Positions 1-64,000 of a DNA stretch of 64,000 nucleotides are shown here, piece after piece. Each line of letters starts with the position of its first letter. The first letter of the stretch is position 1. The position numbers and the translations under genes were made by a program. The stretch is from Planctomycetota bacterium (lineage in GTDB: Bacteria; Planctomycetota; PLA2; JAEUHO01). The stretch lies in NCBI GenBank assembly GCA_965222115.1, contig CBDCTJ010000007.1:2112001-2176000 (forward strand). Reading direction: 5' to 3'. The notes below the pieces were generated by a model. The model had not been told where the DNA came from. It made no database searches and saw only the letters and a program-made list of their open reading frames with translations.

Positions 1-1
1 G

Positions 2-1645
2 GTTACGCCCCACGGCGATCGCGTTACGTCGTCCGGCGCCATTTTGGGCGGACGTGATCGACCGGCGCTCGGCCTGGTTGGACGTACCGCCGAGTTGCGC
101 CAACTTCATGATGAAGCCGAACGTCTGACGATCTCAGTGTCGCAGGCCCAAGATGCCATGCGCACGGCGGGCGAAGCGGTGCGTGCGAGCGAAGAACAGA
201 TTCGACGCATTCGCAAGGAACTCGTCGAAAAGAGCGAGGATCGCACGCGACGTGGCGAGGCGCTCACGCGCGTCGAACGTGAGCAAAAACAAGTCGTCGA
301 TGCCATGAAGTTGATCGACCTCGAGGTCGATGAGTTCACATCGATGCGCACGGAAACGCTCGCACGCATTGAGACCGTGACGGCCGAAGTTCAGGCTCAC
401 GAACGCCGTCGTGAGGCGCTGGAAGAGCGCGCCGAGGAAGCCGCGCGCGGCTACGTCGCGATGGAAGCGTCGCGCAAAGAAGCGGCGGAACGTCGCATGC
501 AAATGATGTTGGCCCTTGCCGAGGCGAAAGCGAAGGCCGAGAGCGCCGAACGTCGCGTGACGCGTGCTCGTGACGAAGCCGCAGCACTGGATGCCCGCGC
601 CGAAGAGGCCGCTGCAGAATCAAAGGCGCTTGGGGACCGGTTGTCGCGCGCCGAGATCACCGTTACTGAAGCGAACGCCGCGGCTGAGCAGGGCGAGGCG
701 CTCAAATCGGGTAAAGGAACCGAGTTGCTCGAGGCCCGCAACGTGCTTGCCGCGTGTGACGAGGGGGCGACCGCGGCCGACAAGCGACGCCGCGAAGTCC
801 AGCGTCTACACGATACGTTGCGCGAAGAACTCGCGGCATGTCGTCTGCGCGAAGGAGAATTCCGCACGCGCCTCGATGCGCTCCTCGAACAGGTCACACA
901 AGACACCGGCGTAGATCTTGAGCGCGTGGAGGCCGAGGCGGAAGCCACTGAAGATCTCGACCTCGAAGCCATCGACGCCGAAGTGGAGACCATGCGTCGC
1001 AAACTCGATTCCATCGGTAACGTCAATCTCAACGCCATGGCCGAGCTCGAAGAAGTCGAAACCCATGTGCGCGAGCTTCAGACACAAGAGAAGGATCTAA
1101 TCGAAGCGCGCGTGGGGCTCGAGACGGCCATCAAAGAACTTGACGACATATCGCGCAAGCGTTTCGAGAAAACGTTCTTCGAAGTTCGTGAGAATTTCCG
1201 AACCACGTTCCGGCGGCTCTTTGGTGGTGGTCGTGCCGATGTCCTGCTGGAAGACGCCTCAGACGTTTTGGAGTCGGGCATTGAGATCGTGGCGCGCCCA
1301 CCCGGCAAGGAACAACGCACGATTAGCCTCTTGAGTGGTGGGGAGCGCACACTCACAGCCACGGCACTGTTGTTCGCCGTATTCCAGGCAAAGCCCAGCC
1401 CATTCGCCATTCTCGACGAGGTCGACGCCGCGCTCGACGAAGCCAATGTGCGTCGCTTGATTTCGTTGTTGCGCGAGTTCACCAATCGCACGCAGTTCGT
1501 GGTGATCACTCACGCTAAGTCCACGATGGAAGCTGCGGACTTGCTTTACGGCGTCACCATGGAAGAACCCGGCGTAAGTCGCCGCGTCGCCGTGCGCCTC
1601 ACCGATTGCAATAGCGCCACCCCGGAGCCTGCGGCGGCAGGTTGA
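2..1645 (+). CDS. smc: Chromosome segregation protein SMC, C-terminal part (5' truncated by window)
   Basis: Frame open from position 2 (VTPHGDRVTSSGAILGG, end of hinge), long coiled coil, GNVNLNAMAE, signature LSGGER, Walker B/D-loop ILDEVDAALDEAN, and QFVVITH. Confidence 0.95.
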   Translation, partial: VTPHGDRVTSSGAILGGRDRPALGLVGRTAELRQLHDEAERLTISVSQAQDAMRTAGEAVRASEEQIRRIRKELVEKSEDRTRRGEALTRVEREQKQVVDAMKLIDLEVDEFTSMRTETLARIETVTAEVQAHERRREALEERAEEAARGYVAMEASRKEAAERRMQMMLALAEAKAKAESAERRVTRARDEAAALDARAEEAAAESKALGDRLSRAEITVTEANAAAEQGEALKSGKGTELLEARNVLAACDEGATAADKRRREVQRLHDTLREELAACRLREGEFRTRLDALLEQVTQDTGVDLERVEAEAEATEDLDLEAIDAEVETMRRKLDSIGNVNLNAMAELEEVETHVRELQTQEKDLIEARVGLETAIKELDDISRKRFEKTFFEVRENFRTTFRRLFGGGRADVLLEDASDVLESGIEIVARPPGKEQRTISLLSGGERTLTATALLFAVFQAKPSPFAILDEVDAALDEANVRRLISLLREFTNRTQFVVITHAKSTMEAADLLYGVTMEEPGVSRRVAVRLTDCNSATPEPAAAG

Positions 1646-1713
1646 GTTGAGGCGTGAGGTAAACGCACAATTCGTGCCGGGAACAAGGGAGGGAGTTCCG
1701 CTACCATTGAGGC

Positions 1714-2652
1714 GTGATTGACCGACCGGAACAGCAGAACGGCGATGGGCGCGAGAAGGACGAGGATACATTTCGCCTTGCGCCGGATGACACACCGCCA
1801 CCGGTACCTGCACGATCAATAGAGGCGGCGCCTGCTGCCCGGATTCTAGCACCCGCGATCGATGTGGATGTGGTGGGGGGTGAGCCTGAGATTGATGACC
1901 GCACCCTGGCAGAGAAACAGGGCAAAGAACGCGCAAGCGCACTCGACGTCTTGCCGAAGCCCGATGGCTGGCCTGGCGAAAGTCTGGTGTTCCCGTTTCG
2001 AAAGCCAGGGCCCGCCCTGCTTGGGGCTCTCACAGTTGTAATGATACTCTTGGATGTGCTGGGTGCATTCGAGGGTGTGCGCTTCTTATCGTGGTTGTTC
2101 AAAGTGCTGGCGTATGCATTTGTGCTGGGGACGCAACTCGCTGTGATTTCGTCGTCCGCCTCGGGCGACGACGTCCCCCGTGTATCCAATCGCGCGTCGG
2201 AAAAGACCGACGCATCGTCAATGCGCCGGTACGGATTCTTTATTGGGTGCTGCGTGATTCCCTTGATTGCCTTTGCCTATCTCATGCAGCGCTTTGATTG
2301 GATGCTATGGAGCGGTTTGGCAGCCGTTGTATTCCTTTGTCTTTACCAATCGGCGTGGGCATTGGGAGCCGCGCTGAACGACCATCGCATCAAGTATCCG
2401 TGGCACGCAATTCCTATGATCTTCAAGGCACCCCTCACTTGCATCGTTGGCGCGCTCGGACTTGTTGGTTGCCTCGTAGCAGAATGGGTTCATTTGTCGG
2501 TCAATGGGAACGGCCTCGGTCAAGTGCTCGCGGCGAGTATTCCGCTACGTTTCGTAGCGGCGTATCTGCTTGTGTTCTCCGCCCGCTGGTTGGGTGTGCT
2601 GGGGCGTTCGTGGGCGGCCGGAACGATGGCTGCCGGCTATGGGGAGGCGTGA
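1714..2652 (+). CDS. Hypothetical multi-pass membrane protein
   Basis: 312-aa ORF with a low-complexity N-terminus then several hydrophobic helices; TACCAT lies 6 nt before the GTG start. Confidence 0.8.
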   Translation: MIDRPEQQNGDGREKDEDTFRLAPDDTPPPVPARSIEAAPAARILAPAIDVDVVGGEPEIDDRTLAEKQGKERASALDVLPKPDGWPGESLVFPFRKPGPALLGALTVVMILLDVLGAFEGVRFLSWLFKVLAYAFVLGTQLAVISSSASGDDVPRVSNRASEKTDASSMRRYGFFIGCCVIPLIAFAYLMQRFDWMLWSGLAAVVFLCLYQSAWALGAALNDHRIKYPWHAIPMIFKAPLTCIVGALGLVGCLVAEWVHLSVNGNGLGQVLAASIPLRFVAAYLLVFSARWLGVLGRSWAAGTMAAGYGEA

Positions 2653-2657
2653 GGTCC

Positions 2658-2999
2658 CTATTCGGTTGTCACCTTCTCCAGCAAGATGAACCACGAGCCA
2701 CCGAGGTTGGTTACGGAGACCGCGTCACTGGTGCGCACGATGCGAAACCCCTGTTCGGCCATGGTGTCCAGCGCACTTTGAAGTAGGACGCCGCCGGGCG
2801 GGGCGCCGTCGTACCAAGCCTTGGCCGTGGAGCCGATGCCGGCCACGCTGATGTGCCGCATTTCAACCGTCTGTTTCTTCGAATCGGCATGGCTGGCTCG
2901 TGGACCAATGAAATAGAGGCCCGCAAATACAACGGCAGCCAGTGCGAAGACCCACGTGCTGTTGCGGCGTGCAGAATGGCGAATCTGAGCTGGAGACAT
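2658..2999 (-). CDS. Small secreted hypothetical protein
   Basis: MSPAQIRHSARRNSTWVFALAAVVFAGLYFIG...SHA signal-like N-terminus; AAAGGA upstream of the ATG at 2999. Confidence 0.7.
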   Translation of the reverse strand: MSPAQIRHSARRNSTWVFALAAVVFAGLYFIGPRASHADSKKQTVEMRHISVAGIGSTAKAWYDGAPPGGVLLQSALDTMAEQGFRIVRTSDAVSVTNLGGSWFILLEKVTTE

Positions 3000-3114
3000 G
3001 ACGATTCCTTTTGGGCTTGTAGAACTCTTGGCGAGGCGTCGCGTTCGATCCACGTAGGATCACGTACCCGATTGTCGCATACCTACCGCCAAATCCCTCG
3101 GGAGCCATTCGCCC

Positions 3115-3516
3115 ATGTCCGAGTCGCCACACGTCACCATTACGCGCCTGGTTATGCCAGGCCAGGCCAACTTCCACGGCAGCCTCTTTGGCGGCGTGGT
3201 ACTGAGTTTGATGGACGAGGCCGCCGCGGTACTCGCAACGCGTGTTGCCAAAGGCGCGTGCGTAACAGCTCACATCGCCTCGGTCGATTTTCAGGCGCCC
3301 ATTTGGGTGGGCGAGGCGGTCCAAGTGACAGCGCGACTCATCAAGATCGGCAATACGTCCATGCGATTGCGTGTGAGTGCGGTGGGTGAGAACCTGGCGA
3401 CAGGCACGCATCGACAATGTACCGAGGCGGAGTTCGTCATGGTGGCAACCGACAAAGAAGGCCGTCCGCGGCCGGTTCCTAAACTCGAGACCCACGACGA
3501 ACGCAATGGCGGGTAA
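3115..3516 (+). CDS. Acyl-CoA thioesterase (hotdog fold, YciA-like)
   Basis: VMPGQANFHGSLFGGVVLSLMDEAA, VTA...VDFQAPI, GNTSM and FVMVATDKEGRPRPVP motifs. Confidence 0.92.
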   Translation: MSESPHVTITRLVMPGQANFHGSLFGGVVLSLMDEAAAVLATRVAKGACVTAHIASVDFQAPIWVGEAVQVTARLIKIGNTSMRLRVSAVGENLATGTHRQCTEAEFVMVATDKEGRPRPVPKLETHDERNGG

Positions 3517-3561
3517 GATTGGGGTGCATCCAAACGGCTCCACGGCTAATTGGGAGGTCCT

Positions 3562-3792
3562 ATGGTTGACGCAAAGAAGGTCAAGGCCTGGCTCGACGAG
3601 AAAGTCGGTACCGTGCGCTGCACGCTCTGCAGGAGCACCGACATCAACATCAGCCGCGACCTGCTCACGCTACCGCTCGACGATCCCAATCCTCAGAAGG
3701 GGAAGACCACGCCGGTCGTGGTTGTACGCCTCCGATGTGGCCACTGCGCACACATCATGCTGCTCCACGCACGAAGCATAGGCGTGTTTTAG
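3562..3792 (+). CDS. Small zinc-ribbon protein
   Basis: GGAGG RBS before ATG 3562; CTLC...CGHC pairs in about 76 aa. Confidence 0.8.
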   Translation: MVDAKKVKAWLDEKVGTVRCTLCRSTDINISRDLLTLPLDDPNPQKGKTTPVVVVRLRCGHCAHIMLLHARSIGVF

Positions 3793-3802
3793 GCTCAGAC
3801 GG

Positions 3803-4336
3803 GTGTCGAATCACTCACGTCGTCTATTCCACTACAGTGAAGATCCGAGCATCCGGCGTTTTGTGCCCCATGTCCCAAAGACGAATCCAAATCAGCTACC
3901 CGCGGTATGGGCGATAGACGAAACGCATGCGCCGCTCTATTGGTTTCCTCGCGATTGTCCACGTGGCACGGTGTGGGGGCGTGACCAACGCGAGGTCTCA
4001 CTGTTGCAGTCATTGTTTCACACCTCGTCCCACAGACTTCATGTTACCGAGTCAACCTGGCGCGATCGTATCTGGCGTTGTGAGCTGTATCGATACTCGT
4101 TTTCGGCCGAGACGTTTCTCCCCTGGCCAGATGCCTTTGGCACCTACGTATCTCATTCGACGGTTTCGCCGTTACATGTAGAGCCAATCCATGCACTGAT
4201 TCAACGCCATGAGGACGCAGGAATCGAACTTCGATTCGTCAACAACGTTTGGCCGTTTTGGGACGCAGTCGTCGCAAGCGGGCTTCCTTTTAGTGGTGTA
4301 CGACTCTCGCTCGCAAAACGTCGTGCGGCCGACTAA
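3803..4336 (+). CDS. Conserved hypothetical protein (DUF6886-like)
   Basis: LFHYSEDPSIRRFVP, VWAID, YWFPRDCPR and FSGVRL motifs; family name recalled from memory. Confidence 0.7.
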   Translation: MSNHSRRLFHYSEDPSIRRFVPHVPKTNPNQLPAVWAIDETHAPLYWFPRDCPRGTVWGRDQREVSLLQSLFHTSSHRLHVTESTWRDRIWRCELYRYSFSAETFLPWPDAFGTYVSHSTVSPLHVEPIHALIQRHEDAGIELRFVNNVWPFWDAVVASGLPFSGVRLSLAKRRAAD

Positions 4337-5334
4337 CAAACAAATAGAAGATTTTCCGGTTCACGCAGTCCAGCCGCGCGCGTCACGGCGCGAATGTCCT
4401 CGCGCCCTTGGCCGCCAAGCGTGGAAACGGAGAAGTGGCTCGAGTTTAGCTCTGACGGTGCAAAGGCCTTGAGTGTGTGACCGTGAATCGTGGCGCCTAC
4501 GCGGCTTTCGCGGTAGGCGTAGATGTTCGCGATATTGATGCCAGCGGTCGTAAACGCGTTGCACCACTTCTTGCCTTCTCGGCCATAGCCGATGACGTCA
4601 ATGGGACGCGTGCACGCACGCAGCATTGGAATGAGGTGCTTGAGTTTTAGATCGCGAAACTGGCGCTGGGCGTAACGTCCGTCGAGGCGCGAATGACGCG
4701 CGTCATGGTCCCGCCAATCGAGCAAGACGTCGGGGAGTTTTTGGAATCGGGCGCCATGGCCGGCGGCTCGAAGAAAGAACTCGTAGTCTTCCGGGAAAGG
4801 ACTATCGACGTAACCGCCAAGCGCATCGGCAAGCGTTCGGCGAAATGCGCATGCGGGATTGGGCATGACACACTCAATGAAGCGGCTGGCCATAATGGCG
4901 TCGTGGGTGTGGAGCCCATTGATCCACCCTTCGTAGGCTTCCATACCTTCGCTCAATCGATCCCGCGGTATGTAGCGAATGCCATGCGCAAAGTAATCAA
5001 TGTCGGGTGACGCGTCTGCGGCGTGAACCAGTGCTTCAACGCGGCTCGGATGGGCAACGTCATCGCCGTCCATCCGAATGAGCAGGTCCCCCTGCGCGCG
5101 TACGAGCAGCCGATTCGCCGTAGCGATAATGTCCTTGTGCTCCCCGGAATCGATCGATATTCGTGCATCGTGAGCCGCATACGAATTGGCAATCGCCAAC
5201 GACTCATCCGTTGATCCATCGTCTTGAATCAGCAATTCAAACTCGGGGTGGGTCTGAGCTAGGATGCTCTCAATGGCTGCCCGCAAGAAGGGCGCTTCGT
5301 TGTAGACGGGCATCATGACCGACACGCGCGTCAT
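4333..5334 (-). CDS. GT2 family glycosyltransferase, QTGAL/B3GNTL1-like; last gene of the queA-queG operon
   Basis: VSVMMPVYNE, QDDGSTD, RMDGDD (DxD), FPEDY and a C-terminal Rossmann-like VIGYGREGKK segment; ATG at 5334 overlaps the queG stop (ATGA). Confidence 0.9.
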   Translation of the reverse strand: MTRVSVMMPVYNEAPFLRAAIESILAQTHPEFELLIQDDGSTDESLAIANSYAAHDARISIDSGEHKDIIATANRLLVRAQGDLLIRMDGDDVAHPSRVEALVHAADASPDIDYFAHGIRYIPRDRLSEGMEAYEGWINGLHTHDAIMASRFIECVMPNPACAFRRTLADALGGYVDSPFPEDYEFFLRAAGHGARFQKLPDVLLDWRDHDARHSRLDGRYAQRQFRDLKLKHLIPMLRACTRPIDVIGYGREGKKWCNAFTTAGINIANIYAYRESRVGATIHGHTLKAFAPSELNSSHFSVSTLGGQGREDIRAVTRAAGLREPENLLFVC

Positions 5335-6470
5335 TCGTGAGTCCCCGTAGAAAGAACAGCCGCGGCTTCTTTGCGCACCCACTCATGCGAATCACCTGCG
5401 ACGAGTTCATTCGCTTTGCCATGCGCCGAGTTCGGTGCGAGATGCTCCAACGCCCACAACGCGTGCGTTCGTACGAGCGCTTCGGGATCCTTCAGGCATG
5501 CCTCCAACGCAGGCACGCAGTCCATACAGTCGATATTGCGCGCGACCACGGCGGCGTTTCTCAGGAGCCCCGCGCGTCCTGGCCGTTGGAGCGGCGTGCC
5601 CCGAAAGCGTTCGTCAAACTCGGCGTCGGTGCGCATGGAAAGCACATCCGCGAGATCGACGTGCATTCCTACACCCCGATCCGGGGCAAATTCGGGCCAC
5701 GCAGGCGGTGCATCGAACCGATTGAATGGACACACGTCTTGGCACACATCGCAACCGAAGATCCATGCGCCCATGGCGGTTCGGAGTGAACGTGGAATGG
5801 GCTCTTGGCTTTCAATCGTGAGATACGAAATGCACTTTCGGGCGTCCAATACATAGGGCTCGGGAAACGCATCGGTGGGGCAGGCCGGGATGCAGTCATT
5901 GCACGTTCCACAATGACCGTCGCTCGGCGTGTTCATCCGCTCAAGTTCGGCTTCCACAATCAGTTCGGCTAAGAAGAACCATGACCCTCGCCGCGGCAGC
6001 AGGAGGCAGGTGTTCTTACCGAAGAATCCAAGTCCGGCTCGGGCTGCAAAAGCGCGTTCTAGGATCGGCGAGTAGTCGCTAGCTACCTTTGTTCGTCCAA
6101 GATTGGCGTTATCTGCGGCGAGTGCAGTCGCAAGCTCGCGCAGGCGCGGAATGATTACGTCGTGGTAATCCAGGCCCCAGGCATAGCGCGCTACGCGACC
6201 GAAGCGCTGCTCATGCTGAAACGCCGGTGCCGGGTGCCAATACGGCACGGCAAAGCAGAGCACACTACCTGCGGTCTTGTGAATCGTCTTTGGCGTCGCG
6301 CGTTGCGGCGGGTCGCGGTCCATATAATGCATGGAGCCCGCAAAGCCGCGTTCACACCATGACTCCAGGCGCACCAACGCGTCGGAAACCGGCTTACCCG
6401 ATGTAACGCCAACCAAGTCAAAGCCGAACGACCGTGCCGTAGCCTTGATGCGGGCTTGAAGATCGTTCAC
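5331..6470 (-). CDS. queG: Epoxyqueuosine reductase
   Basis: ARYAWGLDYH, ERAFAARAGLGFFGKN, GSWFFLAE, Fe-S motifs CGTCNDCIPACPT, CISYLTIE and FGCDVCQDVCPFN, C-terminal HEAT-like repeat. Confidence 0.97.
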   Translation of the reverse strand: MNDLQARIKATARSFGFDLVGVTSGKPVSDALVRLESWCERGFAGSMHYMDRDPPQRATPKTIHKTAGSVLCFAVPYWHPAPAFQHEQRFGRVARYAWGLDYHDVIIPRLRELATALAADNANLGRTKVASDYSPILERAFAARAGLGFFGKNTCLLLPRRGSWFFLAELIVEAELERMNTPSDGHCGTCNDCIPACPTDAFPEPYVLDARKCISYLTIESQEPIPRSLRTAMGAWIFGCDVCQDVCPFNRFDAPPAWPEFAPDRGVGMHVDLADVLSMRTDAEFDERFRGTPLQRPGRAGLLRNAAVVARNIDCMDCVPALEACLKDPEALVRTHALWALEHLAPNSAHGKANELVAGDSHEWVRKEAAAVLSTGTHE

Positions 6471-7525
6471 GCGTCTTCTCGAGCGCGAGACGAGAGCAAC
6501 ATCGCATCGCCATAGGAGTAGAAGCGGTAACGCTCACTGACCGCATGCTTATAGGCGCGCATGATTGTTTCATGTCCGGCGAATGCTGAGACGAGGGCCA
6601 AAAGCGTGGAGCGCGGCAGATGAAAGTTGGTGAATAGCGCATCTACGATATTGAATCGATACCCCGGTTGAATCAGAAGATTCGTTGATTGCTCGCCACG
6701 ATCTATCGTGCCATCGGACTTTGTAGCAGCTTCAAGTGCGCGCACCGTCGTCGTTCCCACTGCAACGATGCGACGCTTCTCCTTGCGAGCCCGTTCTAAC
6801 GCTGTAGCACACGCGTCGCTAATGGAGTAGCGCTCCGTGTGCATATCGTGATCATCCAAATCATCGGTGCGGACGGCGGCAAACGTGCCGCGCCCCACGT
6901 GCAGCGTAACGAACTGAATCTCGATGCCCTTGGCCTGTAGCGCAGCGAAGAGTTCCTGAGTGAAATGCAGACCGGCTGTGGGTGCTGCAATCGCCCCTTC
7001 TGCTTCAGCAAATGTTGTTTGATAGCGCGATTTGTCCATGGGCGCGCGCGCGTCGTTGGCCACGCGCCGTATGTAGGGCGGAAGTGGCATGGATCCGTTC
7101 ATTCTCATGAACTCAGTGAGCGACGTGGTTGCCGGCGTAACGGTCCACTCGCCGCCACCGTGAGACGCCACCAGGACAACGGTATCCTGATCATCAAACC
7201 GAAGTCGATCGCCCGTCTTTAGCCGTTTGCTGCCTCGCAACAAGACGCGCCATGCATCCTCACCCGCATCCGCATCGCGCTCCAAGAACAGGGCATCGAC
7301 GGCGCCTCCGGTCGCGCGGTGAAACGTGACTTTGGCGGGCAAGACGCGCGTGTTGTTGAGCACCAAAACGTCGGATGCATCGAGCCACGTGGGGAGTGCG
7401 CGCACCGTCGAATCGATGAACGCGTCGGAATCAACCACCAGCATGCGCCCGCCATCACGTGTCGGCGCCGGTTCTTGGGCGATGAGCTCCGGTGGCAGGT
7501 CGTAGTCAAGTTCATCGAGTCGCAT
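6467..7525 (-). CDS. queA: S-adenosylmethionine:tRNA ribosyltransferase-isomerase
   Basis: DYDLPPELIAQEP, NNTRVLPA, PLPPYI, YQT, AAPTAGLHFT, TLHVG, AVGTTTVRALE, TNFHLPRSTLL, YRFYSYGDAM. Confidence 0.98.
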   Translation of the reverse strand: MRLDELDYDLPPELIAQEPAPTRDGGRMLVVDSDAFIDSTVRALPTWLDASDVLVLNNTRVLPAKVTFHRATGGAVDALFLERDADAGEDAWRVLLRGSKRLKTGDRLRFDDQDTVVLVASHGGGEWTVTPATTSLTEFMRMNGSMPLPPYIRRVANDARAPMDKSRYQTTFAEAEGAIAAPTAGLHFTQELFAALQAKGIEIQFVTLHVGRGTFAAVRTDDLDDHDMHTERYSISDACATALERARKEKRRIVAVGTTTVRALEAATKSDGTIDRGEQSTNLLIQPGYRFNIVDALFTNFHLPRSTLLALVSAFAGHETIMRAYKHAVSERYRFYSYGDAMLLSSRAREDA

Positions 7526-7605
7526 GGCGGCGAATCAGCGTATCGCCGGGATTGGCAATCATGCCAATTCATAGGAGTCGGGCAGGATTGCGCTAAAACG
7601 TTGCC

Positions 7606-7938
7606 ATGATCATCCAGCGCGAAGTCACCAAGTACTCCATTCAGCTCTTCGGAGGCGCCGACGGAAACGCCGACGTGATTGGGGCTATCTCCCTCAGCAT
7701 TGGGGACGCAGGGGCCGTCCTGCGCTTTGTACGGCAGGAAGTCCCGGTGCCGGTCAATACCATCGTGACGCTTCCAACCGGCAAGAAGCACTACTACGTG
7801 AACTACTCTGAACGACAGCTTGCCATCGTGATCGACGTTCTGCGCAATGAGTCACCGGTTTGGTTCCTCTACAACGAGTCCACGAACGCGGGTTACCTCA
7901 CCGCTCGAGAGGAACCCACGGGCGAGGGTGAGGGCTAG
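7606..7938 (+). CDS. Conserved hypothetical protein
   Basis: 110-aa ORF divergent from queA, with IDVLRNESPVWF and EEPTGEGE motifs. Confidence 0.75.
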   Translation: MIIQREVTKYSIQLFGGADGNADVIGAISLSIGDAGAVLRFVRQEVPVPVNTIVTLPTGKKHYYVNYSERQLAIVIDVLRNESPVWFLYNESTNAGYLTAREEPTGEGEG

Positions 7939-8091
7939 CCCCCTGGTATTCCCCCTGGGGTTGCTGCTAGACTTACACACGCTCATCCTCCGTTGACGGT
8001 CGATATGCGCTTGCGCGTCTCACAAGGAGGCGTAGGGCGCGCAGGTTGATGTCATTCTCCTCCGTGAACGTGTCGGCAGAATGGCCGACGG

Positions 8092-11000
8092 ATGGGCGGC
8101 AAAGGAAACGGAGGGGCCGTGGGTCGTACATTGACTTGGATCGGGATGGTGGCCGCCATAGCGCTCGCGGCATGGCTTGCGTTGTCCATCACGGATGAGC
8201 CTTCGATCTCTGTGGAAGACGACCACGGGGAAGTCGTTGAATACGATGATCAAGGCAATCCGATTCTGTCTGGGGTCGTGGGCCCCGATGGGAAGCCCAT
8301 CAAGCCAAGCAAAAGAGATTCCACGGCTACGGCGGAACCAGAAGACGCGGCACCGCTGCTCGATGGCCAACAGCTACTCACCGGCATCGTGTTGGATGAA
8401 TCGCGCCGCCCCGTAGCGGGTGCCGACATTGTTGCCCACCTGCGCGATGCAAAGGACGTTCACACGAAGAGCGACAGCGAAGGCAAGTTTTCTCTTCCCG
8501 TCACAACACCGAGCGACGTGACCAATCCCTGGTACGCACGTGGCACGGTATACGCGCGCACATCCGACGATCGCGTCGGCTTCAGCTCGTTTCGCCCATC
8601 CTTTCGTTTGCCCGCGCCGGGAATCGATGTGGGGAAGATTGTCGTACGCAAAGGTGCACACATTCGGTGTCGTGTAACACGCGAGGGATCCCCGGTCCCT
8701 GGTGCACGGTATTGGGTTGTGGGGCGACGCCGCGCTGCCATCTATGAAACGGGCGTCGCCGACGACGGTGGCATTGTTACAAGTGCAATCTTTCCGCTTT
8801 CGAGTTATGTCGTCATCGCAGCGTCGCCCGAGAAACCCGACGGGTATACAAGTGCACGCACAATGGGTCACGGTCATAAGCGCATACAGATTCCGATTGC
8901 CAAAGGCGCCGACCTCCCTGAACTCGCACTTGGCGATACGCGTACCCTTCGCGTTCAGGTCGTAGACAAGGCGTCGCGCGCACCGATTCCCGCCGCCAAG
9001 ATTCTGGTTGGCGACGATAGTTCACGCCCGCCGCCCCGTGGCGTCGGCACGTTGCCTCCCATTCCAGACACGCTGACCGGCGCGAACGGCGAGGCCGCGG
9101 TAATTGCCGGCGTACCGGCCGACAAGCGCGTGTACGTCAATGCCGAGGTAGAAGGTTATCCAAAGTCTCGTGGCTACAACGGTCGCGGCATGGCAACGGC
9201 TGAGCCCGGCAACGACGATGTCACCATCGAACTTGCCACCTATCGGGAGGTCGCCTTTCCGATCGGCCCCAGTGATGTCGAGACGCCCGGAGAGGGTGAC
9301 GCGCTAACAGCAGAACGCACGTCGTGGTCGGGCGCTCCGGACCCGGATGAACAACTCGCCGCCAAAGTTGAGGGTACGTATGTCGTGATCAGCGGCCTTC
9401 GTCCCGGCTACGACTACGGCACCGTGAGCACCGCCGATGGTCGCATTGCCAACTTTCATGCTCCTCAGGGCAACGCGAAAGCAGCGCCGCTAAAGTTCGT
9501 TCGTGCCAAACCCATCACGTTGCGGCTCATCTCTGAGAGCGGCGAAGTTATGAAGGGCGAGCAATTGAGTTTGGCGGGGGGCAACGGCCGCAGCTACCAA
9601 CCGCCGGAGATTACCAACGAAAACGGAGAAGTGACCTTTGACAAACTCACGTGGAACCAAGTCGTTGTGCGGCATGTTCCGCGAGGGTCCGACAACTGGT
9701 GGCGCGCGCCAATCGTGGACCGCTTCAAGCGCGCCGATGTAGACGGTGTTCGTGAAATCCGTCTCAAATCGGGCGAGCGCGTCACGATCGATGTGTTGAT
9801 CAATGGTGTTCGCAAGCTGCCCACACGCTATTCGATATCGGTAGGGCGGCGCAGCATTCGAAGTGGCGATGTGGAAGAAGATCCGGGTGCGGCCACGCTA
9901 TCATTTGCCGTGCTCGAAAAGGACTGGAACAAGTCCGGCCCAACGAAGTTTGTGATTGGCGCCGAGGGCTGCCTGCCCAGCACATTAGAACTGGAGCGCG
10001 AGGAGGCAAGCGCAGGCCGCCAACGTGTCGATCTAAAGCTTGCGGGCACCTTCGTGTGCCAGGTGACGCCGCCGGAAGACGAGCGGTATTCACTTGCGCT
10101 GCAGCAATACAATGACGGCACTCAAATCTGGGAGGCCACGCGCGCGTCGGGATGGCAGGCGCCGCGTCCGGCCGACGCTGAACGAGAGAAACACACGCGA
10201 CGATTTGGCGGACTCAAGGCCGGCACCTATCGCGCCATCGATAGTTTCTCCCAGGCAACCAGCGGGTCGATTGTGGTCGTACCGGGTGAGCCCGCGAAGA
10301 CAGTCAAGTTGGATCTTTCGGTGGTGACCACGATTGAAGGGCGTGTAGTGGTGCCCGAGGGCGAAAACGTGCGAACGGCTTCGGTCAAGCGCGTGACAAA
10401 GTCAGGGACGAGTTCGAGCAACACCAATTATTTTCCCGGCAGAAGTTTCCCGTCTCCCGGTCGGTGGCGCGGTGGTTCTCATATCCAGATCCAAGAGGAC
10501 GGCTCGTTCTCGCTGCGTGCCGTGCGGGGCGATCCCGTCACGCTTTCGGTGGATCACGCGTACTTATCACCCGTGAATGGAAAACGTACCTTAAGGACCA
10601 AGGGCGGCGCCCGCGGTATTGAGTTCCGACTTGAAGCCACCGGCTACATCTCCTTTCGCCTTCCCGATGTTGCCGCCGGCGCTGAGTCGGTTGCCAACAA
10701 CGGGCCAACCATGCGTCCCGGGACTTCGATTACTGCTGCGTTGCTCGCCGACGACGGGCCCGGTAAACCCAAGAAGGTCGTTCGTTCGTCGGGCCTCATT
10801 CCCAAGAACGGTGTGTATCGAATCGGAGGCGTTGAGCCGGGCACCTATGAACTTCGCATCGACTCCTCCGGGTTTGCCCGCCGAACCATTGCAGAGGTCA
10901 AACTCGGCGAATCGAGTGTAGATTTGGGCGACATTGCGATGTCGCGCGGTGGAACCATCAAGGTGCGTGTACTACCCGAAGCGGATGGAGACACACCGCC

Positions 11001-11241
11001 GTCCGCATGGATCAACTGCGTTCGAATTGATCCGCCCGACAATCACACGCGCAACGGCGTGTACGGTGCGCAAGGCGTTGCGACCGTTACGGGACTCGGA
11101 CCTGGCACGTGGAAGCTGAGCATCTGGATTCACAACATGTTTGTGCCCGGCGGGAGCCAGAAGCCCGCTCATGTTCGCGAAGTGTCCATTTCCGGTAACG
11201 AGGAAGTCGACATTGAACACCGGATGTCGTCGGGGTCGTGA
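8092..11241 (+). CDS. Large membrane-anchored protein with carboxypeptidase-regulatory-like beta-sandwich repeats
   Basis: N-terminal TM helix; repeated segments such as GIVLDESRRPVAGADI, TKSDSEGKF and GVEPGTYEL. Confidence 0.8.
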   Translation: MGGKGNGGAVGRTLTWIGMVAAIALAAWLALSITDEPSISVEDDHGEVVEYDDQGNPILSGVVGPDGKPIKPSKRDSTATAEPEDAAPLLDGQQLLTGIVLDESRRPVAGADIVAHLRDAKDVHTKSDSEGKFSLPVTTPSDVTNPWYARGTVYARTSDDRVGFSSFRPSFRLPAPGIDVGKIVVRKGAHIRCRVTREGSPVPGARYWVVGRRRAAIYETGVADDGGIVTSAIFPLSSYVVIAASPEKPDGYTSARTMGHGHKRIQIPIAKGADLPELALGDTRTLRVQVVDKASRAPIPAAKILVGDDSSRPPPRGVGTLPPIPDTLTGANGEAAVIAGVPADKRVYVNAEVEGYPKSRGYNGRGMATAEPGNDDVTIELATYREVAFPIGPSDVETPGEGDALTAERTSWSGAPDPDEQLAAKVEGTYVVISGLRPGYDYGTVSTADGRIANFHAPQGNAKAAPLKFVRAKPITLRLISESGEVMKGEQLSLAGGNGRSYQPPEITNENGEVTFDKLTWNQVVVRHVPRGSDNWWRAPIVDRFKRADVDGVREIRLKSGERVTIDVLINGVRKLPTRYSISVGRRSIRSGDVEEDPGAATLSFAVLEKDWNKSGPTKFVIGAEGCLPSTLELEREEASAGRQRVDLKLAGTFVCQVTPPEDERYSLALQQYNDGTQIWEATRASGWQAPRPADAEREKHTRRFGGLKAGTYRAIDSFSQATSGSIVVVPGEPAKTVKLDLSVVTTIEGRVVVPEGENVRTASVKRVTKSGTSSSNTNYFPGRSFPSPGRWRGGSHIQIQEDGSFSLRAVRGDPVTLSVDHAYLSPVNGKRTLRTKGGARGIEFRLEATGYISFRLPDVAAGAESVANNGPTMRPGTSITAALLADDGPGKPKKVVRSSGLIPKNGVYRIGGVEPGTYELRIDSSGFARRTIAEVKLGESSVDLGDIAMSRGGTIKVRVLPEADGDTPPSAWINCVRIDPPDNHTRNGVYGAQGVATVTGLGPGTWKLSIWIHNMFVPGGSQKPAHVREVSISGNEEVDIEHRMSSGS

Positions 11242-13361
11242 GCGCAAGCGCTAGATTCGCCGCCTTGACGATCGGCGCACTCTTTGCATTCGTTCACGTT
11301 GGGTTCAGTCCGTATGCCCGTGGGGATGTGCTCATTCCGAAGAGGGGCAAGCGCATCGAAGGCGCGATCGTCTCGCAAGCGGGCGGTCGCGTTGTCTTCA
11401 ATCGGTACTGGTCACGCAATCCGGGCGTGACGAATCCCGATCATGTGATCACCCTCGCAGCGTCGGCCATCAAGTCGGCCAGGGTGGCGCCCCATCCCCA
11501 CGTGGAGTTCTTTCGCCGGTTGAAAGTGGCCAAATCGGTCGACGACTTGGTTGCACTCGGTGATTATGCGCGCGAACACAAATTGAAAGCTCACGCGAAG
11601 CGCGCTTATGCCACGGCACTTGCCAAGGATGAGTCCAACGCCGCGGCGCTGGAGGGCATCGGCGGCGCGTCCAAATGGAAAACGGAGCGGGAGGGCAATC
11701 CGTGGCTCGACCACTCGCTTGGCGATCTTCGTAGGAAATACGTCACCGTCAGCGACCCCAAAGAACGCGTCGCGCTGGCGGCAACAATCAAAAAGGCCGG
11801 CGGCCAAGAAAAGCTCCCCACGTTAGAGCGCATGCGACGCAGTGCATCGCAGCCCACGGGCTATCACGTCGATCGTCCGCTGTGCGTGAATGCGCCCGAT
11901 CATCCCCATGGCGTGTACACGCTCTATGTGCCCGATACCTACACACCCACCGAAACCTGGCCGCTCATCATTGGCCTTCACGGAGGGGGCGCGGGTGGGA
12001 AGGCGGGCGACGAAGTGGTAGGAAGCGGCGAGTCGGCGATAAACTTCTATCGACGGCACGCAACCGAGCGTGGATTCATTGTGGCATGTCCAGATGCATT
12101 GTCGCGCGGATGGGGAAGCAAGGACAATGAGCAACTTGTTCGGGATGTCATCACGGAATTGACGCTGCTCTACAACGTTGATCTAGACCGCATCTATTTG
12201 ACGGGGCACTCGATGGGGGGCTTTGGCACATGGTCGTTGGGTCCACGCATGGCCGACCTATTCGCGGCGATTTCGCCCATGGCGGGCGCCGGATCGGGGG
12301 TGTCCAAACTCATCGACACCAACACGCCTATTTTCATCTTTCACTCGGCAGACGATTTCATTGATGTAAGCAGCGACCGCGCGGCGGCCAAGCAACTAAA
12401 AGCGTCGTCGCTGGACTTTGTGTATACGGAGTTTCCAAACGCCGGTCACGGATTCCCCGACTCCGTTCAAGTGGAGTTGTTCGACTTTTTCGAACCGCGT
12501 CGCCTCTATCGCAAGCGGCGCAAGAGCGCATGGCCTCGCTCGTCGTTCTTGGGCAAAGTCACCTCAACCGAGTCGCGCTTTCTTGGCGACCCGTTGGCGG
12601 AAACAAAAGCGGATGCGCCCACGCTGAAGTCATTGATGAAGACGTTCTTGCTCGGCGGTGGGTGTTCGGAAGCGGTGGCACACGTGCTACTCGATCGTGC
12701 GTTTGAGGGTACCGGGGCAGCGGTGTCCACGGTGTTGCATGGGAAGAACAACTCCACGTCGGCGCGCGCCAGTGCAGCTCGGTTACTTGGCAAACTTGAG
12801 GAGCCCGGAATCGGGCTACCCACGCTCCGCCGGGTCTTGAAGGAGAAACCCTCACGCGATCTCTCCCACGTCATTCGTGCTACCGCAAAGTCGGTTGCAC
12901 GATTGGAACAGCTACTTCGTGAGAAGGACAGTGACGACGTGGGGCGCGAGCACTCCATGTTGTCGCTCGAGCTCGCCATCGACTATTGGTGCATGTTTTA
13001 CGAATCAAAACTCTCGGGAGCTACGATTGATGCGCCCGACTGGCAGCGCGTCATTCCCGTCATTGCCGACCTTGTTTCGGCGTGGGCTGCGTGTGCACGA
13101 GAAGGCGATTCGCTCAAGATGATCAAGCGCACGGCCTATGAACTGGTGCTTGAGCCCACGCACAAGGTGGCCACGTCTCCGCGGGTGCGCGAGGATCCAT
13201 CGATTGAACGGGCGCAGTTGGCAGCTGCCATGGGGCGGGCCTATGCCCGCGGGGGCGCCACGGACGACGATTGGGCGGATCTCTTCAAGGCTCTTTCCTC
13301 GGACGAGCGGGCCCTAACGGCGGCCAAAGCTGCCCGCGAGCAGGCGCCCTCAGCCCGCTAG
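11238..13361 (+). CDS. Secreted alpha/beta hydrolase (esterase/peptidase) with helical C-terminal region
   Basis: Signal peptide; YTLYVP...[25 protein letters not shown] nucleophile elbow, FHSADD and AGHG. Confidence 0.85.
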
Positions 13362-13405
13362 TCGATCCGCTCAGGCGGCGCCGCGAATTGTCGGGCGGCG
13401 CGGTC

Positions 13406-13433
13406 TTGACCGCGTTGGGTCGGTGGGTACGCT
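13406..13433 (+). promoter_or_regulatory. Putative sigma70 promoter for rpmI-rplT
   Basis: TTGACC-N16-TACGCT, followed by a GGACCG/CGGTCC hairpin and an AAGGAG RBS. Confidence 0.55.
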
Positions 13434-13486
13434 CTGCGGTTCGTGTGACCACGGACCGGAAACCGTTCGGTCCCAAGGAGCGTTCC

Positions 13487-13687
13487 ATGCCCAAACTCAA
13501 GACCCGCAAGTCCATCGCTGGACGCTTTAAGGTCACCAAGTCGGGCAAAGTGCGCAAGCTCGGTTCGGCGAACCACAGTCACATTCTCTCCAAGAAGGAC
13601 TCCAAGCGTAAGCGCCGTATGCGCCAGCCCGACTTCGTCAAAGGTGGCCAGGCCAAGACCATGCGCCGCTACGTCGGCAAGCGCTAA
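13487..13687 (+). CDS. rpmI: 50S ribosomal protein L35
   Basis: [22 protein letters not shown]...[15 protein letters not shown]; AAGGAG RBS. Confidence 0.97.
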
Positions 13688-13743
13688 CACACCGCTGTAC
13701 ACGTCAAACCCGAGCAAAACAATAAAGTTTAGGACGAAACGTC

Positions 13744-14106
13744 ATGTCACGAGTCACTTGCACACCGGCACGCCTTGCCCGCAAGCGCCGCCTCATGAAG
13801 GTCGCCAAGGGGTATTGGGGCGCGCGTAGTCGCCAGTACAAGGTCATGAAGGAAACGGTGCATCGTGGTTGGCAGTACGCCTACATTCACCGCCGCCTTC
13901 GCAAGCGCGACTTTCGACGGCTCTGGATCTTGCGCATCAACGCAGCGTCCAGGGCTCGCGGACTCATGTACAGCCGACTCATTGCCGGATTGAACCGCGC
14001 CGGTGTTGAGCTCAACCGCAAGTCGCTCAGCGAGCTTGCCATACACGATCCGAAGGCGTTCGACGAGGTCGTGGACATCGCCAAAAACGCACTCGACGCC
14101 GCGTAA
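13744..14106 (+). CDS. rplT: 50S ribosomal protein L20
   Basis: AKGYWGARSR, YAYIHRRLRKRDFRRLWILRINAA, LNRKSLSELA. Confidence 0.98.
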   Translation: MSRVTCTPARLARKRRLMKVAKGYWGARSRQYKVMKETVHRGWQYAYIHRRLRKRDFRRLWILRINAASRARGLMYSRLIAGLNRAGVELNRKSLSELAIHDPKAFDEVVDIAKNALDAA

Positions 14107-14196
14107 GCCGCGCCCGAAGCACCCGTGTGGGAAGGGTCGCGCTGTGGCGCACGAATGGTTCTCTTCGGAGAACCCTTTCCATGATCGGGAGACGGC

Positions 14197-15213
14197 ATGG
14201 ATCCGCTCGACGCGCTGCTGAATGATGCACTTGACCGAATTGCTGAGTCCACCGACCCGGATGCCTTGACAGCCATTCGTACGGAGCTGCTTGGCAAACA
14301 CGGAAAGATCCACGAGATCTTGTCCTCCATCGGTTCTTTACCTCGCGAGGAACGCGGTGCGGTGGGCAAGGCGGCTAACGCCGCCAAGGTCAAACTCGAG
14401 TCCGCGCTTCAGGAGAAAGAGGCGACGCTTCACGCCGCAGCCGACGCCGCACTTGGCGAGACCGAGTGGGTGGATCCGACGCTTCCGCCGCCTCATGACG
14501 ATCGTCCCGCAGAACGCATCGGCGGAACGCTACACCCCATCTCGCAGGTGACGCGCGATGTGGAAGACATATTCCTCGGTATGGGCTTTGACCTATTGGA
14601 CGGCCCGTGGGTGGAAGATGACGATCACAACTTCACCGCACTCAATATTCCGCCCGATCACCCGGCGCGCGACATGCAAGATACATTCTGGGTGGGCGAG
14701 CATCACGTACTTCGTACGCACACGAGTCCTGTGCAGATCCGTGCCATGGAAACACGCAAGCCGCCGATTCGTGCGGTGGCCATTGGCCGGGTGTTTCGAA
14801 ACGAGGAACTCGATGCGAGCCACGAAAACACCTTTCACCAAGTGGAAGCGTTCTTCGTCGATCGCGACGTCAACGTGGGGCACATGATCTATGTGCTTCG
14901 GACTCTGCTTTCCCAAGTGCTGGGCGAGCGCGTCGAGGTGCGCCTGCGCCCTTCGTATTTCCCCTTCGTTGAACCCGGATTCGAGATGGACGTTATGTTC
15001 CGCGGCGACTGGATGGAGCTACTGGGCTGTGGCATGGTCCATCCCGATGTGCTTTCGCGGGGCGGTATCGATCCAGCGATCTACTCAGGTTTCGCATTCG
15101 GCTTGGGGATCGATCGCTTGGTCATGATGCGCTATGGCATTGAGGACATTCGCCATTTCATGAGCGGTGATCTGCGCTTCCTGCGTCAGTTCTCCCACGG
15201 AGTGCAGGGATGA
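14197..15213 (+). CDS. pheS: Phenylalanine--tRNA ligase alpha subunit
   Basis: NFTALNIPPDHPARDMQDTF, LRTHTSPVQIR, FHQVE, RPSYFPFVEP, GFAFGLGIDRL. Confidence 0.98.
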   Translation: MDPLDALLNDALDRIAESTDPDALTAIRTELLGKHGKIHEILSSIGSLPREERGAVGKAANAAKVKLESALQEKEATLHAAADAALGETEWVDPTLPPPHDDRPAERIGGTLHPISQVTRDVEDIFLGMGFDLLDGPWVEDDDHNFTALNIPPDHPARDMQDTFWVGEHHVLRTHTSPVQIRAMETRKPPIRAVAIGRVFRNEELDASHENTFHQVEAFFVDRDVNVGHMIYVLRTLLSQVLGERVEVRLRPSYFPFVEPGFEMDVMFRGDWMELLGCGMVHPDVLSRGGIDPAIYSGFAFGLGIDRLVMMRYGIEDIRHFMSGDLRFLRQFSHGVQG

Positions 15214-17669
15214 AGCTCTCCTATCGTTGGCTGCAAGAACTCGTGGTTCTCGACGGCATAGCGGCCGCTGAGGTGGCGCATGCACTCACCTTTCACACGT
15301 CGGAAATCGAAGACACCATTTCGCTCGGCGACACAATCGATGAGGTTGTAACCGCGCGCGTGAAATCCGTTGCGCCGCATCCCGATGCCGATCGACTACG
15401 CATTTGCCAAGTCGAGCTTGCCGATGGCGCCGTAAAGGAAGTCGTGTGTGGCGCGCCTAATGTGGCCGCCGATCAAGTGATTTGCTACGCACCGCTCGGC
15501 ATCACGTTGCCCGGCTCCGGTGAAGGGCCCATCAAACTTAAGCCCCGCAAGATTCGCGGCGTGCTCAGTGACGGCATGATCTGCGCCGAAGACGAACTAG
15601 GACTCGGTGACGATCATGACGGCATCGTTGTACTTCCAAGCGACACGCCGCTTGGGGTCCCCGTGGCCGACGCGCTTGGCGTACGCGACACTGTGCTCGA
15701 GATCGACAATATCGCCATTACCCATCGCCCCGACCTGTGGGGACACGTTGGGTTCGCACGGGAAGTCGCTGCATTGACGCGTCGCGACTTTCGCGAACCA
15801 TCAGTACCCAAACAGAGCGAACTCGATGCCGAAGCGAAGAGCCAGGACGCCTATCCTGTAACGGTGGACGACGGCAAGGACTGTCGTCGCTACGTGGCGA
15901 TTGAGTTGGCGGGTCTTGCAAACGGTCCGTCGCCGTCCCACCTCAAGCGTCGATTGGCTGTCGTCGGTGTACGAAGCATTGATCTGCTGGTCGATCTCAC
16001 CAACTACGTGTTGTTGGAACAGGGCCAACCCGTCCACGCGTTTGATACGCGAACAATCGAAGGGGACGCGATCCGTGTTCGCCGGGCAGCCAAAGGCGAG
16101 TCGATGGTCACGCTCGACGGCGAGAAACGTGCGCTCACACCAAACGACTTGGTGATCGCCGACACGAAGAAGCCCATTGCCATCGCCGGCGTGATGGGCA
16201 GTGAGGGCTCGGGCATTCAGGCCGACACCACATCACTTGTACTTGAATCGGCAACGTTTGATCCGACGCTCGTTCGCAAAACGGCGGCGCGCTTAGGTCT
16301 CAGGACTGATGCTAGCAGTCGCTTTGAGAAGAGCCTCGATCCTGAGGGTGCCATGCGGACAGCACTCAGGTTCGTTGCGCTGGCGAAAGAATACTGCCCG
16401 AGTGCCCATGTAACTCGCGTCATCACCGACGTGTATCCGAATCCCTACCCGTCCATTGAGATCGACGTGCCTTATTCGCTCGTGCGTCGCAGGCTGGGTG
16501 TTCGCGTGGGGGACAGCGCCGCTCGACGGCGACTCAAGTCTGTGGGCTTCGGCGTTGGGGACGCGGGCGATTCTATGCACATCAAGGTACCCAGTTGGCG
16601 CGCGACCAAAGATGTGCACATCGCCGAGGACATTGTGGAGGAGGTGGGCCGCCTCGGTGGGTACGACAAGCTTGAAGAAATCGCGCCCATTGCACCGATG
16701 GTGCCCCACCATCCGCCGCCGGATCGCCGAACGGAGCGTTTGCTCACGCCTATCTTGACGCTCGACCGCGGCTACGCCGAGACCAACCACTACGCGTTCT
16801 ACGGTTCGGATGACGTAAAGGCACTTGGCATCGAAGATTCGCTCCACGTGGTCATGACGAACCCGCGTTCCGATCAACAGGATCGTCTCATTCAAACGAC
16901 TGCGGCGGGGTTGCTCCGCTCCGTGGCGCGCAACGCCTCGCGTGAACGTGAAATTCGAATTGCAGAGCGCGCGCGACTCTTCGCGCCTCGTGCAGGCGCA
17001 TTGCCTCACGAAGTGAAGGTTCTCGGCGCCGTGAACTGGCGCGGCGATGCCGAGCAAGATCCGAAGGGTCGTGTCTTTCGGTCGCTCTTGGCGGATCTTC
17101 ATGCCGTGCTCTATCGCGCGTGCGTTGGAACGACATCGGTTGCTGAGCACAACGGCGAGTCGTTGGTGGTGGGGCTGCCGGCCTATCCATGGCTCCATCC
17201 CGGGCGCCGCGCGGTGGTTCGTGACAGCGCGAAGAACGTGTTGGCGATTGCTGGAGAGATCGCGCCATGGGTTATGCGCACGTATGACCTTCCCGGTCGG
17301 GCGGCCATGTTCGAAGTTGATCTCTCGGCCGTCACTCAGGCTTGCACTGCCGCTGACGGTGAGTACCACGCGTTGCTGCGCTATCCCGTAGTGCCATTCG
17401 ACGTGGCCGTGCTGATACCTCGCAAGACACTGTCTTCGGAAATCGCAGACGCGATGCGGGGCGCGGTAAAGGGCAACATTCGCGACGTCCATGTGTTTGA
17501 CGTGTATGAGGGCGAAGGTGTACCCGACGGTCAGCGAAGCATTGCATTGCGTTGCGAACTCTTTGATGTCAACAAGACGCTTTCAAGCAAAGCGGCCGAC
17601 GCATTGCGTGGCAAGATCCTCAAGGCACTGAAGAAACGGGGCTGGACCGTGCGCGGACCGGAAGCCTAG
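15210..17669 (+). CDS. pheT: Phenylalanine--tRNA ligase beta subunit
   Basis: MKLSYRWL, HPDADRL, VVCGAPN, THRPDLWGH, NYVLLEQGQPVHAFD, TDASSRFEK, FDVYEG. Confidence 0.97.
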   Translation: MKLSYRWLQELVVLDGIAAAEVAHALTFHTSEIEDTISLGDTIDEVVTARVKSVAPHPDADRLRICQVELADGAVKEVVCGAPNVAADQVICYAPLGITLPGSGEGPIKLKPRKIRGVLSDGMICAEDELGLGDDHDGIVVLPSDTPLGVPVADALGVRDTVLEIDNIAITHRPDLWGHVGFAREVAALTRRDFREPSVPKQSELDAEAKSQDAYPVTVDDGKDCRRYVAIELAGLANGPSPSHLKRRLAVVGVRSIDLLVDLTNYVLLEQGQPVHAFDTRTIEGDAIRVRRAAKGESMVTLDGEKRALTPNDLVIADTKKPIAIAGVMGSEGSGIQADTTSLVLESATFDPTLVRKTAARLGLRTDASSRFEKSLDPEGAMRTALRFVALAKEYCPSAHVTRVITDVYPNPYPSIEIDVPYSLVRRRLGVRVGDSAARRRLKSVGFGVGDAGDSMHIKVPSWRATKDVHIAEDIVEEVGRLGGYDKLEEIAPIAPMVPHHPPPDRRTERLLTPILTLDRGYAETNHYAFYGSDDVKALGIEDSLHVVMTNPRSDQQDRLIQTTAAGLLRSVARNASREREIRIAERARLFAPRAGALPHEVKVLGAVNWRGDAEQDPKGRVFRSLLADLHAVLYRACVGTTSVAEHNGESLVVGLPAYPWLHPGRRAVVRDSAKNVLAIAGEIAPWVMRTYDLPGRAAMFEVDLSAVTQACTAADGEYHALLRYPVVPFDVAVLIPRKTLSSEIADAMRGAVKGNIRDVHVFDVYEGEGVPDGQRSIALRCELFDVNKTLSSKAADALRGKILKALKKRGWTVRGPEA

Positions 17670-17913
17670 CCCAGGCCATTCATGATACACGTAGCACACG
17701 ACTTGCCAATCGTGCGTTCCAATCTCTAGAGCTTTGCGATCGGTTTAGATTCACGTGTGCTTTAGTCGTCACACGTGTGCGAGTGTGCACGTGAATGAGC
17801 GTTTTTCCGGGGCGACCTGATCTGACAAGGCGACGCATGTGTATCGTCGATCACGCGAGCTTCATGACATTTTTGCGTTTCCAACCGTGCGTAAAATGCT
17901 AGGATTCATGTAC

Positions 17914-18104
17914 GCAACGGAGCAGGGTTGTTGTGAACCCTGAGCCTATAGATCGTTTTTCATCGGATTCCCTTGTGCAGAAGGGCTAGGGTCCGCTTCG
18001 ATCACGAGCCTTTGGACTTGTGATCGCTTGTAGAGCCGAATTCTTCGCCGGCGAGCCCTCTTAGATGCAGGGCTCAGTTGGATCCGACGCCCTGCCTCCG
18101 TTGC
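17914..18104 (+). ncRNA. Probable 6S RNA (long rod with central bubble)
   Basis: About 190 nt; ends pair (GCAACGGAG/CTCCGTTGC, CAGGG/CCCTG, CTGAGCC/GGCTCAG), terminal hairpin GATCACGAG/CTTGTGATC, TGcTAGGAT extended -10 just upstream, T-run just downstream; located after pheT. Confidence 0.55.
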
Positions 18105-18295
18105 AGTTTTTGGGGGCGCAAGTGTTGGGGAACGCCACTTGGCGGGGGCGTGTGCATTCGGTGGCGGGACGCTGCTGGGGAAGAGGTTCTCACCAAGGGC
18201 GCCAAGGCCACCAAGCGCGGCCCGTTGTACGGAAGCTGCGTTCCATGGCGATGATCAAGGGGCGCAAGCGTTGCAGAATGCGGGTAGTGAAGATG

Positions 18296-18387
18296 GGATA
18301 CGGTGTCATTTCAGGATACGGTGTCAGGAACGATTTCACACTTTTCCGAGTTCGCAAGTGTGACAAGTGAAGTGGCGCACCGGCACC
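18296..18387. repeat. Degenerate REP/MITE-like inverted-repeat element with a 13-bp direct repeat
   Basis: GGATACGGTGTCA occurs twice; GGTGTCAGGAACGATTTCAC...GTGAAGTGGCGCACCGGCACC forms an imperfect inverted repeat. Confidence 0.4.
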
Positions 18388-18573
18388 TCAACGTAGACCG
18401 ATGCGGGTTCGCGTTGCGCAATTCAGTACCCGAGTGCGTTTGACGTCACGAACCAACGTGACGCCATCTACAGCATGACGGCTATGGTGGATGCGGCGGC
18501 ACCGGCCAATATCGCGATTTAGGTTGGAATAACGCGGGACGCTCTCATGAAGCACGCGGGCTAGAATCTCAGA

Positions 18574-19092
18574 ATGAACAAGCGAAAGTTCCGAGAACTC
18601 AGTGAACTCCCCTACATGACGGCCGACGCAGAGGGACTCAACGTCTATTTCGATGGGGAAAGTGTCGAGGTGACGTTTATTGATATTTATGAGCGGCCCA
18701 TCCGGCATCGGTTTCACGATGTTCTCGGTGTGCGATGGAATCGAGAACTGTCGTCGAGCAAAATGCGCGATGACACGCCTTATGAGATTCTCGATTCTAA
18801 GTGGCTTCGAAAGCAGGCTGGGCTTTGGGCGGTTGATGAGGGCGTGTATGCCCACATTCGTCTTTGTCTGAGCAGTAGCTGTGGTGTGGTTGACGTACTT
18901 GCCAAGCGAGAAGACATTACGCGTGCCGAGGCGCCTTCCAATGACGTCTATCTCAACAAAGATGGCACCGCTATAGTCGTCCACACGCCGATCGGGCGTT
19001 TCGCAATGGCACCGAAGATGAGTGGGAGGCTGAGGCGCATCGACTGCTCTATTCCGTTGAGGCACTCACCGACAACGAGATCGTTCAGTTGA
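18574..19092 (+). CDS. Hypothetical protein (C-terminus possibly out of frame)
   Basis: TAGAAT 6 nt before the ATG; globular-looking sequence through HIRLCLSSSCGVVDVLA. Confidence 0.65.
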   Translation: MNKRKFRELSELPYMTADAEGLNVYFDGESVEVTFIDIYERPIRHRFHDVLGVRWNRELSSSKMRDDTPYEILDSKWLRKQAGLWAVDEGVYAHIRLCLSSSCGVVDVLAKREDITRAEAPSNDVYLNKDGTAIVVHTPIGRFAMAPKMSGRLRRIDCSIPLRHSPTTRSFS

Positions 19093-19481
19093 TTCATTGG
19101 ACGGCGGACGGCCCTTGCCCAGGAAGTGACGTGGCGGCACATGTGCTTCTCCGAGAAGGAGCGCGCGTAGCGACGCATGTAAAGAACGTGTGGACCAAAC
19201 TCGAGCACCCGCAAGTGGAGCGCCTTATCGACGCACTCGTTGCATATTGGCCAGGCACTGTGATTGGAAAGCTATCCGATGAACTTGTGCGTCTCGCTGA
19301 GACGGTGGGACTCGAAGACGCCACACCCCTAGCCGTGCGAGCTCTTCAGCTTTGTGCCGACGCGCGCCTCATGAATCCAACGAAACTCCGCGAACTAGCT
19401 CAAGCGCTGAAACAGGACTCCACCCATGCACGTTTCCGCGAAGTTGCGCAGGATCTACTCAAGTCGCTTCCCTGGGAATGA
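18945..19481 (+). CDS. Hypothetical helical protein, start uncertain
   Basis: Frame open from 18945 (after TGA 18942-18944) with protein-like ADRAFRNGTEDEWEAEAHRLL upstream of the TTG at 19089. Confidence 0.5.
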   Translation, partial: RLSQQRWHRYSRPHADRAFRNGTEDEWEAEAHRLLYSVEALTDNEIVQLIHWTADGPCPGSDVAAHVLLREGARVATHVKNVWTKLEHPQVERLIDALVAYWPGTVIGKLSDELVRLAETVGLEDATPLAVRALQLCADARLMNPTKLRELAQALKQDSTHARFREVAQDLLKSLPWE

Positions 19482-21263
19482 CTAGTCGTCGTCACTTGAC
19501 GTGGCTCTCTTGGGCTTCGTTGTGACCGTTTGACCTGCACGAATCGTGAAGCGGCCTCTATGGCGCAACCCATGATAGGTGACTTCGTAGTCGTACGTGC
19601 CGGGTCGAATGCGCTTGATAGTGGGCAAATCTCCCTCTTTCTCGATGTAGGCGCTCTTCTCGAACGATCTAATCTTGCTCGTGGCGCCCGATCGAGACGG
19701 CGTACCCATTCGAGTCAGCGAGACGTTTCTCCAGAGTATGCGGGCATGTCCATATCTCTCGTGCAGATGCACGTGCGCGCCTTCAAGGCGAAGTAGATCC
19801 CCGTCGCCACCACCGATGTCGAAGCGTACCTGGCCGGTGCGAGCGAGCTTGACCGTTCGCTTGGGTTCAATCAACTGTTTATCGTCATCGTAAGTGAGTG
19901 AAAGAAACGTATCGGCCCAGCCCGAACGTCCTTTGTCGTAGATCAGGATCAGGTGGTTGCATCCCGAAATGATCGGCACCATGACGCGGCCATCACGAAT
20001 CTCAAGCGTATGCTCGAACTCTGTTCGGTAGCCGTGCCAGTTCCGCGGCAATCGTGCATCGGCATAGTCTTCTCGTACGAATAACACGTTGACGCCCCGC
20101 GGGAGGCCTGCGTTCGCCTCAAACGCGAGCTCTAGCGTGTCTCGTCGTTCTTTCAATGGCTCAAGTGTGACGTTCACTTCGTGACGTCCGTCGGCAGGCG
20201 TAACAATTGTGTGATCCATGCGTTCGTAGCCAGGCGCGATGACACGAATCGGCATGTCAGTCCCTGCCGGAAGATTGATTTCGGCAGTGGGGATCATGCG
20301 GGTTCGGTCGGGCTCCGTCGACTTGAGTATCGCGTTGAGGTTGGTTGCGTGCGTTCTCCGTTGCACACCAGCCGCGTCGGTGTACTCGATCCTTGCTCGC
20401 AGGTCCATTGTGTTTGAAACGCTGCCACGCAAGTGAACTCTGACTAGCACCGAAATGAGGCGCGTACATCGAATCGTGACATCGTGGTCACCGGCGAACA
20501 CCGGCTTATCGACTACGGCCACTTCTTCGTGCCTCGAACCCAACGACAGCCGCACTTGTCCTTCTCGGAGCCCTTGAAACTCGAATCGCCCGTTCTTGTC
20601 GGCGATGGTGAATGTGGTTGTGGGCAAGAGCGCTTTCGTGAGCGCAGATTCGGTGTCGTCCTCGCTCACGGGCTCGATTGACACCGCCGTATTGGGGGCG
20701 GGCGTTACGCCATCGGCTTGAACCACGTGTCCGCGCACGGAGAGCCCAGCTTCCATTGGGATCTGAAGCGACATCACTCTCGATGCAGGAGGCAGGAGTA
20801 GATCACTCGACCACGCGGCATATCCGTTGGCGCGTACAACTAGATAGCCAGTGCCCTTTACAACGATCGATCCATGCCTGGGACCCATGAAGCTGTTGAG
20901 AACGTTCTTTGCGTTGTTCTTGTCTTCCTCCGGAACGAACACTGCACGTGCCCAGTGAGATGGTCCAGAAACACGGAAGCGAATGCGCCAAAGATCATCC
21001 GGCAACGACGACGGCGATAGGTTGTCGTAGAGCGCTATCAACGCTGCGGCACCTTCTGAATGGGCGTCGGCCACGACGTTGGGCTGCAAATGACTCGACG
21101 AGCGAAGACCAGGTGCAACCGCACTCTGTGCTGGTGCTGGTGCCGTGGAGTCCTCGTACCGACTCCGGGGAGCGTCGAAGGGGGATGCGAGCCACGCCAC
21201 ACATCCGATAGCGAGTAGCCCCAGTAAGACCCCCGCAATTCGCGTCTGTTTACGCCCACCCAT
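19482..21263 (-). CDS. Membrane-anchored protein with carboxypeptidase-regulatory-like domains
   Basis: N-terminal TM helix; VRGHVVQADG, ADKNGRFEFQGLREG and IRPGTYDY; TAGAGT 6 nt before the ATG. Confidence 0.75.
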   Translation of the reverse strand: MGGRKQTRIAGVLLGLLAIGCVAWLASPFDAPRSRYEDSTAPAPAQSAVAPGLRSSSHLQPNVVADAHSEGAAALIALYDNLSPSSLPDDLWRIRFRVSGPSHWARAVFVPEEDKNNAKNVLNSFMGPRHGSIVVKGTGYLVVRANGYAAWSSDLLLPPASRVMSLQIPMEAGLSVRGHVVQADGVTPAPNTAVSIEPVSEDDTESALTKALLPTTTFTIADKNGRFEFQGLREGQVRLSLGSRHEEVAVVDKPVFAGDHDVTIRCTRLISVLVRVHLRGSVSNTMDLRARIEYTDAAGVQRRTHATNLNAILKSTEPDRTRMIPTAEINLPAGTDMPIRVIAPGYERMDHTIVTPADGRHEVNVTLEPLKERRDTLELAFEANAGLPRGVNVLFVREDYADARLPRNWHGYRTEFEHTLEIRDGRVMVPIISGCNHLILIYDKGRSGWADTFLSLTYDDDKQLIEPKRTVKLARTGQVRFDIGGGDGDLLRLEGAHVHLHERYGHARILWRNVSLTRMGTPSRSGATSKIRSFEKSAYIEKEGDLPTIKRIRPGTYDYEVTYHGLRHRGRFTIRAGQTVTTKPKRATSSDDD

Positions 21264-21442
21264 GCGATCACTCTATCGCATCCATCGGGGCGGCGGGTCT
21301 TCAAACGTCCGCATCCATTGCACACGTATACAACCTGTTGTAGACTTGAATGATTCTTACCCCTACACCTTGAGGTTGGCGCGGGTGGGGGTCCCCCGCC
21401 GCAGGATGGCGGTTTCGAGGGAGTCTCCACGGGAGGACGCAC

Positions 21443-22567
21443 ATGCGTTGGTCTTGGATTGTGCTTGCGGCCGTGGTTGCGGCTGGGCTGATTGCCTTTC
21501 TTTCATCGCGCGATTCCGCGGACGATCACGCGCCGAAGGGCGACGCCACGAACGGGGACGTAGCGCTGAAGCGTGAAATTGCGGTGGAGAAGGCCTCTCC
21601 CACGAGTCGTCCCGATGAAGTTGCTAGGGAGCGAGGCGCCAAGGAACTCATTCAGTCCATTGCATCGGCACGCACCGCGGGCAAAAAAGACAAAGTGGCC
21701 GAGTACGAGGCACGACTTCGCAAGCAATCGTGGAATACGTTTACGGCCCGCCGCTATGCACTTCGCCAGGGCACCAACATGTTGGCTGAAGTGCGTGAAC
21801 TCGACGGCGTCAAGCGCGTTCAGCGAGCCCACGATGCGCGAGTCTTACTGTCACGCGCGGTCTACCTACCTGAGATGTTTGACAAACAGCGAAAGCCCAC
21901 CGCGCGTCGCGCGAATCTCATTCAGCGCATCGAAGAGTTGAACCAAATTGTAATGCGCTATCGTGATGGGCTCCCGGGTGTAACCGTGCCCTATGAAGTG
22001 GCGCCAGGCATGTCGCCGGTGCGCATCGTGTCACGCAAGAAATTACGCTGTGGCCATAACGCGATTCTGAAGTGGGTCATCCCAAGCCTCGACCCGCGCA
22101 AGTTACGCGCGGGTCAACTCTTGCAACTTCCGCAAGAAGAGCTAACGATTGAGGTGCACAAGACGCTCTTTCTCCTTGGTGTGTTCGTTGGCGATTGGTT
22201 TGTTACGGAATACCCCGTTGGCCACGGTCGAAAAGGCAAACCCACGCCCGAGGGCGTATTTACAGTCCACAGCAAAGATCGCAATCCCGATTGGTGGGCG
22301 CCCGATGGCGATGGCGGAACGCGTCGCATTCCGGCGGGTCACCCCGAGAATGAGCTGGGCGCGGTGTGGATCGCGCTTGAGGGCGGTCGGCTCACGCGTT
22401 CCGATGGCATTGGTATTCACGGCACCAACAAGCCCGAAACCGTGGGCACCAAGTGCAGTAACGGCTGCGTGCGCCTCGCCAATTCCGATGCCAAAGAAGT
22501 GTTCTGGTGGGTTCGCACAGGAAGTAAGGGCGGTCAGCCCACGCGGATCAAGATTTCTCGTTGGTAG
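21443..22567 (+). CDS. L,D-transpeptidase (YkuD family) with a LysM-like segment
   Basis: YPVGHG...PTPEG, NPDW, HPENELG, IGIHGT...CSNGCVRL catalytic His/Cys; LysM-like YEVAPG...LRAGQLLQLP; GGAGG RBS. Confidence 0.92.
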   Translation: MRWSWIVLAAVVAAGLIAFLSSRDSADDHAPKGDATNGDVALKREIAVEKASPTSRPDEVARERGAKELIQSIASARTAGKKDKVAEYEARLRKQSWNTFTARRYALRQGTNMLAEVRELDGVKRVQRAHDARVLLSRAVYLPEMFDKQRKPTARRANLIQRIEELNQIVMRYRDGLPGVTVPYEVAPGMSPVRIVSRKKLRCGHNAILKWVIPSLDPRKLRAGQLLQLPQEELTIEVHKTLFLLGVFVGDWFVTEYPVGHGRKGKPTPEGVFTVHSKDRNPDWWAPDGDGGTRRIPAGHPENELGAVWIALEGGRLTRSDGIGIHGTNKPETVGTKCSNGCVRLANSDAKEVFWWVRTGSKGGQPTRIKISRW

Positions 22568-22841
22568 AGAGGTCTTGAACGCTTCGGGAAACGCGGAAAA
22601 GTGCTCGCAAGCCTGCAAACAACCCGGCGGTTACCAAAATGCCGGTCACGGTCAGCCCTACCGCATAAGGGCCGATACCGAGCCAAGCCATTAGGTCTCT
22701 GTCCGATTCAAGAACGTATCGACCGAATGGAATCGCCAATAAGACGACGATGCCAATGCCCACCGCTGCAGAGAAGATCAGCAGGGCTAACTCAAGTTTG
22801 GTATCGCGCTTGTCCCTAGAGTATCGAAAGTCGATGAACAT
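22548..22841 (-). CDS. Small two-TM hypothetical protein
   Basis: 97-aa ORF with two hydrophobic stretches filling the gap between genes. Confidence 0.5.
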   Translation of the reverse strand: MFIDFRYSRDKRDTKLELALLIFSAAVGIGIVVLLAIPFGRYVLESDRDLMAWLGIGPYAVGLTVTGILVTAGLFAGLRALFRVSRSVQDLSTNEKS

Positions 22842-22909
22842 TTGGTTGTCTCTTTGACAGTAGGAAATGTCGGTCTGCTCATGCTACATCGACCTGTACC
22901 ATCGCTTCG

Positions 22910-23260
22910 ATGAGCCCTCGCCTCGTCTATTCCACTGACCGTGGACGTATCTGCCCCAGCTGCAATCGTCTTCAGACCGCGTGCCGCTGTAGGAAGAGCA
23001 AGGCACCACAGATGCCTTCAGGCGGCGTTGTCCGCGTGTCGCGATCCACAAAGGGACGCAAGGGGAAGGGCGTTACGCTCATCACGGGAGTCCCTTTGGT
23101 GGGGAATGAACTGAAGGCGTTCGCGAAGAAGCTCAAGGCGAAGTGCGGCGCGGGCGGGGCCCTGAAGGACGGCGTCATCGAGATTCAGGGCGACCATCGC
23201 GACGCGCTGGTACCACTTCTCGAGGCGAAGGGGTGGGCGGTCAAGCGGGCGGGCGGTTAG
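22910..23260 (+). CDS. yciH: SUI1/YciH translation initiation factor
   Basis: LVYSTD, KGRKGKGVTLITG, LKAKCGAGG, IEIQGDHRD, KRAGG. Confidence 0.95.
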   Translation: MSPRLVYSTDRGRICPSCNRLQTACRCRKSKAPQMPSGGVVRVSRSTKGRKGKGVTLITGVPLVGNELKAFAKKLKAKCGAGGALKDGVIEIQGDHRDALVPLLEAKGWAVKRAGG

Positions 23261-24416
23261 CTGACTCGCGGCGTGCACCGTGACGCTTGCCGATTTCGTA
23301 ACGTAGCCAACGACATTCGATGGGCCCATTCATCACAGGAATGCGGCGACTCGTTCGTAGGCCCAAATGGCGCGTCAAGGATTTGTCGCCACTCAATACC
23401 CACGCCGTCGCACCGGCGCAGGCGCCATGCAAGAAGTTGCCCAGCGAGCGCCACGCGTCCACCACGTCCTCGCCTTCGCCCAGGCGCTTCCCGTAGGGGG
23501 GATTGGTCACCACAACCCGGGGCGAATTGCTCGGCGCGAAGGACCGCGCGTCGCTGTGATCCAAACGAATGAACTCGCCCACGCCAGCGGCATTCATGCT
23601 GTCACGCGCGATGCGAAGGGCGCCTCCATGGATGTCGGCGCCTTCGAGGCACACCGAAGGACTCGGTCGCACACGCGCTTCTGCGTCGTCTCGAACCGTC
23701 TTGACCACGGCGGGTTCGGCGTCGATCCACCGCTCGTAGGCAAACGACCGCGTGAGCCCTGGTGCGCGGTCCATGGCGATCCACGCCGCCTCAATCAAGA
23801 AGGTCGCCGATCCGCACATGGGATCCACAAGGGTGGTGGATGGATCCCACTCAGAGAGCAGAAGCAGCCCGGCCGCTGTGGCTTCGTTGAGTGGGCTCTT
23901 GACTTGCTGTAGTCGATAGCCGCGTTTGTGGAGACTCCGTCCCGCGAGGTCGCGGTAGAGCTGAAGGCGATCCCGAATCAAGACGGCTTTAAGCGGGGCG
24001 TCCGGCGTTCTGGTGTCGATGTTTGGTCGCGCGCCCTTTACATCGCGGATGGCATCCACAACCGCGTCCTTGATGCGCAGCGCAACAAATCCAGAATGAT
24101 TGAGTGACTCGGTATTGCGGGTTGTCGCAAAGACAGCCATCGTTTGCTCGGGCGCGATCCACTCGGCCCACGGCAGTCGCCGAACGGCATCGTAAAGATC
24201 GTCAGTATCGTGAACCTCGGCATCGGTGAGCAACTCTTGAACACGAATGGCACTACGCAGCCACATACATGCTCGATAGCCAAGGGCGCGGTCGCCGCGA
24301 AAGGCCACACCGCCCGGACGCCGGTCGAGGGCATCCGCGCCGAGCGCAACGAGCTCAGATTCAAGCGCCGGTTCGAGGCCCCGTGTGCATGCGGCAAAGT
24401 ACTCGATGTTTACCAT
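23241..24416 (-). CDS. THUMP-domain class I SAM-dependent RNA methyltransferase (RlmL-like)
   Basis: FAACTRGLE, IKDAVVD, SLHKRGYR, PLNEATAAGLL, DPMCGSATFLIEAA, NPPYGKRL. Confidence 0.92.
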   Translation of the reverse strand: MVNIEYFAACTRGLEPALESELVALGADALDRRPGGVAFRGDRALGYRACMWLRSAIRVQELLTDAEVHDTDDLYDAVRRLPWAEWIAPEQTMAVFATTRNTESLNHSGFVALRIKDAVVDAIRDVKGARPNIDTRTPDAPLKAVLIRDRLQLYRDLAGRSLHKRGYRLQQVKSPLNEATAAGLLLLSEWDPSTTLVDPMCGSATFLIEAAWIAMDRAPGLTRSFAYERWIDAEPAVVKTVRDDAEARVRPSPSVCLEGADIHGGALRIARDSMNAAGVGEFIRLDHSDARSFAPSNSPRVVVTNPPYGKRLGEGEDVVDAWRSLGNFLHGACAGATAWVLSGDKSLTRHLGLRTSRRIPVMNGPIECRWLRYEIGKRHGARRESANRPPA

Positions 24417-24455
24417 AAATGCTGTCAATCGATATTGTGGCCAATACGTGAAGCG

Positions 24456-26390
24456 CTACTCTACACGTCGAATCTCTGCCGACTCTTTACTTTCGACCAC
24501 AATCTCTTCGGGCGTAGACGATCCCTCTACCTCGCGCTCGAAAACGATGTTCACCGTTGAGGAGACGATGGATTTCGTAGGGACGAGCTTGCGTAAATCG
24601 ATTTCCTTCGATTCTGTGCCTGATGAACGAAGATGTTTGAGCGTAGAAATCACCCGCCCCGTTTTTGGATCACGCTGATGTTGGCGGGGCGCCATGAGCT
24701 CGGTCGTTGCCGACAATGTCAATCGGTTCCCTTCGATGCGCTCCAAGGTGTAGGTATTAATGGCACTAAGTCGCATGTTGGCTATCGATTTGTCGTATCG
24801 AACATCCCACACCGCGCCGACACCGATGGGCTCCTTTGGAAAAATCGTACTCAGTTGACGTTCCAGTAGTTCTGCCGAAAACCGACTCGGTCCCGCTCGG
24901 CGATCCCTAGCCGCGCGACGTTTTGAGCGTGATCTCGGCCTCCGCCTTCCCGGTTGTCCATCGTCCTTCGTTCTCGATAGATCGCCGCGGGGCGTGACGT
25001 GATAAGAGACGCGCGTTTTGGCGAGCTGGGCTCGTGCGTGCTTCAGCGATTGCAACTCCACTTCTGTCGCTGACTCAGGTGCGGAAAACACAAGGTCGCG
25101 AAACTTGCAGTCGGCCCGGTATCCTTGACCCTTGTGTGCCCGCCGAATTTGCACGTCCGCTTCCAGTCGCATGGATGGTGATTCTCGGCGATCCGATGGT
25201 TGCTTTGTGTCGAGTTCGGACGATCCGCTTATGTGGGCGTCCTGCTTGAGTTGGAACGACACCCGTTCTTCGCTGGGTGTCGCGATCCGATAGCGCAGCT
25301 TTTGCCGCGGTTCGCGGCCCGCCTGCACAAGCGTCACGCGTTCGGTCGAATCGTTGGATGCTGTGTCGGGATCGGTCGCGGTATCTGACCCTTGGTTTGA
25401 AAGAGTAAGGGCGAGCACCACAAGCCCGGTGATTGCCGCAATCGCGGCAAGGGCAACAAGCATCTTTGAAAAAGATGTTATTGCTGGAGCCGTGGAGCCC
25501 TTGGACTCCTTTGATGGGAGCACTTGTTCTGCGAACTCGGTACACGTTGCGAAGCGGTCAGCGGGATTGCGAGCGATAGCGCGCATGATCGCCTGTGCAG
25601 ACGCATCGTTCAATGACGGTAAGTGCTCTCCAATGTGAACGGGGTCATCGCGCTCCTTCTTGAGAAGAAGTGCGACGAGGGTGTCGGCCTCGTAGGGGGT
25701 CTTCCCCGTAAGAGATTCGTACAGCGTTGAAGCGAGTGCGTATTGGTCGGCGCGACCATCAACCGTATGGCCGATGGCCTGTTCGGGGGCCATGTACTTG
25801 GGCGATCCAACGCCCGCACCATCAAGTGTTAGGGCGAGATCTTCATCATCCAGCGCCTTTACTACGCCGAAGTCAGAAAGAAAGACGTGCCCAGCTTCGT
25901 CGAACAATATGTTGGCGGGTTTCACGTCGCGATGAACCACGCCGCGCGCGTGAACGAAGTCAAGCGTCTGTGCGATCGTGGAGAGCCACCCAAAACTCTC
26001 CGCTTCAGAGAGCCCTGCCTCGGCGTGGGCGAGTCGGTCTTCTAGGCTGCCGCCGCCTAGAAACTGCAGTACAAAGAAGGGGATGTCATCGTGTTCGCCT
26101 TGCGCCAGAATGCGGGCGATGTTGGGGTGCTCCAGCCGTACGAGTTCGTTCACTTCCTTTTGAAACCGCTCGCGGAACCCCGCTTCACCCAGAAAGCGAG
26201 CGTGTGGCACTTTGACCACAACGGGGCGTTTGAGATTCTCGTCCTCCGCCAGGTACACCGAGCCCATCGCGCCATCTGCAAGCTTCTCGCGCACGACGTA
26301 GTTGTCGAGCAAGCGTGTGCCCGTCATGTCCACAACGAATCGACTCGACGCGGACTCCGAGTCCTTTCCGGCATCGTCTGATGGACACAT
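24456..26390 (-). CDS. Membrane Ser/Thr protein kinase with extracytoplasmic C-terminal domain
   Basis: GAMGSVYLA, VVKV, HPNI, HRDVKPANIL, DFG, YMAPEQ and DQYAL; TM helix LVALAAIAAITGLVVLAL. Confidence 0.93.
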   Translation of the reverse strand: MCPSDDAGKDSESASSRFVVDMTGTRLLDNYVVREKLADGAMGSVYLAEDENLKRPVVVKVPHARFLGEAGFRERFQKEVNELVRLEHPNIARILAQGEHDDIPFFVLQFLGGGSLEDRLAHAEAGLSEAESFGWLSTIAQTLDFVHARGVVHRDVKPANILFDEAGHVFLSDFGVVKALDDEDLALTLDGAGVGSPKYMAPEQAIGHTVDGRADQYALASTLYESLTGKTPYEADTLVALLLKKERDDPVHIGEHLPSLNDASAQAIMRAIARNPADRFATCTEFAEQVLPSKESKGSTAPAITSFSKMLVALAAIAAITGLVVLALTLSNQGSDTATDPDTASNDSTERVTLVQAGREPRQKLRYRIATPSEERVSFQLKQDAHISGSSELDTKQPSDRRESPSMRLEADVQIRRAHKGQGYRADCKFRDLVFSAPESATEVELQSLKHARAQLAKTRVSYHVTPRGDLSRTKDDGQPGRRRPRSRSKRRAARDRRAGPSRFSAELLERQLSTIFPKEPIGVGAVWDVRYDKSIANMRLSAINTYTLERIEGNRLTLSATTELMAPRQHQRDPKTGRVISTLKHLRSSGTESKEIDLRKLVPTKSIVSSTVNIVFEREVEGSSTPEEIVVESKESAEIRRVE

Positions 26391-26644
26391 GGGGGATCGT
26401 ACTCGCGGAGTGGGTGTGACGCCTCGACACCCCAATTGACGCCGAGTCCCGACACGATAGCCGAATGCTCCGGGCGGGAGGTGTGAACTCTCGGACAAGG
26501 CGTCCCGCCGTCCGCAAAGGGAATCGGCTTAGCTGTTGCCGTACGAATTCTTGAACCGATTTCTCGATCGACTCCGACTCATGTATAGCGCTCAGCCGCG
26601 ACGGCGAGCCGTTGACCACGAATCGCAACCAAGGAGATCTGACC

Positions 26645-27442
26645 ATGAACTCAATCTTGACCATCGCCTGCCTTACGGTAGGCGTCGTTGCCGCAGGTGG
26701 CTGGGCTGTGTATGCGGCCACGAGCACTGACGACGAGGCCACGGTCGCACATCGCCTGGACCTGATGGCCAAGGCCGACGAGTCGCTCAAGAAGATCGAA
26801 GCCAAATCCATCGCAATGGGGAAACGCATCGAAGCGCTTGAAGCGCGCGTTGTTCCGACGCTCGAGAGTCGTGCTCCTCGTTCGACGAAGGCATTCGAAG
26901 CGCGGGTTCTCGCGAAGCTAGACGAACAAATCGACGAACGCGTTCGTGCACAGATCGATGAGCGGGTAACCGAGGCCGTTCGCGAGCAGATTAAGGCGCT
27001 TCCTACCGTGCCCATGGGTCCTAACGGTGCTGGTTCGCCGGCCTTCCTTGCTGACGCTTCACCCATGAAGGTGCTACCCCTCTCCGAGATTGCGCGCGAA
27101 CTTGGACTTACGTCTCAGGAAGAGAATCAGTTGCGCGAACTCGAAGAAGATCTAGCAAGCAAGGCGCTAGAACTGTTCGTTGATGAGGGCGAGAGCGTCG
27201 CGTCGTTCAAGGAGAGAATCGCCACCGCGCAGGGGGATCGAACGAAAACGGAAGCGCTCCAAGCGAGTGTAGTGTCGAAGATGGTGACAAACATCCCCAA
27301 GGTCTTTCAGCTCAAGCAGCAACGCTCTCGAAAGGGCGAAGAGCTCCTCGGCAAGGATCGCTGGAACAAGTACGACAATGGGTACCAACCCAGCGACATC
27401 GACGTTGGCGGGCTTGACAAGCTCATGTCGTTCGGTGAGTAG
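26645..27442 (+). CDS. Membrane-anchored coiled-coil hypothetical protein
   Basis: AAGGAGA RBS; N-terminal TM helix, coiled coil, ELGLTSQEENQLREL segment. Confidence 0.8.
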   Translation: MNSILTIACLTVGVVAAGGWAVYAATSTDDEATVAHRLDLMAKADESLKKIEAKSIAMGKRIEALEARVVPTLESRAPRSTKAFEARVLAKLDEQIDERVRAQIDERVTEAVREQIKALPTVPMGPNGAGSPAFLADASPMKVLPLSEIARELGLTSQEENQLRELEEDLASKALELFVDEGESVASFKERIATAQGDRTKTEALQASVVSKMVTNIPKVFQLKQQRSRKGEELLGKDRWNKYDNGYQPSDIDVGGLDKLMSFGE

Positions 27443-27610
27443 TTCGCGAATCACCGGCGGAACGACGCCCCCATGCTTCTCTAATCTACCGGCCGTGCAG
27501 CCCTGGCCGGCTTTGCGCGCTTCTCCTGCACGTAGGGTGAGGCGCGCAGCGCACTTTGTGGAGTCTGCTTGAGCCGGAAAAGCCCACAAGACAATATTCC
27601 CTCGCTTCCC

Positions 27611-30600
27611 ATGGACCATGCCACGGCATCGGACCTTTTGGCGGACCACACCGATTTCGTGCGTGCGGTGGCGCGTGCCATCGTGCGTGATGCACATCTG
27701 GCGGAAGACGTTGCGCAAGAGACGTTTGTGGCTGCGATGCGCAGGGCTCCCAAGCGGCATGACGCGAAGCGATCCTGGCTAGCAAGCATCGCTCGACATC
27801 GGGCCATCGATACACTTCGTGCACGGCGTGCCGCGTTTGATCGCGAACTTCAGGTTGGGTCTCGTGCCAATCGACCCACGTTGCAAGCCAGCCTTCGTCG
27901 AGCAGAAATCGGGCGGCAACTCGCGGAAGCCTTGTTGGCGCTCGAAGCGCGCTATCGCGATGTCATTGTGCTTCGCTACTACGAGGATCTCCCGCCCCGT
28001 GTCATTGCTAAGCGCCTAAACGTGCCGGTCGAAACGGTTCGAACGCGGCATCGACGAGGACTGGATCACTTGCGGACTGAATTCGAGCGCATGCACGGCA
28101 ACGATCGATCACGCGCGATGGGTGCCCTCGCAAGCTTGGGTTGGTTCGCTCGATCGGCCTCGGTCGTGGGGCGTGTAGGGCAATGGGTTGCGTCTCACGC
28201 TAGCGTGGGGGTTGTTGCGACTCTAGTGGTCGTTCCTCTCATTATTGTGGCTGTTCTTTCGAGACCTCAAGATTCTGGCCCAAGGCGTATCACCGTGGAT
28301 AGCGCTAAGGATGGGACCCATATCGTCAACAACGACGCATCCGAAACGCCGACCCGATTGACAACCCAAGGCCATGTCGCGATCGATTCATCCGTCCTCA
28401 AACGACGTTCGTCGCCACTTGTGAGAGACCATCACGTCGGTCGCGTTCTTGAAGGTGTTGTACGAAGTGTGGACGGGGTGCCCCTATCCGGAGCTCACGT
28501 ACGACTTCTCGCTAGCTCGAATGACGGGCCGATGGGCGGTACCATGCCGATCCCGGGGCGCACCGATCGCCATGCAGGCATTCGCGCGGAAGCGAAGACG
28601 AACGTTGCCGGCGAGTACTCACTTCCGGACGTGCCCGCGGGCCACTACTCTCTCGCTGTGACGAAACGCGGGTTCGTCGGTCAACGAGCTCGAATCGGCA
28701 TCGCGCCTACACAACGAATACTACGTCCTATTGATATGGCGCTCGTGCCCTCGCATGCACGTCGTGGCGTGCTTCGAGATGCGGCGGGCAACCCGGTCGA
28801 AGGGGCGCGCGTATCGTGTCGATCGCTCAACGTATTGCCCATGGGCGCTGAGAGCGGCGAAACGGTTGTTCACGAAACCGATGAAGCCGGACACTTCGTG
28901 TTTGAGCAAATTCGCGGCGCGACCAAGGTAGCCCTCTTTGTTGTGGCGCCCGGATTTCCCCCCACATCCTTCCAGGTCAACCACAATACGGAGTTCGTAA
29001 TCAATCGCGGCGTCGAGCGTGTGGTTCGCTTCATCGAACGAGATGGGGGCCAACCTGTAGTCAACGCGGATGTCTACATGACGCTCATGGACACGGTGCT
29101 CGGTCGAGAACGCACGAGGACGATCTATGTTCAGGGTAAAACAAATCTGCGAGGGGAACTCTCGTTTAGGTGCGCCCGATCCGACGTTGTGTCGGTCACG
29201 CTCAATCACGCGCATCGCGGTACGTTCGCCTATGCACCCATGACACCGCTGGGCATCACGTCTGGCGGACTGACGCCTATCTCACCATTGGCGTTGACAC
29301 CCGAGCGCGATGCCGTCACGTTCTCCGTCGCGCCGTCCATCGAGTTGACGGGTCGAGTACTCACACCGAAAGGGTCGTCGACGAAGAATGCACGCGTGTT
29401 CTTCCGCGATGGGCCCTTTCAAGAACGAGTGATTGCCGTCGACGCTGATGGTCGGTTTCGCACGCGGTTCGCATCTTCCACGACGCCGATCGGGACACGG
29501 TTGATCTGGGCAACATCGCCGGGGCAGCGCACTTCTGCGATCAATGTTGACCGCATCGTGGAGGACCGTGCGAAGACGTCACGTCACGTGGATCTACAGC
29601 TAGGGCCCGCATTGTCATTGCGTGGCCGTCTGGTGGACGAGCAATCCACCCCGATCTCGGGCGCAACCATCGAAGTGCGGCAGATTCATGGCGCTGTACA
29701 GATGCTGGGCAGCGCGCCGGGTCGAGGCGTTAGCGATGACAAAGGCGCATTTGTCATACCCGATTTCATGCACAAAGACGCGGCCGTACTTCTGCGCGTT
29801 GATCACTCCGACTATCCGGTCTTGGAAGAATCGTCATTCTTGTCCATGGCTGATGCGCGATCGCGAGTGCAGACCATCGTCCTGCGCCGCGGGGCCCCGT
29901 GTGTCCTTCACGTCGTGGATCATCTGGGAGATCCCGTTCCGTACTGCCACGTCGCTTGGCAACCTCAAGAGTTGGCAGCGTCCGGACATCCCAATCCTCC
30001 ATCGGGCGAGCAAGCTGTCACAGCGAGTCAGTTGGGCACCGTGACGCTTTCCCGCCTTGCGCCTGGCAAACACACGTTCTCGTTGACGCACGAGCGGCAC
30101 GGCACCACTACCGTGCAAGCGATCGTACCGACGTACAGCGACGGTGAAGAACACCATATCCACCTACGAATGAAGCCGGGGCTACGGAGAAGCGGCGTTG
30201 TGATGTCTCGAGGCGAGCCTGTACGTGGTGCGCGTGTGTCCGTTTCGCGAGAGTCAAGCGACATTACAGATATCATCGCGTTGGTGATGGGGCGAGAGCC
30301 GCTCTCCGGCGTCGTGACGGGCGTTGACGGTGTCTTTGATCTTCCCGTAGTTGCCGATGACGCGCGGCTCGTGGTCCGTCACCGAGGCTATTACCACGAG
30401 ACGCTGAACCTTCGAGACGTTCCTGGCGATGTGCGTATTGAACTTCGACCGCTAAGCGATTCCGATCGAGAGCGCGTCGCGGAACTCGAACGCAAGCGAG
30501 CGGCACTCATGAAACAACTTGCTCCCACCCGTCCCAAGGAGAGTGTCAGCTTCGCCACAATGGCGCGCGTGGCGGCGATCACTCGTGACGTATTGAAAAT

Positions 30601-30616
30601 TTATGCTCGCAAGTAA
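27611..30616 (+). CDS. ECF sigma-70 factor fused to a TM helix and carboxypeptidase-regulatory-like repeats
   Basis: Sigma region 2 (AEDVAQETFVAA...WLASIARH), region 4 (YRDVIVLRYYEDL...ETVRTRHRRG), TM helix, then GVVRSVDGVPLSGA-type repeats. Confidence 0.9.
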   Translation: MDHATASDLLADHTDFVRAVARAIVRDAHLAEDVAQETFVAAMRRAPKRHDAKRSWLASIARHRAIDTLRARRAAFDRELQVGSRANRPTLQASLRRAEIGRQLAEALLALEARYRDVIVLRYYEDLPPRVIAKRLNVPVETVRTRHRRGLDHLRTEFERMHGNDRSRAMGALASLGWFARSASVVGRVGQWVASHASVGVVATLVVVPLIIVAVLSRPQDSGPRRITVDSAKDGTHIVNNDASETPTRLTTQGHVAIDSSVLKRRSSPLVRDHHVGRVLEGVVRSVDGVPLSGAHVRLLASSNDGPMGGTMPIPGRTDRHAGIRAEAKTNVAGEYSLPDVPAGHYSLAVTKRGFVGQRARIGIAPTQRILRPIDMALVPSHARRGVLRDAAGNPVEGARVSCRSLNVLPMGAESGETVVHETDEAGHFVFEQIRGATKVALFVVAPGFPPTSFQVNHNTEFVINRGVERVVRFIERDGGQPVVNADVYMTLMDTVLGRERTRTIYVQGKTNLRGELSFRCARSDVVSVTLNHAHRGTFAYAPMTPLGITSGGLTPISPLALTPERDAVTFSVAPSIELTGRVLTPKGSSTKNARVFFRDGPFQERVIAVDADGRFRTRFASSTTPIGTRLIWATSPGQRTSAINVDRIVEDRAKTSRHVDLQLGPALSLRGRLVDEQSTPISGATIEVRQIHGAVQMLGSAPGRGVSDDKGAFVIPDFMHKDAAVLLRVDHSDYPVLEESSFLSMADARSRVQTIVLRRGAPCVLHVVDHLGDPVPYCHVAWQPQELAASGHPNPPSGEQAVTASQLGTVTLSRLAPGKHTFSLTHERHGTTTVQAIVPTYSDGEEHHIHLRMKPGLRRSGVVMSRGEPVRGARVSVSRESSDITDIIALVMGREPLSGVVTGVDGVFDLPVVADDARLVVRHRGYYHETLNLRDVPGDVRIELRPLSDSDRERVAELERKRAALMKQLAPTRPKESVSFATMARVAAITRDVLKIYARK

Positions 30617-30624
30617 GGCAGGGC

Positions 30625-31374
30625 TTAGGTCACTTGGTCATCGGATTGAACCGCGAGTGGTTCGTGCAATGTGCGCGGCAAACCTATGTCGATTTCAATT
30701 ACCCGGCCGACTGCATTCGGATTCGCCGAAAAGCCCCGTTTAGGCGCAGCCATCGTCGCGGTCACATCTGCGTGGATGCAGCGAGGAACTTCGTGGCCCG
30801 TATCCGCCAGCATGCCCGAAGGGATATCGACCGACACTACAGTCGTTTCGCATGCATTGATCGCGTCGATCCAGTCGATCCACGGCGACGTCAGTTCGCG
30901 ATCGCGCAGTCCTACGCCGAATAGGGCGTCCACGATCAGGGTGGGGGAAACGGAGATGAGCTCTGCTACGCGTTCTGGCCGGTCATGGACGTGCTCGACG
31001 GAGGCTTGTTCGTTGCAGAGTAGAAATTCAGTCAAGGCGTCCCCGGAAGGGGGTGGCTCCTTGGCGAGGCAGAGCACACGAGGTCGCCAGCCCCAGCTCC
31101 GGAGGAATCGAGCGGCTCCATAGCCATCGCCACCATTGTTGCCAGGCCCACAGAGCACCAGAACCGGGTCCCTCGGTCGAGCCAGCATGGAAACGACTTC
31201 GGCAATGCCTCTTGAGGCGTGTTCCATCAGGACCAGGCTGGGAATCCCGTGGATCTCGCTGGCCTGGGCGTCGAGTCTTTGGGCCTCTGCTCGCGAGATG
31301 GCGCGATGGGCTGGGTAGCCCAGTGGGATGCTGCGAGACAATTTGTGTAGGTTTTGGATCGACTTTCCAGCCAT
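30625..31374 (-). CDS. nnrE: NAD(P)H-hydrate epimerase (stand-alone YjeF N-terminal domain)
   Basis: LMEHA, LCGPGNNGGDG, IVDALFGVGL, SVDIPSG, ADVTAT, DIGLP. Confidence 0.93.
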   Translation of the reverse strand: MAGKSIQNLHKLSRSIPLGYPAHRAISRAEAQRLDAQASEIHGIPSLVLMEHASRGIAEVVSMLARPRDPVLVLCGPGNNGGDGYGAARFLRSWGWRPRVLCLAKEPPPSGDALTEFLLCNEQASVEHVHDRPERVAELISVSPTLIVDALFGVGLRDRELTSPWIDWIDAINACETTVVSVDIPSGMLADTGHEVPRCIHADVTATMAAPKRGFSANPNAVGRVIEIDIGLPRTLHEPLAVQSDDQVT

Positions 31375-31657
31375 AAACGCTCCCACCCCAACTGGAACCG
31401 GGGCCGTACCAGAGTACGCTTAGGAACGCTTCGCGGGACTCCGCACACGTGCGACCTAACCTTGAGAATGGCCCTCGATTTTTCGGCGATTTTTTCGCTG
31501 GGAAAAGCGTAGGAACCCTCCTCCGGCCCGGTACATTCCCCCGCCGCTCCACTGGAGCGCAAGAGCTTTTTTAACGGCCTGTCGATTCCTCTTCTTCGTT
31601 CATTGAAGAGCATGTGGAACGGCAGGTCGCGTACGTTCGGGCACGTCCCGTGCGTTA

Positions 31658-31670
31658 CGTTCTCTGACAG
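31658..31670 (+). promoter_or_regulatory. boxA-like antitermination element, rRNA leader
   Basis: CGTTCTCTGACAG, directly before the 16S 5' processing stalk GAGATGGTCCCGA, which pairs with TCGGGACCATCTC at 33624-33636. Confidence 0.55.
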
Positions 31671-31993
31671 TTTGAGATGGTCCCGAGACGTGGGAAGGCG
31701 AAGGCCTTTTCACGCTCGTATTCCTCGTAACTCTTGTGAGTCCTCATGATCGCCTGTTCGCAGGCAAGCCATGCAGGTTTAGGTTTCTGCGTTTTTCCGT
31801 GCGTTCGCGTGCGGCGAAACTACGGCTTCACCGCCCGATGAGACCGGAGTTACGAGACACGTGAAATAGTCTTGCAAAATCAAAAATTTAGGACACGACC
31901 GTTCATGGGCTTCGGCCGATGACGATTCGCGATTTCGGTCGCGTGACCGCAGCATCTGTTGCGGAAAAGACCACGTGTCCACCAGTTTCATAA

Positions 31994-33563
<1,570 letters not shown>

Positions 33564-33646
33564 GACTAGAACCTCAGAGCGGGAAACCGCATTTGAGTGA
33601 AGTTCGGACGTCTTCCCTAACGTTCGGGACCATCTCGTTTTTGAAA

Positions 33647-33726
33647 GGGGGGCATAGGCCCCCCTTCGCTTTGAAGTTGGACTCGTCAGCGAAGCTGACT
33701 TCCTCCAACATTCAAAGCTACCCCCC
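33647..33726 (+). repeat. Structured dispersed element, copy A (16S-23S spacer)
   Basis: G-run/C-run hairpin, long stem GCTTTGAA-GTTGGA...TCCAAC-A-TTCAAAGC, then TACCCCCC. Confidence 0.7.
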
Positions 33727-33827
33727 GATTAGGTAGCTGGCGGCTCTTCGCCTCCTCTATCGAGACTCCGTTGAGTCGATTGGGGCCGTCGTTTGGCGGG
33801 ATCCGGGGTCCAAGTGGCTCGGGATAC

Positions 33828-33839
33828 GGTCTTTGACAA
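33828..33839 (+). promoter_or_regulatory. boxA element in the 16S-23S spacer
   Basis: GGTCTTTGACAA, before the 23S 5' stalk GAATGGGGG, which pairs with CCCCCATTC at 38184-38192. Confidence 0.65.
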
Positions 33840-35284
33840 TTGAATGGGGGCTCGAAAGAGCCCAAACAAGCCAGGTTTAGTAACCACAATCGGCTTTTCG
33901 TGGCAGGGATGCTTCGGCGTCTTTGTTTGCGAAGAGCTAGTAGGTTCTTTACGAGTGGTGTGTGCGTGGGCATTTTTGTGTCTACGTAGACGCCAGATTC
34001 GTGATTCTCACGATTGGTTGAGGAACGTGAGTTCCGCAGTCAATTTGCAACAAACACTCGAGCCAAAGACTTAGTAACAATCAACGTTGCTTCATGAGGC
34101 GCAAGTCTCGTGGTGGCAGCGAAGGAAGTTTCTTGGTCAAGCTAATAAGGGTGTGTGGTGGATGCCTTGGCGCTGAGAGGCGATGAAGGACGTGGTCAGC
34201 TGCGATAAGCTTCGGGGAGGTGTAAACAACCTTTGATCCGGAGATCTCCGAATGCGGGAACGCGGTAGGGGTGAATTCCCTACCACTGCATGGTGAATGC
34301 ATAGCCATGTAGAGCCAACGGGGCGAACTGAAACATCTTAGTAACCCCAGGAATAGAAAGAAACATCGATGTCCGTAGTAGCGGCGAGCGAAATGGACAC
34401 AGCCCAAACCGTATGCATGTAAGTCTAGATGCGTTGTGTATGCGGTGTTGCGGGACCCATGTCTTGTAGATCTAGCTGCAGGCAGAAGTTACCAAAGCTA
34501 TGTGTAGCCGAAATACACTGGAAAGAATGCCGTAGAGGGTGATAGCCCCGTAGGCGAAACGCATAGCTCTTCTGATTGGGCACCCAAGTAGGGTCGGACA
34601 CGTGAAACCCGGCCTGAATCCGGGGGGACCACCCCCCAAGGCTAAATACTCCTCAGCGACCGATAGCGAACCAGTAGCGCGAGCGAAAATGGTGAAAAGA
34701 ACCCCTGTTAGGGGAGTGAAACAGTACCTGAAACCACATACCTACATTCTGTGGGAGCCCTATACATCTTCGGATGGATGGGTGACCGCGTACCTTTTGC
34801 ATAATGGGCCCGCGAGTTAATCTGTTCGGCAAGGTTAAGAGCTTCAGGCTCGGAGCCGTAGCGAAAGCGAGTACTAATAGTGCGTCCAAGTCGTGCGGAT
34901 TAGACCCGAAGATAAGTGATCTATCCATGGGCAGGATGAAGCGTCTGTAACAGGACGTGGAGGTCCGAACGGGTAAACGGTGAAAAGTTTTCCGATGACT
35001 TGTGGATAGGAGTAAAAGGCTTGCCAAACTTATCGATATCTGGTTCTCGCCGAAATGCCTTTAGGGGCAGCGTCGTGTTATAGCTACCGGGGGTAGAGAT
35101 ACTGATCGGGATAGGGGGGAGCAATCCTACCCTACCTAGCCAAACTCCGAATACCGGTGGCCTCTATCACGGCAGTGAGTCGTTGGGCGATAAGGTCCTC
35201 CGACGAGAGGGGAACAGCCCAGACCGTCAGCTAAGGTCCCCAATACATACTGAGTGCGAAAGGAAGTGGAAGTGCTAAGACAGC

Positions 35285-35338
<54 letters not shown>

Positions 35339-36176
35339 GTCGAGCATTTCTGCGCCGATAATAAACGGGACTAAGTATGTAACCGAAGCTACGGCTTTAT
35401 AACATCTGCGGATGCTATAAGGGGTAGGCGAGCGTAGGACGTTAGGTTGAAGCCGGACTGTGAAGACCGGTGGACGATGTTCTAGTGCGTATGCGGGCAC
35501 GAGTAACGAGAAATGCAGTGAGAATCTGCATCGCCGAAAACCCAAGGTTTCCTGGGCAAGGTAAATCCACCCAGGGTTAGTCGGACCCTAAGGCGAGGCC
35601 GAAAGGCGTAGTCGATGGATAACAGGTCAACATTCCTGTACCGGCTGGTATCCCGCAAGGGGTTGAGGAGGGGTGAAGAAGGCTAGGCACGCCAGCGTGT
35701 AGTAGTGCTGGTCCAAGGCAGTAGGGTTGAGCGTAGGCAAATCCGCGCTCTGCATACCTGAGAGCTGATGGGGAGACCGATTTTGAGTCGAAGGTGTTGA
35801 CGCCATGCTTCCGAGAAAAGCTTCGCAACATTGAGCCAGCCGTCCGTACCTCAAACCGACACAGGTGGGTGAGATGAGAATTCTAAGGCGCTCGAGAGAA
35901 CCATCGCTAAGGAACTCGGCAAAATAGCTCCGTAACTTCGGGAGAAGGAGTGCCCTCAGGGGTGATGAACTTCGCGTTCTGAGCTCAGGGGGGTCGCAGT
36001 GAAAGGTGGGCTGCAACTGTTTATCAAAAACACAGGTCTGTGCCAAGACGTAAGTCGATGTATACAGACTGACACTTGCTCAGTGACGGAAGGTTAAAGC
36101 AAGGGGTTAGCCCTCGGGCGAAGCTCCGAACCCAAGCCCCGTTAAACAGCGGCCGTAACTATGACGGTCCTAAGGT

Positions 36177-36928
36177 TAAGCGTTGCCCTTCGCCGGCTGC
36201 TTGTTTCAAGCATTTTGATTCAGGCGGTCGAGTGGCAGGCGGCGACCGTGGTGCCCGTTCGATCGGGAAGGAAGCCACGCAGCCTTAGTAAAATCGAACC
36301 ATATGCGGGAAACTCCTCCACAGCCGTCCGGTACTCGTGTTTTTCGTCAACGAAAGACGCAGTAACAATCCGGCGGACACGTTCATGAGTCCAGTACTTG
36401 TGGACAATGGGGACAATCCGCAGGGAAGGCCCTTTTGCAAGGGAACCCTCAGAGACTTTACGTTCGAGATCAGCCGATGAACCTTGACGCACAATGGATC
36501 GTAGGCTTCGTGGATGGCGAAGGCTGCTTTCATGTTGGGATTGCCAAGCACCCCGACATGACGGTGGGCCATCAGGTATTGCCTGAATTCGTCGTCGTGC
36601 AACACGAGCGCGATGTGCAGTTATTGCACGCATTCAAAGCATATTTCGGGTGCGGCGTGGTTCGTTCGAATCACGACGACCGAATGTGTTACCGCGTGCG
36701 AAAGCGCGAGCATCTGCTCACACACATCGTTCCGTTCTTCGTCAAGCACCCGCTCAAATCAAAGAAGCGCGTGGACTTTCAAAAGTTCCGCCGCGTCTTG
36801 CTCAAGATGGAAGCGGGCGATCATTTGACTGTCGATGGGCTGGAGGACATCCGGCGCATTGCACACCAGATGAATCGAGGTCGATCAAGATAAAGTCCGG
36901 CTTCGTTGGAAACAGCGGAGATGAACCG
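36177..36928 (+). mobile_element. Group I intron at 23S position L1931 (E. coli numbering), 752 nt
   Basis: Interrupts CCTAAGGT^AGCGAAATTCC; 5' exon ends in U and intron ends in G; internal guide CGTTGCCCTT; P ATATGCGGGAAA, Q AATCCGCAGG, R CTCAGAGACTTTACG, S AAGATAAAGTCC. Confidence 0.95.
36477..36893 (+). CDS. Single-motif LAGLIDADG homing endonuclease (intron-encoded)
   Basis: WIVGFVDGEGCF, FVVVQH, YFGCG, IVPFF...PLKSKKRVDFQKF, HLT..GL..I...MN. Confidence 0.95.
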   Translation: MNLDAQWIVGFVDGEGCFHVGIAKHPDMTVGHQVLPEFVVVQHERDVQLLHAFKAYFGCGVVRSNHDDRMCYRVRKREHLLTHIVPFFVKHPLKSKKRVDFQKFRRVLLKMEAGDHLTVDGLEDIRRIAHQMNRGRSR

Positions 36929-36963
<35 letters not shown>

Positions 36964-37486
36964 TGAATAGTGTAATGACGGCCCAACTGTCTCAGCGATG
37001 GACTCGGTGAAACTGTAGTTGTGGTGAAAATACCATGGCCCCGCGGCTAGACGGAAAGACCCCGTGAACCTTTACTGTAGGCTAATATTGGCGTTAGGCA
37101 TCTCATGTGTAGCATAGCTGGGAGTCGTTATAACCAAGGGTCGCTAGATCCGAGGGAGACATCAGTGAAATACCAGCCTTGTGGTGTTTGACTTCTAACC
37201 TCATGCCGTGAATCCGGGTGAGGAACAGTGTTAGTTGGGCAGTTTGGCTGGGGAGGTCTCCTCCTAAAAGGTAACGGAGGAGCGCAAAGGTACCCTCAGT
37301 ACGGTTGGCAATCGTGCGTAGAGCGTAAAGGTATAAGGGTGCTTGACTGCGAGACCGATGGGTCGAGCAGAAACGAAAGTTGGCCTTAGTGATCCGGCGC
37401 TTCCGAGTGGAAGGGGCGTCGCTAATCAGACAAAAGGTACTCCGGGGATAACAGGCTGATCCCGCCTAAGAGTCCATATCGACGGC

Positions 37487-37532
<46 letters not shown>

Positions 37533-37533
37533 G

Positions 37534-37585
<52 letters not shown>

Positions 37586-37961
37586 CAGACCGACGTGAGT
37601 CAGGTCGGTCCCTATCTGCCGTGGGTGTAGGAAAATTGAGGAGATATGACTTTAGTACGAGAGGATTTAGTTGTACGAACCTCTGGTGTGCCGGTTATCG
37701 CGCTAGCGGTAGCGCCGGGTAGCTATGTTCGGAACGGATAAACGCTGAAAGCATCTAAGCGTGAAGCCTTCTCCAAAACGAGTTTTCCCTATCAGACCCC
37801 TTGAAGACCACGAGGTGATAGGCCAGGCGTGTAAGCACAGCAATGTGTTCAGCGGACTGGTACTAATCGGTCGATCGGCTTGACCATTTTCCCTTCTGTG
37901 GCATGTGGATGCATGGCGCGTCTTGTTCGGTGGTTTCCAGCGAATGAGCAATGCAGCCATC

Positions 37962-38009
37962 CCTCTTCGGAGGACGAACCTCTTCGGAAGACAATCCTCT
38001 TCGGAAGAC
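37962..38009 (+). repeat. Three tandem repeats CCTCTTCGGARGAC with 17-nt period
   Basis: Copies at 37962, 37979 and 37996, each containing a C(UUCG)G tetraloop core. Confidence 0.85.
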
Positions 38010-38207
38010 CAAGCATGCACTGGAAGAGAAAACAAAGTCGGATAATTTGACGCGCCCATATGCAGCGCATGGGTTATCCGGTCTTTGCTCGAGCATGTCG
38101 TTTCGCGTGAGAGCGCGAGCGACGCGATGCAAATCGTGAGAAAATCATCTGGCGGAGTTGAAGCTCGGCACTGCGTGCCCTTGCCCCCATTCTTCCTTTT
38201 TATCAAA

Positions 38208-38371
38208 GGGGTGATCCCCCTTTCGCTCTTGACTTGAATTCGCTCGGCGAGGCCTCGCGTTCCAAGATCAAGAGCTAACCCCCCGTTTTTAACTAGGGGC
38301 ATAGCCCCTTTCGCATCGGACTTGAATTTCGCTCAGCGTTGCTTCGCGTTCCAAGATCCGCTGCTAACCCC
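38208..38371 (+). repeat. Structured dispersed element, copies B (38208-38284) and C (38296-38371)
   Basis: Both read GGGG..CCCC TTTCGC...GACTTGAATT(T)CGCTC...CGCGTTCCAAGATC...GCTAACCCC. Confidence 0.85.
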
Positions 38372-38382
38372 AAGTTAGTTTT

Positions 38383-38493
38383 TCCCGGTGCCCATACCTG
38401 AAGGGCCACACCCGATCCCATTCCGAACTCGACCGTTAAGCCTTCAGGGCCGATGATACTGCCGCAAGGTGGAAAAGTAGGTTAGTGCCGGGG
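38383..38493 (+). rRNA. rrf: 5S rRNA
   Basis: CCCGGTG...CACCCGATCCCATTCCGAACTCGACCGTTAAG...GCCGATGATACT...AGTAGGTTAGTGCCGGG. Confidence 0.96.
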
Positions 38494-38503
38494 TTTATTT
38501 GCG

Positions 38504-38552
38504 ATAGCCCAGTAGCCGTAGTGCTGCTGGGCTATTCTTTTTTTCTTTTTTT
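38504..38552 (+). terminator. Rho-independent terminator of the rRNA operon
   Basis: ATAGCCCAGTAGC/GCTGCTGGGCTAT stem followed by a long T tract. Confidence 0.9.
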
Positions 38553-38666
38553 GAAAGGGCGAAGCCCAATTTGCAGCGTTGCGGCCGGCACGTGCTTGCG
38601 GGGTAGGCTGCCCCGTCCATCTCTGGAGGATTGGATCTGTAGCTAGAAAGGGAAATTCGATGTCTT

Positions 38667-38696
38667 TGTGTGAATCTATGTGTAGAATCTCACACA
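38667..38696 (+). promoter_or_regulatory. vapBC promoter/operator palindrome
   Basis: TGTGTGA...TCACACA inverted repeat enclosing TAGAAT (-10), 7 nt before the antitoxin ATG. Confidence 0.65.
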
Positions 38697-38911
38697 TGGC
38701 AACCAATCTCTCAATCGATCCGAATTTGATCAACGAGGCTCTCGCTGTCAGTGGTCAGAAAACAAAAAAGGCTGCCGTCACCCTGGCCCTCAAGGAATTC
38801 ATTGCACGAAGAAGGCAAGCGAGGCTCGTGGAGTTGTTTGGGGCTCTGAAGTGGGACGATTCGTACAACTACAAGCGCGATCGCTCGCGCGGTAATTCCG
38901 AAGAGAGTTAG
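38696..38911 (+). CDS. vapB: VapB family antitoxin
   Basis: MATNLSIDPNLINEALAVSGQKTKKAAVTLALKEFIARR...YNYK, directly upstream of a PIN-domain gene. Confidence 0.9.
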   Translation: MATNLSIDPNLINEALAVSGQKTKKAAVTLALKEFIARRRQARLVELFGALKWDDSYNYKRDRSRGNSEES

Positions 38912-38913
38912 TT

Positions 38914-39318
38914 TTGGGGTACTTCGTCGATACCAGTGTTTGGTCACTGGCCTTTCGGCGCGACGTCATCGAGTCGTCCCCGCATGTCAAGCTGCTTTTG
39001 CAGCTACTCTCGGAGAGAGGCGTCGTCTTTTACACAGGACTTGTACTGCAGGAGTTGCTGCAGGGATTCGGTGGGCCACGCGCGTTCGACGAATTGCTTG
39101 AACGGTTCTCCGTGTTGCCGTGTCTCGAGCCGTCCCGTCAGGACTATGTGGGTGCAGCGAAGCTCCGCAACGTATGCCGCCGAAACGGCGTTCAAGTGGG
39201 AACGATCGATGCTCTGCTCGCTCAGCTGTGTCTTCGGCACGATCTCGAGATGCTCTCGACCGATGCAGACTTCTCAAACATGACCCCGCACTGCGGGATT
39301 CGGGTATGGGCACCCTGA
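38914..39318 (+). CDS. vapC: VapC PIN-domain ribonuclease toxin
   Basis: VDTSVWSLAFRR, VLQELLQG, GTIDALLAQL and STDADF acidic catalytic residues. Confidence 0.93.
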   Translation: MGYFVDTSVWSLAFRRDVIESSPHVKLLLQLLSERGVVFYTGLVLQELLQGFGGPRAFDELLERFSVLPCLEPSRQDYVGAAKLRNVCRRNGVQVGTIDALLAQLCLRHDLEMLSTDADFSNMTPHCGIRVWAP

Positions 39319-39496
39319 GTTTGACGCGATTCTCGGTGTGACACCCGTGGTAGTTCACGTCTTTGCGGCGCGATCCCAGTTTCGCGGTTTTCCGGGCCGA
39401 TGTTCGAACTTGGATCAGGCGTACCCCTTGCCAATCCCACCACCGGCGCTAGACTCCCGCTGCCGCGGATGACGATCTAGGTCATCGGCCATTCGT

Positions 39497-39573
39497 GGGC
39501 GTATAGCTCAGTCGGCTAGAGCGCCGCCCTGATAAGGCGGAGGTCCCTGGTTCAAGTCCAGGTACGCCCACCA
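39497..39573 (+). tRNA. tRNA-Ile (GAT)
   Basis: GGGCGTATAGCTCAG...CCGCC CTGATAA GGCGG...GGTTCAAGTCC...TACGCCCACCA; full cloverleaf with encoded CCA. Confidence 0.97.
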
Positions 39574-39582
39574 GTCCTTTAA

Positions 39583-39802
39583 GGGGGTCAGGGACCCCGC
39601 GCAGCGCGGAGCGCTGCTTGCCAACAGCACGGGCTTTCGACTTGAATTCGCGAAGCACAGCTTCGCGTTCCAAGATCGAAAGCTAAGCCCCACTTAGAAC
39701 TTGGGGGGTCGGTGACCCCGCGTAGTGCGACGCCTGTTTCCATTACAGCAGCAGAGTCAAGCATGGCGTCGCCTCGCCTTCCATGATCTGACGCTGTTCC
39801 CC
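39583..39802 (+). repeat. Structured dispersed element, copy D (39583-39691) and degenerate copy E (39703-39802)
   Basis: D: GGGGTC..GACCCC...GCTTTCGACTTGAATTCGCG...CGCGTTCCAAGATCGAAAGCTAAGCCCC. E: GGGGTC..GACCCC...CATGG...TTCCATGATC...TTCCCC. Confidence 0.75.
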
Positions 39803-40343
39803 TCGACGTCGATACTTCTCTTCCCCGTCGATTGAATGGGCGAGAGCTCAATGAGCTGCCGACAGCGACATTCATCACGTGCGCTCTCTGCGGTCCTGCA
39901 CCTCTGCGCGCGGCTGATTGAGGCGCGTCCGAATGAAACGCGCAGGCGAATCCGGTCGGGCGGATGAACGGCTTGGGCAATGCAAGAACCCGGCGTGACG
40001 ATTCGAGGCGACGGCCCCCGTATTGAAGCGCACGTCATTGCTCGCCGCAGCGATGGTCACGCTCGGTGTCTACAACGCGATCATCTTGATGGCGGAGAAC
40101 GTGCTGTAGCGGTTTCCCCATGCGTACAAATCCATCGAAGTCTGAGTTGAGACCCGAGGCGCCGCATAGCTAGTGCCCAGCAAGACCCATGCAAAAAAGA
40201 CCGCAACATCGCCCATGTTTTGGATTTCGGGGACGGCGGCCCAACTGGCAGCATCCAATGGTCGATAGGGGGCGTTGGTGCCCATAGTTTGCTGTGGGGC
40301 CGACTTGAATCGTACGGCCCTTACGCGCAAGGAACGTTGCTGC

Positions 40344-41816
40344 ATGTCTACACCGTTTAAGATCGGACTCGCGTGTCTGTTCGCGCTTGCGCTTGCTGCA
40401 AGTGTGACCTATTTCCTGCTCGACGAAGATGACGAATCGATGCGCCATACGGATGGTGTTACGGACGTGTCGAGCGACGGTACGCCACGTCGTGGAAATG
40501 AGTACCTCACGGGTACATCGGATCGCCGTGAAGGGGAGTCGTCGGATAGATCGCCCGTGCTTTCGGCGGGCGGACTTCGCCCAGGGGGACGAGAAGCAAC
40601 GGGTCCCAATCTCGGGTCGCCCGAAGAGCGCGCGCGGCACCTACGGGAACTGCTCAACGCCGCAGAGATTCGTTGGGAGGACGTGGCGCGATTGCTCTCC
40701 GTGATGGATGAGCCACTCTCGGCCGAGGCACGCGGCATCTTGCTCAATCGTCTCCAGACCGGACCCCAGTTCAACCGTGTACTCAAGGCGTTTGCGATGG
40801 TGCGCGATCCCGAAGTGGTAAAGGGCGTCATCTCCCTCTATGAAGACACTGGATCATCTTCCCGTGCGAAAAAGGCTGCCCTACAGGCGCTTTGGCAAAT
40901 GCCCGTTGAAGACCCCAACGAGATTTCGCGCTACCTCGAGTCACAGCTGAGTGGTGAACTTGGCCGCGACGGAAAGGTGCTCAATGCGCTCGCGCGACGT
41001 GGCGGGAAAGAAAGCGTGCGCGCCATGATCGCATACGTGCAGTCCCTCAAAAATCCTCAATCCATGCCGCCCTATCTCCTGCGCGCGATTCCCCCTAGCG
41101 AGGATGAAGAGGTTCGAGCAATCATTCGCGATGGGCTCACCAGCAGTCAAACCTCGCCTGGCGCGCTTCGCGGCCTCCTGCGCATGGTTGCCGATCCTGC
41201 GATGCACGGATTTGGCGACACGCTCGTTTCGCTCGATCGACCCGATCAATCCATGGAAGTGCGGCGCCAACTCTACGCCACGATGAGCGACTCGGGCGAT
41301 AGCGCGGCCATTGCCCACCTCGCCAAGCGTGCTGAGGAATCCGGTCACATGGGCACCATGGCGCTTGAAGCGTTGGGACGCGTCAAAGTGGCCAATCCCG
41401 AAGGTCGCAAATCGCTCATGAATCTCCTGGAACGCTCCCCGCTCCATGCCAATCCCAACAAGGCCAAGGAACACCTGTTACTCGCGTTGGGTTCGCTAGG
41501 ACACCGGCCGGCCATGCCTGCCATGGTCAGTTCGCTTGAAGATTCGGAGCCGCGTGTTCAGATCGCTGCCATTCGCGGCCTCGGGCGGATGGGTTCCGCC
41601 GCTAGGGAGCACCTCCCAACGCTTGCGCGCGTTTTCAAGGAGGGCAACGGGGCCATGCAGCAGCGCGTCGCTGTTGCCGTCGGTCGCATTGGCGGCCCCA
41701 AGGCCCTTGAATTGATGAAGAGCATGGAATCCACCGATGGCATCGAAGAAAGCGTTCGACGCACACTCAAAGTGGCCATTCGCTCGCTCTCTAGCCGTAT
41801 TGCGCAGCGTCGCTAG
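40344..41816 (+). CDS. Membrane-anchored HEAT-repeat protein
   Basis: N-terminal TM helix; repeats such as LEDSEPRVQIAAIRGLGRMG and AVAVGRIG. Confidence 0.85.
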   Translation: MSTPFKIGLACLFALALAASVTYFLLDEDDESMRHTDGVTDVSSDGTPRRGNEYLTGTSDRREGESSDRSPVLSAGGLRPGGREATGPNLGSPEERARHLRELLNAAEIRWEDVARLLSVMDEPLSAEARGILLNRLQTGPQFNRVLKAFAMVRDPEVVKGVISLYEDTGSSSRAKKAALQALWQMPVEDPNEISRYLESQLSGELGRDGKVLNALARRGGKESVRAMIAYVQSLKNPQSMPPYLLRAIPPSEDEEVRAIIRDGLTSSQTSPGALRGLLRMVADPAMHGFGDTLVSLDRPDQSMEVRRQLYATMSDSGDSAAIAHLAKRAEESGHMGTMALEALGRVKVANPEGRKSLMNLLERSPLHANPNKAKEHLLLALGSLGHRPAMPAMVSSLEDSEPRVQIAAIRGLGRMGSAAREHLPTLARVFKEGNGAMQQRVAVAVGRIGGPKALELMKSMESTDGIEESVRRTLKVAIRSLSSRIAQRR

Positions 41817-43113
41817 CCCCTTCGACCGCGTCCCAGGGGCGCTTGCATGCGTCGTACTCGTGCTCGCATTCATCCTTGGGTATCCGCATGTAGATTCCCA
41901 AGCTCGGGCGAGTGAACCCGGTCGCGCATCATTGCGTGCATTGAAAAAGGCGCTTTCCGGCGAAGACAGTACCCAGCGCCGCGCGGCCCTCCTCGACATT
42001 GGCCGCTCGGCTCCCCATTTATCCAAAGAGCAATCGCGCAGCGCGACGCTCTTGTTGCGTCGTGAGCTCGATGAAGGGACCGATACCGAGTCTCGCCGAC
42101 TTGCTGTGCGCGCACTGGCTCGCCTCCACAATCCTGCCGCGTGGATACCGATTGCGTTGACTGCACTAGACGATCGGGAAGAGGCGATTCACGCGGCTGC
42201 GCGCCTTGAAGTGTTTTCGGGAGGACGTGATGTTCTCGACGCAATCGTGAAACTCTTGCGCGAAGAGAAAGACCCCGCGTTTCGCGCACGCGTGTTGTTG
42301 CTGCTCGGCGATCGTCGCCGCAGCGATGCGCTGCCCATATTGTTGGATGGCCTGTCCGACACGTCGCCACTCGTTGTGTCCGCGGCCGCCGAGTCTCTCG
42401 AAGCCATCACCGGCCAGGCACTTGGTTACGACGCAAAGAAGTGGAATCGCTGGGCCCGTGAAAAGGCAAGTGCACCTGTCAAGTTCGAAGGACCCTCGGT
42501 GGCACCCAAGTCGGTGGAAGCGAAAGAACCAACCCCACACGTCAGTCGTTCGTTGGTACCCGACTACCTCGGACTCCCGCTGCGTGCCAAAGACATCGTG
42601 TTTTTGGTCGACGTCAGTCCTTCCGTCGGCAGCGGTGGCATGAAGCGCGCGCGCGCCGCGCTTCTACGCGCCGTAGACCTGCTGCCAAGTGACGTCCACG
42701 TGTCCGCGTTATTCTTTTCCGATGAAGTCAAATTGTGGAAGCCCACGATGGTGCGCGCTACGCCCACCAACAAAGCTGCGCTCGCGATGTTTCTCCGCGG
42801 CATCAAGCCCGGCAAGCGAACCGACGTCCTGAGCCCACTCCATGCCGGCATTCAAATACTCAAGAAGCGGGTCGAGGCCAAGAAGGTCGCCAAGGAACCA
42901 TTCCGTTATCCCGTCACGCTCGTCATGGTCAGTGATGGCCGCAACAACATGGATAAGACGCCGTTCTCTGTCATTCAAGACAAACTCGACCGCCTCGACA
43001 TGACGCGCACACAGATTCACTCGCTTGTTGTGGGAGCTTCGGACAGCAAACTCATGTTCGATTTGGCGCGTGTCGGCGGAGGCCGCTACATCCGCGTCCG
43101 AGGTACGAAGTAA
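41800..43113 (+). CDS. HEAT-repeat plus von Willebrand factor A domain protein (start uncertain)
   Basis: HEAT repeats (LSDTSPLVVSAAAESL), LGYDAKKWNRW, MIDAS IVFLVDVSPS, MVSDG, LARVGGGRY. Confidence 0.85.
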   Translation: MRSVASPFDRVPGALACVVLVLAFILGYPHVDSQARASEPGRASLRALKKALSGEDSTQRRAALLDIGRSAPHLSKEQSRSATLLLRRELDEGTDTESRRLAVRALARLHNPAAWIPIALTALDDREEAIHAAARLEVFSGGRDVLDAIVKLLREEKDPAFRARVLLLLGDRRRSDALPILLDGLSDTSPLVVSAAAESLEAITGQALGYDAKKWNRWAREKASAPVKFEGPSVAPKSVEAKEPTPHVSRSLVPDYLGLPLRAKDIVFLVDVSPSVGSGGMKRARAALLRAVDLLPSDVHVSALFFSDEVKLWKPTMVRATPTNKAALAMFLRGIKPGKRTDVLSPLHAGIQILKKRVEAKKVAKEPFRYPVTLVMVSDGRNNMDKTPFSVIQDKLDRLDMTRTQIHSLVVGASDSKLMFDLARVGGGRYIRVRGTK

Positions 43114-43168
43114 CTACACGGCTCTGCGCCTTAGCGTCTCTGCGCGCGGCACTTCTTCTTCTCTGACG

Positions 43169-44101
43169 CTACCGACTACTGTCCAGCGCTGTTCGCAAAG
43201 CTTCGGGCGTTGCGGGATCGTCGATGAGCTTCTTCATTGCCTCGGTGGGCGCGCGACCGGCGTAGGCACGGGCCGCGGCGATGCGTTGCACGAGTGAGCG
43301 GTCGTTTGAGGCGATGACTTCCGCCAACAAGGTGCGCGTGGTGTCGCTCTTGTCGCTGAAAAGAAACGCGATTGCGCCGTCAGTCTGTGCAGGTTCGTCG
43401 AGGGCGAGTTGAGCGTGGGGGACAAAGCGCGTAAGCAGCGATTGTTCACTTTCGGAGGCGCCTTCGCGGAGCCACGTTGCAGCTTCGAGGGCAATCCCCC
43501 GCATCTCGGCGCGCTTGGCAGATTCGAGTGCAGAGCGAAGTGCGCGTTCGCGAACGGCGCGCCGTACCGCTTCGGGGACTTCCCATACGAGGCGGGCCAA
43601 ACGCATCAAACCCTTACGGGTGATCCGAGCATTCCCTCGGCGTGCCTGCGCCATGGCAAGCGCCATTTGAGGGGCAAGTTCATCGGGAACACCCTCGGGA
43701 ATCGAGGCGGTCGCAATGTCATTGGGTGTGAGTTCCACTCGCGCGCTCGATGCGTTCGGCGTGGCCGTCAGCTTGGCTGGCTTTCTAGGCGACGTGCCAG
43801 GCAGATGAAGCTCGCTGGCGGCCGAACCGTCACCCGGAACGACGGGGGCTTGCGTGGCGTCGCCGCGCACGGGATCGCCCTCACGGCGCGTGCCCATTTG
43901 GGAGAACTGATAGATGAGCGCCGCCAACACCGCAGCGCCGAGTACCAACATAGCAATGCCCTTGCCGGGCGGATCGGGCGCACGAGAACGCGACAACGCT
44001 TCGATGCGCTGGGGGAGACTCCCCTCGGACTTCATGTCGCGCATGGCTCGGTGGCGTTTGAGTTCGGACTGGACCGAAGAATCTTGCGGTTGCTTGAACA
44101 T
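43169..44101 (-). CDS. Hypothetical membrane-anchored helical protein
   Basis: Likely start MFKQPQD at 44101, divergent from aroC; TM helix AMLVLGAAVLAALIY. Confidence 0.7.
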   Translation of the reverse strand: MFKQPQDSSVQSELKRHRAMRDMKSEGSLPQRIEALSRSRAPDPPGKGIAMLVLGAAVLAALIYQFSQMGTRREGDPVRGDATQAPVVPGDGSAASELHLPGTSPRKPAKLTATPNASSARVELTPNDIATASIPEGVPDELAPQMALAMAQARRGNARITRKGLMRLARLVWEVPEAVRRAVRERALRSALESAKRAEMRGIALEAATWLREGASESEQSLLTRFVPHAQLALDEPAQTDGAIAFLFSDKSDTTRTLLAEVIASNDRSLVQRIAAARAYAGRAPTEAMKKLIDDPATPEALRTALDSSR

Positions 44102-44158
44102 GGCGATGCTCCAGTGTCTGTCGGGTCGGAGCGCCGGGCCGATCATACACTGCCGCCC

Positions 44159-45304
44159 ATGGAATTGCTGCTTGAGACCGCCGGCGAGAGTCATGGTGCC
44201 ATCCTGACGGGCATTCTGTCTGGGATTCCCGCAGGCTCGCCCTGCACGGCCGACTACGTGAATGCGCGTTTGGCCCATCGTCAGAAGGGGCACGGCAGTA
44301 GCGCCCGACAGAAAACCGAACAAGATACCGTCACGTGGCTGAGTGGTGTAAGAGACGGACGCGCTACTGGCAATCCCATCGCCATGCAGGTTACCAATCG
44401 CGATACGCGCTACGCCGACTTGCCGCCTGTGCACACACCGCGGCCGGGTCACGCGGACCTCGCCGGGGCGCTCAACCGTGGTGTCACCGATGTGCGCGAC
44501 ATCATAGAGCGTGCAAGCGCACGCGAAACTGCGATTCGTGTCGCGGGTGGCGCTGTAGCCCAACAGTTTTTAGAAGCGTTGGGCGTGCATGTGCTCGGTC
44601 ATACGGTGTCCATTGGCTCGTGCGAACTTTGGGCGGACCCGCTTCCCAACATCGAGAGAGCGCGCGCGAGGCGAGACGCATCTTCGCACCACGCGCTCGC
44701 CGATGAAAACGCACAGCAGCACGCAATCGACACGATTGACGCCGCGCACAAACGAGGTGACACGCTTGGCGGCGTTGTGGAAGTTGTTGCGACCGGTATT
44801 CCAACCGGACTTGGTGGTCATGAGCGACCCGCAGCGAAACTCACGTCAGGTCTTGCAGGCGCGCTTTGTGCCATACAAGCCGTGCGCGGCATTGAATTTG
44901 GCCTTGGCTTTCGAGGTGCATCTATCCCCGGTTCCGAGTTTCACGATCCGATTCATCCTGCAGAGAGCGACGGCGTACCTACACGTCCTTCCAATCGCGT
45001 GGGTGGTATTGAAGGTGGCATGAGCAACGGCCAACCCATTGTGCTGCGCATCGCCATGAAGCCACTTGCTACGCTCCGAAGTGCGCTACCAAGTGTGGAT
45101 TTGCGCACTGGCGAAAAGGCCCCCGCGCGCATCGAGCGCAGTGACGTGTGTGCAGTCTCACGACTGGCGATTGTTGCCGAGGCCGTTACCGCACTAGAGA
45201 TCGCACGACACGTGAGGCGACGATTCGGTGGCGCCACACTCGAAGATGTGCAAGCGGCCATCGCGCATCATCGCGAGCGCAACCGCCATACATTCGGAAG
45301 CTAA
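44159..45304 (+). CDS. aroC: Chorismate synthase
   Basis: TAGESHG, PRPGHADL, ERASARETA, GDTLGG, GGIEGGMSNG, RSDVC; TACACT 7 nt before the ATG. Confidence 0.96.
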   Translation: MELLLETAGESHGAILTGILSGIPAGSPCTADYVNARLAHRQKGHGSSARQKTEQDTVTWLSGVRDGRATGNPIAMQVTNRDTRYADLPPVHTPRPGHADLAGALNRGVTDVRDIIERASARETAIRVAGGAVAQQFLEALGVHVLGHTVSIGSCELWADPLPNIERARARRDASSHHALADENAQQHAIDTIDAAHKRGDTLGGVVEVVATGIPTGLGGHERPAAKLTSGLAGALCAIQAVRGIEFGLGFRGASIPGSEFHDPIHPAESDGVPTRPSNRVGGIEGGMSNGQPIVLRIAMKPLATLRSALPSVDLRTGEKAPARIERSDVCAVSRLAIVAEAVTALEIARHVRRRFGGATLEDVQAAIAHHRERNRHTFGS

Positions 45305-45341
45305 TTCTGATTCGGTCGCACGTGGATATGCCGGTGGGAAA

Positions 45342-45413
45342 AGCCGGTGGTCAGGATTGAACTGACGACCTGCGGTTTACAAAACCGCTGCTCTACCACT
45401 GAGCTACACCGGC
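45342..45413 (-). tRNA. tRNA-Thr (TGT)
   Basis: Reverse complement GCCGGTGTAGCTCAGTGGTAGAGCAGCGGTTTTGTAAACCGCAGGTCGTCAGTTCAATCCTGACCACCGGCT; CCA not encoded. Confidence 0.95.
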
Positions 45414-45550
45414 GTGACGTCGGCGGACGGTACGAAGCCCGAGCCGGAGGGTCAAGATTCTACCTATGGCCCTTGCACGAAACACGAGCCCACGTACCCT
45501 CGAGAGTTGGAGATCTTAGATGGACGATGAGTTTCACGAGGAGCTTGGCG

Positions 45551-46300
45551 ATGGTCCATAAAGGTACAATTTTGGTTGCCGTCGTTGCAGGTGCGTTCGG
45601 TGGAATAACAGCAACACTCGTGATGAACTCATTCGACAAGAGCGAAAAACCAACTGATACCGTGTCGGAATCGTCGAAGGCTGGCGATGCCGCCGACTCC
45701 CAACGTACGCAGCAATCCAAGAAGCGAGGCAACTGGGCTCCTCGCGTCAACGAACCTGCCGCCGTAGCAACAATTCGAAACGCGGTAATGGCACAAGCCC
45801 AAGTGCAACAGAGCGCGAAGATTGACGTCGATATGGATGGGGTTGGGGAGCACGGTGGGCATAAGGAGCTTAGTGGCGCTCTGAAGGGTCGCATGAATGA
45901 GAAACTGTTTCCCCCCGTGCTGTCTGGTGCATTTCAGCATCTGCGAGATCCCGGAGTTGTGCTTCGCAGCGGCTATTGCTACCGCATATTCCTGCCCGGA
46001 GAGGATGGAGCACCCGTGGGCGAGCCCACAAATGGCTACTTGGGCAATAGCGCGATCGACGCTGACCTTGCCGAGAAAAACTTCGTCGTGTACGCGTGGC
46101 CCGTGGAGTACGGCAAGACGGGCAACCGGACGTTTGTCGTTAACCAACTTGGTGACGTCCTCGCCACCGAGTCCAAGACCTATTCGGGGGCGGATGCCGG
46201 CCCGGCAGGTGACGCCGCATATGTTGGATCAAGCCTCACCGCACCGCTCGCGAATGGCGTCAAGGCCAATGACGGGAATGTGTGGAAAATCGTTCCCTAG
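45551..46300 (+). CDS. Membrane-anchored pilin-like/DUF2950-like protein
   Basis: N-terminal hydrophobic helix; NEPAAVATIRN..AQAQ, DMDGVGEHG, SGYCYRI and YAWPVEYGKTGNRTFVVNQ. Confidence 0.75.
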   Translation: MVHKGTILVAVVAGAFGGITATLVMNSFDKSEKPTDTVSESSKAGDAADSQRTQQSKKRGNWAPRVNEPAAVATIRNAVMAQAQVQQSAKIDVDMDGVGEHGGHKELSGALKGRMNEKLFPPVLSGAFQHLRDPGVVLRSGYCYRIFLPGEDGAPVGEPTNGYLGNSAIDADLAEKNFVVYAWPVEYGKTGNRTFVVNQLGDVLATESKTYSGADAGPAGDAAYVGSSLTAPLANGVKANDGNVWKIVP

Positions 46301-46345
46301 TTCAGAAAATCTGAATCAACTTAGCCACTCACGGCGTGTAACCCT

Positions 46346-47875
46346 TTGATGACGACGCCTGAGCTCTCGACCGACGATCTGCTCCGAGACCGGGCATGGA
46401 TTGTCAATATCGCGCGCGTTCTTGTGCGGGGTAAGGACACGGGTGAGGACGTGGCTCAAGATGTGTGGGTTGCGGCTCTGCGCCATCCGCCCAAGCGGCG
46501 CGAGCATGTCCGCGCCTGGTTCAATCGTGTTGCGCGCAATCGTGCGCGTGACCTCCATCGTTCTTCCGTTCGACGTGTCCGACGTGAAGCAGTCGCTGCT
46601 CGTCCTGCGTGGAGCGACGAGCACACGGCCGATGCCCTCGTCGAACGGGTGCGGCTTCAAGGCATCGTGGCCAGAGCCGTGGCCGAGCTGCAAGACCCGT
46701 ATCGGCACACCATTTTGCTCCGCTACTTCAAGGATCAATCCGTAGCTGATATCGCGGAACTTGAGGATATCTCCCAAGCCACGGTGCGTACGCGCCTTCG
46801 CCGCGGGCACGCGTCCTTGAGGCGACGTCTCTCACAACTAACTGGCGAATGTGAATCGGATTGGCGGCAGTCGCTTGTTCCGCTTGCCGTGACGACGCGT
46901 GCTGACGCGCTACACACATCAACTTCGGGCACGGGTTCCCTCGTTGCCCTTGGAGGAACTACCATGGCAGCGCATCTGAAGTCGGGCTGGCTCATCGCGG
47001 GAGCTCTCGTGGCGGGGCTCATCGGTGGCATGCTTGGCGTCTTGGTGGCGGGTCCTTTGCAAGGCGAAAACGACGGAAACCGTGCACAGCCCATGTTGGA
47101 AGCGAATCGCGACGAAACCGCTCGCTCGGCAGCCACTGAGAATCCTACATTGACGGCGGCATCACCCGAAGGCGACGATCGCCGGCTGCGCGACGACATC
47201 GATCAAATCATGGCTCAGCTTGCGGCATTGGAGGTTGCGTACGAGAAGGATCGTCTATCTCAGGAAACGATCGATCGAGCCTACAAATTGTCTCTTCGTG
47301 TGCTGCAGGAACGCGCTCGCGCCAATGAGACCGCGGCGGTTGCGACTTCGCGAAACGCGGTTTCTGCACAGGCACAGTTTCAGCACTCGGCAAAGGTCGA
47401 TACGGATGGCGATGGCACCGGCGAGTATGGTGGTTTCATGGAGCTCTCCGGTGCAACCAACGGTCGTATGCGTGCGGCGCTCGTACCGCCCGTGTTATCG
47501 CGTACATTTCGCGGCCTTTCGGAGAATGGGGAGGTCCTTCGAAACGGCTACTACTACCGTGTTTATCTTCCGGACGCCAATGGACAAGGGATCGGAGAGC
47601 CACAAGAGGGCTTTACCGACCAAAGCGGCATCGATGCTGATCTGTCCGAGACGACGTGGTGTATGTACGCATGGCCGGAAGAGTACGGCGTAACCGGGAC
47701 AAAGACGTTTATGGTCAACCAAGGAGGCGACACATTCGCCACCGACGATCGTCGCTACTCAGGCAGTGGGAATGGACCCAAACCGAACGCGGCGTTCACA
47801 ACCGACGGCATCGTGGGCTCACCCAAACACGATAAGCGCGGCAACGATGGCAATGTGTGGAAGCAGCGAGGATAA
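46346..47875 (+). CDS. ECF sigma-70 factor fused via a TM helix to a pilin-like/DUF2950-like domain
   Basis: Region 2 EDVAQDVWVAAL...WFNRVARN, region 4 YRHTILLRYF...TVRTRLRRG, TM helix, then ANETAAVATSRNAVSAQAQ and YAWPEEYGVTGTKTFMVNQ. Confidence 0.88.
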   Translation: MMTTPELSTDDLLRDRAWIVNIARVLVRGKDTGEDVAQDVWVAALRHPPKRREHVRAWFNRVARNRARDLHRSSVRRVRREAVAARPAWSDEHTADALVERVRLQGIVARAVAELQDPYRHTILLRYFKDQSVADIAELEDISQATVRTRLRRGHASLRRRLSQLTGECESDWRQSLVPLAVTTRADALHTSTSGTGSLVALGGTTMAAHLKSGWLIAGALVAGLIGGMLGVLVAGPLQGENDGNRAQPMLEANRDETARSAATENPTLTAASPEGDDRRLRDDIDQIMAQLAALEVAYEKDRLSQETIDRAYKLSLRVLQERARANETAAVATSRNAVSAQAQFQHSAKVDTDGDGTGEYGGFMELSGATNGRMRAALVPPVLSRTFRGLSENGEVLRNGYYYRVYLPDANGQGIGEPQEGFTDQSGIDADLSETTWCMYAWPEEYGVTGTKTFMVNQGGDTFATDDRRYSGSGNGPKPNAAFTTDGIVGSPKHDKRGNDGNVWKQRG

Positions 47876-47914
47876 GAAGGTCAGGATCGAGTACACCAGG
47901 TAACGGCGAGGCGC

Positions 47915-49534
47915 TTATCGCGTCGTGCTTTGAGGCGCTACGGGCACCGTTCGTTCTTCTAGGCGCTTCTCGAATTGTTTAATGAAGGCTCGCTGCCACA
48001 TGGGCCGACCGCCTGTCTTCGCTCTTAGCGATTCGAAGAATGCCCAGGCTGGCTTGTCACCACAGCCTGACAAGAGTTCTGCGACCAAGAGAACCTGCTT
48101 CCAGTCCTTGACGACGTTGAGTTTCTTACCCATCTCGATGAGCGCAGCTTCGCAAGCCGCACGATCTTCCTTGGATAGCGTTGGAAACACCCGTCGATTC
48201 AACTCATCGTTGTAGCGCGGCTTGTAGTTCTCGTTCGGAAGCCCCGCGCCACTCGCTACCGTTTCGTCGATTTGCGACAGGAGCAACTTGACGCGCTCCT
48301 TCGGCTTGGCTTCCAGGCGCTGTAGCGCCAACAATCGCTTTGCGCCCGGGAGCCAAAACCCGAGGCGCTTCTCGGAGAACGCGTAGGACCGATCGATTTT
48401 CTGATAGGGACGCGTGGATTCCACGAGTTCGACTATTGCCTTGTAGTTGCCGGAATCGGCCAGCGTTTTGAGGGTCTCCTTCGCCCCCTTCATCTTCTCA
48501 GCGGCTTCGGCCACGCGCGCCTTCCAGGCCTCGACATCGGGCCCGCCGAGCGCGGAAACCAATTTGAAACTGTTCTTGAGTTGGTGCTTGTACTTGAGCG
48601 CGTGCCACGCCTTGATGGCGCGGGGCGCGAGTTCAAGTCGCAGCGACTCGGGCCACGACGCGATCAAGTTCAAGAAACGCTGATTGCCCTTGCGCCGCAA
48701 TTCGCGAAACGGTTTCGTTGGATTGCGCATCAGACCGGCGATCGCATTCTTCTTCTCGGCTTCGCCCCATGTTGCTGGGTCTTTCATGAGCATCACCATG
48801 CGCGCCGCGTGATCGCGCATGTGTTTGAGATCATCGGGATCTACGCCGGCATCGGGGCAGTCTTTGATCGCATGTTCGAGCAACTGCAGCCCTTTGGTGT
48901 AGGCCGCCGCTGCCAACGTCTTGTCAATTTCGCCCCGGAGACGCTTTAGATCTGCGCGTGCAGCCATGAGGGCATTGCGATTGCGCACCCACACGACTTC
49001 CTTCACGTCCAACGTATAGATGCGTTCGTGATACCCCATCACACCACCGTGTGCATCGCCATGCACCTCGCCGTGGGGAAGTCCGTTTCCGTACCACTTG
49101 AGATGAGATGAACCAAAGGAGCCCACCAGTGTGCACGTACCTCGCACACGCACGAAACATCGCGAACCCGGCTTCGCCAGTGCCTTCCTTACTCTCTCGT
49201 TGCCAATACCCGTGACGAACCAATGCTCCACCGCCATATGATGCTGGAGCAACGGCATGAATCCTATGCGTCCATCCTCAAGTTTCGTTATGGCTCCCGA
49301 GAGATCCACCGGCTCTGGGGGCGACGTGTAGACGTTCTTCGTTCCCAAGATCTTTTTGGCGTGCGCGACGGCCTCGTCTGGCGTCTTGTATGGCGTGGGT
49401 TTTAGTGGATTGCCGTCTTCTGCGTGTGCAGCCGGTGTGGCGTGCATGAACAGGCTTACCGCTGCGACTGCAATGCTTACTCGGAACCACCTGGATGCGT
49501 TCAATCTGGATTCACACCAGGACACTGCGTTCAT
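47915..49534 (-). CDS. Secreted hypothetical protein, paralogue of 49847-51430 (start uncertain)
   Basis: Signal peptide ending AHA; DGRIGFMPLLQHHMAVEHWFV, CFVRVRG, WYGNGLPHG, GYHERIY. Confidence 0.85.
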   Translation of the reverse strand: MNAVSWCESRLNASRWFRVSIAVAAVSLFMHATPAAHAEDGNPLKPTPYKTPDEAVAHAKKILGTKNVYTSPPEPVDLSGAITKLEDGRIGFMPLLQHHMAVEHWFVTGIGNERVRKALAKPGSRCFVRVRGTCTLVGSFGSSHLKWYGNGLPHGEVHGDAHGGVMGYHERIYTLDVKEVVWVRNRNALMAARADLKRLRGEIDKTLAAAAYTKGLQLLEHAIKDCPDAGVDPDDLKHMRDHAARMVMLMKDPATWGEAEKKNAIAGLMRNPTKPFRELRRKGNQRFLNLIASWPESLRLELAPRAIKAWHALKYKHQLKNSFKLVSALGGPDVEAWKARVAEAAEKMKGAKETLKTLADSGNYKAIVELVESTRPYQKIDRSYAFSEKRLGFWLPGAKRLLALQRLEAKPKERVKLLLSQIDETVASGAGLPNENYKPRYNDELNRRVFPTLSKEDRAACEAALIEMGKKLNVVKDWKQVLLVAELLSGCGDKPAWAFFESLRAKTGGRPMWQRAFIKQFEKRLEERTVPVAPQSTTR

Positions 49535-49692
49535 CCGTAGCCGAATGTGTATCACGAAGCCTCCTGTGGCGTCTGAGCTTGGTTGTCTCATAAACCTGTC
49601 ATGGGTACGTCGATCAGCAAGGCGCGTACGGTGATCTGTAGGAGCGATGGCCTCGCTGCAAGTCTTAGATCTTGCGACCGCAAGAATCTTAC

Positions 49693-49731
49693 TCCCTCTC
49701 TCCCTCTAGGAGAGGGGGTTGGGGGTGAGGG
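49693..49731. repeat. Purine/pyrimidine-tract REP-like element
   Basis: TCCCTCTCTCCCTCTAGGAGAGGGGGTTGGGGGTGAGGG, resembling the widespread CCCTCACCCC...CCCTCTCC...GGAGAGGG intergenic repeat. Confidence 0.65.
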
Positions 49732-49846
49732 TTCAGGCAAGCCACCGACTTCAAGTCGACCGCCACCTTCGCAATTGGCGCGTCCGGCGAACACGCTAGC
49801 GCCCCTCGCACTCACTGCCTCCGCGTGAGGTCAAATGTCGGACTAC

Positions 49847-51430
49847 TTACTTACCCCCCGCCCTCGCTACCAGCCGCTCCCGCAACGTCTTCGCAAACGC
49901 ACGACACTGCTTGGCACGATTCTTCCACCGAATCTTGGCTGCAAATGCATCAATGGCCGTTGCCGCATCTTCATTGCCGACGGAGGCCAGCAGTTCACAT
50001 GCGACGAGGCCCGACTTCCATTGCTTGTTCGCGTCAAAGCCCTCAAGTAGTTGAACTAGATCCTTTGAAATCGTGGAACGCTCCGCGCCAGTAAGATGTG
50101 GAACGACATGCATGATGAACTGTTCACTATAACGCGGCTTGGTTACCTGGTGCGGGAGAATCATCGGCTTGTCGATTTCCAATGCCAGTTGCTTGCGAAT
50201 CATCGGTAGGCGTTTAGCGGGATCTTTCATGACGCCGCGTAGCGCGGTCAAGCGGGCGACACTCCCTTTCCACTTTTCAATCGTGTCGGGCCTCAACATA
50301 TAAGACTTGTTGATGCGCTGATAGGGCTGGACGTCAGCGAGTACCTTGTCGATGGCCTCATACCTTTGTTCAGCAGCCAGCGAAACGATTGTCTTGAGCG
50401 CTTCATCGACTTTGATGGCTGCCTCGGCTACTGCCGCCCTCCACGCGTCCACATCAGGCCCGCCCAACGCTTCCACGAGTGGCGTTGTCAACTTGTGTTG
50501 ATGTCTGTGTTTGAGCGCGTACCACGACTTGATGGCGTCGGGCGCGAGGTCGTGACGAATGGCCTCGGGCCAGTTCCCCACGAGCTCGAGAAAGCGTGGG
50601 ACCGCATTGCGATGGTCTTCGCGGAAAGCACTCACGGGGTCGCGCATCAGCATTTGAATTGCCATAGCACGATCTTCTTGGGTCCACGTTTTGGGATCTT
50701 TCGTCACCGCGATCATGCGGCGCAAGTAATCCCTTTGAGACGCGATGCCGCGTGTGTGAACGCCGGCGTCCTTCGCACCGCGTAGGGCCGAATCAACAAG
50801 CGTTAGCGCCTCCGCGTATCTGCCTTGCTTGGCAGCGGCTTTGGCACGGGCATCGTCTCGCTTGGCCTTGGCTTGCGCCTCTCTTATCTCCGCAAGGCTC
50901 TTGATCCACACCACGTCGTCAACTGCGAGCCGATAGACCCGCTCGTGATAGCCGCGCACGTGCATATCGCCCTTCACGTAGGTACCGCCGTGCGCGAGTC
51001 CATTGCCGTACCAGTCGAGCGCACCGCGCCCGTAGGCGCCAAGCAACGTCGCATTGCCACGCACGCGCACAAAGCAGCGACCGTTCTGTTTGTCCAGCGC
51101 TTCGGCGATCTTGCCGTCGCTCAGTCCGTCCACAAACCAGTGTTCGACCGCCATGTGGTGTTGGAGCATTGGCATAAATCCAATGCGACCGTCCTTTGAA
51201 CGCGACACGGCGCCCACGAGGTCCACATCCTTTGCAGGCTGTGCTTTGAGCGCCTCGTTCTGCAGTAGCTTCTTGGCATGAGCGAGTGCCTCTTCCGGCG
51301 TCTTGAAGGGCGTGGGATCCAGAGGGTTGTCTTCGGCATGTGCCATCGGACTGGCGCTTGCGAGCAATGCCACGCTCAGGACGCAGGCAAGCAACATCCG
51401 CCGTCCGATGGGCGCGTCGCATTCAGTCAT
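49847..51430 (-). CDS. Secreted hypothetical protein, paralogue of 47915-49534
   Basis: GGAGA RBS; signal peptide ending AHA; DGRIGFMPMLQHHMAVEHWFV, CFVRVRG, WYGNGLAHG, GYHERVY. Confidence 0.88.
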   Translation of the reverse strand: MTECDAPIGRRMLLACVLSVALLASASPMAHAEDNPLDPTPFKTPEEALAHAKKLLQNEALKAQPAKDVDLVGAVSRSKDGRIGFMPMLQHHMAVEHWFVDGLSDGKIAEALDKQNGRCFVRVRGNATLLGAYGRGALDWYGNGLAHGGTYVKGDMHVRGYHERVYRLAVDDVVWIKSLAEIREAQAKAKRDDARAKAAAKQGRYAEALTLVDSALRGAKDAGVHTRGIASQRDYLRRMIAVTKDPKTWTQEDRAMAIQMLMRDPVSAFREDHRNAVPRFLELVGNWPEAIRHDLAPDAIKSWYALKHRHQHKLTTPLVEALGGPDVDAWRAAVAEAAIKVDEALKTIVSLAAEQRYEAIDKVLADVQPYQRINKSYMLRPDTIEKWKGSVARLTALRGVMKDPAKRLPMIRKQLALEIDKPMILPHQVTKPRYSEQFIMHVVPHLTGAERSTISKDLVQLLEGFDANKQWKSGLVACELLASVGNEDAATAIDAFAAKIRWKNRAKQCRAFAKTLRERLVARAGGK

Positions 51431-51455
51431 GGTTTCTCCACGGGTCACTGAGTTC

Positions 51456-53057
51456 CTACTTGCTTTGTGTAGTCGCATGCGACGTACGGCCAAACCGACG
51501 AATACTCCGCTCGCGCCAGAGTCGCGCAACCCGCTGTCGAAGCACCTCAATCGGATTGTGTATATCCGTCAATCGGGCAGCAGTCGTAAAGTCGATTGAC
51601 TCCAGATTGATGGGTGTTGGCCACTCAATGTCCATTTCGCTTGCCCGGTCGCGACTCGATTCGTCTTCAATCGGGCCGTTACTCGCAAATAGCGTCATGG
51701 GAGCGATCGTGGCGCCTCGATCCGGTGCGAAGAGTTGGACATGGGCGAACGATGCCATTGCCGCTGCCAAAATGGCTCGGACGGCGTCGTCGTGGGGCTG
51801 CCCGATTAAGTTGACTGCGAGCAGTCCCTCGGACGTTAGTCGCATCGCCATTCGATGAAAGGCCTGTTCGCTGAACAGATGTGCGGGCAGCAGCTCACCC
51901 CGGTACACATCCAAAACGATGAGCGAGTAGGTGTCGGATGTTCGATTTAAAAATCGCCGACCGTCTTCGATGGTTACAGGAAGGCTCAAGTCAAAGTGTT
52001 TGCGCGCCAGGCTTACAACGTGAGGGTCGATCTCCACGGCCTGCACCTGCCAATCCGCGTCAATGAGCGCGTTTGGAAAGGCGCCGCCACCCAATCCGAT
52101 TACCAAAGCGCGTCCTGGTTCGGGGCGCATCCAGCGCGCGAGTTCAAGTGCATTGCCGGATGCGAGCAAGGCGCCGGGTGGAGGAGGACCGAGTGAAATC
52201 AACGGCGCCGATGTTTGCAGCACACCATCCACGAGCAAGTAGCGCGAGACGTCATCTTCGAGCACTTCGTGACGCCCATAGAAACTGTCCACGCGTTCAA
52301 TGCGTTGCAGTCCGAATGCACCTGACGACGCGTCGCTTGCGTCCGTTGCATCGAGCGTATGGTGGCAACAGAACCAGGTAACACCCGCGAGGCACATGAG
52401 CACAAGCATGACGACACGCATTCGTGTGCGTGTGATGCTGGACGCAATCAGGGCGGTGGCGCCAATCCCCACGACAAGCGACAGCGTGGCTCCGATCAAC
52501 CCCTGTTGCGGAATGAGGTAGAGACCCGCGGCGAGTGCTCCACCCGCACTACCAATCGTTCCCACGGCGTAGGTGGCGCCCGCGGCGCGACCGGATGCAA
52601 TGCCCGTGTCGCTATATGCCTGGACTAGTCGTGGCGACATCATGCCCCACGCAATGAGTGACGGCGCGAGCAGCGCCGACGCAACGAGGCCGAGTGAGGG
52701 TGGATCTGCCGCGTCTGCATTTGCAACGTAGGCCATCGCGGCCGCCATGAACGCGCCGCCAACGGCAAGGCACGTCATGGCAATCATGAGCGAGTGTCTT
52801 GGCTCACGACGACGCGAACTCGGGCGGCCGAGCCAAGCACCGAGCGCGAGTGATGCCAACGAGATGGCCAATACCACAGCCCAGACTTGCAGACCGCTTC
52901 CATAGAGCGGCGCCAGCCAACCTGCCGCCATGATTTCTTGCATGAGTACGGCGGCACCACCAACCGCCGCAAGGAGCAGCGCTGCCACGCGCACAGATCG
53001 GGATCCTGACCCCTGCGGGGCGTTTGCATCGTGCCGGCTCATGGGGCCATTGGACAC
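51456..53057 (-). CDS. Fused membrane domain / spermidine synthase-like methyltransferase
   Basis: N-terminal TM helices (LAPLYGSG, AGATYAVGTIGS), DSFYG, LLVDGVLQT, ALVIGLGGG, VEIDP, DGRRFL, IVLDVY, PAHL. Confidence 0.88.
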   Translation of the reverse strand: MSNGPMSRHDANAPQGSGSRSVRVAALLLAAVGGAAVLMQEIMAAGWLAPLYGSGLQVWAVVLAISLASLALGAWLGRPSSRRREPRHSLMIAMTCLAVGGAFMAAAMAYVANADAADPPSLGLVASALLAPSLIAWGMMSPRLVQAYSDTGIASGRAAGATYAVGTIGSAGGALAAGLYLIPQQGLIGATLSLVVGIGATALIASSITRTRMRVVMLVLMCLAGVTWFCCHHTLDATDASDASSGAFGLQRIERVDSFYGRHEVLEDDVSRYLLVDGVLQTSAPLISLGPPPPGALLASGNALELARWMRPEPGRALVIGLGGGAFPNALIDADWQVQAVEIDPHVVSLARKHFDLSLPVTIEDGRRFLNRTSDTYSLIVLDVYRGELLPAHLFSEQAFHRMAMRLTSEGLLAVNLIGQPHDDAVRAILAAAMASFAHVQLFAPDRGATIAPMTLFASNGPIEDESSRDRASEMDIEWPTPINLESIDFTTAARLTDIHNPIEVLRQRVARLWRERSIRRFGRTSHATTQSK

Positions 53058-53204
53058 GCCTCAACTCGCTGAGTTCACAATTGCGTGCCTAACGCGAAGG
53101 GCGGCGAACAAGGGACTTTCGACGAGGTCGAAGCGCGTAACGCTGTACCCAGTCCGCATACGCTATAGGAGCGCCCGAGACCTGGGGCGAAGTCGGAGTC
53201 CTCT

Positions 53205-54332
53205 ATGCGTATGCCATGTTTCGTCGGGGCGTTTGCTGCGGCGTGTCTACTTTTTGCGTTGCCCGCCACACTGCGTGCCGAAGAGGGTCAGGGGCCCGCC
53301 GATGACAACGCGGTGCTTGCCGATCTCAATCTGGGCGATCATTGGTTTGGTCCCGAGATTTCGCATAAAGACCTCAAGGGCAAAGTAGTGCTCTTTGAAA
53401 TGTGGGGCCACTGACCGGGTTGCAAGGCGATTACGCCGCATTTGGTCAGTTTGGCCAAGCGACTCGAAGGTCGACCCTTCCATCTCATTGCTAGCTTTTG
53501 CCAGCGGGGTGAACGAGACACTACGGTTGCCTACATCAAGTCCAAGGGGCTCGAAGCGAACACGCCCAATTTGACCGTCACGTACCAAGGGCGGCATGCC
53601 GGCATCAAAGGTAATGGGTATGTGCCCTACTACGCGGTATTCGATCACCGCGGCAACCTTGCCCATCATCACATGTGTGGTCAGTGGCACGGTGGCGATG
53701 GACTCAAGATGATCGAGTGGGTGGACAAACTGCTGGAAGATGCGCCTGGTATCTATCTCGGCGACGAGCCCTACGAGAAAATTGCTGCGATTGCGAAGCA
53801 AGTCAGCAAAAAGAAGAGTCTTGCGGGTGCCGTGAAGAAACTCGACAAGGGGATGGCCTCGGAAGACACCGACGCCGAAACCAAGACCGAAATGAAGCGA
53901 TTGTACGACGCGCTCACCGCCTGGCGCGACGGGGCTATGAAGCGCGCCGTAGATGCAATGGCCACCGAGCCGTCCGACGTCGTGGTGCGCCTGACGCAAT
54001 TAAGTAGGGATTTCAAGGGCTCGAGCCTCGGTGCCGATGTGGACGAGCGACTGAGGACCATTAAGGCGAGCAAGGAACTCAAGACATCCATCGCCATTGC
54101 GAAGAAACGTGACAAGATCTTGAAGGGCCTAGCGAAACTCAAGCCCTGCAAGTCGTGCAAGCGCAAGGGCTCTTCCGCGGCGCGAAAGGCGTGTGCCGCG
54201 TGCCGCAAGGAGAACGCAAAGGCTTTCGAGCGCGCTGAGAAGAAGTGGAAGGCGCTCATTGAGGAGGCCGCGGACCTGCCCATCCAAGCCACGCTTGAAA
54301 AGGTACTCCCCCGGATCCAGGGCAAAAAGTAG
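53205..54332 (+). CDS. Exported TlpA/thioredoxin-like selenoprotein (UGA at 53412-53414 read as Sec), 375 aa
   Basis: ORFs 53205-53414 and 53442-54332 are in the same frame; read-through gives DLKGKVVLFEMWGH-U-PGCKAITPHL (UxxC); signal peptide; hairpin at the UGA. Confidence 0.85.
53410..53450 (+). promoter_or_regulatory. Putative bacterial SECIS hairpin
   Basis: ACTGACCGGG..TGC AA GGCG ATTA CGCC GCA TTTGGTCAGT: lower stem includes the UGA, upper stem GGCG/CGCC. Confidence 0.7.
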
Positions 54333-54646
54333 TCGATTTCGGCGATCGTCCGAACGCCCAAACACACTCTGGTGACAATACTACGGCCTACTGTTCGTCG
54401 CGGGGGCGGTATGCCTCTGCTCGTGCGGCCACTCGCGACCACTTAAGAGGAACCGAGGGACCGAGGGAGTTCCTTCATGGCGGTGGGCTGTGCGCAATTC
54501 ATTCGGCGTAAGGACCGATGTAAGCAGTTAGGCCCGGATTCGTTGGCATGAGGCGAACGCTGAACGGGCAAGGTGGCTGAAGAGGCATGAGGGCGATCGG
54601 GCGTGAGCGTGATCTCGCTGCCCGCGAGCCGAAAAAGGAGGACCGC

Positions 54647-55300
54647 GTGCGGTACCTATTGAATACGCGTTTCATGAGCTCATCGATGGCGATCGCGGGC
54701 TTGATGTCTGCTGCGGTCTTGTTTTCCGGCTGTATTTCTCAGTCGTCAGGCCCCGCCACGCGATCCACACCCGCTGGCACCATTGAGTCTTTTAAGAAGG
54801 CCGCCGCTCGCGGCGACCGTCGTGCCGAATGGGACATTCTGAGCCCCAACTTCAAGAAGCGTTTGAGTCGTCAAGCCGGTCGTAACGTGGACTTGGCCGA
54901 CTACATCACGGCGCGCAATGCCCTTCGCAGCGATCCTCAAGTGCGCCTCGCCGAGTCCATGCTCAAGACAGCCAAGGTCCAGCGCACGGAGATGCAGGGC
55001 GAAAACTCGGCCTACCTCACCATTACAGCGGGCCCCCTCGGTGTAAAGAAGACCGCGCGCATTCACATGGTGCGCATGCAGCGATGGGAGCTTCATGTTG
55101 CCGGCGACGACGAGCCCTATTCTGGCATCGTCGGCGATTCATCCTCTACCTACCGACGTAATGCCGATGGCGGCTACACGGTTTCCGGTAGTGGTGGCTT
55201 CAGCGAGACCTTCCGCCGCGACGAGATTCGCGACTTCAAGACCAGCACCAAGTGGTATGTAGACGACCTCGGTGGCATGGAACGACAGTTCATGCAGTAG
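54647..55300 (+). CDS. Hypothetical lipoprotein
   Basis: AAGGAGG RBS before GTG 54647; lipobox-like LFSGC. Confidence 0.8.
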   Translation: MRYLLNTRFMSSSMAIAGLMSAAVLFSGCISQSSGPATRSTPAGTIESFKKAAARGDRRAEWDILSPNFKKRLSRQAGRNVDLADYITARNALRSDPQVRLAESMLKTAKVQRTEMQGENSAYLTITAGPLGVKKTARIHMVRMQRWELHVAGDDEPYSGIVGDSSSTYRRNADGGYTVSGSGGFSETFRRDEIRDFKTSTKWYVDDLGGMERQFMQ

Positions 55301-55351
55301 CGCTCGTGCTACCCGCAGTGGCGTATGATTTCGCGCTAAGCGCGGTGCGTT

Positions 55352-55993
55352 ATGCCACTTGAATCAATCGAGCTACCCATCGACGCGCCGCGGTTTCGCC
55401 GCACGCCGCCGCCCGAAGTCGTGTCGCTTCTCCGCGACGCGGACGAGTTCGTACACAACTTCGTAGAAGATCGACTCGACGACCCCATTGCTGGCTATGT
55501 CCCGTGTGACTTTCAGTTGGCGTATTTCGCGTTGCGGCACGTTGTCGAGCGTCGGTTGATGCTTGGCAGTACATTTTGCGAGTGGGGGAGCGGGCTGGGC
55601 ATTGTTTCCTGCCTGGCGGCTTGTCTCGACTTTGACGCGTCAGGCATCGAGATCGAGGGCGAACTTGTCGAGGCATCGACGGCTTTTGCCCGCGACCACG
55701 AAATCGTCGTTGAGTTGGTTCAAGGGAGCTTTATTCCGCCCGGTTCGGACGACTGCCTCGACGACGTGGGGGACTTTGCGTGGTTGCTTCCCGGTGGCCA
55801 CGACGGTCATGCGCTGCTCGATCTGGACGTGGACGACATCGATGTGGTCTTCGCCTACCCGTGGCCCGGTGAAGAGGACATCGTATTTGATCTCTTCAAT
55901 CATCACGCAGCGCCCGGCGCGCTTCTGCTCACGTACCACGGGATGGATTCGATGCGCCTGCAGCGAAAGCGACGGGCTAAGGGGCGTCGCTAG
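55352..55993 (+). CDS. Class I SAM-dependent methyltransferase
   Basis: YVPCDF, FCEWGSGLG, GIEIE, GSFIP, VFAYPWPGE, LLTYHG. Confidence 0.85.
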   Translation: MPLESIELPIDAPRFRRTPPPEVVSLLRDADEFVHNFVEDRLDDPIAGYVPCDFQLAYFALRHVVERRLMLGSTFCEWGSGLGIVSCLAACLDFDASGIEIEGELVEASTAFARDHEIVVELVQGSFIPPGSDDCLDDVGDFAWLLPGGHDGHALLDLDVDDIDVVFAYPWPGEEDIVFDLFNHHAAPGALLLTYHGMDSMRLQRKRRAKGRR

Positions 55994-57434
55994 TCCGATC
56001 CAGATCGAAGTAGTCGAGAATGAAGGCACGCGGATCGTCGCTCTTGATGCAGCGCACCATGTCGAGCAGACGCTCCAAATCGCGCTTGCGCTTAGCGGCC
56101 GTTTCTTCGGGGCTCACCCGTGTGTGGTCTAGCGGCTCAACGTATCGAAAGCGACCTTCGACGGGCGTGGGTTCAATTACGCCCAGATCGGCAAGCGTAA
56201 TGACGACGTAGTCCATTTGGCCGTGGCTGCCACCCTTGCCAAGGACTTCGAGTCGCAATTCGTCTACGTCAAAGTCTGCGTGCGCATACGTGCGTAACAT
56301 CTCGGCCGTGCGCGTGACAAGATCAACTGGCGGATTCTTCCATTCCACGAAGTTTTGCTGAATGGCGAGATCTTCGCCGGCATAAAGCAGTGTGCAGTCG
56401 GAGGTGAGTCCATCGCGACCCGCGCGGCCAACTTCTTGGTAGTAAGCCTCCACACTGCCCGGCACTTGCGCATGCACAATGAAGCGAATATCGGGCTTGT
56501 CCACGCCCATGCCAAACGCGTTGGTCGCACAGAGTAGCAATCGTTCGTCCGGCGTGGCCTCAATGAACTCGTCATAGATCTTCTTCTTGTGGGACGGATC
56601 GAGCCGGCCGTGATACATCACCACGCGTCGATCAGGGAGTGCCTTACGAATGTCGTGCGCCATACGCTCTAAGTCTTTAATCAGAGCGAAATACACTATG
56701 CCCGTGCCGCCCATGGCGATGGCAATGCGTGCAATTTTGGCCACCTTCTCTTGATCGCCATGGACTTCGCGCATCGAAAGACTCAGATTGGGTCGATCGA
56801 GCCCCTGCGCAAAGAGCGGCATGGCCTCGTCGGTGCGATCCAGGGTGCGTAAGATGTCGGCGCGAACTTCGGCAGTAGCGGTAGCTGTTAGCGCGATGGT
56901 GGGCGGTGAACCCAGCGCATCGCGGTAGCGACCCACGTCCTGGTACGCAGGGCGCAAGTCGTGACCCCATTTTGTGATGCAGTGGGCTTCGTCAATTGCG
57001 AGCAGTTTGATGGCGCGCCCGTCGCGTTTCCGTCGTGACTCGAGCGCCGCCGTGAACTCGGGCTTCCCCATACGCTCGGGCGTGGCATAGAGAATCTCAA
57101 ACGCGCCCTCGGCCACTTGCTGGTAACGCTTCTCGCGCTTGGCCTTGCTCAGTGTGCTGTTGATGTAGGCGGCGTCCACGCCCTTGCGCCGAAGCGCCGA
57201 CACTTGGTCTTCCATTAGTGCGATGAGCGGACTGAACACCAGCGTGAGTCCCGGGCCCGGCAGCGCGAGCGCCGGGAGTTGATAGCAAAGGCTCTTGCCC
57301 GAGCCCGTGGGCATGACGACAAGTGCGTCACCGCCGCTCATAACCCGTTCTATGATCTTGGCTTGAAGCGGACGTAGCGCTTCCAGTCCAAAACGGGATT
57401 CCAATACCCGTTGGACGTCGGACGATGTTGGCAC
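55977..57434 (-). CDS. recQ: RecQ family ATP-dependent DNA helicase (short form)
   Basis: MPTGSGKSLCYQLP, SPLIALMEDQV, DEAHCITKWGHDLRP, ALTATA, ATNAFGMGVDKPDIR, YYQEVGRAGRDG. Confidence 0.93.
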   Translation of the reverse strand: MPTSSDVQRVLESRFGLEALRPLQAKIIERVMSGGDALVVMPTGSGKSLCYQLPALALPGPGLTLVFSPLIALMEDQVSALRRKGVDAAYINSTLSKAKREKRYQQVAEGAFEILYATPERMGKPEFTAALESRRKRDGRAIKLLAIDEAHCITKWGHDLRPAYQDVGRYRDALGSPPTIALTATATAEVRADILRTLDRTDEAMPLFAQGLDRPNLSLSMREVHGDQEKVAKIARIAIAMGGTGIVYFALIKDLERMAHDIRKALPDRRVVMYHGRLDPSHKKKIYDEFIEATPDERLLLCATNAFGMGVDKPDIRFIVHAQVPGSVEAYYQEVGRAGRDGLTSDCTLLYAGEDLAIQQNFVEWKNPPVDLVTRTAEMLRTYAHADFDVDELRLEVLGKGGSHGQMDYVVITLADLGVIEPTPVEGRFRYVEPLDHTRVSPEETAAKRKRDLERLLDMVRCIKSDDPRAFILDYFDLDRTSDAP

Positions 57435-57442
57435 GTTGGACG

Positions 57443-58639
57443 CTATTTCGTTGCTGTTGAAGCGGCCGCGGAGGAGGCCTGTTTGCCTTGTTCCGGTGCC
57501 ACGGCAACGCCGTCTTTGGTCAACCCAAGTTTGTCGAAGGACTTTAGAATCTTGGTTCGCGCGCGCGCCCACTTGAGCCGCAACAGTGATCCGTATTTGG
57601 CGTACGCTTTGGCCTCGAAGGAACGGGCCTCCAGGCGAGCGTCTCGCATGCGTTCTAACAGGTCGGCGGTGTCGCTCACGACAGACGCGTCGCCTTTCCA
57701 CGTACTCAGCGCATTGCGAATGCGGTTCTCTTCCGCCGCCTGCAAGGTGGCCACGATGGCTCGCAGGGATAACATTTGGAACTGAAGCGTTTCACGCTGC
57801 TGTTCCATATGCTCTTGATTGCCCGCGTGAAGCTGTGTCAACTTGTCTTCAATGGCGGCCTGCTCGATCTCCCACTCGATTCGCGCCGCCTCGCGGCGTT
57901 CGATCTCTGCCTGTACGTAGTGTGCAAGTCGCCAGTAGTAATCGATTTCGTGTTTCCACACTGGGCGCCCATGGCGCAAACGACGATCGAAGTCGTGTTC
58001 GAGATTCCTCAACTCGTGATGACCAGCCGGCAGGCCCGTGTGAGGATTGTGGCGTCGTACTCCTTTGGACCCGAGTCCGAGCGGGCTCGTAACTTTTACG
58101 CGCACGGTTTCGTACTGATTCATCGCGCCACCGAGTTCGGTGTAGAGCGCGGCAATCTCGCGAACGGCCCGCGTCCAGTGCTTGGGCGCTAGGTGGATCC
58201 AGCTTGTGTGGGTCGTGGGTCGCAGCCAGCGATCGGCACTCTTGAACCACTCGACACGGCGGGTCATGCGACGTGCACGGGGCTTCAAAATGGAGCGCCA
58301 CGCATCCACCGCAGCCCGGTCGTATTTGCCGCGGGACGGTGCCTTCTGATGAAGAGCCAACTGGCCGCGAAACGCGGCAAACAACGCACGCAAATCGACA
58401 GGTCCCTGGGGTTGTGTTGGTGCGTCGGACTTGGCGGGATTTTGGCCTTCGCCGGGCTCCGCTTCACGTGGCGCTTCGGCCTCGCTCGGATCGCCGGGCG
58501 ATTTGGGTGCCGGAGCGGGGGCCCCAGGGGCTTCGTCCTCCCCGAACGCGCAATTTGAGATGTTTGGGAGGCTCAAAGCAAGTGAAATGAGCGCTATGCG
58601 GGCGAGGAGGGACGCCCAACTACGAGTTGCAACTACCAT
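57443..58639 (-). CDS. Secreted coiled-coil hypothetical protein
   Basis: Signal peptide, Pro/Ala-rich linker and helical body; 398 aa. Confidence 0.75.
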   Translation of the reverse strand: MVVATRSWASLLARIALISLALSLPNISNCAFGEDEAPGAPAPAPKSPGDPSEAEAPREAEPGEGQNPAKSDAPTQPQGPVDLRALFAAFRGQLALHQKAPSRGKYDRAAVDAWRSILKPRARRMTRRVEWFKSADRWLRPTTHTSWIHLAPKHWTRAVREIAALYTELGGAMNQYETVRVKVTSPLGLGSKGVRRHNPHTGLPAGHHELRNLEHDFDRRLRHGRPVWKHEIDYYWRLAHYVQAEIERREAARIEWEIEQAAIEDKLTQLHAGNQEHMEQQRETLQFQMLSLRAIVATLQAAEENRIRNALSTWKGDASVVSDTADLLERMRDARLEARSFEAKAYAKYGSLLRLKWARARTKILKSFDKLGLTKDGVAVAPEQGKQASSAAASTATK

Positions 58640-58984
58640 TTTGAAATCTCACAAGAATCGGACCACGGAACCGGGAACCCGAGATCAAGCCGAACTTTCA
58701 CGGAGATTCTGAGTCTAACGTAGTCGGTGGATTCTTCGGAGCGCACGAGCCAACCCCGCCTGTCTTGGTAGGCTGCCTTCGGCAAATTCGCCTCCAAATC
58801 GCGAATTTTCCCGCCTTGGCGAAGATCGCATGGGCATGAGCGCGTCGGGAATTTCCAGGCGCAGCAAGGGAGCTGAGGAATGAGTACCTGTAGCAATTCG
58901 ATGAGCCGTTCGACGTGCGGATCGCCCGGGCGACCTTCACGCTCCGATGCGCATTCGCCCACGGTGTCGAGGGTGAACACGCCA

Positions 58985-60709
58985 ATGAGGCCGGGTCTCG
59001 GGAAGCGTGTGCTTCCGAGCCTTACTGTCTTGGCCCTCGCCTTGCTTCCTTTCGCGGGGCTTGGCGGCACCGCACAGGCCGCGGAGAAACCCGGAAAGTT
59101 TCACAAGGTCGATCGCTGGGGTTTCAAAATTCGCGCGCCGAAGGGCTGGACGAAGGCCGTCATGTCGGCGCAAGAAAAGTGGATTGCCGCCAAGTTCATT
59201 GGCAAGAAGGGTCTTCAGCCCAAAGGCAAGAACGAGTTTTATGTAAACGAAAAGCCCGACATGTGGGTGATTGCCTTTCCTGCCGACCGCGAACGGCTCC
59301 GCACGGCCAAGCGCGACAAGAAGACGAAGCGCGTCAAGATCGACGATCCCTATCGCGACTACAAAGATTTCCTCAAGCGCGAAAAGTGGGCCGCGTCCGG
59401 TGGATTCTATTTTTCAAAGGAAGAAGAAACCACCGTCAAGGGCATCAAAGTTTCAGTCTACGAAGTCAAGGTCGAGAAGAGCGTGAACGCACCTAAGCGC
59501 CTCATAGCCTGGATGTTTCACTTTCCTACGGTCGAGTTCGCGATTCAGTTTCGTGTACTCGAAGATCATGTGGATGACTACCGAAGCACCTTTGAGGCCT
59601 GCTTTCGATCCATCGCCGTGACAGGGCCTGCCAAAGCGCTTGCCGTTACCACCGGTAAGGCCATTGAAGACGAAGGCAAGTCCGAAGATGACATGACGCC
59701 TGAGGAGCGCCGTCGGCACCGCGCCGAAGAAGTCAATCGTCTCTTGCGTAGCGAGATCGCGGCCCTTGAAAAGCCGTGGTACAGCATGGAGTCTGAGCAC
59801 TATGTAGCGTTGACCAATACGGACAAAAAGTTCGTCAAACGCACACTGGACCATGCCGAGGCCCTGCGGAAGTATCTCGACGAGACGTTCCCCGATCTCG
59901 GAAGCGACTTTGTTCCCCGCGGCGTCCTGCGTATTTTCAACTCTCGCGACGAGGAGCGCGCGTTTCAATCCGGTACGGCAAGCGTGTGGGCGGCCAAGGT
60001 CGAACAAGTACTCGTCAGTAAAGCAGTTGGCGAAGAAAAGGATTGGGAACACGAGTACATGGGCAGGCGCATTACGCGCCAGTGGATCAGTTTTCGAAAC
60101 AAGGAACTCTATAGGCTCATGCCCTATTGGATCCGTCAGGGTCTTGTTCAGCACATGGCATTCGCCAAACCCAAGGGCCGACGCATTGCGTTCAAGCCCG
60201 ATCCATACGACGCCGACAGCCTGCGCAAGCTCATCAAGGGTGAGAAGTCGATCCCGTTGGTGAAACTGCTTACGGGTGACGATGACGCGTTCAAAGAACA
60301 CGCGCACAATCTCCAAGCGGGTTCGGTCGTGGGTTGGATGTTGGGCAAAGGCAACCGCGGGAAACTCAAGGGTGCCGTTGAGAAGTATCTTGTCCAACTC
60401 GTTGGCATCGTGGACGAAGAGACGGAAGCCTTTGAAAAGAAGCAGAAGGAACGCAAAGCGATTCTGTTAGGCAAGCGCGAGAAAAAGGAAGGCGAAGAAG
60501 GCGGCGATGATGCCGAAGAAGAAGGTCTTTCCGACGAAGAGGAAGAGCGGCTGGGCGAAGAGTTTGAGCGCATGTGGAAAGAGTTCTCGGACGCGCTCAA
60601 GGAGCGCTCAAAGTCGATCCGAAAACGCGCGTTTGAAGCCGCATTTGGTCAGCTAAAGGACCGCGACTGGAAGAAGTTGGACAACGCATGGAAGAAGTTT
60701 GCCGGCTAG
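58985..60709 (+). CDS. Secreted protein with a degenerate DUF1570/gluzincin-like domain
   Basis: Signal peptide ending AQA; ESEHY...LRIFNSRDE...MPYWIRQGL...QAGSVV layout but no HExxH; acidic C-terminal tract. Confidence 0.7.
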   Translation: MRPGLGKRVLPSLTVLALALLPFAGLGGTAQAAEKPGKFHKVDRWGFKIRAPKGWTKAVMSAQEKWIAAKFIGKKGLQPKGKNEFYVNEKPDMWVIAFPADRERLRTAKRDKKTKRVKIDDPYRDYKDFLKREKWAASGGFYFSKEEETTVKGIKVSVYEVKVEKSVNAPKRLIAWMFHFPTVEFAIQFRVLEDHVDDYRSTFEACFRSIAVTGPAKALAVTTGKAIEDEGKSEDDMTPEERRRHRAEEVNRLLRSEIAALEKPWYSMESEHYVALTNTDKKFVKRTLDHAEALRKYLDETFPDLGSDFVPRGVLRIFNSRDEERAFQSGTASVWAAKVEQVLVSKAVGEEKDWEHEYMGRRITRQWISFRNKELYRLMPYWIRQGLVQHMAFAKPKGRRIAFKPDPYDADSLRKLIKGEKSIPLVKLLTGDDDAFKEHAHNLQAGSVVGWMLGKGNRGKLKGAVEKYLVQLVGIVDEETEAFEKKQKERKAILLGKREKKEGEEGGDDAEEEGLSDEEEERLGEEFERMWKEFSDALKERSKSIRKRAFEAAFGQLKDRDWKKLDNAWKKFAG

Positions 60710-60826
60710 TAGCCCGCAAGGGCGCGCCTCGGTTGACGTGCCGCCACGTGGTAATCGTAGCGATGCTAAAGACCGTGACGCTATAGACGGTGATGCCAAA
60801 GACAAGCGAGTTCAGGGAGAAACAGC

Positions 60827-62449
60827 GTGAACTGCATCAAGAATACCGCGGCGACCGGTAGTTCGCGAATGGCGAGGCGAAGCGTTTACTATGCGCTACT
60901 CGGCGTCGTGTGCCTGTGCGGGGTACTCGTTTTCTCTTCGGGCCAGGCGTTCGGCGACATGCTTTCGTTGAAAGACGGCCGCTTCATCATGGACAAGGAG
61001 ATCGAGGAGTCCGAGAAGGGCTACACGGTCACGTTCGAGAACGGCAAAGTGTTTGTTCCACGGGAACGGGTTGACAGCTACTTCGACGGTGACAGCGACT
61101 CAGGCTTTGTACCCAAGACCGATGAGGAAAAAGCGAAGGCCGAGAAGGGCCTGGCGCCATGGAAGGGCAAATGGATCAAGGCGAAGAAGCGCGCCAAGCT
61201 CGTCGAGGAAGAGATTGAAAAGCTTCGAAACAACCTGATTCAGCAAAAGGAGCGCCGACTCTGGCGCAATGCAGTCACGGTGAAGACGAAGCGCTTCACG
61301 TTTAAGCACACGTTGCCCGACTCGCTGTTCGAAGAGTTCAAGACGCTGTTCGAGATCTACTATGCCACGTTTACCAAGCAGTGGCGTGTCAAGCCGTCAA
61401 AGAAGTATGGCAAGGCGACCATTAACATTTATCAGAACGAGGACTATTTCCTTCAGGTGAGTGGCGCCAGCAAGGGTACGTGCGGCTATTACCAACTGCT
61501 CGAGCGCGATCTGCACTTCTATTTTGATCGGGACCGTAAGCGTTTCACGATTGATGTGATGTTTCACGAAGGCAATCACATGCTTACGCACATGATCAAT
61601 GAGAGCATTTGGTATCCCGCGTGGCTCAACGAAGGGCTCGCCGAGTACTACGGCGCAAGCCAATGGCTGCCGGAAGAAAAGAAGATGAAAACTGGCGGTG
61701 TTCAGAGCGGCCGGTTGTGTGTGCTGTGGATGCGCATCGAAGACGATGGCAAGTTTCAGGGCCTCGAAGAGTTGATTCGAACGCCGCGCGTCAATGTCGA
61801 GCAGTATGCGTGGGCGTGGTCGTTTTGCCACTTCCTCATGTCCACGGAGAAGTACGCGAAGCGTTTCATGAAGTACTACTTGGCGCTTGGCAGTGACAAG
61901 CGCGTCAAGCGCATCGACTATGCCTATGGCCTGCGGCAAATCCCCGTGGACGAGCAAATTGTACAGCTCAAGAAGTATCTAAAGGTCAAAGACTTGGATG
62001 CGCTTGAGAAGGAGTGGCACGACTACATCAAGACCACGTTGGCCCTGGATAAGGTGAAGGTGAACTACGCCGACGCGGGCTGGATTTGCTACATGTACGG
62101 CGAGACGGTGAAGTCTCGGAAGTTCTTCAAGAAGGCCATCGAGCAGGGCACCGACTCGGGCTACGTCTACTACATGCATGGCCTCTTGCAGTTTCGATTG
62201 GGGCGCAACACCAAGGCCAAGGCGGATGCCAAGAAGGCAACGGAACTGGATCCGCTTCACGCGCGATCGTGGCTTTTGTTGGGCGAGTGCACCTATGAAA
62301 AGGGCGACAAGAAAGAAGGCATGCGCCTTATGAAGCTGGCACGCGAGTTGGCTCCCGACGACATGCAGATTTGGTATGAGATTGAGTCCCGCAAGTTGGA
62401 CGAACAGGATGAAGCGGCCAAGGAAGCCGCCAAGGCCGCAGGCAAATAG
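60827..62449 (+). CDS. Secreted DUF1570-like zinc metallopeptidase with TPR repeats
   Basis: GYY, FHEGNHML, WLNEGLAEYY, YAWAWSFCHFL; TPR-like KKATELDPLHARSWLLLG. Confidence 0.85.
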   Translation: MNCIKNTAATGSSRMARRSVYYALLGVVCLCGVLVFSSGQAFGDMLSLKDGRFIMDKEIEESEKGYTVTFENGKVFVPRERVDSYFDGDSDSGFVPKTDEEKAKAEKGLAPWKGKWIKAKKRAKLVEEEIEKLRNNLIQQKERRLWRNAVTVKTKRFTFKHTLPDSLFEEFKTLFEIYYATFTKQWRVKPSKKYGKATINIYQNEDYFLQVSGASKGTCGYYQLLERDLHFYFDRDRKRFTIDVMFHEGNHMLTHMINESIWYPAWLNEGLAEYYGASQWLPEEKKMKTGGVQSGRLCVLWMRIEDDGKFQGLEELIRTPRVNVEQYAWAWSFCHFLMSTEKYAKRFMKYYLALGSDKRVKRIDYAYGLRQIPVDEQIVQLKKYLKVKDLDALEKEWHDYIKTTLALDKVKVNYADAGWICYMYGETVKSRKFFKKAIEQGTDSGYVYYMHGLLQFRLGRNTKAKADAKKATELDPLHARSWLLLGECTYEKGDKKEGMRLMKLARELAPDDMQIWYEIESRKLDEQDEAAKEAAKAAGK

Positions 62450-62519
62450 CCAAGTAGCCGCACAGGTAAGCGCAGTTTGGCGTTTACCCACACGAGGCGC
62501 CCGCCTGTACCATGGTTGT

Positions 62520-64000
62520 GTGCATGGTGGTCGTAACCGTTTCCTGACTGTCCTCGTCGTGTCTGTCCTAACCTCGGCGCTACAAGCACCTCCCGCTTTT
62601 GCCGAAGACACCGATGAAGCCAATCTTGCGCGGCAATTTGCAGAACTGCGTTCGCCGTTTGTGGCGCGCCGGGCAGCCGCCTCGCGCATCGTGCAGCGCC
62701 ATGCTCATGCCGCGCGATTATGGGCGCGAAATACGTTTCGCCAGCAGCACGCGGCGCGTGACGTCGTTGCCGCACTGGCCGTTCTCGGTGACGTCGGGGA
62801 AGAAGGCGATCTGAAGTTCGTCTATACGTCGCTAAGGGCCTTGGCAGCGACAAATGATTCGAAATCCTCGCCAAACGCGCTATCCAACCACGCCGATGAG
62901 CTCGCGGAAGCGTGTCTTCGGCTTGTGGAGCGACTTCCTCCGAAACACGGACCTTGGCTTCCGATCAACTCACTTCCGGCTGCGCTCACGCCGCCCATTG
63001 CTACCGCCATGCGTTCTCGCCTCGGCGCTGGCGGCATCCCAGCCGCGATTCGTCATGGCGGTGAGGGACTTCGACCCGCCATGATCGCATTGCTGAACGA
63101 TTCACGTCTGGGCCCGGAGCAACGCCTGCGAGTGGTGGCCATCCTTGGGAGAATGGGCGGAGCTACGGCGCGCGAGGCCCTCGCCTCGCTGGACGTGGAT
63201 ACATTCGACCGAAATCGTCACACCCTTTGGTACAGCTTGCGTGAAGTCGGTCGTGGCGATGCCCTGGATCCAGTCCACACGTGGATCAACAAGCTTGTTG
63301 GTCGGTCTTGTCTTGAATCGACGCGTAGTCCTCCGTGGTCGGCGTGGCATCGCGGTGAACGTATCGCGTTTCTTTCGTTCCTGCGGTCGATTCAGGATGA
63401 CGCATGGCGAGAGAGCGTTATTGCGTATCTCGAAGATCAGATTCAGCGACGCGGGTCGGGAAACGTTTCCTACTTCGAACACATTGCACGGCTCTACGTG
63501 GCACTTGGCGATCCATCGGACTATCACCTGGCGCGCATCGTTGGGCATGCCGCTGGACCCGTCATGGGTCGCCGTCCGAGTCGCCAAATTGGCCGCGCGG
63601 CGTTTCTCCAGATCGTGTCGCGCTATCGGGATCGACCGGCCGTTCGCGCCGCGCTAAAGACCCTTCGTGATTTGCGGCGAGCGATTCCCGATGCCGTGCG
63701 TGCCTGGGCCCACTTCTTGGCCGGTGAAGCAGAGCCGCAAGCTGTTGAAGCGATGGCACGAAAACTCATCCGAGGCAAGGGTGAAACGCCGAGTCTGGCC
63801 TCTCAGATTCATGGGACCCGTTTGCTTGACGCGCTCAAGCGTCCGCTCTCGCCCGATATCGTTCGCGAACTCGCCGTCCATGGTCACAGTTCGATGCGCC
63901 GTTGGGCCATGGCACGTGCACATCGGGCACTGGAACGGCACGAAGTCCAAGCGCTCGCTGCGAAGCTGATTGAGGATTCAGACGACGGCGTGATGCTGGC
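62520..64000 (+). CDS. Secreted HEAT-repeat-like protein, 3' truncated (absent from ORF track)
   Basis: Manual translation from GTG 62520 (MHGGRNRFLTVLVVSVLTSALQAPPAFAEDTD...) is open to the window end; TACCAT lies 6 nt before the start. Confidence 0.75.
   Translation, partial: MHGGRNRFLTVLVVSVLTSALQAPPAFAEDTDEANLARQFAELRSPFVARRAAASRIVQRHAHAARLWARNTFRQQHAARDVVAALAVLGDVGEEGDLKFVYTSLRALAATNDSKSSPNALSNHADELAEACLRLVERLPPKHGPWLPINSLPAALTPPIATAMRSRLGAGGIPAAIRHGGEGLRPAMIALLNDSRLGPEQRLRVVAILGRMGGATAREALASLDVDTFDRNRHTLWYSLREVGRGDALDPVHTWINKLVGRSCLESTRSPPWSAWHRGERIAFLSFLRSIQDDAWRESVIAYLEDQIQRRGSGNVSYFEHIARLYVALGDPSDYHLARIVGHAAGPVMGRRPSRQIGRAAFLQIVSRYRDRPAVRAALKTLRDLRRAIPDAVRAWAHFLAGEAEPQAVEAMARKLIRGKGETPSLASQIHGTRLLDALKRPLSPDIVRELAVHGHSSMRRWAMARAHRALERHEVQALAAKLIEDSDDGVML

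Follow-up and report, generated by a model that had tools for sequence, protein, structure and literature searches.

A planctomycete queA–queG–GT2 operon encodes a plausible candidate for a bacterial queuosine-tRNA glycosyltransferase

The window, which is the whole 64,000-nucleotide stretch of planctomycete DNA analysed here, carries three chained genes on its minus strand and an intergenic region upstream of them:

6467..7525, minus strand: queA (P0003, 352 aa), the first of the three operon genes; NF001140, TIGR00113, PF02547
5331..6470, minus strand: queG (P0002, 379 aa, GTG start); TIGR00276, Fer4_16, QueG_DUF1730, HEAT repeats
4333..5334, minus strand: GT2 gene (P0001, 333 aa from its ATG), encoding a candidate Q-tRNA glycosyltransferase; PF00535, full-length family alignment A1
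7526..7605, no strand: divergent intergenic region of 80 nt upstream of queA, presumed from its position only to be the promoter region of the operon

The three ORFs lie exactly where the initial annotation had placed a queA–queG–GT2 chain, and the 4-nt overlaps it described are present: TCAC at 6467-6470 and TCAT at 5331-5334 on the plus strand read GTGA and ATGA on the coding strand. In the first, the queA stop and the queG start share bases; in the second, the queG stop does so with the ATG of the GT2 gene, whose own stop codon occupies 4333-4335. A longer form of the GT2 gene with a GTG start (5382) is unsupported because homologues align from residues 1-4 of the ATG form. The three genes constitute a translationally coupled operon. 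A search for sigma-70-like sites in 3800-8100 found none, and Rfam gave no match between 3500 and 8500 with E values as high as 1 allowed. The annotation had also remarked on a lack of polysaccharide genes nearby; consistent with this, a Pfam scan of the 10 flanking ORFs (44-13361) recognised no polysaccharide family, five ORFs giving other matches (SMC_N/RecN-like, DUF6886, CarboxypepD_reg, dienelactone hydrolase-like) and five giving none.

queA and queG are the last two genes of queuosine (Q) synthesis: QueA makes oQ, which QueG reduces. Over its full length (residues 1-346), P0003 scores above the curated equivalog cut-offs for QueA (NF001140, 416.6 bits against 324; TIGR00113, 358.5 bits against 267.45; PF02547, 7.5e-120) and is identified as tRNA preQ1(34) S-adenosylmethionine ribosyltransferase-isomerase. 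P0002, epoxyqueuosine reductase, exceeds the curated TIGR00276 cut-off (329.7 bits against 200) and combines QueG_DUF1730 (PF08331, 1.9e-15) with a 4Fe-4S double cluster domain (Fer4_16, PF13484, 3.1e-22) and HEAT repeats.

The third protein, P0001, was modelled with AF2 at high confidence (pLDDT 96.1, pTM 0.93) and divides into two domains. Its coding features, with residues numbered from the ATG, are as follows:

4621..5334, minus strand: GT-A catalytic domain, residues 1-238, from structure matches of the predicted model
5059..5070, minus strand: DxD motif DGDD, residues 89-92
4783..4794, minus strand: PEDY motif, residues 181-184, with E182, D183 and Y184 invariant in A1
4336..4620, minus strand: small Rossmann-like domain, residues 239-333, from profile and fold matches to Rex and VioB
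4573-4590, minus strand: GxGxxG motif GYGREG of the C-terminal domain

PF00535 covers residues 5-167 (4e-27), and the GT-A domain superposes on K4CP (2z86; VIA-align Z 24.8, rmsd 2.5, 218 residues aligned over 1..238 of the model) and on SpsA (1h7l; Z 24.7; Foldseek E 2.5e-15). In GT-A enzymes the DxD motif forms the metal and NDP-sugar site, presumably also its role in P0001; D89, D91 and D92 are invariant in all 54 sequences of A1, our full-length alignment of the family, and the motif reads DADD in most relatives. PEDY, a candidate catalytic base region, would be the counterpart of the E-D in inverting GT2 enzymes. The protein has no membrane segment (maximum Kyte-Doolittle 19-residue mean 1.02, below 1.6, a value reached by 4/54 of the A1 sequences), and no hydrophobic segment corresponds to the C-terminal membrane helices of polyprenyl-phosphate GT2 enzymes of the DPM1, ArnC or GtrB type. 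P0001 thus has two attributes looked for in a QTGAL-type enzyme: a GT2 (GT-A, inverting) catalytic domain with DxD and, by hydropathy, solubility without a signal anchor. The median pI across A1 rises from 4.99 in residues 1-185 to 10.85 in 186-239 and is 9.76 from 240 to the end; the two basic regions would fit an acceptor side that faces nucleic acid. Assignment of P0001 as an envelope equivalog of the EpsE/TuaG/WcaA/PgaC type was considered and set aside, as no NCBIfam cut-off was reached and no glycan gene cluster was recognised in the window flanks.

The last 95 residues form a small Rossmann-like fold with GxGxxG, of the CoA_binding/Rex/PglD_N-like kind (pLDDT 92.1). Positions 243-332 of the A1 profile match Rex (5zz5, 7.9e-05), VioB (7txp, 8.3e-05) and PerB. 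The best Foldseek hits of the domain are VioB (TMq 0.70, E 2.6e-03) and the Rex-family RSP (~0.7, E 2.8e-03), every hit having an E value above 0.001. PF02629 CoA_binding matches the C-terminal domains of 47 of 91 relatives and misses that of P0001 itself, and PF22674 (C2185-like_N) is precomputed on some relatives. In Pfam this small fold goes by the names CoA_binding, PglD_N and C2185-like_N. The fold and GxGxxG are common to the N-terminal domain of sugar N-acetyltransferases of the PglD, VioB and PerB type and to the NAD(H) domain of Rex repressors; P0001 differs from these in that the domain sits behind a GT-A domain. Conversely, polysaccharide glycosyltransferases of the SpsA, K4CP and TarS type share with P0001 the DxD and ED motifs and, across residues 1-238, the GT-A fold (Z 24-25, rmsd 2.4-2.6), but they lack a C-terminal Rossmann-like domain in such an arrangement; their genes lie in clusters for glycan synthesis, and their acceptors are glycans or lipid-linked. 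We infer that the C-terminal domain is a module for acceptor or nucleotide recognition.

P0001 belongs to a distinct two-domain family of ~335 aa that occurs in at least 558 species genomes from many phyla, including Planctomycetota, Myxococcota, Desulfobacterota, Gemmatimonadota, Verrucomicrobiota, Bacteroidota and Chloroflexota. Judged by sequence profiles, full-length relatives exist in eukaryotic algae: A1 aligns with A5, an alignment of proteins from Tetraselmis striata, Guillardia theta and MMETSP, over 314 columns across both domains (probability 100, E 1.1e-65). Pairwise BLASTP between P0001 and the Guillardia protein gives weak matches (5e-07 over 49 residues, 1e-04 over 148), and P0001 sits on a long branch of the family tree, which was built without an outgroup or an animal sequence. 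The family showed no fusion to a que domain or to one that binds RNA. The only family-specific fusion is to an unassigned SAM methyltransferase domain (P0245, P0249), whose top PDB matches are SAM-dependent methyltransferases without a specific name, plus a phenazine methyltransferase. Long proteins with several GT2 domains align to 27-77% of the P0001 query. The genome from which the window derives holds one full-length copy, three further matches reaching residues 1-102 at most.

Linkage of homologues to que genes, which the initial annotation had proposed as a check, occurs in one clade only (1/80 loci across phyla, 4/40 in a sample of the phylum) and does not characterise the family as a whole, and tgt adjoins the family gene at 0 of 120 loci. 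Five further genomes of that clade (L005, L085, L086, L088, L089) have the queA–queG–GT2 order, with genes overlapping or near-abutting and identities of only 41-44% for the GT2 protein and 53-59% for QueG. Four of these loci (L085, L086, L088, L089) are from GTDB family f1, in which six genomes have a GT2 match. All linked copies fall in a single tree clade (26 rows, support 100), which also contains L087, a locus without que linkage. At two f1 loci that lack the GT2 gene (L126, L128) there is no queG within ~6 kb of queA; the third such locus, L127, spans just 3.9 kb. Since queA is separated from queG in two f1 genomes without the GT2 gene, we conclude that all three genes move together. As the trait of a single lineage, the linkage may nevertheless reflect one historical event. 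For co-occurrence, the companion check, 50 carrier genomes drawn from many phyla were examined: 47 have queA and tgt scores above cut-off in the other 3/3, and the genome of the window has its own tgt. However, queA is found in 289/301 genomes of the phylum sample, with the GT2 gene present or absent, and co-occurrence has little power because of this near-universal background. Among 102 close same-strand neighbours at the 120 loci, the top 25 of 122 Pfam families include no polysaccharide family (UvrA 6, QueG 3, DUF2288 3, 4HBT 3, Dus 2), and there are no conserved neighbours, the largest shared neighbour cluster occurring at 8/80 loci.

The comparison with animals turns on B3GNTL1. The five peptide strings that the initial annotation quoted from the GT2 protein are all present in P0001. 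Short strings taken from the B3GNTL1 counterparts that it gave were searched for in 438 proteins: WINQ and LYRHH gave 0 matches, and shorter strings gave scattered matches in bacterial-type or multi-domain proteins only. In an alignment-free language-model comparison, the top named Atlas cluster after filtering is 100% eukaryotic (Bacillariophyta; score 0.98, 197/256 shared features) and carries the automatic name 'putative UDP-GlcNAc:betaGal beta-1,3-N-acetylglucosaminyltransferase-l...' (B3GNTL1-like), in a ranking that left out clusters with PF13641, PF10111, PF13506 or PF13632 (bacterial clusters). Indirect support for a link between P0001 and B3GNTL1 comes from this automatic name and alignment-free score and from full-length homology to the algal relatives in A5, which bear no B3GNTL1 name. 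Both QTGAL and P0001 are GT2 enzymes, and hence of inverting chemistry, both are cytoplasmic and of similar size, and both have a genetic tie to queuosine, which for P0001 is the operon. P0001 differs in being bacterial and encoded beside de novo Q synthesis. The PDB contains no B3GNTL1 entry.

GluQRS (YadB) offers the nearest bacterial precedent. It has a truncated glutamyl-tRNA synthetase fold, uses ATP and glutamate and is no glycosyltransferase; it glutamylates Q34 of tRNA-Asp, and to our knowledge no other decoration of the Q cyclopentenediol is known from bacteria. It has no sequence relation to P0001. The available account of gluQ describes it as bacterial (PMC10690763). B3GNTL1 is described as QTGAL, which adds beta-galactose from UDP-galactose to Q34 of tRNA-Tyr (PMC11755703; bioRxiv 10.64898/2026.06.28.735034), the galactose being attached in beta linkage through the homoallylic hydroxyl of Q (bioRxiv 10.64898/2026.06.28.735034). 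In the literature searched we found no report of glycosyl-Q or of a B3GNTL1 homologue in bacteria.

The placement of the GT2 gene in one operon with queA and queG, together with its widespread two-domain family, suggests that some bacteria may glycosylate queuosine. Of the original proposal of sugar-modified Q in bacteria, the coupled operon stands, and the GT2 protein proves to belong to a distinct, soluble two-domain family; the que linkage does not extend through the family. We regard P0001 as a plausible candidate Q-tRNA glycosyltransferase, a bacterial counterpart of animal QTGAL (B3GNTL1), and put the chance that it is one at about even. As a cytoplasmic inverting GT2 it would act after QueA and QueG, using an NDP-sugar as donor to glycosylate the queuosine-34 cyclopentenediol in one or more GUN-anticodon tRNAs and yielding beta-glycosyl-Q. 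With Q-tRNA as the inferred acceptor, the anticodon loop or its nucleotides could be bound by the basic region 186-239 together with the C-terminal Rossmann-like domain, which is likewise basic.

The main competitor, which we consider unlikely yet deserving of weight, is that P0001 glycosylates a cytoplasmic nucleotide-bearing small molecule (an NDP-sugar, dinucleotide cofactor, CoA-like thiol or secondary metabolite), with the C-terminal domain binding the nucleotide of the acceptor and the que linkage in one planctomycete clade amounting to operon hitch-hiking. Since kin of this domain bind NAD(H) (Rex), CoA (PF02629) or the nucleotide of NDP-sugars (VioB, PerB), a small nucleotide-bearing acceptor fits it equally well, but the strongly basic acceptor side does not favour such a substrate. 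At 114 of 120 loci there is no que neighbour; set against this, the three-gene unit has been kept, tightly packed, at 41-44% identity. The solubility of P0001 and the fusion of P0245 and P0249 to a generic methyltransferase of small-molecule type agree with a metabolite acceptor, yet no conserved biosynthetic neighbours point to a metabolite pathway, and the nearest eukaryotic look-alike cluster is named after the Q-tRNA galactosyltransferase family.

It is improbable, though compatible with the basic acceptor side and with an operon shared with the maker and the reducer of oQ, that P0001 modifies nucleic acid at something other than finished Q34, for example tRNA-borne epoxyqueuosine or preQ1, a different modified base, or queuosine or queuine in free form for export or storage. 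More than one 7-deazaguanine species would fit as the acceptor, but the GT2 gene comes last in the order, after queG, no transporter or salvage gene is linked to it (in the window flanks or among neighbours at the 120 loci), and the sole characterised enzyme of the look-alike family is described as acting on Q in tRNA. Least probable is that P0001 is a conventional GT2 for envelope glycans (LPS, EPS, teichoic-like or S-layer), acting on a lipid-linked sugar and lying behind queG by chance: the GT-A domain does most resemble SpsA, K4CP, heparosan synthase, TarS/TarP and WrtF (Z 22-25; Foldseek E ~1e-15), EpsE, TuaG and PgaC head the NCBIfam matches, JGI annotates relatives as 'glycosyltransferase involved in cell wall biosynthesis' and the multi-GT2 proteins cover part of the query, but EpsE, the best match, scores 79.8 bits against 450 with all 23 NCBIfam rows far under their cut-offs, polysaccharide genes were recognised neither in the window flanks nor among the 102 close neighbours elsewhere, a Rossmann-like domain takes the place of a membrane or amphipathic C-terminus, eukaryotic algae have full-length relatives, and the genome holds a single full-length copy.

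Returning to Q-tRNA as the acceptor, a wider reading, which we advance tentatively and rate somewhat short of even, is that the entire two-domain GT2 family, from bacteria to eukaryotic algae, glycosylates Q34, with animal QTGAL as its descendant and the planctomycete operon as the clue. If so, glycosylated queuosine, so far known from animals only, would not be an animal speciality; the family would be ancient, and the queA–queG–GT2 operon of planctomycetes would betray its function.

Three genes on the minus strand of the window form a compact operon, in which the gene for the GT2 protein P0001 follows queA and queG:

6467-7525, minus strand: queA, an ORF of 352 aa (NF001140, 416.6 bits against a cut-off of 324; TIGR00113, 358.5 bits)
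5331-6470, minus strand: queG, an ORF of 379 aa with a GTG start (TIGR00276, 329.7 bits against a cut-off of 200)
4333-5334, minus strand: the GT2 gene, an ORF of 333 aa from ATG (PF00535, 4e-27, residues 5-167)

The QueG protein combines DUF1730, a double 4Fe-4S cluster and HEAT repeats (Pfam). The gene junctions read TCAC (6467-6470) and TCAT (5331-5334) on the plus strand, i.e., GTGA and ATGA on the coding strand, so that each stop codon of queA and queG overlaps the next start; the chain of 4-nt stop/start overlaps described in the initial annotation is therefore present at both junctions. Because the alignments of homologues begin at residue 1-4 of the ATG form, the ATGA overlap marks the true start of P0001. 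Also borne out was the statement that polysaccharide genes are lacking nearby: none was recognised among the 10 flanking ORFs scanned, of which five have Pfam matches (SMC_N/RecN-like, DUF6886, CarboxypepD_reg, dienelactone hydrolase-like) and five have none. In our leading interpretation, P0001 would be an inverting GT2 of the cytoplasm that follows QueG and adds a sugar to Q34 of tRNA, a proposal whose chances we judge to be about evenly balanced.

The flanks at 44-1645 and 8092-13361 (both plus strand) hold an SMC_N/RecN-like ATPase, a 1049-aa CarboxypepD_reg-repeat protein and a 707-aa alpha/beta hydrolase, and five smaller ORFs between these genes are without a Pfam match. The DUF6886 gene (3803-4336, plus strand, 8.4e-55) is convergent with the GT2 gene, and since their stop codons overlap at 4333-4336 a terminator could not fit between the two. 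No terminator was found on the operon strand, no sigma-70-like promoter around the operon and no match to an Rfam family, riboswitches included, in 3500-8500. The tgt gene of this genome lies ~590 kb from the operon.

P0001 is soluble (hydrophobicity over 19-residue windows peaks at 1.02), and its AlphaFold2 model (54 relatives in the alignment; pLDDT 96.1, pTM 0.93) consists of two domains:

Residues 1-238: GT-A domain, which aligns with K4CP over 218 residues (Z 24.8, rmsd 2.5) and with SpsA (Z 24.7)
Residues 239-333: small Rossmann-like domain carrying a GxGxxG motif; here the family profile has matches to Rex (7.9e-05), VioB (8.3e-05) and PerB

Foldseek matched the model to SpsA with E 2.5e-15 and TMq 0.55, and a structure search with the whole model found no solved structure uniting both domains. 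Folded alone (pLDDT 92.1), the C-terminal domain most resembles the N-terminal domain of VioB (TMq 0.70, E 2.6e-03) and the NAD(H) domains of the Rex family, with no row of this Foldseek search reaching E 0.001; Pfam CoA_binding matches the C-terminal domains of 47 of 91 relatives, not that of P0001 itself. These resemblances bear on a competing interpretation, in which the Rossmann-like domain would recognise a small nucleotide-bearing molecule as the acceptor, and which we consider rather unlikely.

In the 54-sequence alignment, D89, D91 and D92 (DxD), E182-D183-Y184 (PEDY), W137, N139, R87, R98, R189 and G251 are invariant, and on the strength of these residues P0001 looks catalytically competent. 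The DxD motif of P0001 reads DGDD, where most relatives have DADD; P0001 itself has a long branch in the tree (1.01 changes per column) and an unusual composition. The median pI of the family is 4.99 over residues 1-185, 10.85 over residues 186-239 (the acceptor side of GT-A) and 9.76 in the C-terminal domain, a split charge that would fit a nucleic-acid acceptor. That the acceptor is another 7-deazaguanine or RNA, with which such a charge distribution would also agree, is improbable in our assessment.

Full-length relatives of P0001 are numerous (about 322-345 aa, 30-45% identity). A scan with one genome per species gave at least 558 confirmed relatives, carried by Planctomycetota, Desulfuromonadales/Geobacteraceae, Desulfovibrio, Myxococcota, Gemmatimonadota, Verrucomicrobiota, Bacteroidota, Chloroflexota, Acidobacteriota and Nitrospirota, among others. 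In a sample of 301 genomes of the window's phylum, 72 matched at 1e-20, and in about 40 the match extends over most of the length; the genome of the window has one full-length copy. Among longer proteins, the family profile found 491 matches, of which the 120 listed are generic multi-GT2 proteins with 27-77% of the query covered and without que or tRNA domains in their Pfam lists. Family-specific fusions are limited to two proteins (P0245 and P0249, 631 and 624 aa), in which an N-terminal class I SAM methyltransferase (PF13649) precedes a complete GT2-Rossmann module; no RNA methyltransferase family could be matched to the methyltransferase of P0245. Phage relatives, hinted at by Atlas (a protein-cluster resource searched by alignment-free language-model features), were rejected, as none of 95 matching phage records covers at least 80% of P0001 and the matches concern the GT-A domain only.

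Carrier genomes have queA or tgt: among 50 of them (50 of the 80 loci examined across phyla), 47 have queA and the other three have tgt. However, queA is also present in 289 of the 301 phylum-sample genomes, so that its co-occurrence with the GT2 gene carries little weight. Four Bacteroidota genomes (G308, G315, G335 and G348; loci L014, L023, L050 and L069) have a second queA-like match with a two-piece score besides a normal queA.

Both queA and queG adjoin the family gene in 1 of the 80 loci across phyla (L005, from a Planctomycetota MAG) and in 4 of 40 phylum-sample loci (L085, L086, L088 and L089), all four from the GTDB family of the window's genome; in two further loci of that family (L087 and L123) the GT2 gene stands without them, and tgt is beside the family gene in none of the 120 loci. 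A tightly spaced queA-queG-GT2 arrangement is maintained in the linked loci at a GT2 identity of only 41-44%, and their GT2 copies all belong to a single clade (26 rows, support 100) in a midpoint-rooted FastTree phylogeny of 81 of about 240 available sequences, built without an outgroup. Linkage of homologues to que genes, the main test put forward in the initial annotation, thus holds within one clade and fails as a family-wide trait: it is real yet lineage-specific. Among relatives in the same GTDB family, queA and queG were side by side only in loci in which the GT2 gene comes next. In two GT2-less genomes (L126 and L128) queA has no queG within about 6 kb, which argues that queA, queG and the GT2 gene behave as a unit; a third locus (L127) is too short to judge.

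Elsewhere the neighbourhood varies. The most widely shared neighbour cluster occurs in 8 of the 80 loci, and the commonest Pfam families among 102 same-strand neighbours less than 150 nt away are UvrA (6), QueG (3), DUF2288 (3), 4HBT (3) and Dus (2), with no polysaccharide family in the top 25. The UvrA-domain neighbours belong to L011, L018, L026, L032, L053, L072 and similar loci, mostly of Gemmatimonadota type. With no conserved neighbour and no polysaccharide family in the upper part of that tally, the family does not look like one of envelope-glycan genes. For P0001 no NCBIfam model is near its cut-off, the best being EpsE (79.8 bits against 450). Gene context, solubility and architecture make an ordinary envelope-glycan GT2 very improbable, the least probable reading of all.

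Several observations may connect the family with QTGAL (B3GNTL1), the animal GT2 that galactosylates queuosine. An unfiltered Atlas search with P0001 returned bacterial GT2 clusters only. After removal of PF13641, PF10111, PF13506 and PF13632 clusters, the top cluster with a name consisted of eukaryotic proteins only (100%, Bacillariophyta; score 0.98, 197 of 256 features shared) and bore the automatic, alignment-free name 'putative UDP-GlcNAc:betaGal beta-1,3-N-acetylglucosaminyltransferase-l...'. This is the old name of B3GNTL1, for which the name QTGAL reportedly comes from Zhao et al. (2023) in Cell. A search of longer proteins with the C-terminal 200 aa (profile A2) gave 19 matches, none named B3GNTL1, and among them the divergent relatives P0257-P0259. 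An exhaustive profile search seeded with these three gave 282 proteins at 1e-30 or lower, the top matches forming a subfamily with members from Tetraselmis striata (EukProt), from Guillardia theta (XP_005839308.1) and among MMETSP transcripts; cluster look-up of 25 among the 150 listed matches of an exhaustive search with profile A3, together with P0245 and P0249, returned only the names Tetraselmis, Guillardia and MMETSP. P0001 and the Guillardia protein match weakly in pairwise BLASTP. When the profile of the bacterial family was compared with that of the subfamily with these algal members, the match had probability 100 and E 1.1e-65 over 314 columns across both domains, and full-length eukaryotic relatives therefore exist.

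The divergent subfamily (P0274, P0329, P0278, P0316, P0257, P0258) is marked by the motifs ME[AS]DD and YxxWQN, and its glycine motif is degenerate. Proteins of eukaryotic algae (Tetraselmis, Guillardia, MMETSP) and of Planctomycetota MAGs occur together in it, and it makes up one side of the tree (support 100), which hints at inter-domain gene transfer. The PDB has no QTGAL entry that phmmer or profile searches could find, matches being to GT-A only, and we treat the P0001/B3GNTL1 motif pairs of the initial annotation as a lead.

QTGAL is B3GNTL1 and uses UDP-galactose to attach beta-galactose to Q34 of tRNA-Tyr at the homoallylic OH (PMC11755703; bioRxiv 10.64898/2026.06.28.735034). In the literature consulted, a QTGAL orthologue is described as absent from flies and the gene as present in C. 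elegans, and sugar-modified queuosine (galQ, manQ) is described for animals only, its writers having been identified only in 2023. The eLife GT-A survey has no text on B3GntL, and the literature searched yielded no report of glycosyl-Q or B3GNTL1 homologues in bacteria.

Glycosylation of Q34 by P0001 is thus suggested by a conserved, translationally coupled operon and by family kinship to proteins named after the sole known Q-acting GT2, two independent pointers to queuosine of which neither is decisive. The enzyme would act in the cytoplasm, downstream of QueG, and add a sugar to Q34 of tRNA with inversion. Such glycosylation in bacteria would surprise specialists, and the proposal is weakened by the lineage-restricted que linkage and by a tie to animal QTGAL that is so far putative. 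Because cultured carriers exist, among them Geomonas edaphica, Anaeromyxobacter soli and Minicystis rosea, it is directly testable. If true, P0001 would be a bacterial counterpart of QTGAL, a new modification would join the bacterial tRNA repertoire, and a tractable microbial system would become available for the effects of Q glycosylation on NAU/NAC decoding and tRNA stability. It would also reveal what a large and unannotated GT2 family, at present labelled 'cell wall biosynthesis', does, and would bear on the origin of eukaryotic QTGAL.

Follow-up and report, generated by a model that had tools for sequence, protein, structure and literature searches.

A predicted exported UxxC selenoprotein of the TlpA/YkuV type, split in annotation at its UGA codon, from Planctomycetota

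Bacterial selenoproteins with a UxxC redox motif have been described in several thioredoxin-fold classes, and Table 1 of a recent review, in its available portions, includes a thiol-disulfide isomerase-like class (cd02966), a redoxin class (PF08534) and a Prx-like thiol:disulfide oxidoreductase class (PF00578) (PMC13188914). The bacterial SECIS (bSECIS) model given there requires a loop of 3-9 nt with G[GU] at its start, a stem of 4-16 bp and a loop located 16-37 nt from the UGA. The loop G usually stands about 20 nt from the UGA, variation being absorbed by a hinge of SelB, according to the accessible part of PMC4605307. Among thioredoxin-fold proteins without Sec, the YkuV protein is described, in the portion of PMC5300871 at hand, as the reductase of the peroxidase AhpA. 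Full Sec systems have been documented in other Planctomycetes (PMC4807772, available in part).

The window analysed in this work is the whole stretch of 64,000 nucleotides. It carries on its forward strand a frame (53205-54332) whose translation with TGA read as U yields 375 residues, U70 being the sole recoded codon. The internal TGA (53412-53414) stands in KGKVVLFEMWGH-U-PGC, where it opens the UxxC of a thioredoxin fold. The initial annotation had treated two open reading frames as a single frame broken by a lone TGA at the first Cys of the CxxC and had expected gene callers to split it. Both points are borne out: translation table 11 cuts the frame into two separate ORFs of 69 and 296 residues. 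The HHHMCGQWHGGDG motif and the C-terminal Cys pairs listed at the same time are found in the read-through translation, the latter as C315/C318/C330/C333. The split gene very probably encodes one exported Sec-using redox enzyme of an overlooked family. The reading favoured here, to which we give a probability of roughly 0.72, is that of a predicted exported Sec-dependent thiol-disulfide oxidoreductase of the TlpA/YkuV type. The gene and its product comprise the following features.

53195..53198, + strand: probable ribosome binding site GGAG, 6 nt 5' of the ATG
53205..54332, + strand: predicted single gene of 375 codons with the internal TGA read through, terminating at TAG
53205..53279, + strand: predicted Sec-pathway signal peptide, residues 1-25, with a putative A-x-A-like cleavage site before EEGQG
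53301..53747, + strand: TlpA/ResA/YkuV-type thioredoxin-fold domain, about residues 33-181
53412..53423, + strand: U70-P-G-C73 redox motif, with Cys counterparts in L022, P0109, P0115, P0121 and P0154
53622..53633, + strand: VPYY; P141, Y142 and Y143 in 107 of 107 protein matches
53664..53702, + strand: signature loop HHHM-C-G-x-W/Y-HGGDG, a 5-residue insertion relative to YkuV, before GGDG
53748..54329, + strand: all-helical C-terminal domain, residues 182-375, model pLDDT 97.6
54147..54203, + strand: optional C-x2-C-x11-C-x2-C insert, a putative zinc site or two disulfides

Around the gene, neither a sigma-70 promoter-like site nor a terminator-like site on the + strand was seen.

In a scan of GTDB genomes, 26 related loci were retrieved. 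Codon 70 is TGA in 24 of them and TAA or TAG in none; these 24 loci and the window gene constitute the 25 TGA genes referred to below, which show 44-93% identity (median 62%) across the 100 residues after the UGA. The two other loci are L022 (Rohdeia mirabilis Pla163), where TGC (Cys) occupies the U position, and L026, a distant relative with neither TGA nor Cys there. The named relatives recovered by protein search all belong to the Planctomycetota. The family is systematically mis-annotated, as 106 of the 107 database matches (window ORF counted) are fragments that start at residue 71 or beyond, 53 of them exactly at 71. Since these entries begin after the UGA, the catalytic residue and the signal peptide are missing from the protein databases. 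An N-terminal fragment, 87% identical, terminates at the same residue as the 69-residue piece of the window, which argues against a sequencing error. Such an error, a pseudogene and a genome-wide change of code are all considered unlikely.

A deeper protein search was evaluated from the best 150 of 590 matches, of which 141 proteins were examined for motif spacing; WGxCxxC was found in 4 and WGxxCxxC in 52. Four full-length relatives have Cys at the U position with the same short W-G-x-C spacing, and reading by eye showed three Ser and one Thr at this position in P0110, P0120, P0149 and P0102, from which it follows that the fold persists in some relatives without the redox residue. Homologues with UGA or Cys, which the initial annotation had proposed to look for, thus exist, and the conserved in-frame UGA aligned to Cys, a pattern characteristic of bacterial selenoproteins, lends support to the Sec read-through suggested there. 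The W-to-U spacing had also been described as one residue short. This holds relative to the wider family, W-x2-U/C being present throughout the clade in place of the W-x3-C of TlpA/ResA-like thioredoxins, but the spacing is common to Sec and Cys forms and is therefore a family trait and not a peculiarity of this gene.

A quick midpoint-rooted tree was built from 51 chosen rows (the 25 TGA genes, L022, 11 full-length variants and 14 WGxxC matches). L022 groups with four TGA genes (support 99), P0154, P0149 and P0195 group with L023 (support 100), and the WGxxC proteins form a separate group (support 94). Cys and Ser forms fall within several TGA clades, a pattern that would fit repeated loss of Sec. 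Two loci deserve separate mention. L023 (8743-9210, Verrucomicrobiales) is a short form ending after the thioredoxin domain; the UGA and the distal hairpin (hairpin 2 below) are kept, and the proximal hairpin 1 and the helical tail are missing. L024 lies on a contig labelled Glaciecola sp. with 60% GC; its gene groups with the Planctomycetota locus L020 (support 98) and has two upstream genes in common with it, so that the contig is probably mis-binned. Longer, fused forms were absent among 7999 candidates, a result of little evidential weight.

At the protein level, an N-terminal hydrophobic stretch is present in all 26 genes examined, with a best 11-residue hydropathy of 2.59 in the window gene and of 1.56-3.09 across the set, in agreement with the export claimed from the first. 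The claim of a TlpA-like fold was likewise supported by the protein model (pLDDT 87.5), which gives a TlpA/ResA-type match over residues 29-181, in keeping with a thioredoxin fold bearing the N-terminal hairpin and the insertion typical of TlpA. Structural comparison yielded Z 12.9 to the DipZ C-terminal domain (5cyy, rmsd 3.7, 149 aligned) and Z 12.9 to YkuV (2b5y, rmsd 2.8, 137 aligned); overall, DipZ, YkuV, DsbE and ResA are matched at Z 12-13, with Foldseek E values of 2e-5 to 1e-4, and the family profile matches YkuV 2b5x (E 0.0055). U70 and C73 follow strand 61-67 in the model, and the UxxC is accompanied by a predicted cis-Pro loop whose P141 is invariant. VPYY, located where thioredoxins have their cis-Pro loop, and the signature loop, with G164, D165 and G166 in 107 of 107 matches, are the most conserved parts of the protein. 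By analogy with thioredoxins, both loops presumably lie beside the active site; the signature loop is modelled with low confidence (pLDDT <50 at residues 160-163).

The helical tail has no Pfam match and no Foldseek match at E 0.001. Its best structural Z, 7.3, was obtained with generic helical bundles in a wide search and is no proof of a new fold. The Cys-rich tail had been presented as part of the architecture. The insert is indeed there in the window gene, but it is optional in the family (11 of 25 TGA genes, 49 of 106 non-self protein matches) and must consequently be regarded as accessory and outside the catalytic core. In the distant relatives P0192 and P0226, a thioredoxin domain with helical tail and four-Cys module is found after H-x3-C-x2-C, a hydrophobic stretch and a linker rich in Pro, an arrangement reminiscent of anti-sigma factors.

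The main rival to the oxidoreductase accepts Sec insertion as proposed and makes of the protein a sensor or metal-binding module, in which U70/C73, C158 and the HHH/HGGDG loop would bind a soft metal or report the redox state and the tail would relay the signal. The near invariance of the His/Cys/Asp loop (C158 itself is present in 97 of 107 matches), the persistence of Ser and Thr forms and the anti-sigma-like arrangement of P0192 and P0226 are consistent with such a function. However, the position of the UxxC, the VPYY loop and the fold all match those of working oxidoreductases, C158 is replaced by Gly or Ala in 8 of the 25 TGA genes, and neither a Pfam match nor the signature loop is found in P0192 and P0226. 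A sensory or metal-binding role is accordingly held to be improbable.

The RNA at and after the UGA can adopt three hairpins.

53410..53450, + strand: long hairpin pairing the UGA itself; stable in the window gene, not conserved, mutually exclusive with hairpin 2
53426..53437, + strand: small hairpin 1 of 4 bp with a G-less loop here, beginning 11 nt after the UGA; semi-conserved
53442..53458, + strand: SECIS-like hairpin 2, a 7-bp stem with a GUU loop; distance from the UGA 27 nt to the stem and 33-34 nt to the loop

The consensus fold of the family alignment consists of a single hairpin, which is hairpin 2. It is present in 25 of 25 TGA genes against 0.64 expected from synonymous resampling, 98.3% of its cells are paired, one U-A pair is replaced by C-G in 6 genes, a compensatory change, and a score this high is reached in none of 500 shuffles; the genes being related and four of the seven pairs invariant, these resampling and shuffle figures overstate independence and are not to be read as probabilities. 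Codons +10 to +14 show constraint on the nucleotides themselves across the TGA genes. Within them, Leu is encoded by TTG in 16 of 25 genes, versus 10% elsewhere in these genes, and Ala by GCC in all 25. The loop codon is AGT, GGT or AGG, that is Ser, Gly or Arg, and the loop G is kept throughout. No such hairpin is left in the Cys gene L022 (-0.9 versus -6.1 kcal/mol). As far as the available description of the bSECIS model goes (PMC13188914), hairpin 2 agrees with it in loop, G, stem and spacing in 25 of 25 TGA genes, the loop at 33-34 nt lying near the far end of the permitted range and farther out than the usual 20 nt or so mentioned in the accessible part of PMC4605307. With respect to the -7.5 kcal/mol rule given in the same portions of PMC13188914, the 19-nt hairpin of the window reaches -7.0, or -13.0 when hairpin 1 is included, values that depend on span and parameters; taken alone, hairpin 2 is at or below -7.5 kcal/mol in 17 of the 25 TGA genes. 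The E. coli fdhF SECIS is similar in its short stem and G[GU] loop, and the GGUCU loop found in 8 of 25 TGA genes is the same as in fdhF; the difference is that the fdhF upper stem begins 11 nt after the UGA, in contrast to 27 nt here with a small second hairpin in between. Rfam returned no match at the hairpin at the gathering threshold. A covariance model of the UGA region, run over 473 kb, recovered the family only (L022 at 58 bits, next best E 0.09). Judging by these comparisons, the putative SECIS is the downstream hairpin 2 and not the hairpin that buries the UGA. As a separate observation, codons +17/+18 (CTC GAA, window 53463-53468) are unusually fixed, with CTC in 24 and GAA in 20 of 25 genes, and no pairing partner was found for them.

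The hairpin that the initial annotation had placed at the UGA codon does fold strongly, being the minimum-energy fold of the window gene (z -5.3). It was nevertheless rejected as the SECIS: the UGA is paired within it, its AUUA loop contains no G and its full 7-bp stem is complete in 1 of 25 TGA genes. Across the alignment 72% of its cells pair and the covariation is weak (54 of 500 shuffles reach the score). An alternative limited to the RNA, and compatible with the protein reading, would have this long hairpin, or hairpin 1 at the canonical 11 nt, act as the recoding signal, hairpin 2 being kept for another reason. In addition to the stability of the long hairpin in the window gene, it can be said for this view that a UCR able to pair with the UGA is available in 24-25 of 25 genes and that hairpin 1 starts where the upper stem starts in E. 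coli. A stem that pairs the UGA cannot, however, exist while the UGA is being decoded, owing to ribosome geometry. As for hairpin 1, it belongs to the minimum-energy fold of 24 of 25 TGA genes, with a mean pair probability of about 0.6, but it is missing in L023, its loop is variable and mostly without G, covariation support is absent and its bases are partly retained in the Cys gene L022. That either of them is the signal appears quite unlikely, and hairpin 2 is retained as the candidate SECIS, hairpin 1 being an element that may shorten the effective spacer.

The remaining explanations dispense with Sec. According to the first, a suppressor tRNA or an altered code would cause the UGA to be read as Cys or Trp. 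Cys homologues do exist, and Sec machinery was not encountered near the genes: E. coli SelA, SelB and SelD proteins gave no tblastn match for selA, selB or selD in the window or the 26 loci (473 kb, small slices of many genomes), and ARAGORN detected no tRNA-Sec in the window or the 26 flanking regions (473 kb over many genomes), the two tRNAs of the window being others. Against this reading, UGA is in regular use as a stop, since 5 of 26 family genes and 15 of the 49 window ORFs given by a rough caller terminate with TGA. Trp is found at the U position in none of the full-length matches, and the hairpin with the G loop accompanies the UGA and is gone where the codon is TGC. Read-through as Cys or Trp is thus judged very unlikely. 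The use of Sec is also indirectly supported by the flanks of L003 and L017, as each contains a further thioredoxin gene that encodes a signal peptide and is interrupted by TGA at a UxxC; a hairpin of -12.7 kcal/mol with a GUU loop follows 18-20 nt after that codon. Finally, a true stop, either as a programmed split with re-initiation just after it or as a pseudogene or sequencing error, is hardly credible, for although the next codon is GTG in 12 of 25 genes and is used as a start by gene callers, re-initiation fails to explain a pattern in which the other 13 have GTC, GTA, GTT, ATC, ATA or CCG, the stop is always TGA, both halves are conserved and in frame, intact Cys orthologues exist and, according to the model, a split would part the signal peptide and first strand from the remaining fold.

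The two flanking genes are candidate selenoproteins in their own right. The L003 gene (13816-14880, - strand, TGA at 14676) encodes a signal peptide and a ResA-like domain with NYQSW-U-PGC, followed by a second, degenerate thioredoxin domain; its hairpin lies 20 nt after the UGA and it remains under every NCBIfam cut-off. The L017 gene (11059-12045, + strand, TGA at 11242), located directly downstream of the family gene, encodes a signal peptide, a Thioredoxin_7 domain with GRKL-U-GNC and a helical tail, the hairpin being 18 nt after the UGA. The window itself yielded no second selenoprotein candidate.

The mechanism envisaged for the favoured oxidoreductase can be summarized as follows. A ribosome arriving at UGA70 would have melted the long stem, allowing hairpin 2 to fold; SelB would then bind the G-containing loop and Sec would be inserted. 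Of the 27 spacer bases, 12 are probably taken up by the folding of hairpin 1, which would bring hairpin 2 within reach of SelB. In the absence of selenium, termination at the UGA would be expected to release a 69-residue fragment. The step with the strongest support in the scheme is SelB-dependent insertion directed by hairpin 2; on the comparative sequence evidence, this insertion appears highly probable. The N-terminus suggests that the protein would be exported by the Sec pathway and its signal peptide cleaved, giving a soluble periplasmic protein. From the fold and motif, the U70 selenolate would attack an envelope protein at a disulfide or an oxidised thiol, C73 would resolve the intermediate to a selenenylsulfide and a membrane relay of the DsbD/CcdA type would re-reduce the latter. 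The face turned to the substrate would most likely consist of the VPYY and C-G-x-Y-HGGDG loops; docking of a partner might fall to the helical tail. Export, U70/C73 dithiol-disulfide exchange and recycling by the membrane relay, taken from knowledge of fold and family, are considered likely. As the nearest characterised relative, YkuV/AhpT, reduces a peroxidase, repair of envelope proteins or antioxidant supply to them would be the most likely role by analogy. A more far-reaching interpretation combines an uncatalogued family with a two-hairpin signal (a G-less spacer hairpin at the canonical position, about 12 nt folded out and a distant SelB hairpin), a new periplasmic selenium redox or metal-sensing site made of Sec, the third Cys and the His-Asp loop, and several independent replacements of Sec by Cys or Ser; as a whole this remains speculative and rather doubtful.

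The gene is flanked by a divergent gene for a spermidine-synthase-like membrane protein, the other neighbours being unknown genes. Conservation of the neighbourhood was limited to a single clade, whose 6 loci have a tricorn protease gene upstream; the context therefore names no substrate. No conserved redox partner adjoins the gene in the window or the related loci. A RecQ-like helicase gene occurs near 6 of 27 family gene copies. Further features of the window are listed below.

31993-39573, + strand: rRNA operon (16S, 23S, 5S), with tRNA-Ile about 1 kb after the 5S; the Rfam match of the 23S spans 3753 nt, longer than the 2925-position model
45347-46300 and 46346-47875, + strand: pair of neighbouring DUF2950-like genes following tRNA-Thr; an ECF-type sigma factor is fused to the second
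47915-49591 and 49847-51550, - strand: paralogous genes in tandem, both with a probable signal peptide and the motif QHHMAVEHWF, no Pfam match
55977-57701, - strand: RecQ-like helicase gene, with homologues near the family gene in L011, L013, L015, L018 and L019

With this analysis, a predicted family of exported selenoenzymes is added from Planctomycetota that are for the most part uncultured; the phylum goes unmentioned in the accessible main text of the 2026 review (PMC13188914) and of the BSepDB paper (PMC13326102). The natural Sec/Cys/Ser series of the family, including the Cys form of the cultured Rohdeia mirabilis, offers a direct test of the benefit of selenium to a periplasmic thioredoxin, and the far-placed hairpin a test of the reach of SelB and of its compensation by a spacer hairpin.

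In comparison with known systems, the closest solved folds are those of Bacillus subtilis YkuV/AhpT (2b5x, 2b5y) and of the thioredoxin domains of DipZ, SOQ1-type and NHLRC2 proteins (Z 12.9). The segments VP-x-YY-VFD-x-x-G and GG-x-G-x-KM are common to the family and YkuV; the latter is a 148-residue single domain without the 5-residue loop insertion and without the helical tail and is not known to have Sec or a signal peptide. The wider exported WGxxCxxC TlpA proteins (e.g. P0124, P0157) are similar in signal peptide, thioredoxin domain, helical tail and, sometimes, four-Cys insert, but differ by normal spacing, Cys and a short GHP-type loop replacing the signature loop, in addition to their separate position in the tree. 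Pfam scores are below cut-off for AhpC-TSA (19.6 bits, cut-off 26) and Redoxin (13.7, cut-off 26.6). The NCBIfam model NF041054 (ResA-like WAxxUGC motif-containing protein) has a similarly placed ResA/TlpA-like domain and a similar length of 354; the window protein, however, scores 15.7 bits against its cut-off of 300, and its motif is WGH-U-PGC, UxxC and not UGC. As NF047696 TlpA (24.5 of 230 bits) and NF002854 ResA (14.9 of 170) also stay under the curated cut-off, no curated NCBIfam family tested fits.

A literature search reaching few subscription journals found no paper describing the family, and the accessible portions of PMC8938466 and bioRxiv 10.64898/2026.04.03.716425 contain nothing on it. 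Its motif and architecture are likewise absent from the available parts of the selenoprotein table of PMC13188914. The selenoprotein family is judged real and probably uncatalogued, the comparison with the review classes and with BSepDB (PMC13326102, in its accessible part) being one of descriptions and not of sequences. On that basis, the family is set apart from the cd02966, PF08534 and PF00578 UxxC selenoproteins by its short W-G-x-U spacing, the C-G-x-Y-HGGDG loop, the 190-residue helical tail and the optional four-Cys insert. What it has in common with them is the TlpA/redoxin thioredoxin fold, Sec in place of the first Cys of the CxxC and a hairpin downstream of the UGA. The surprise is limited, since a UxxC in a TlpA fold is chemistry of an already known kind and the predicted enzyme works like the known UxxC TlpA/redoxin selenoproteins.
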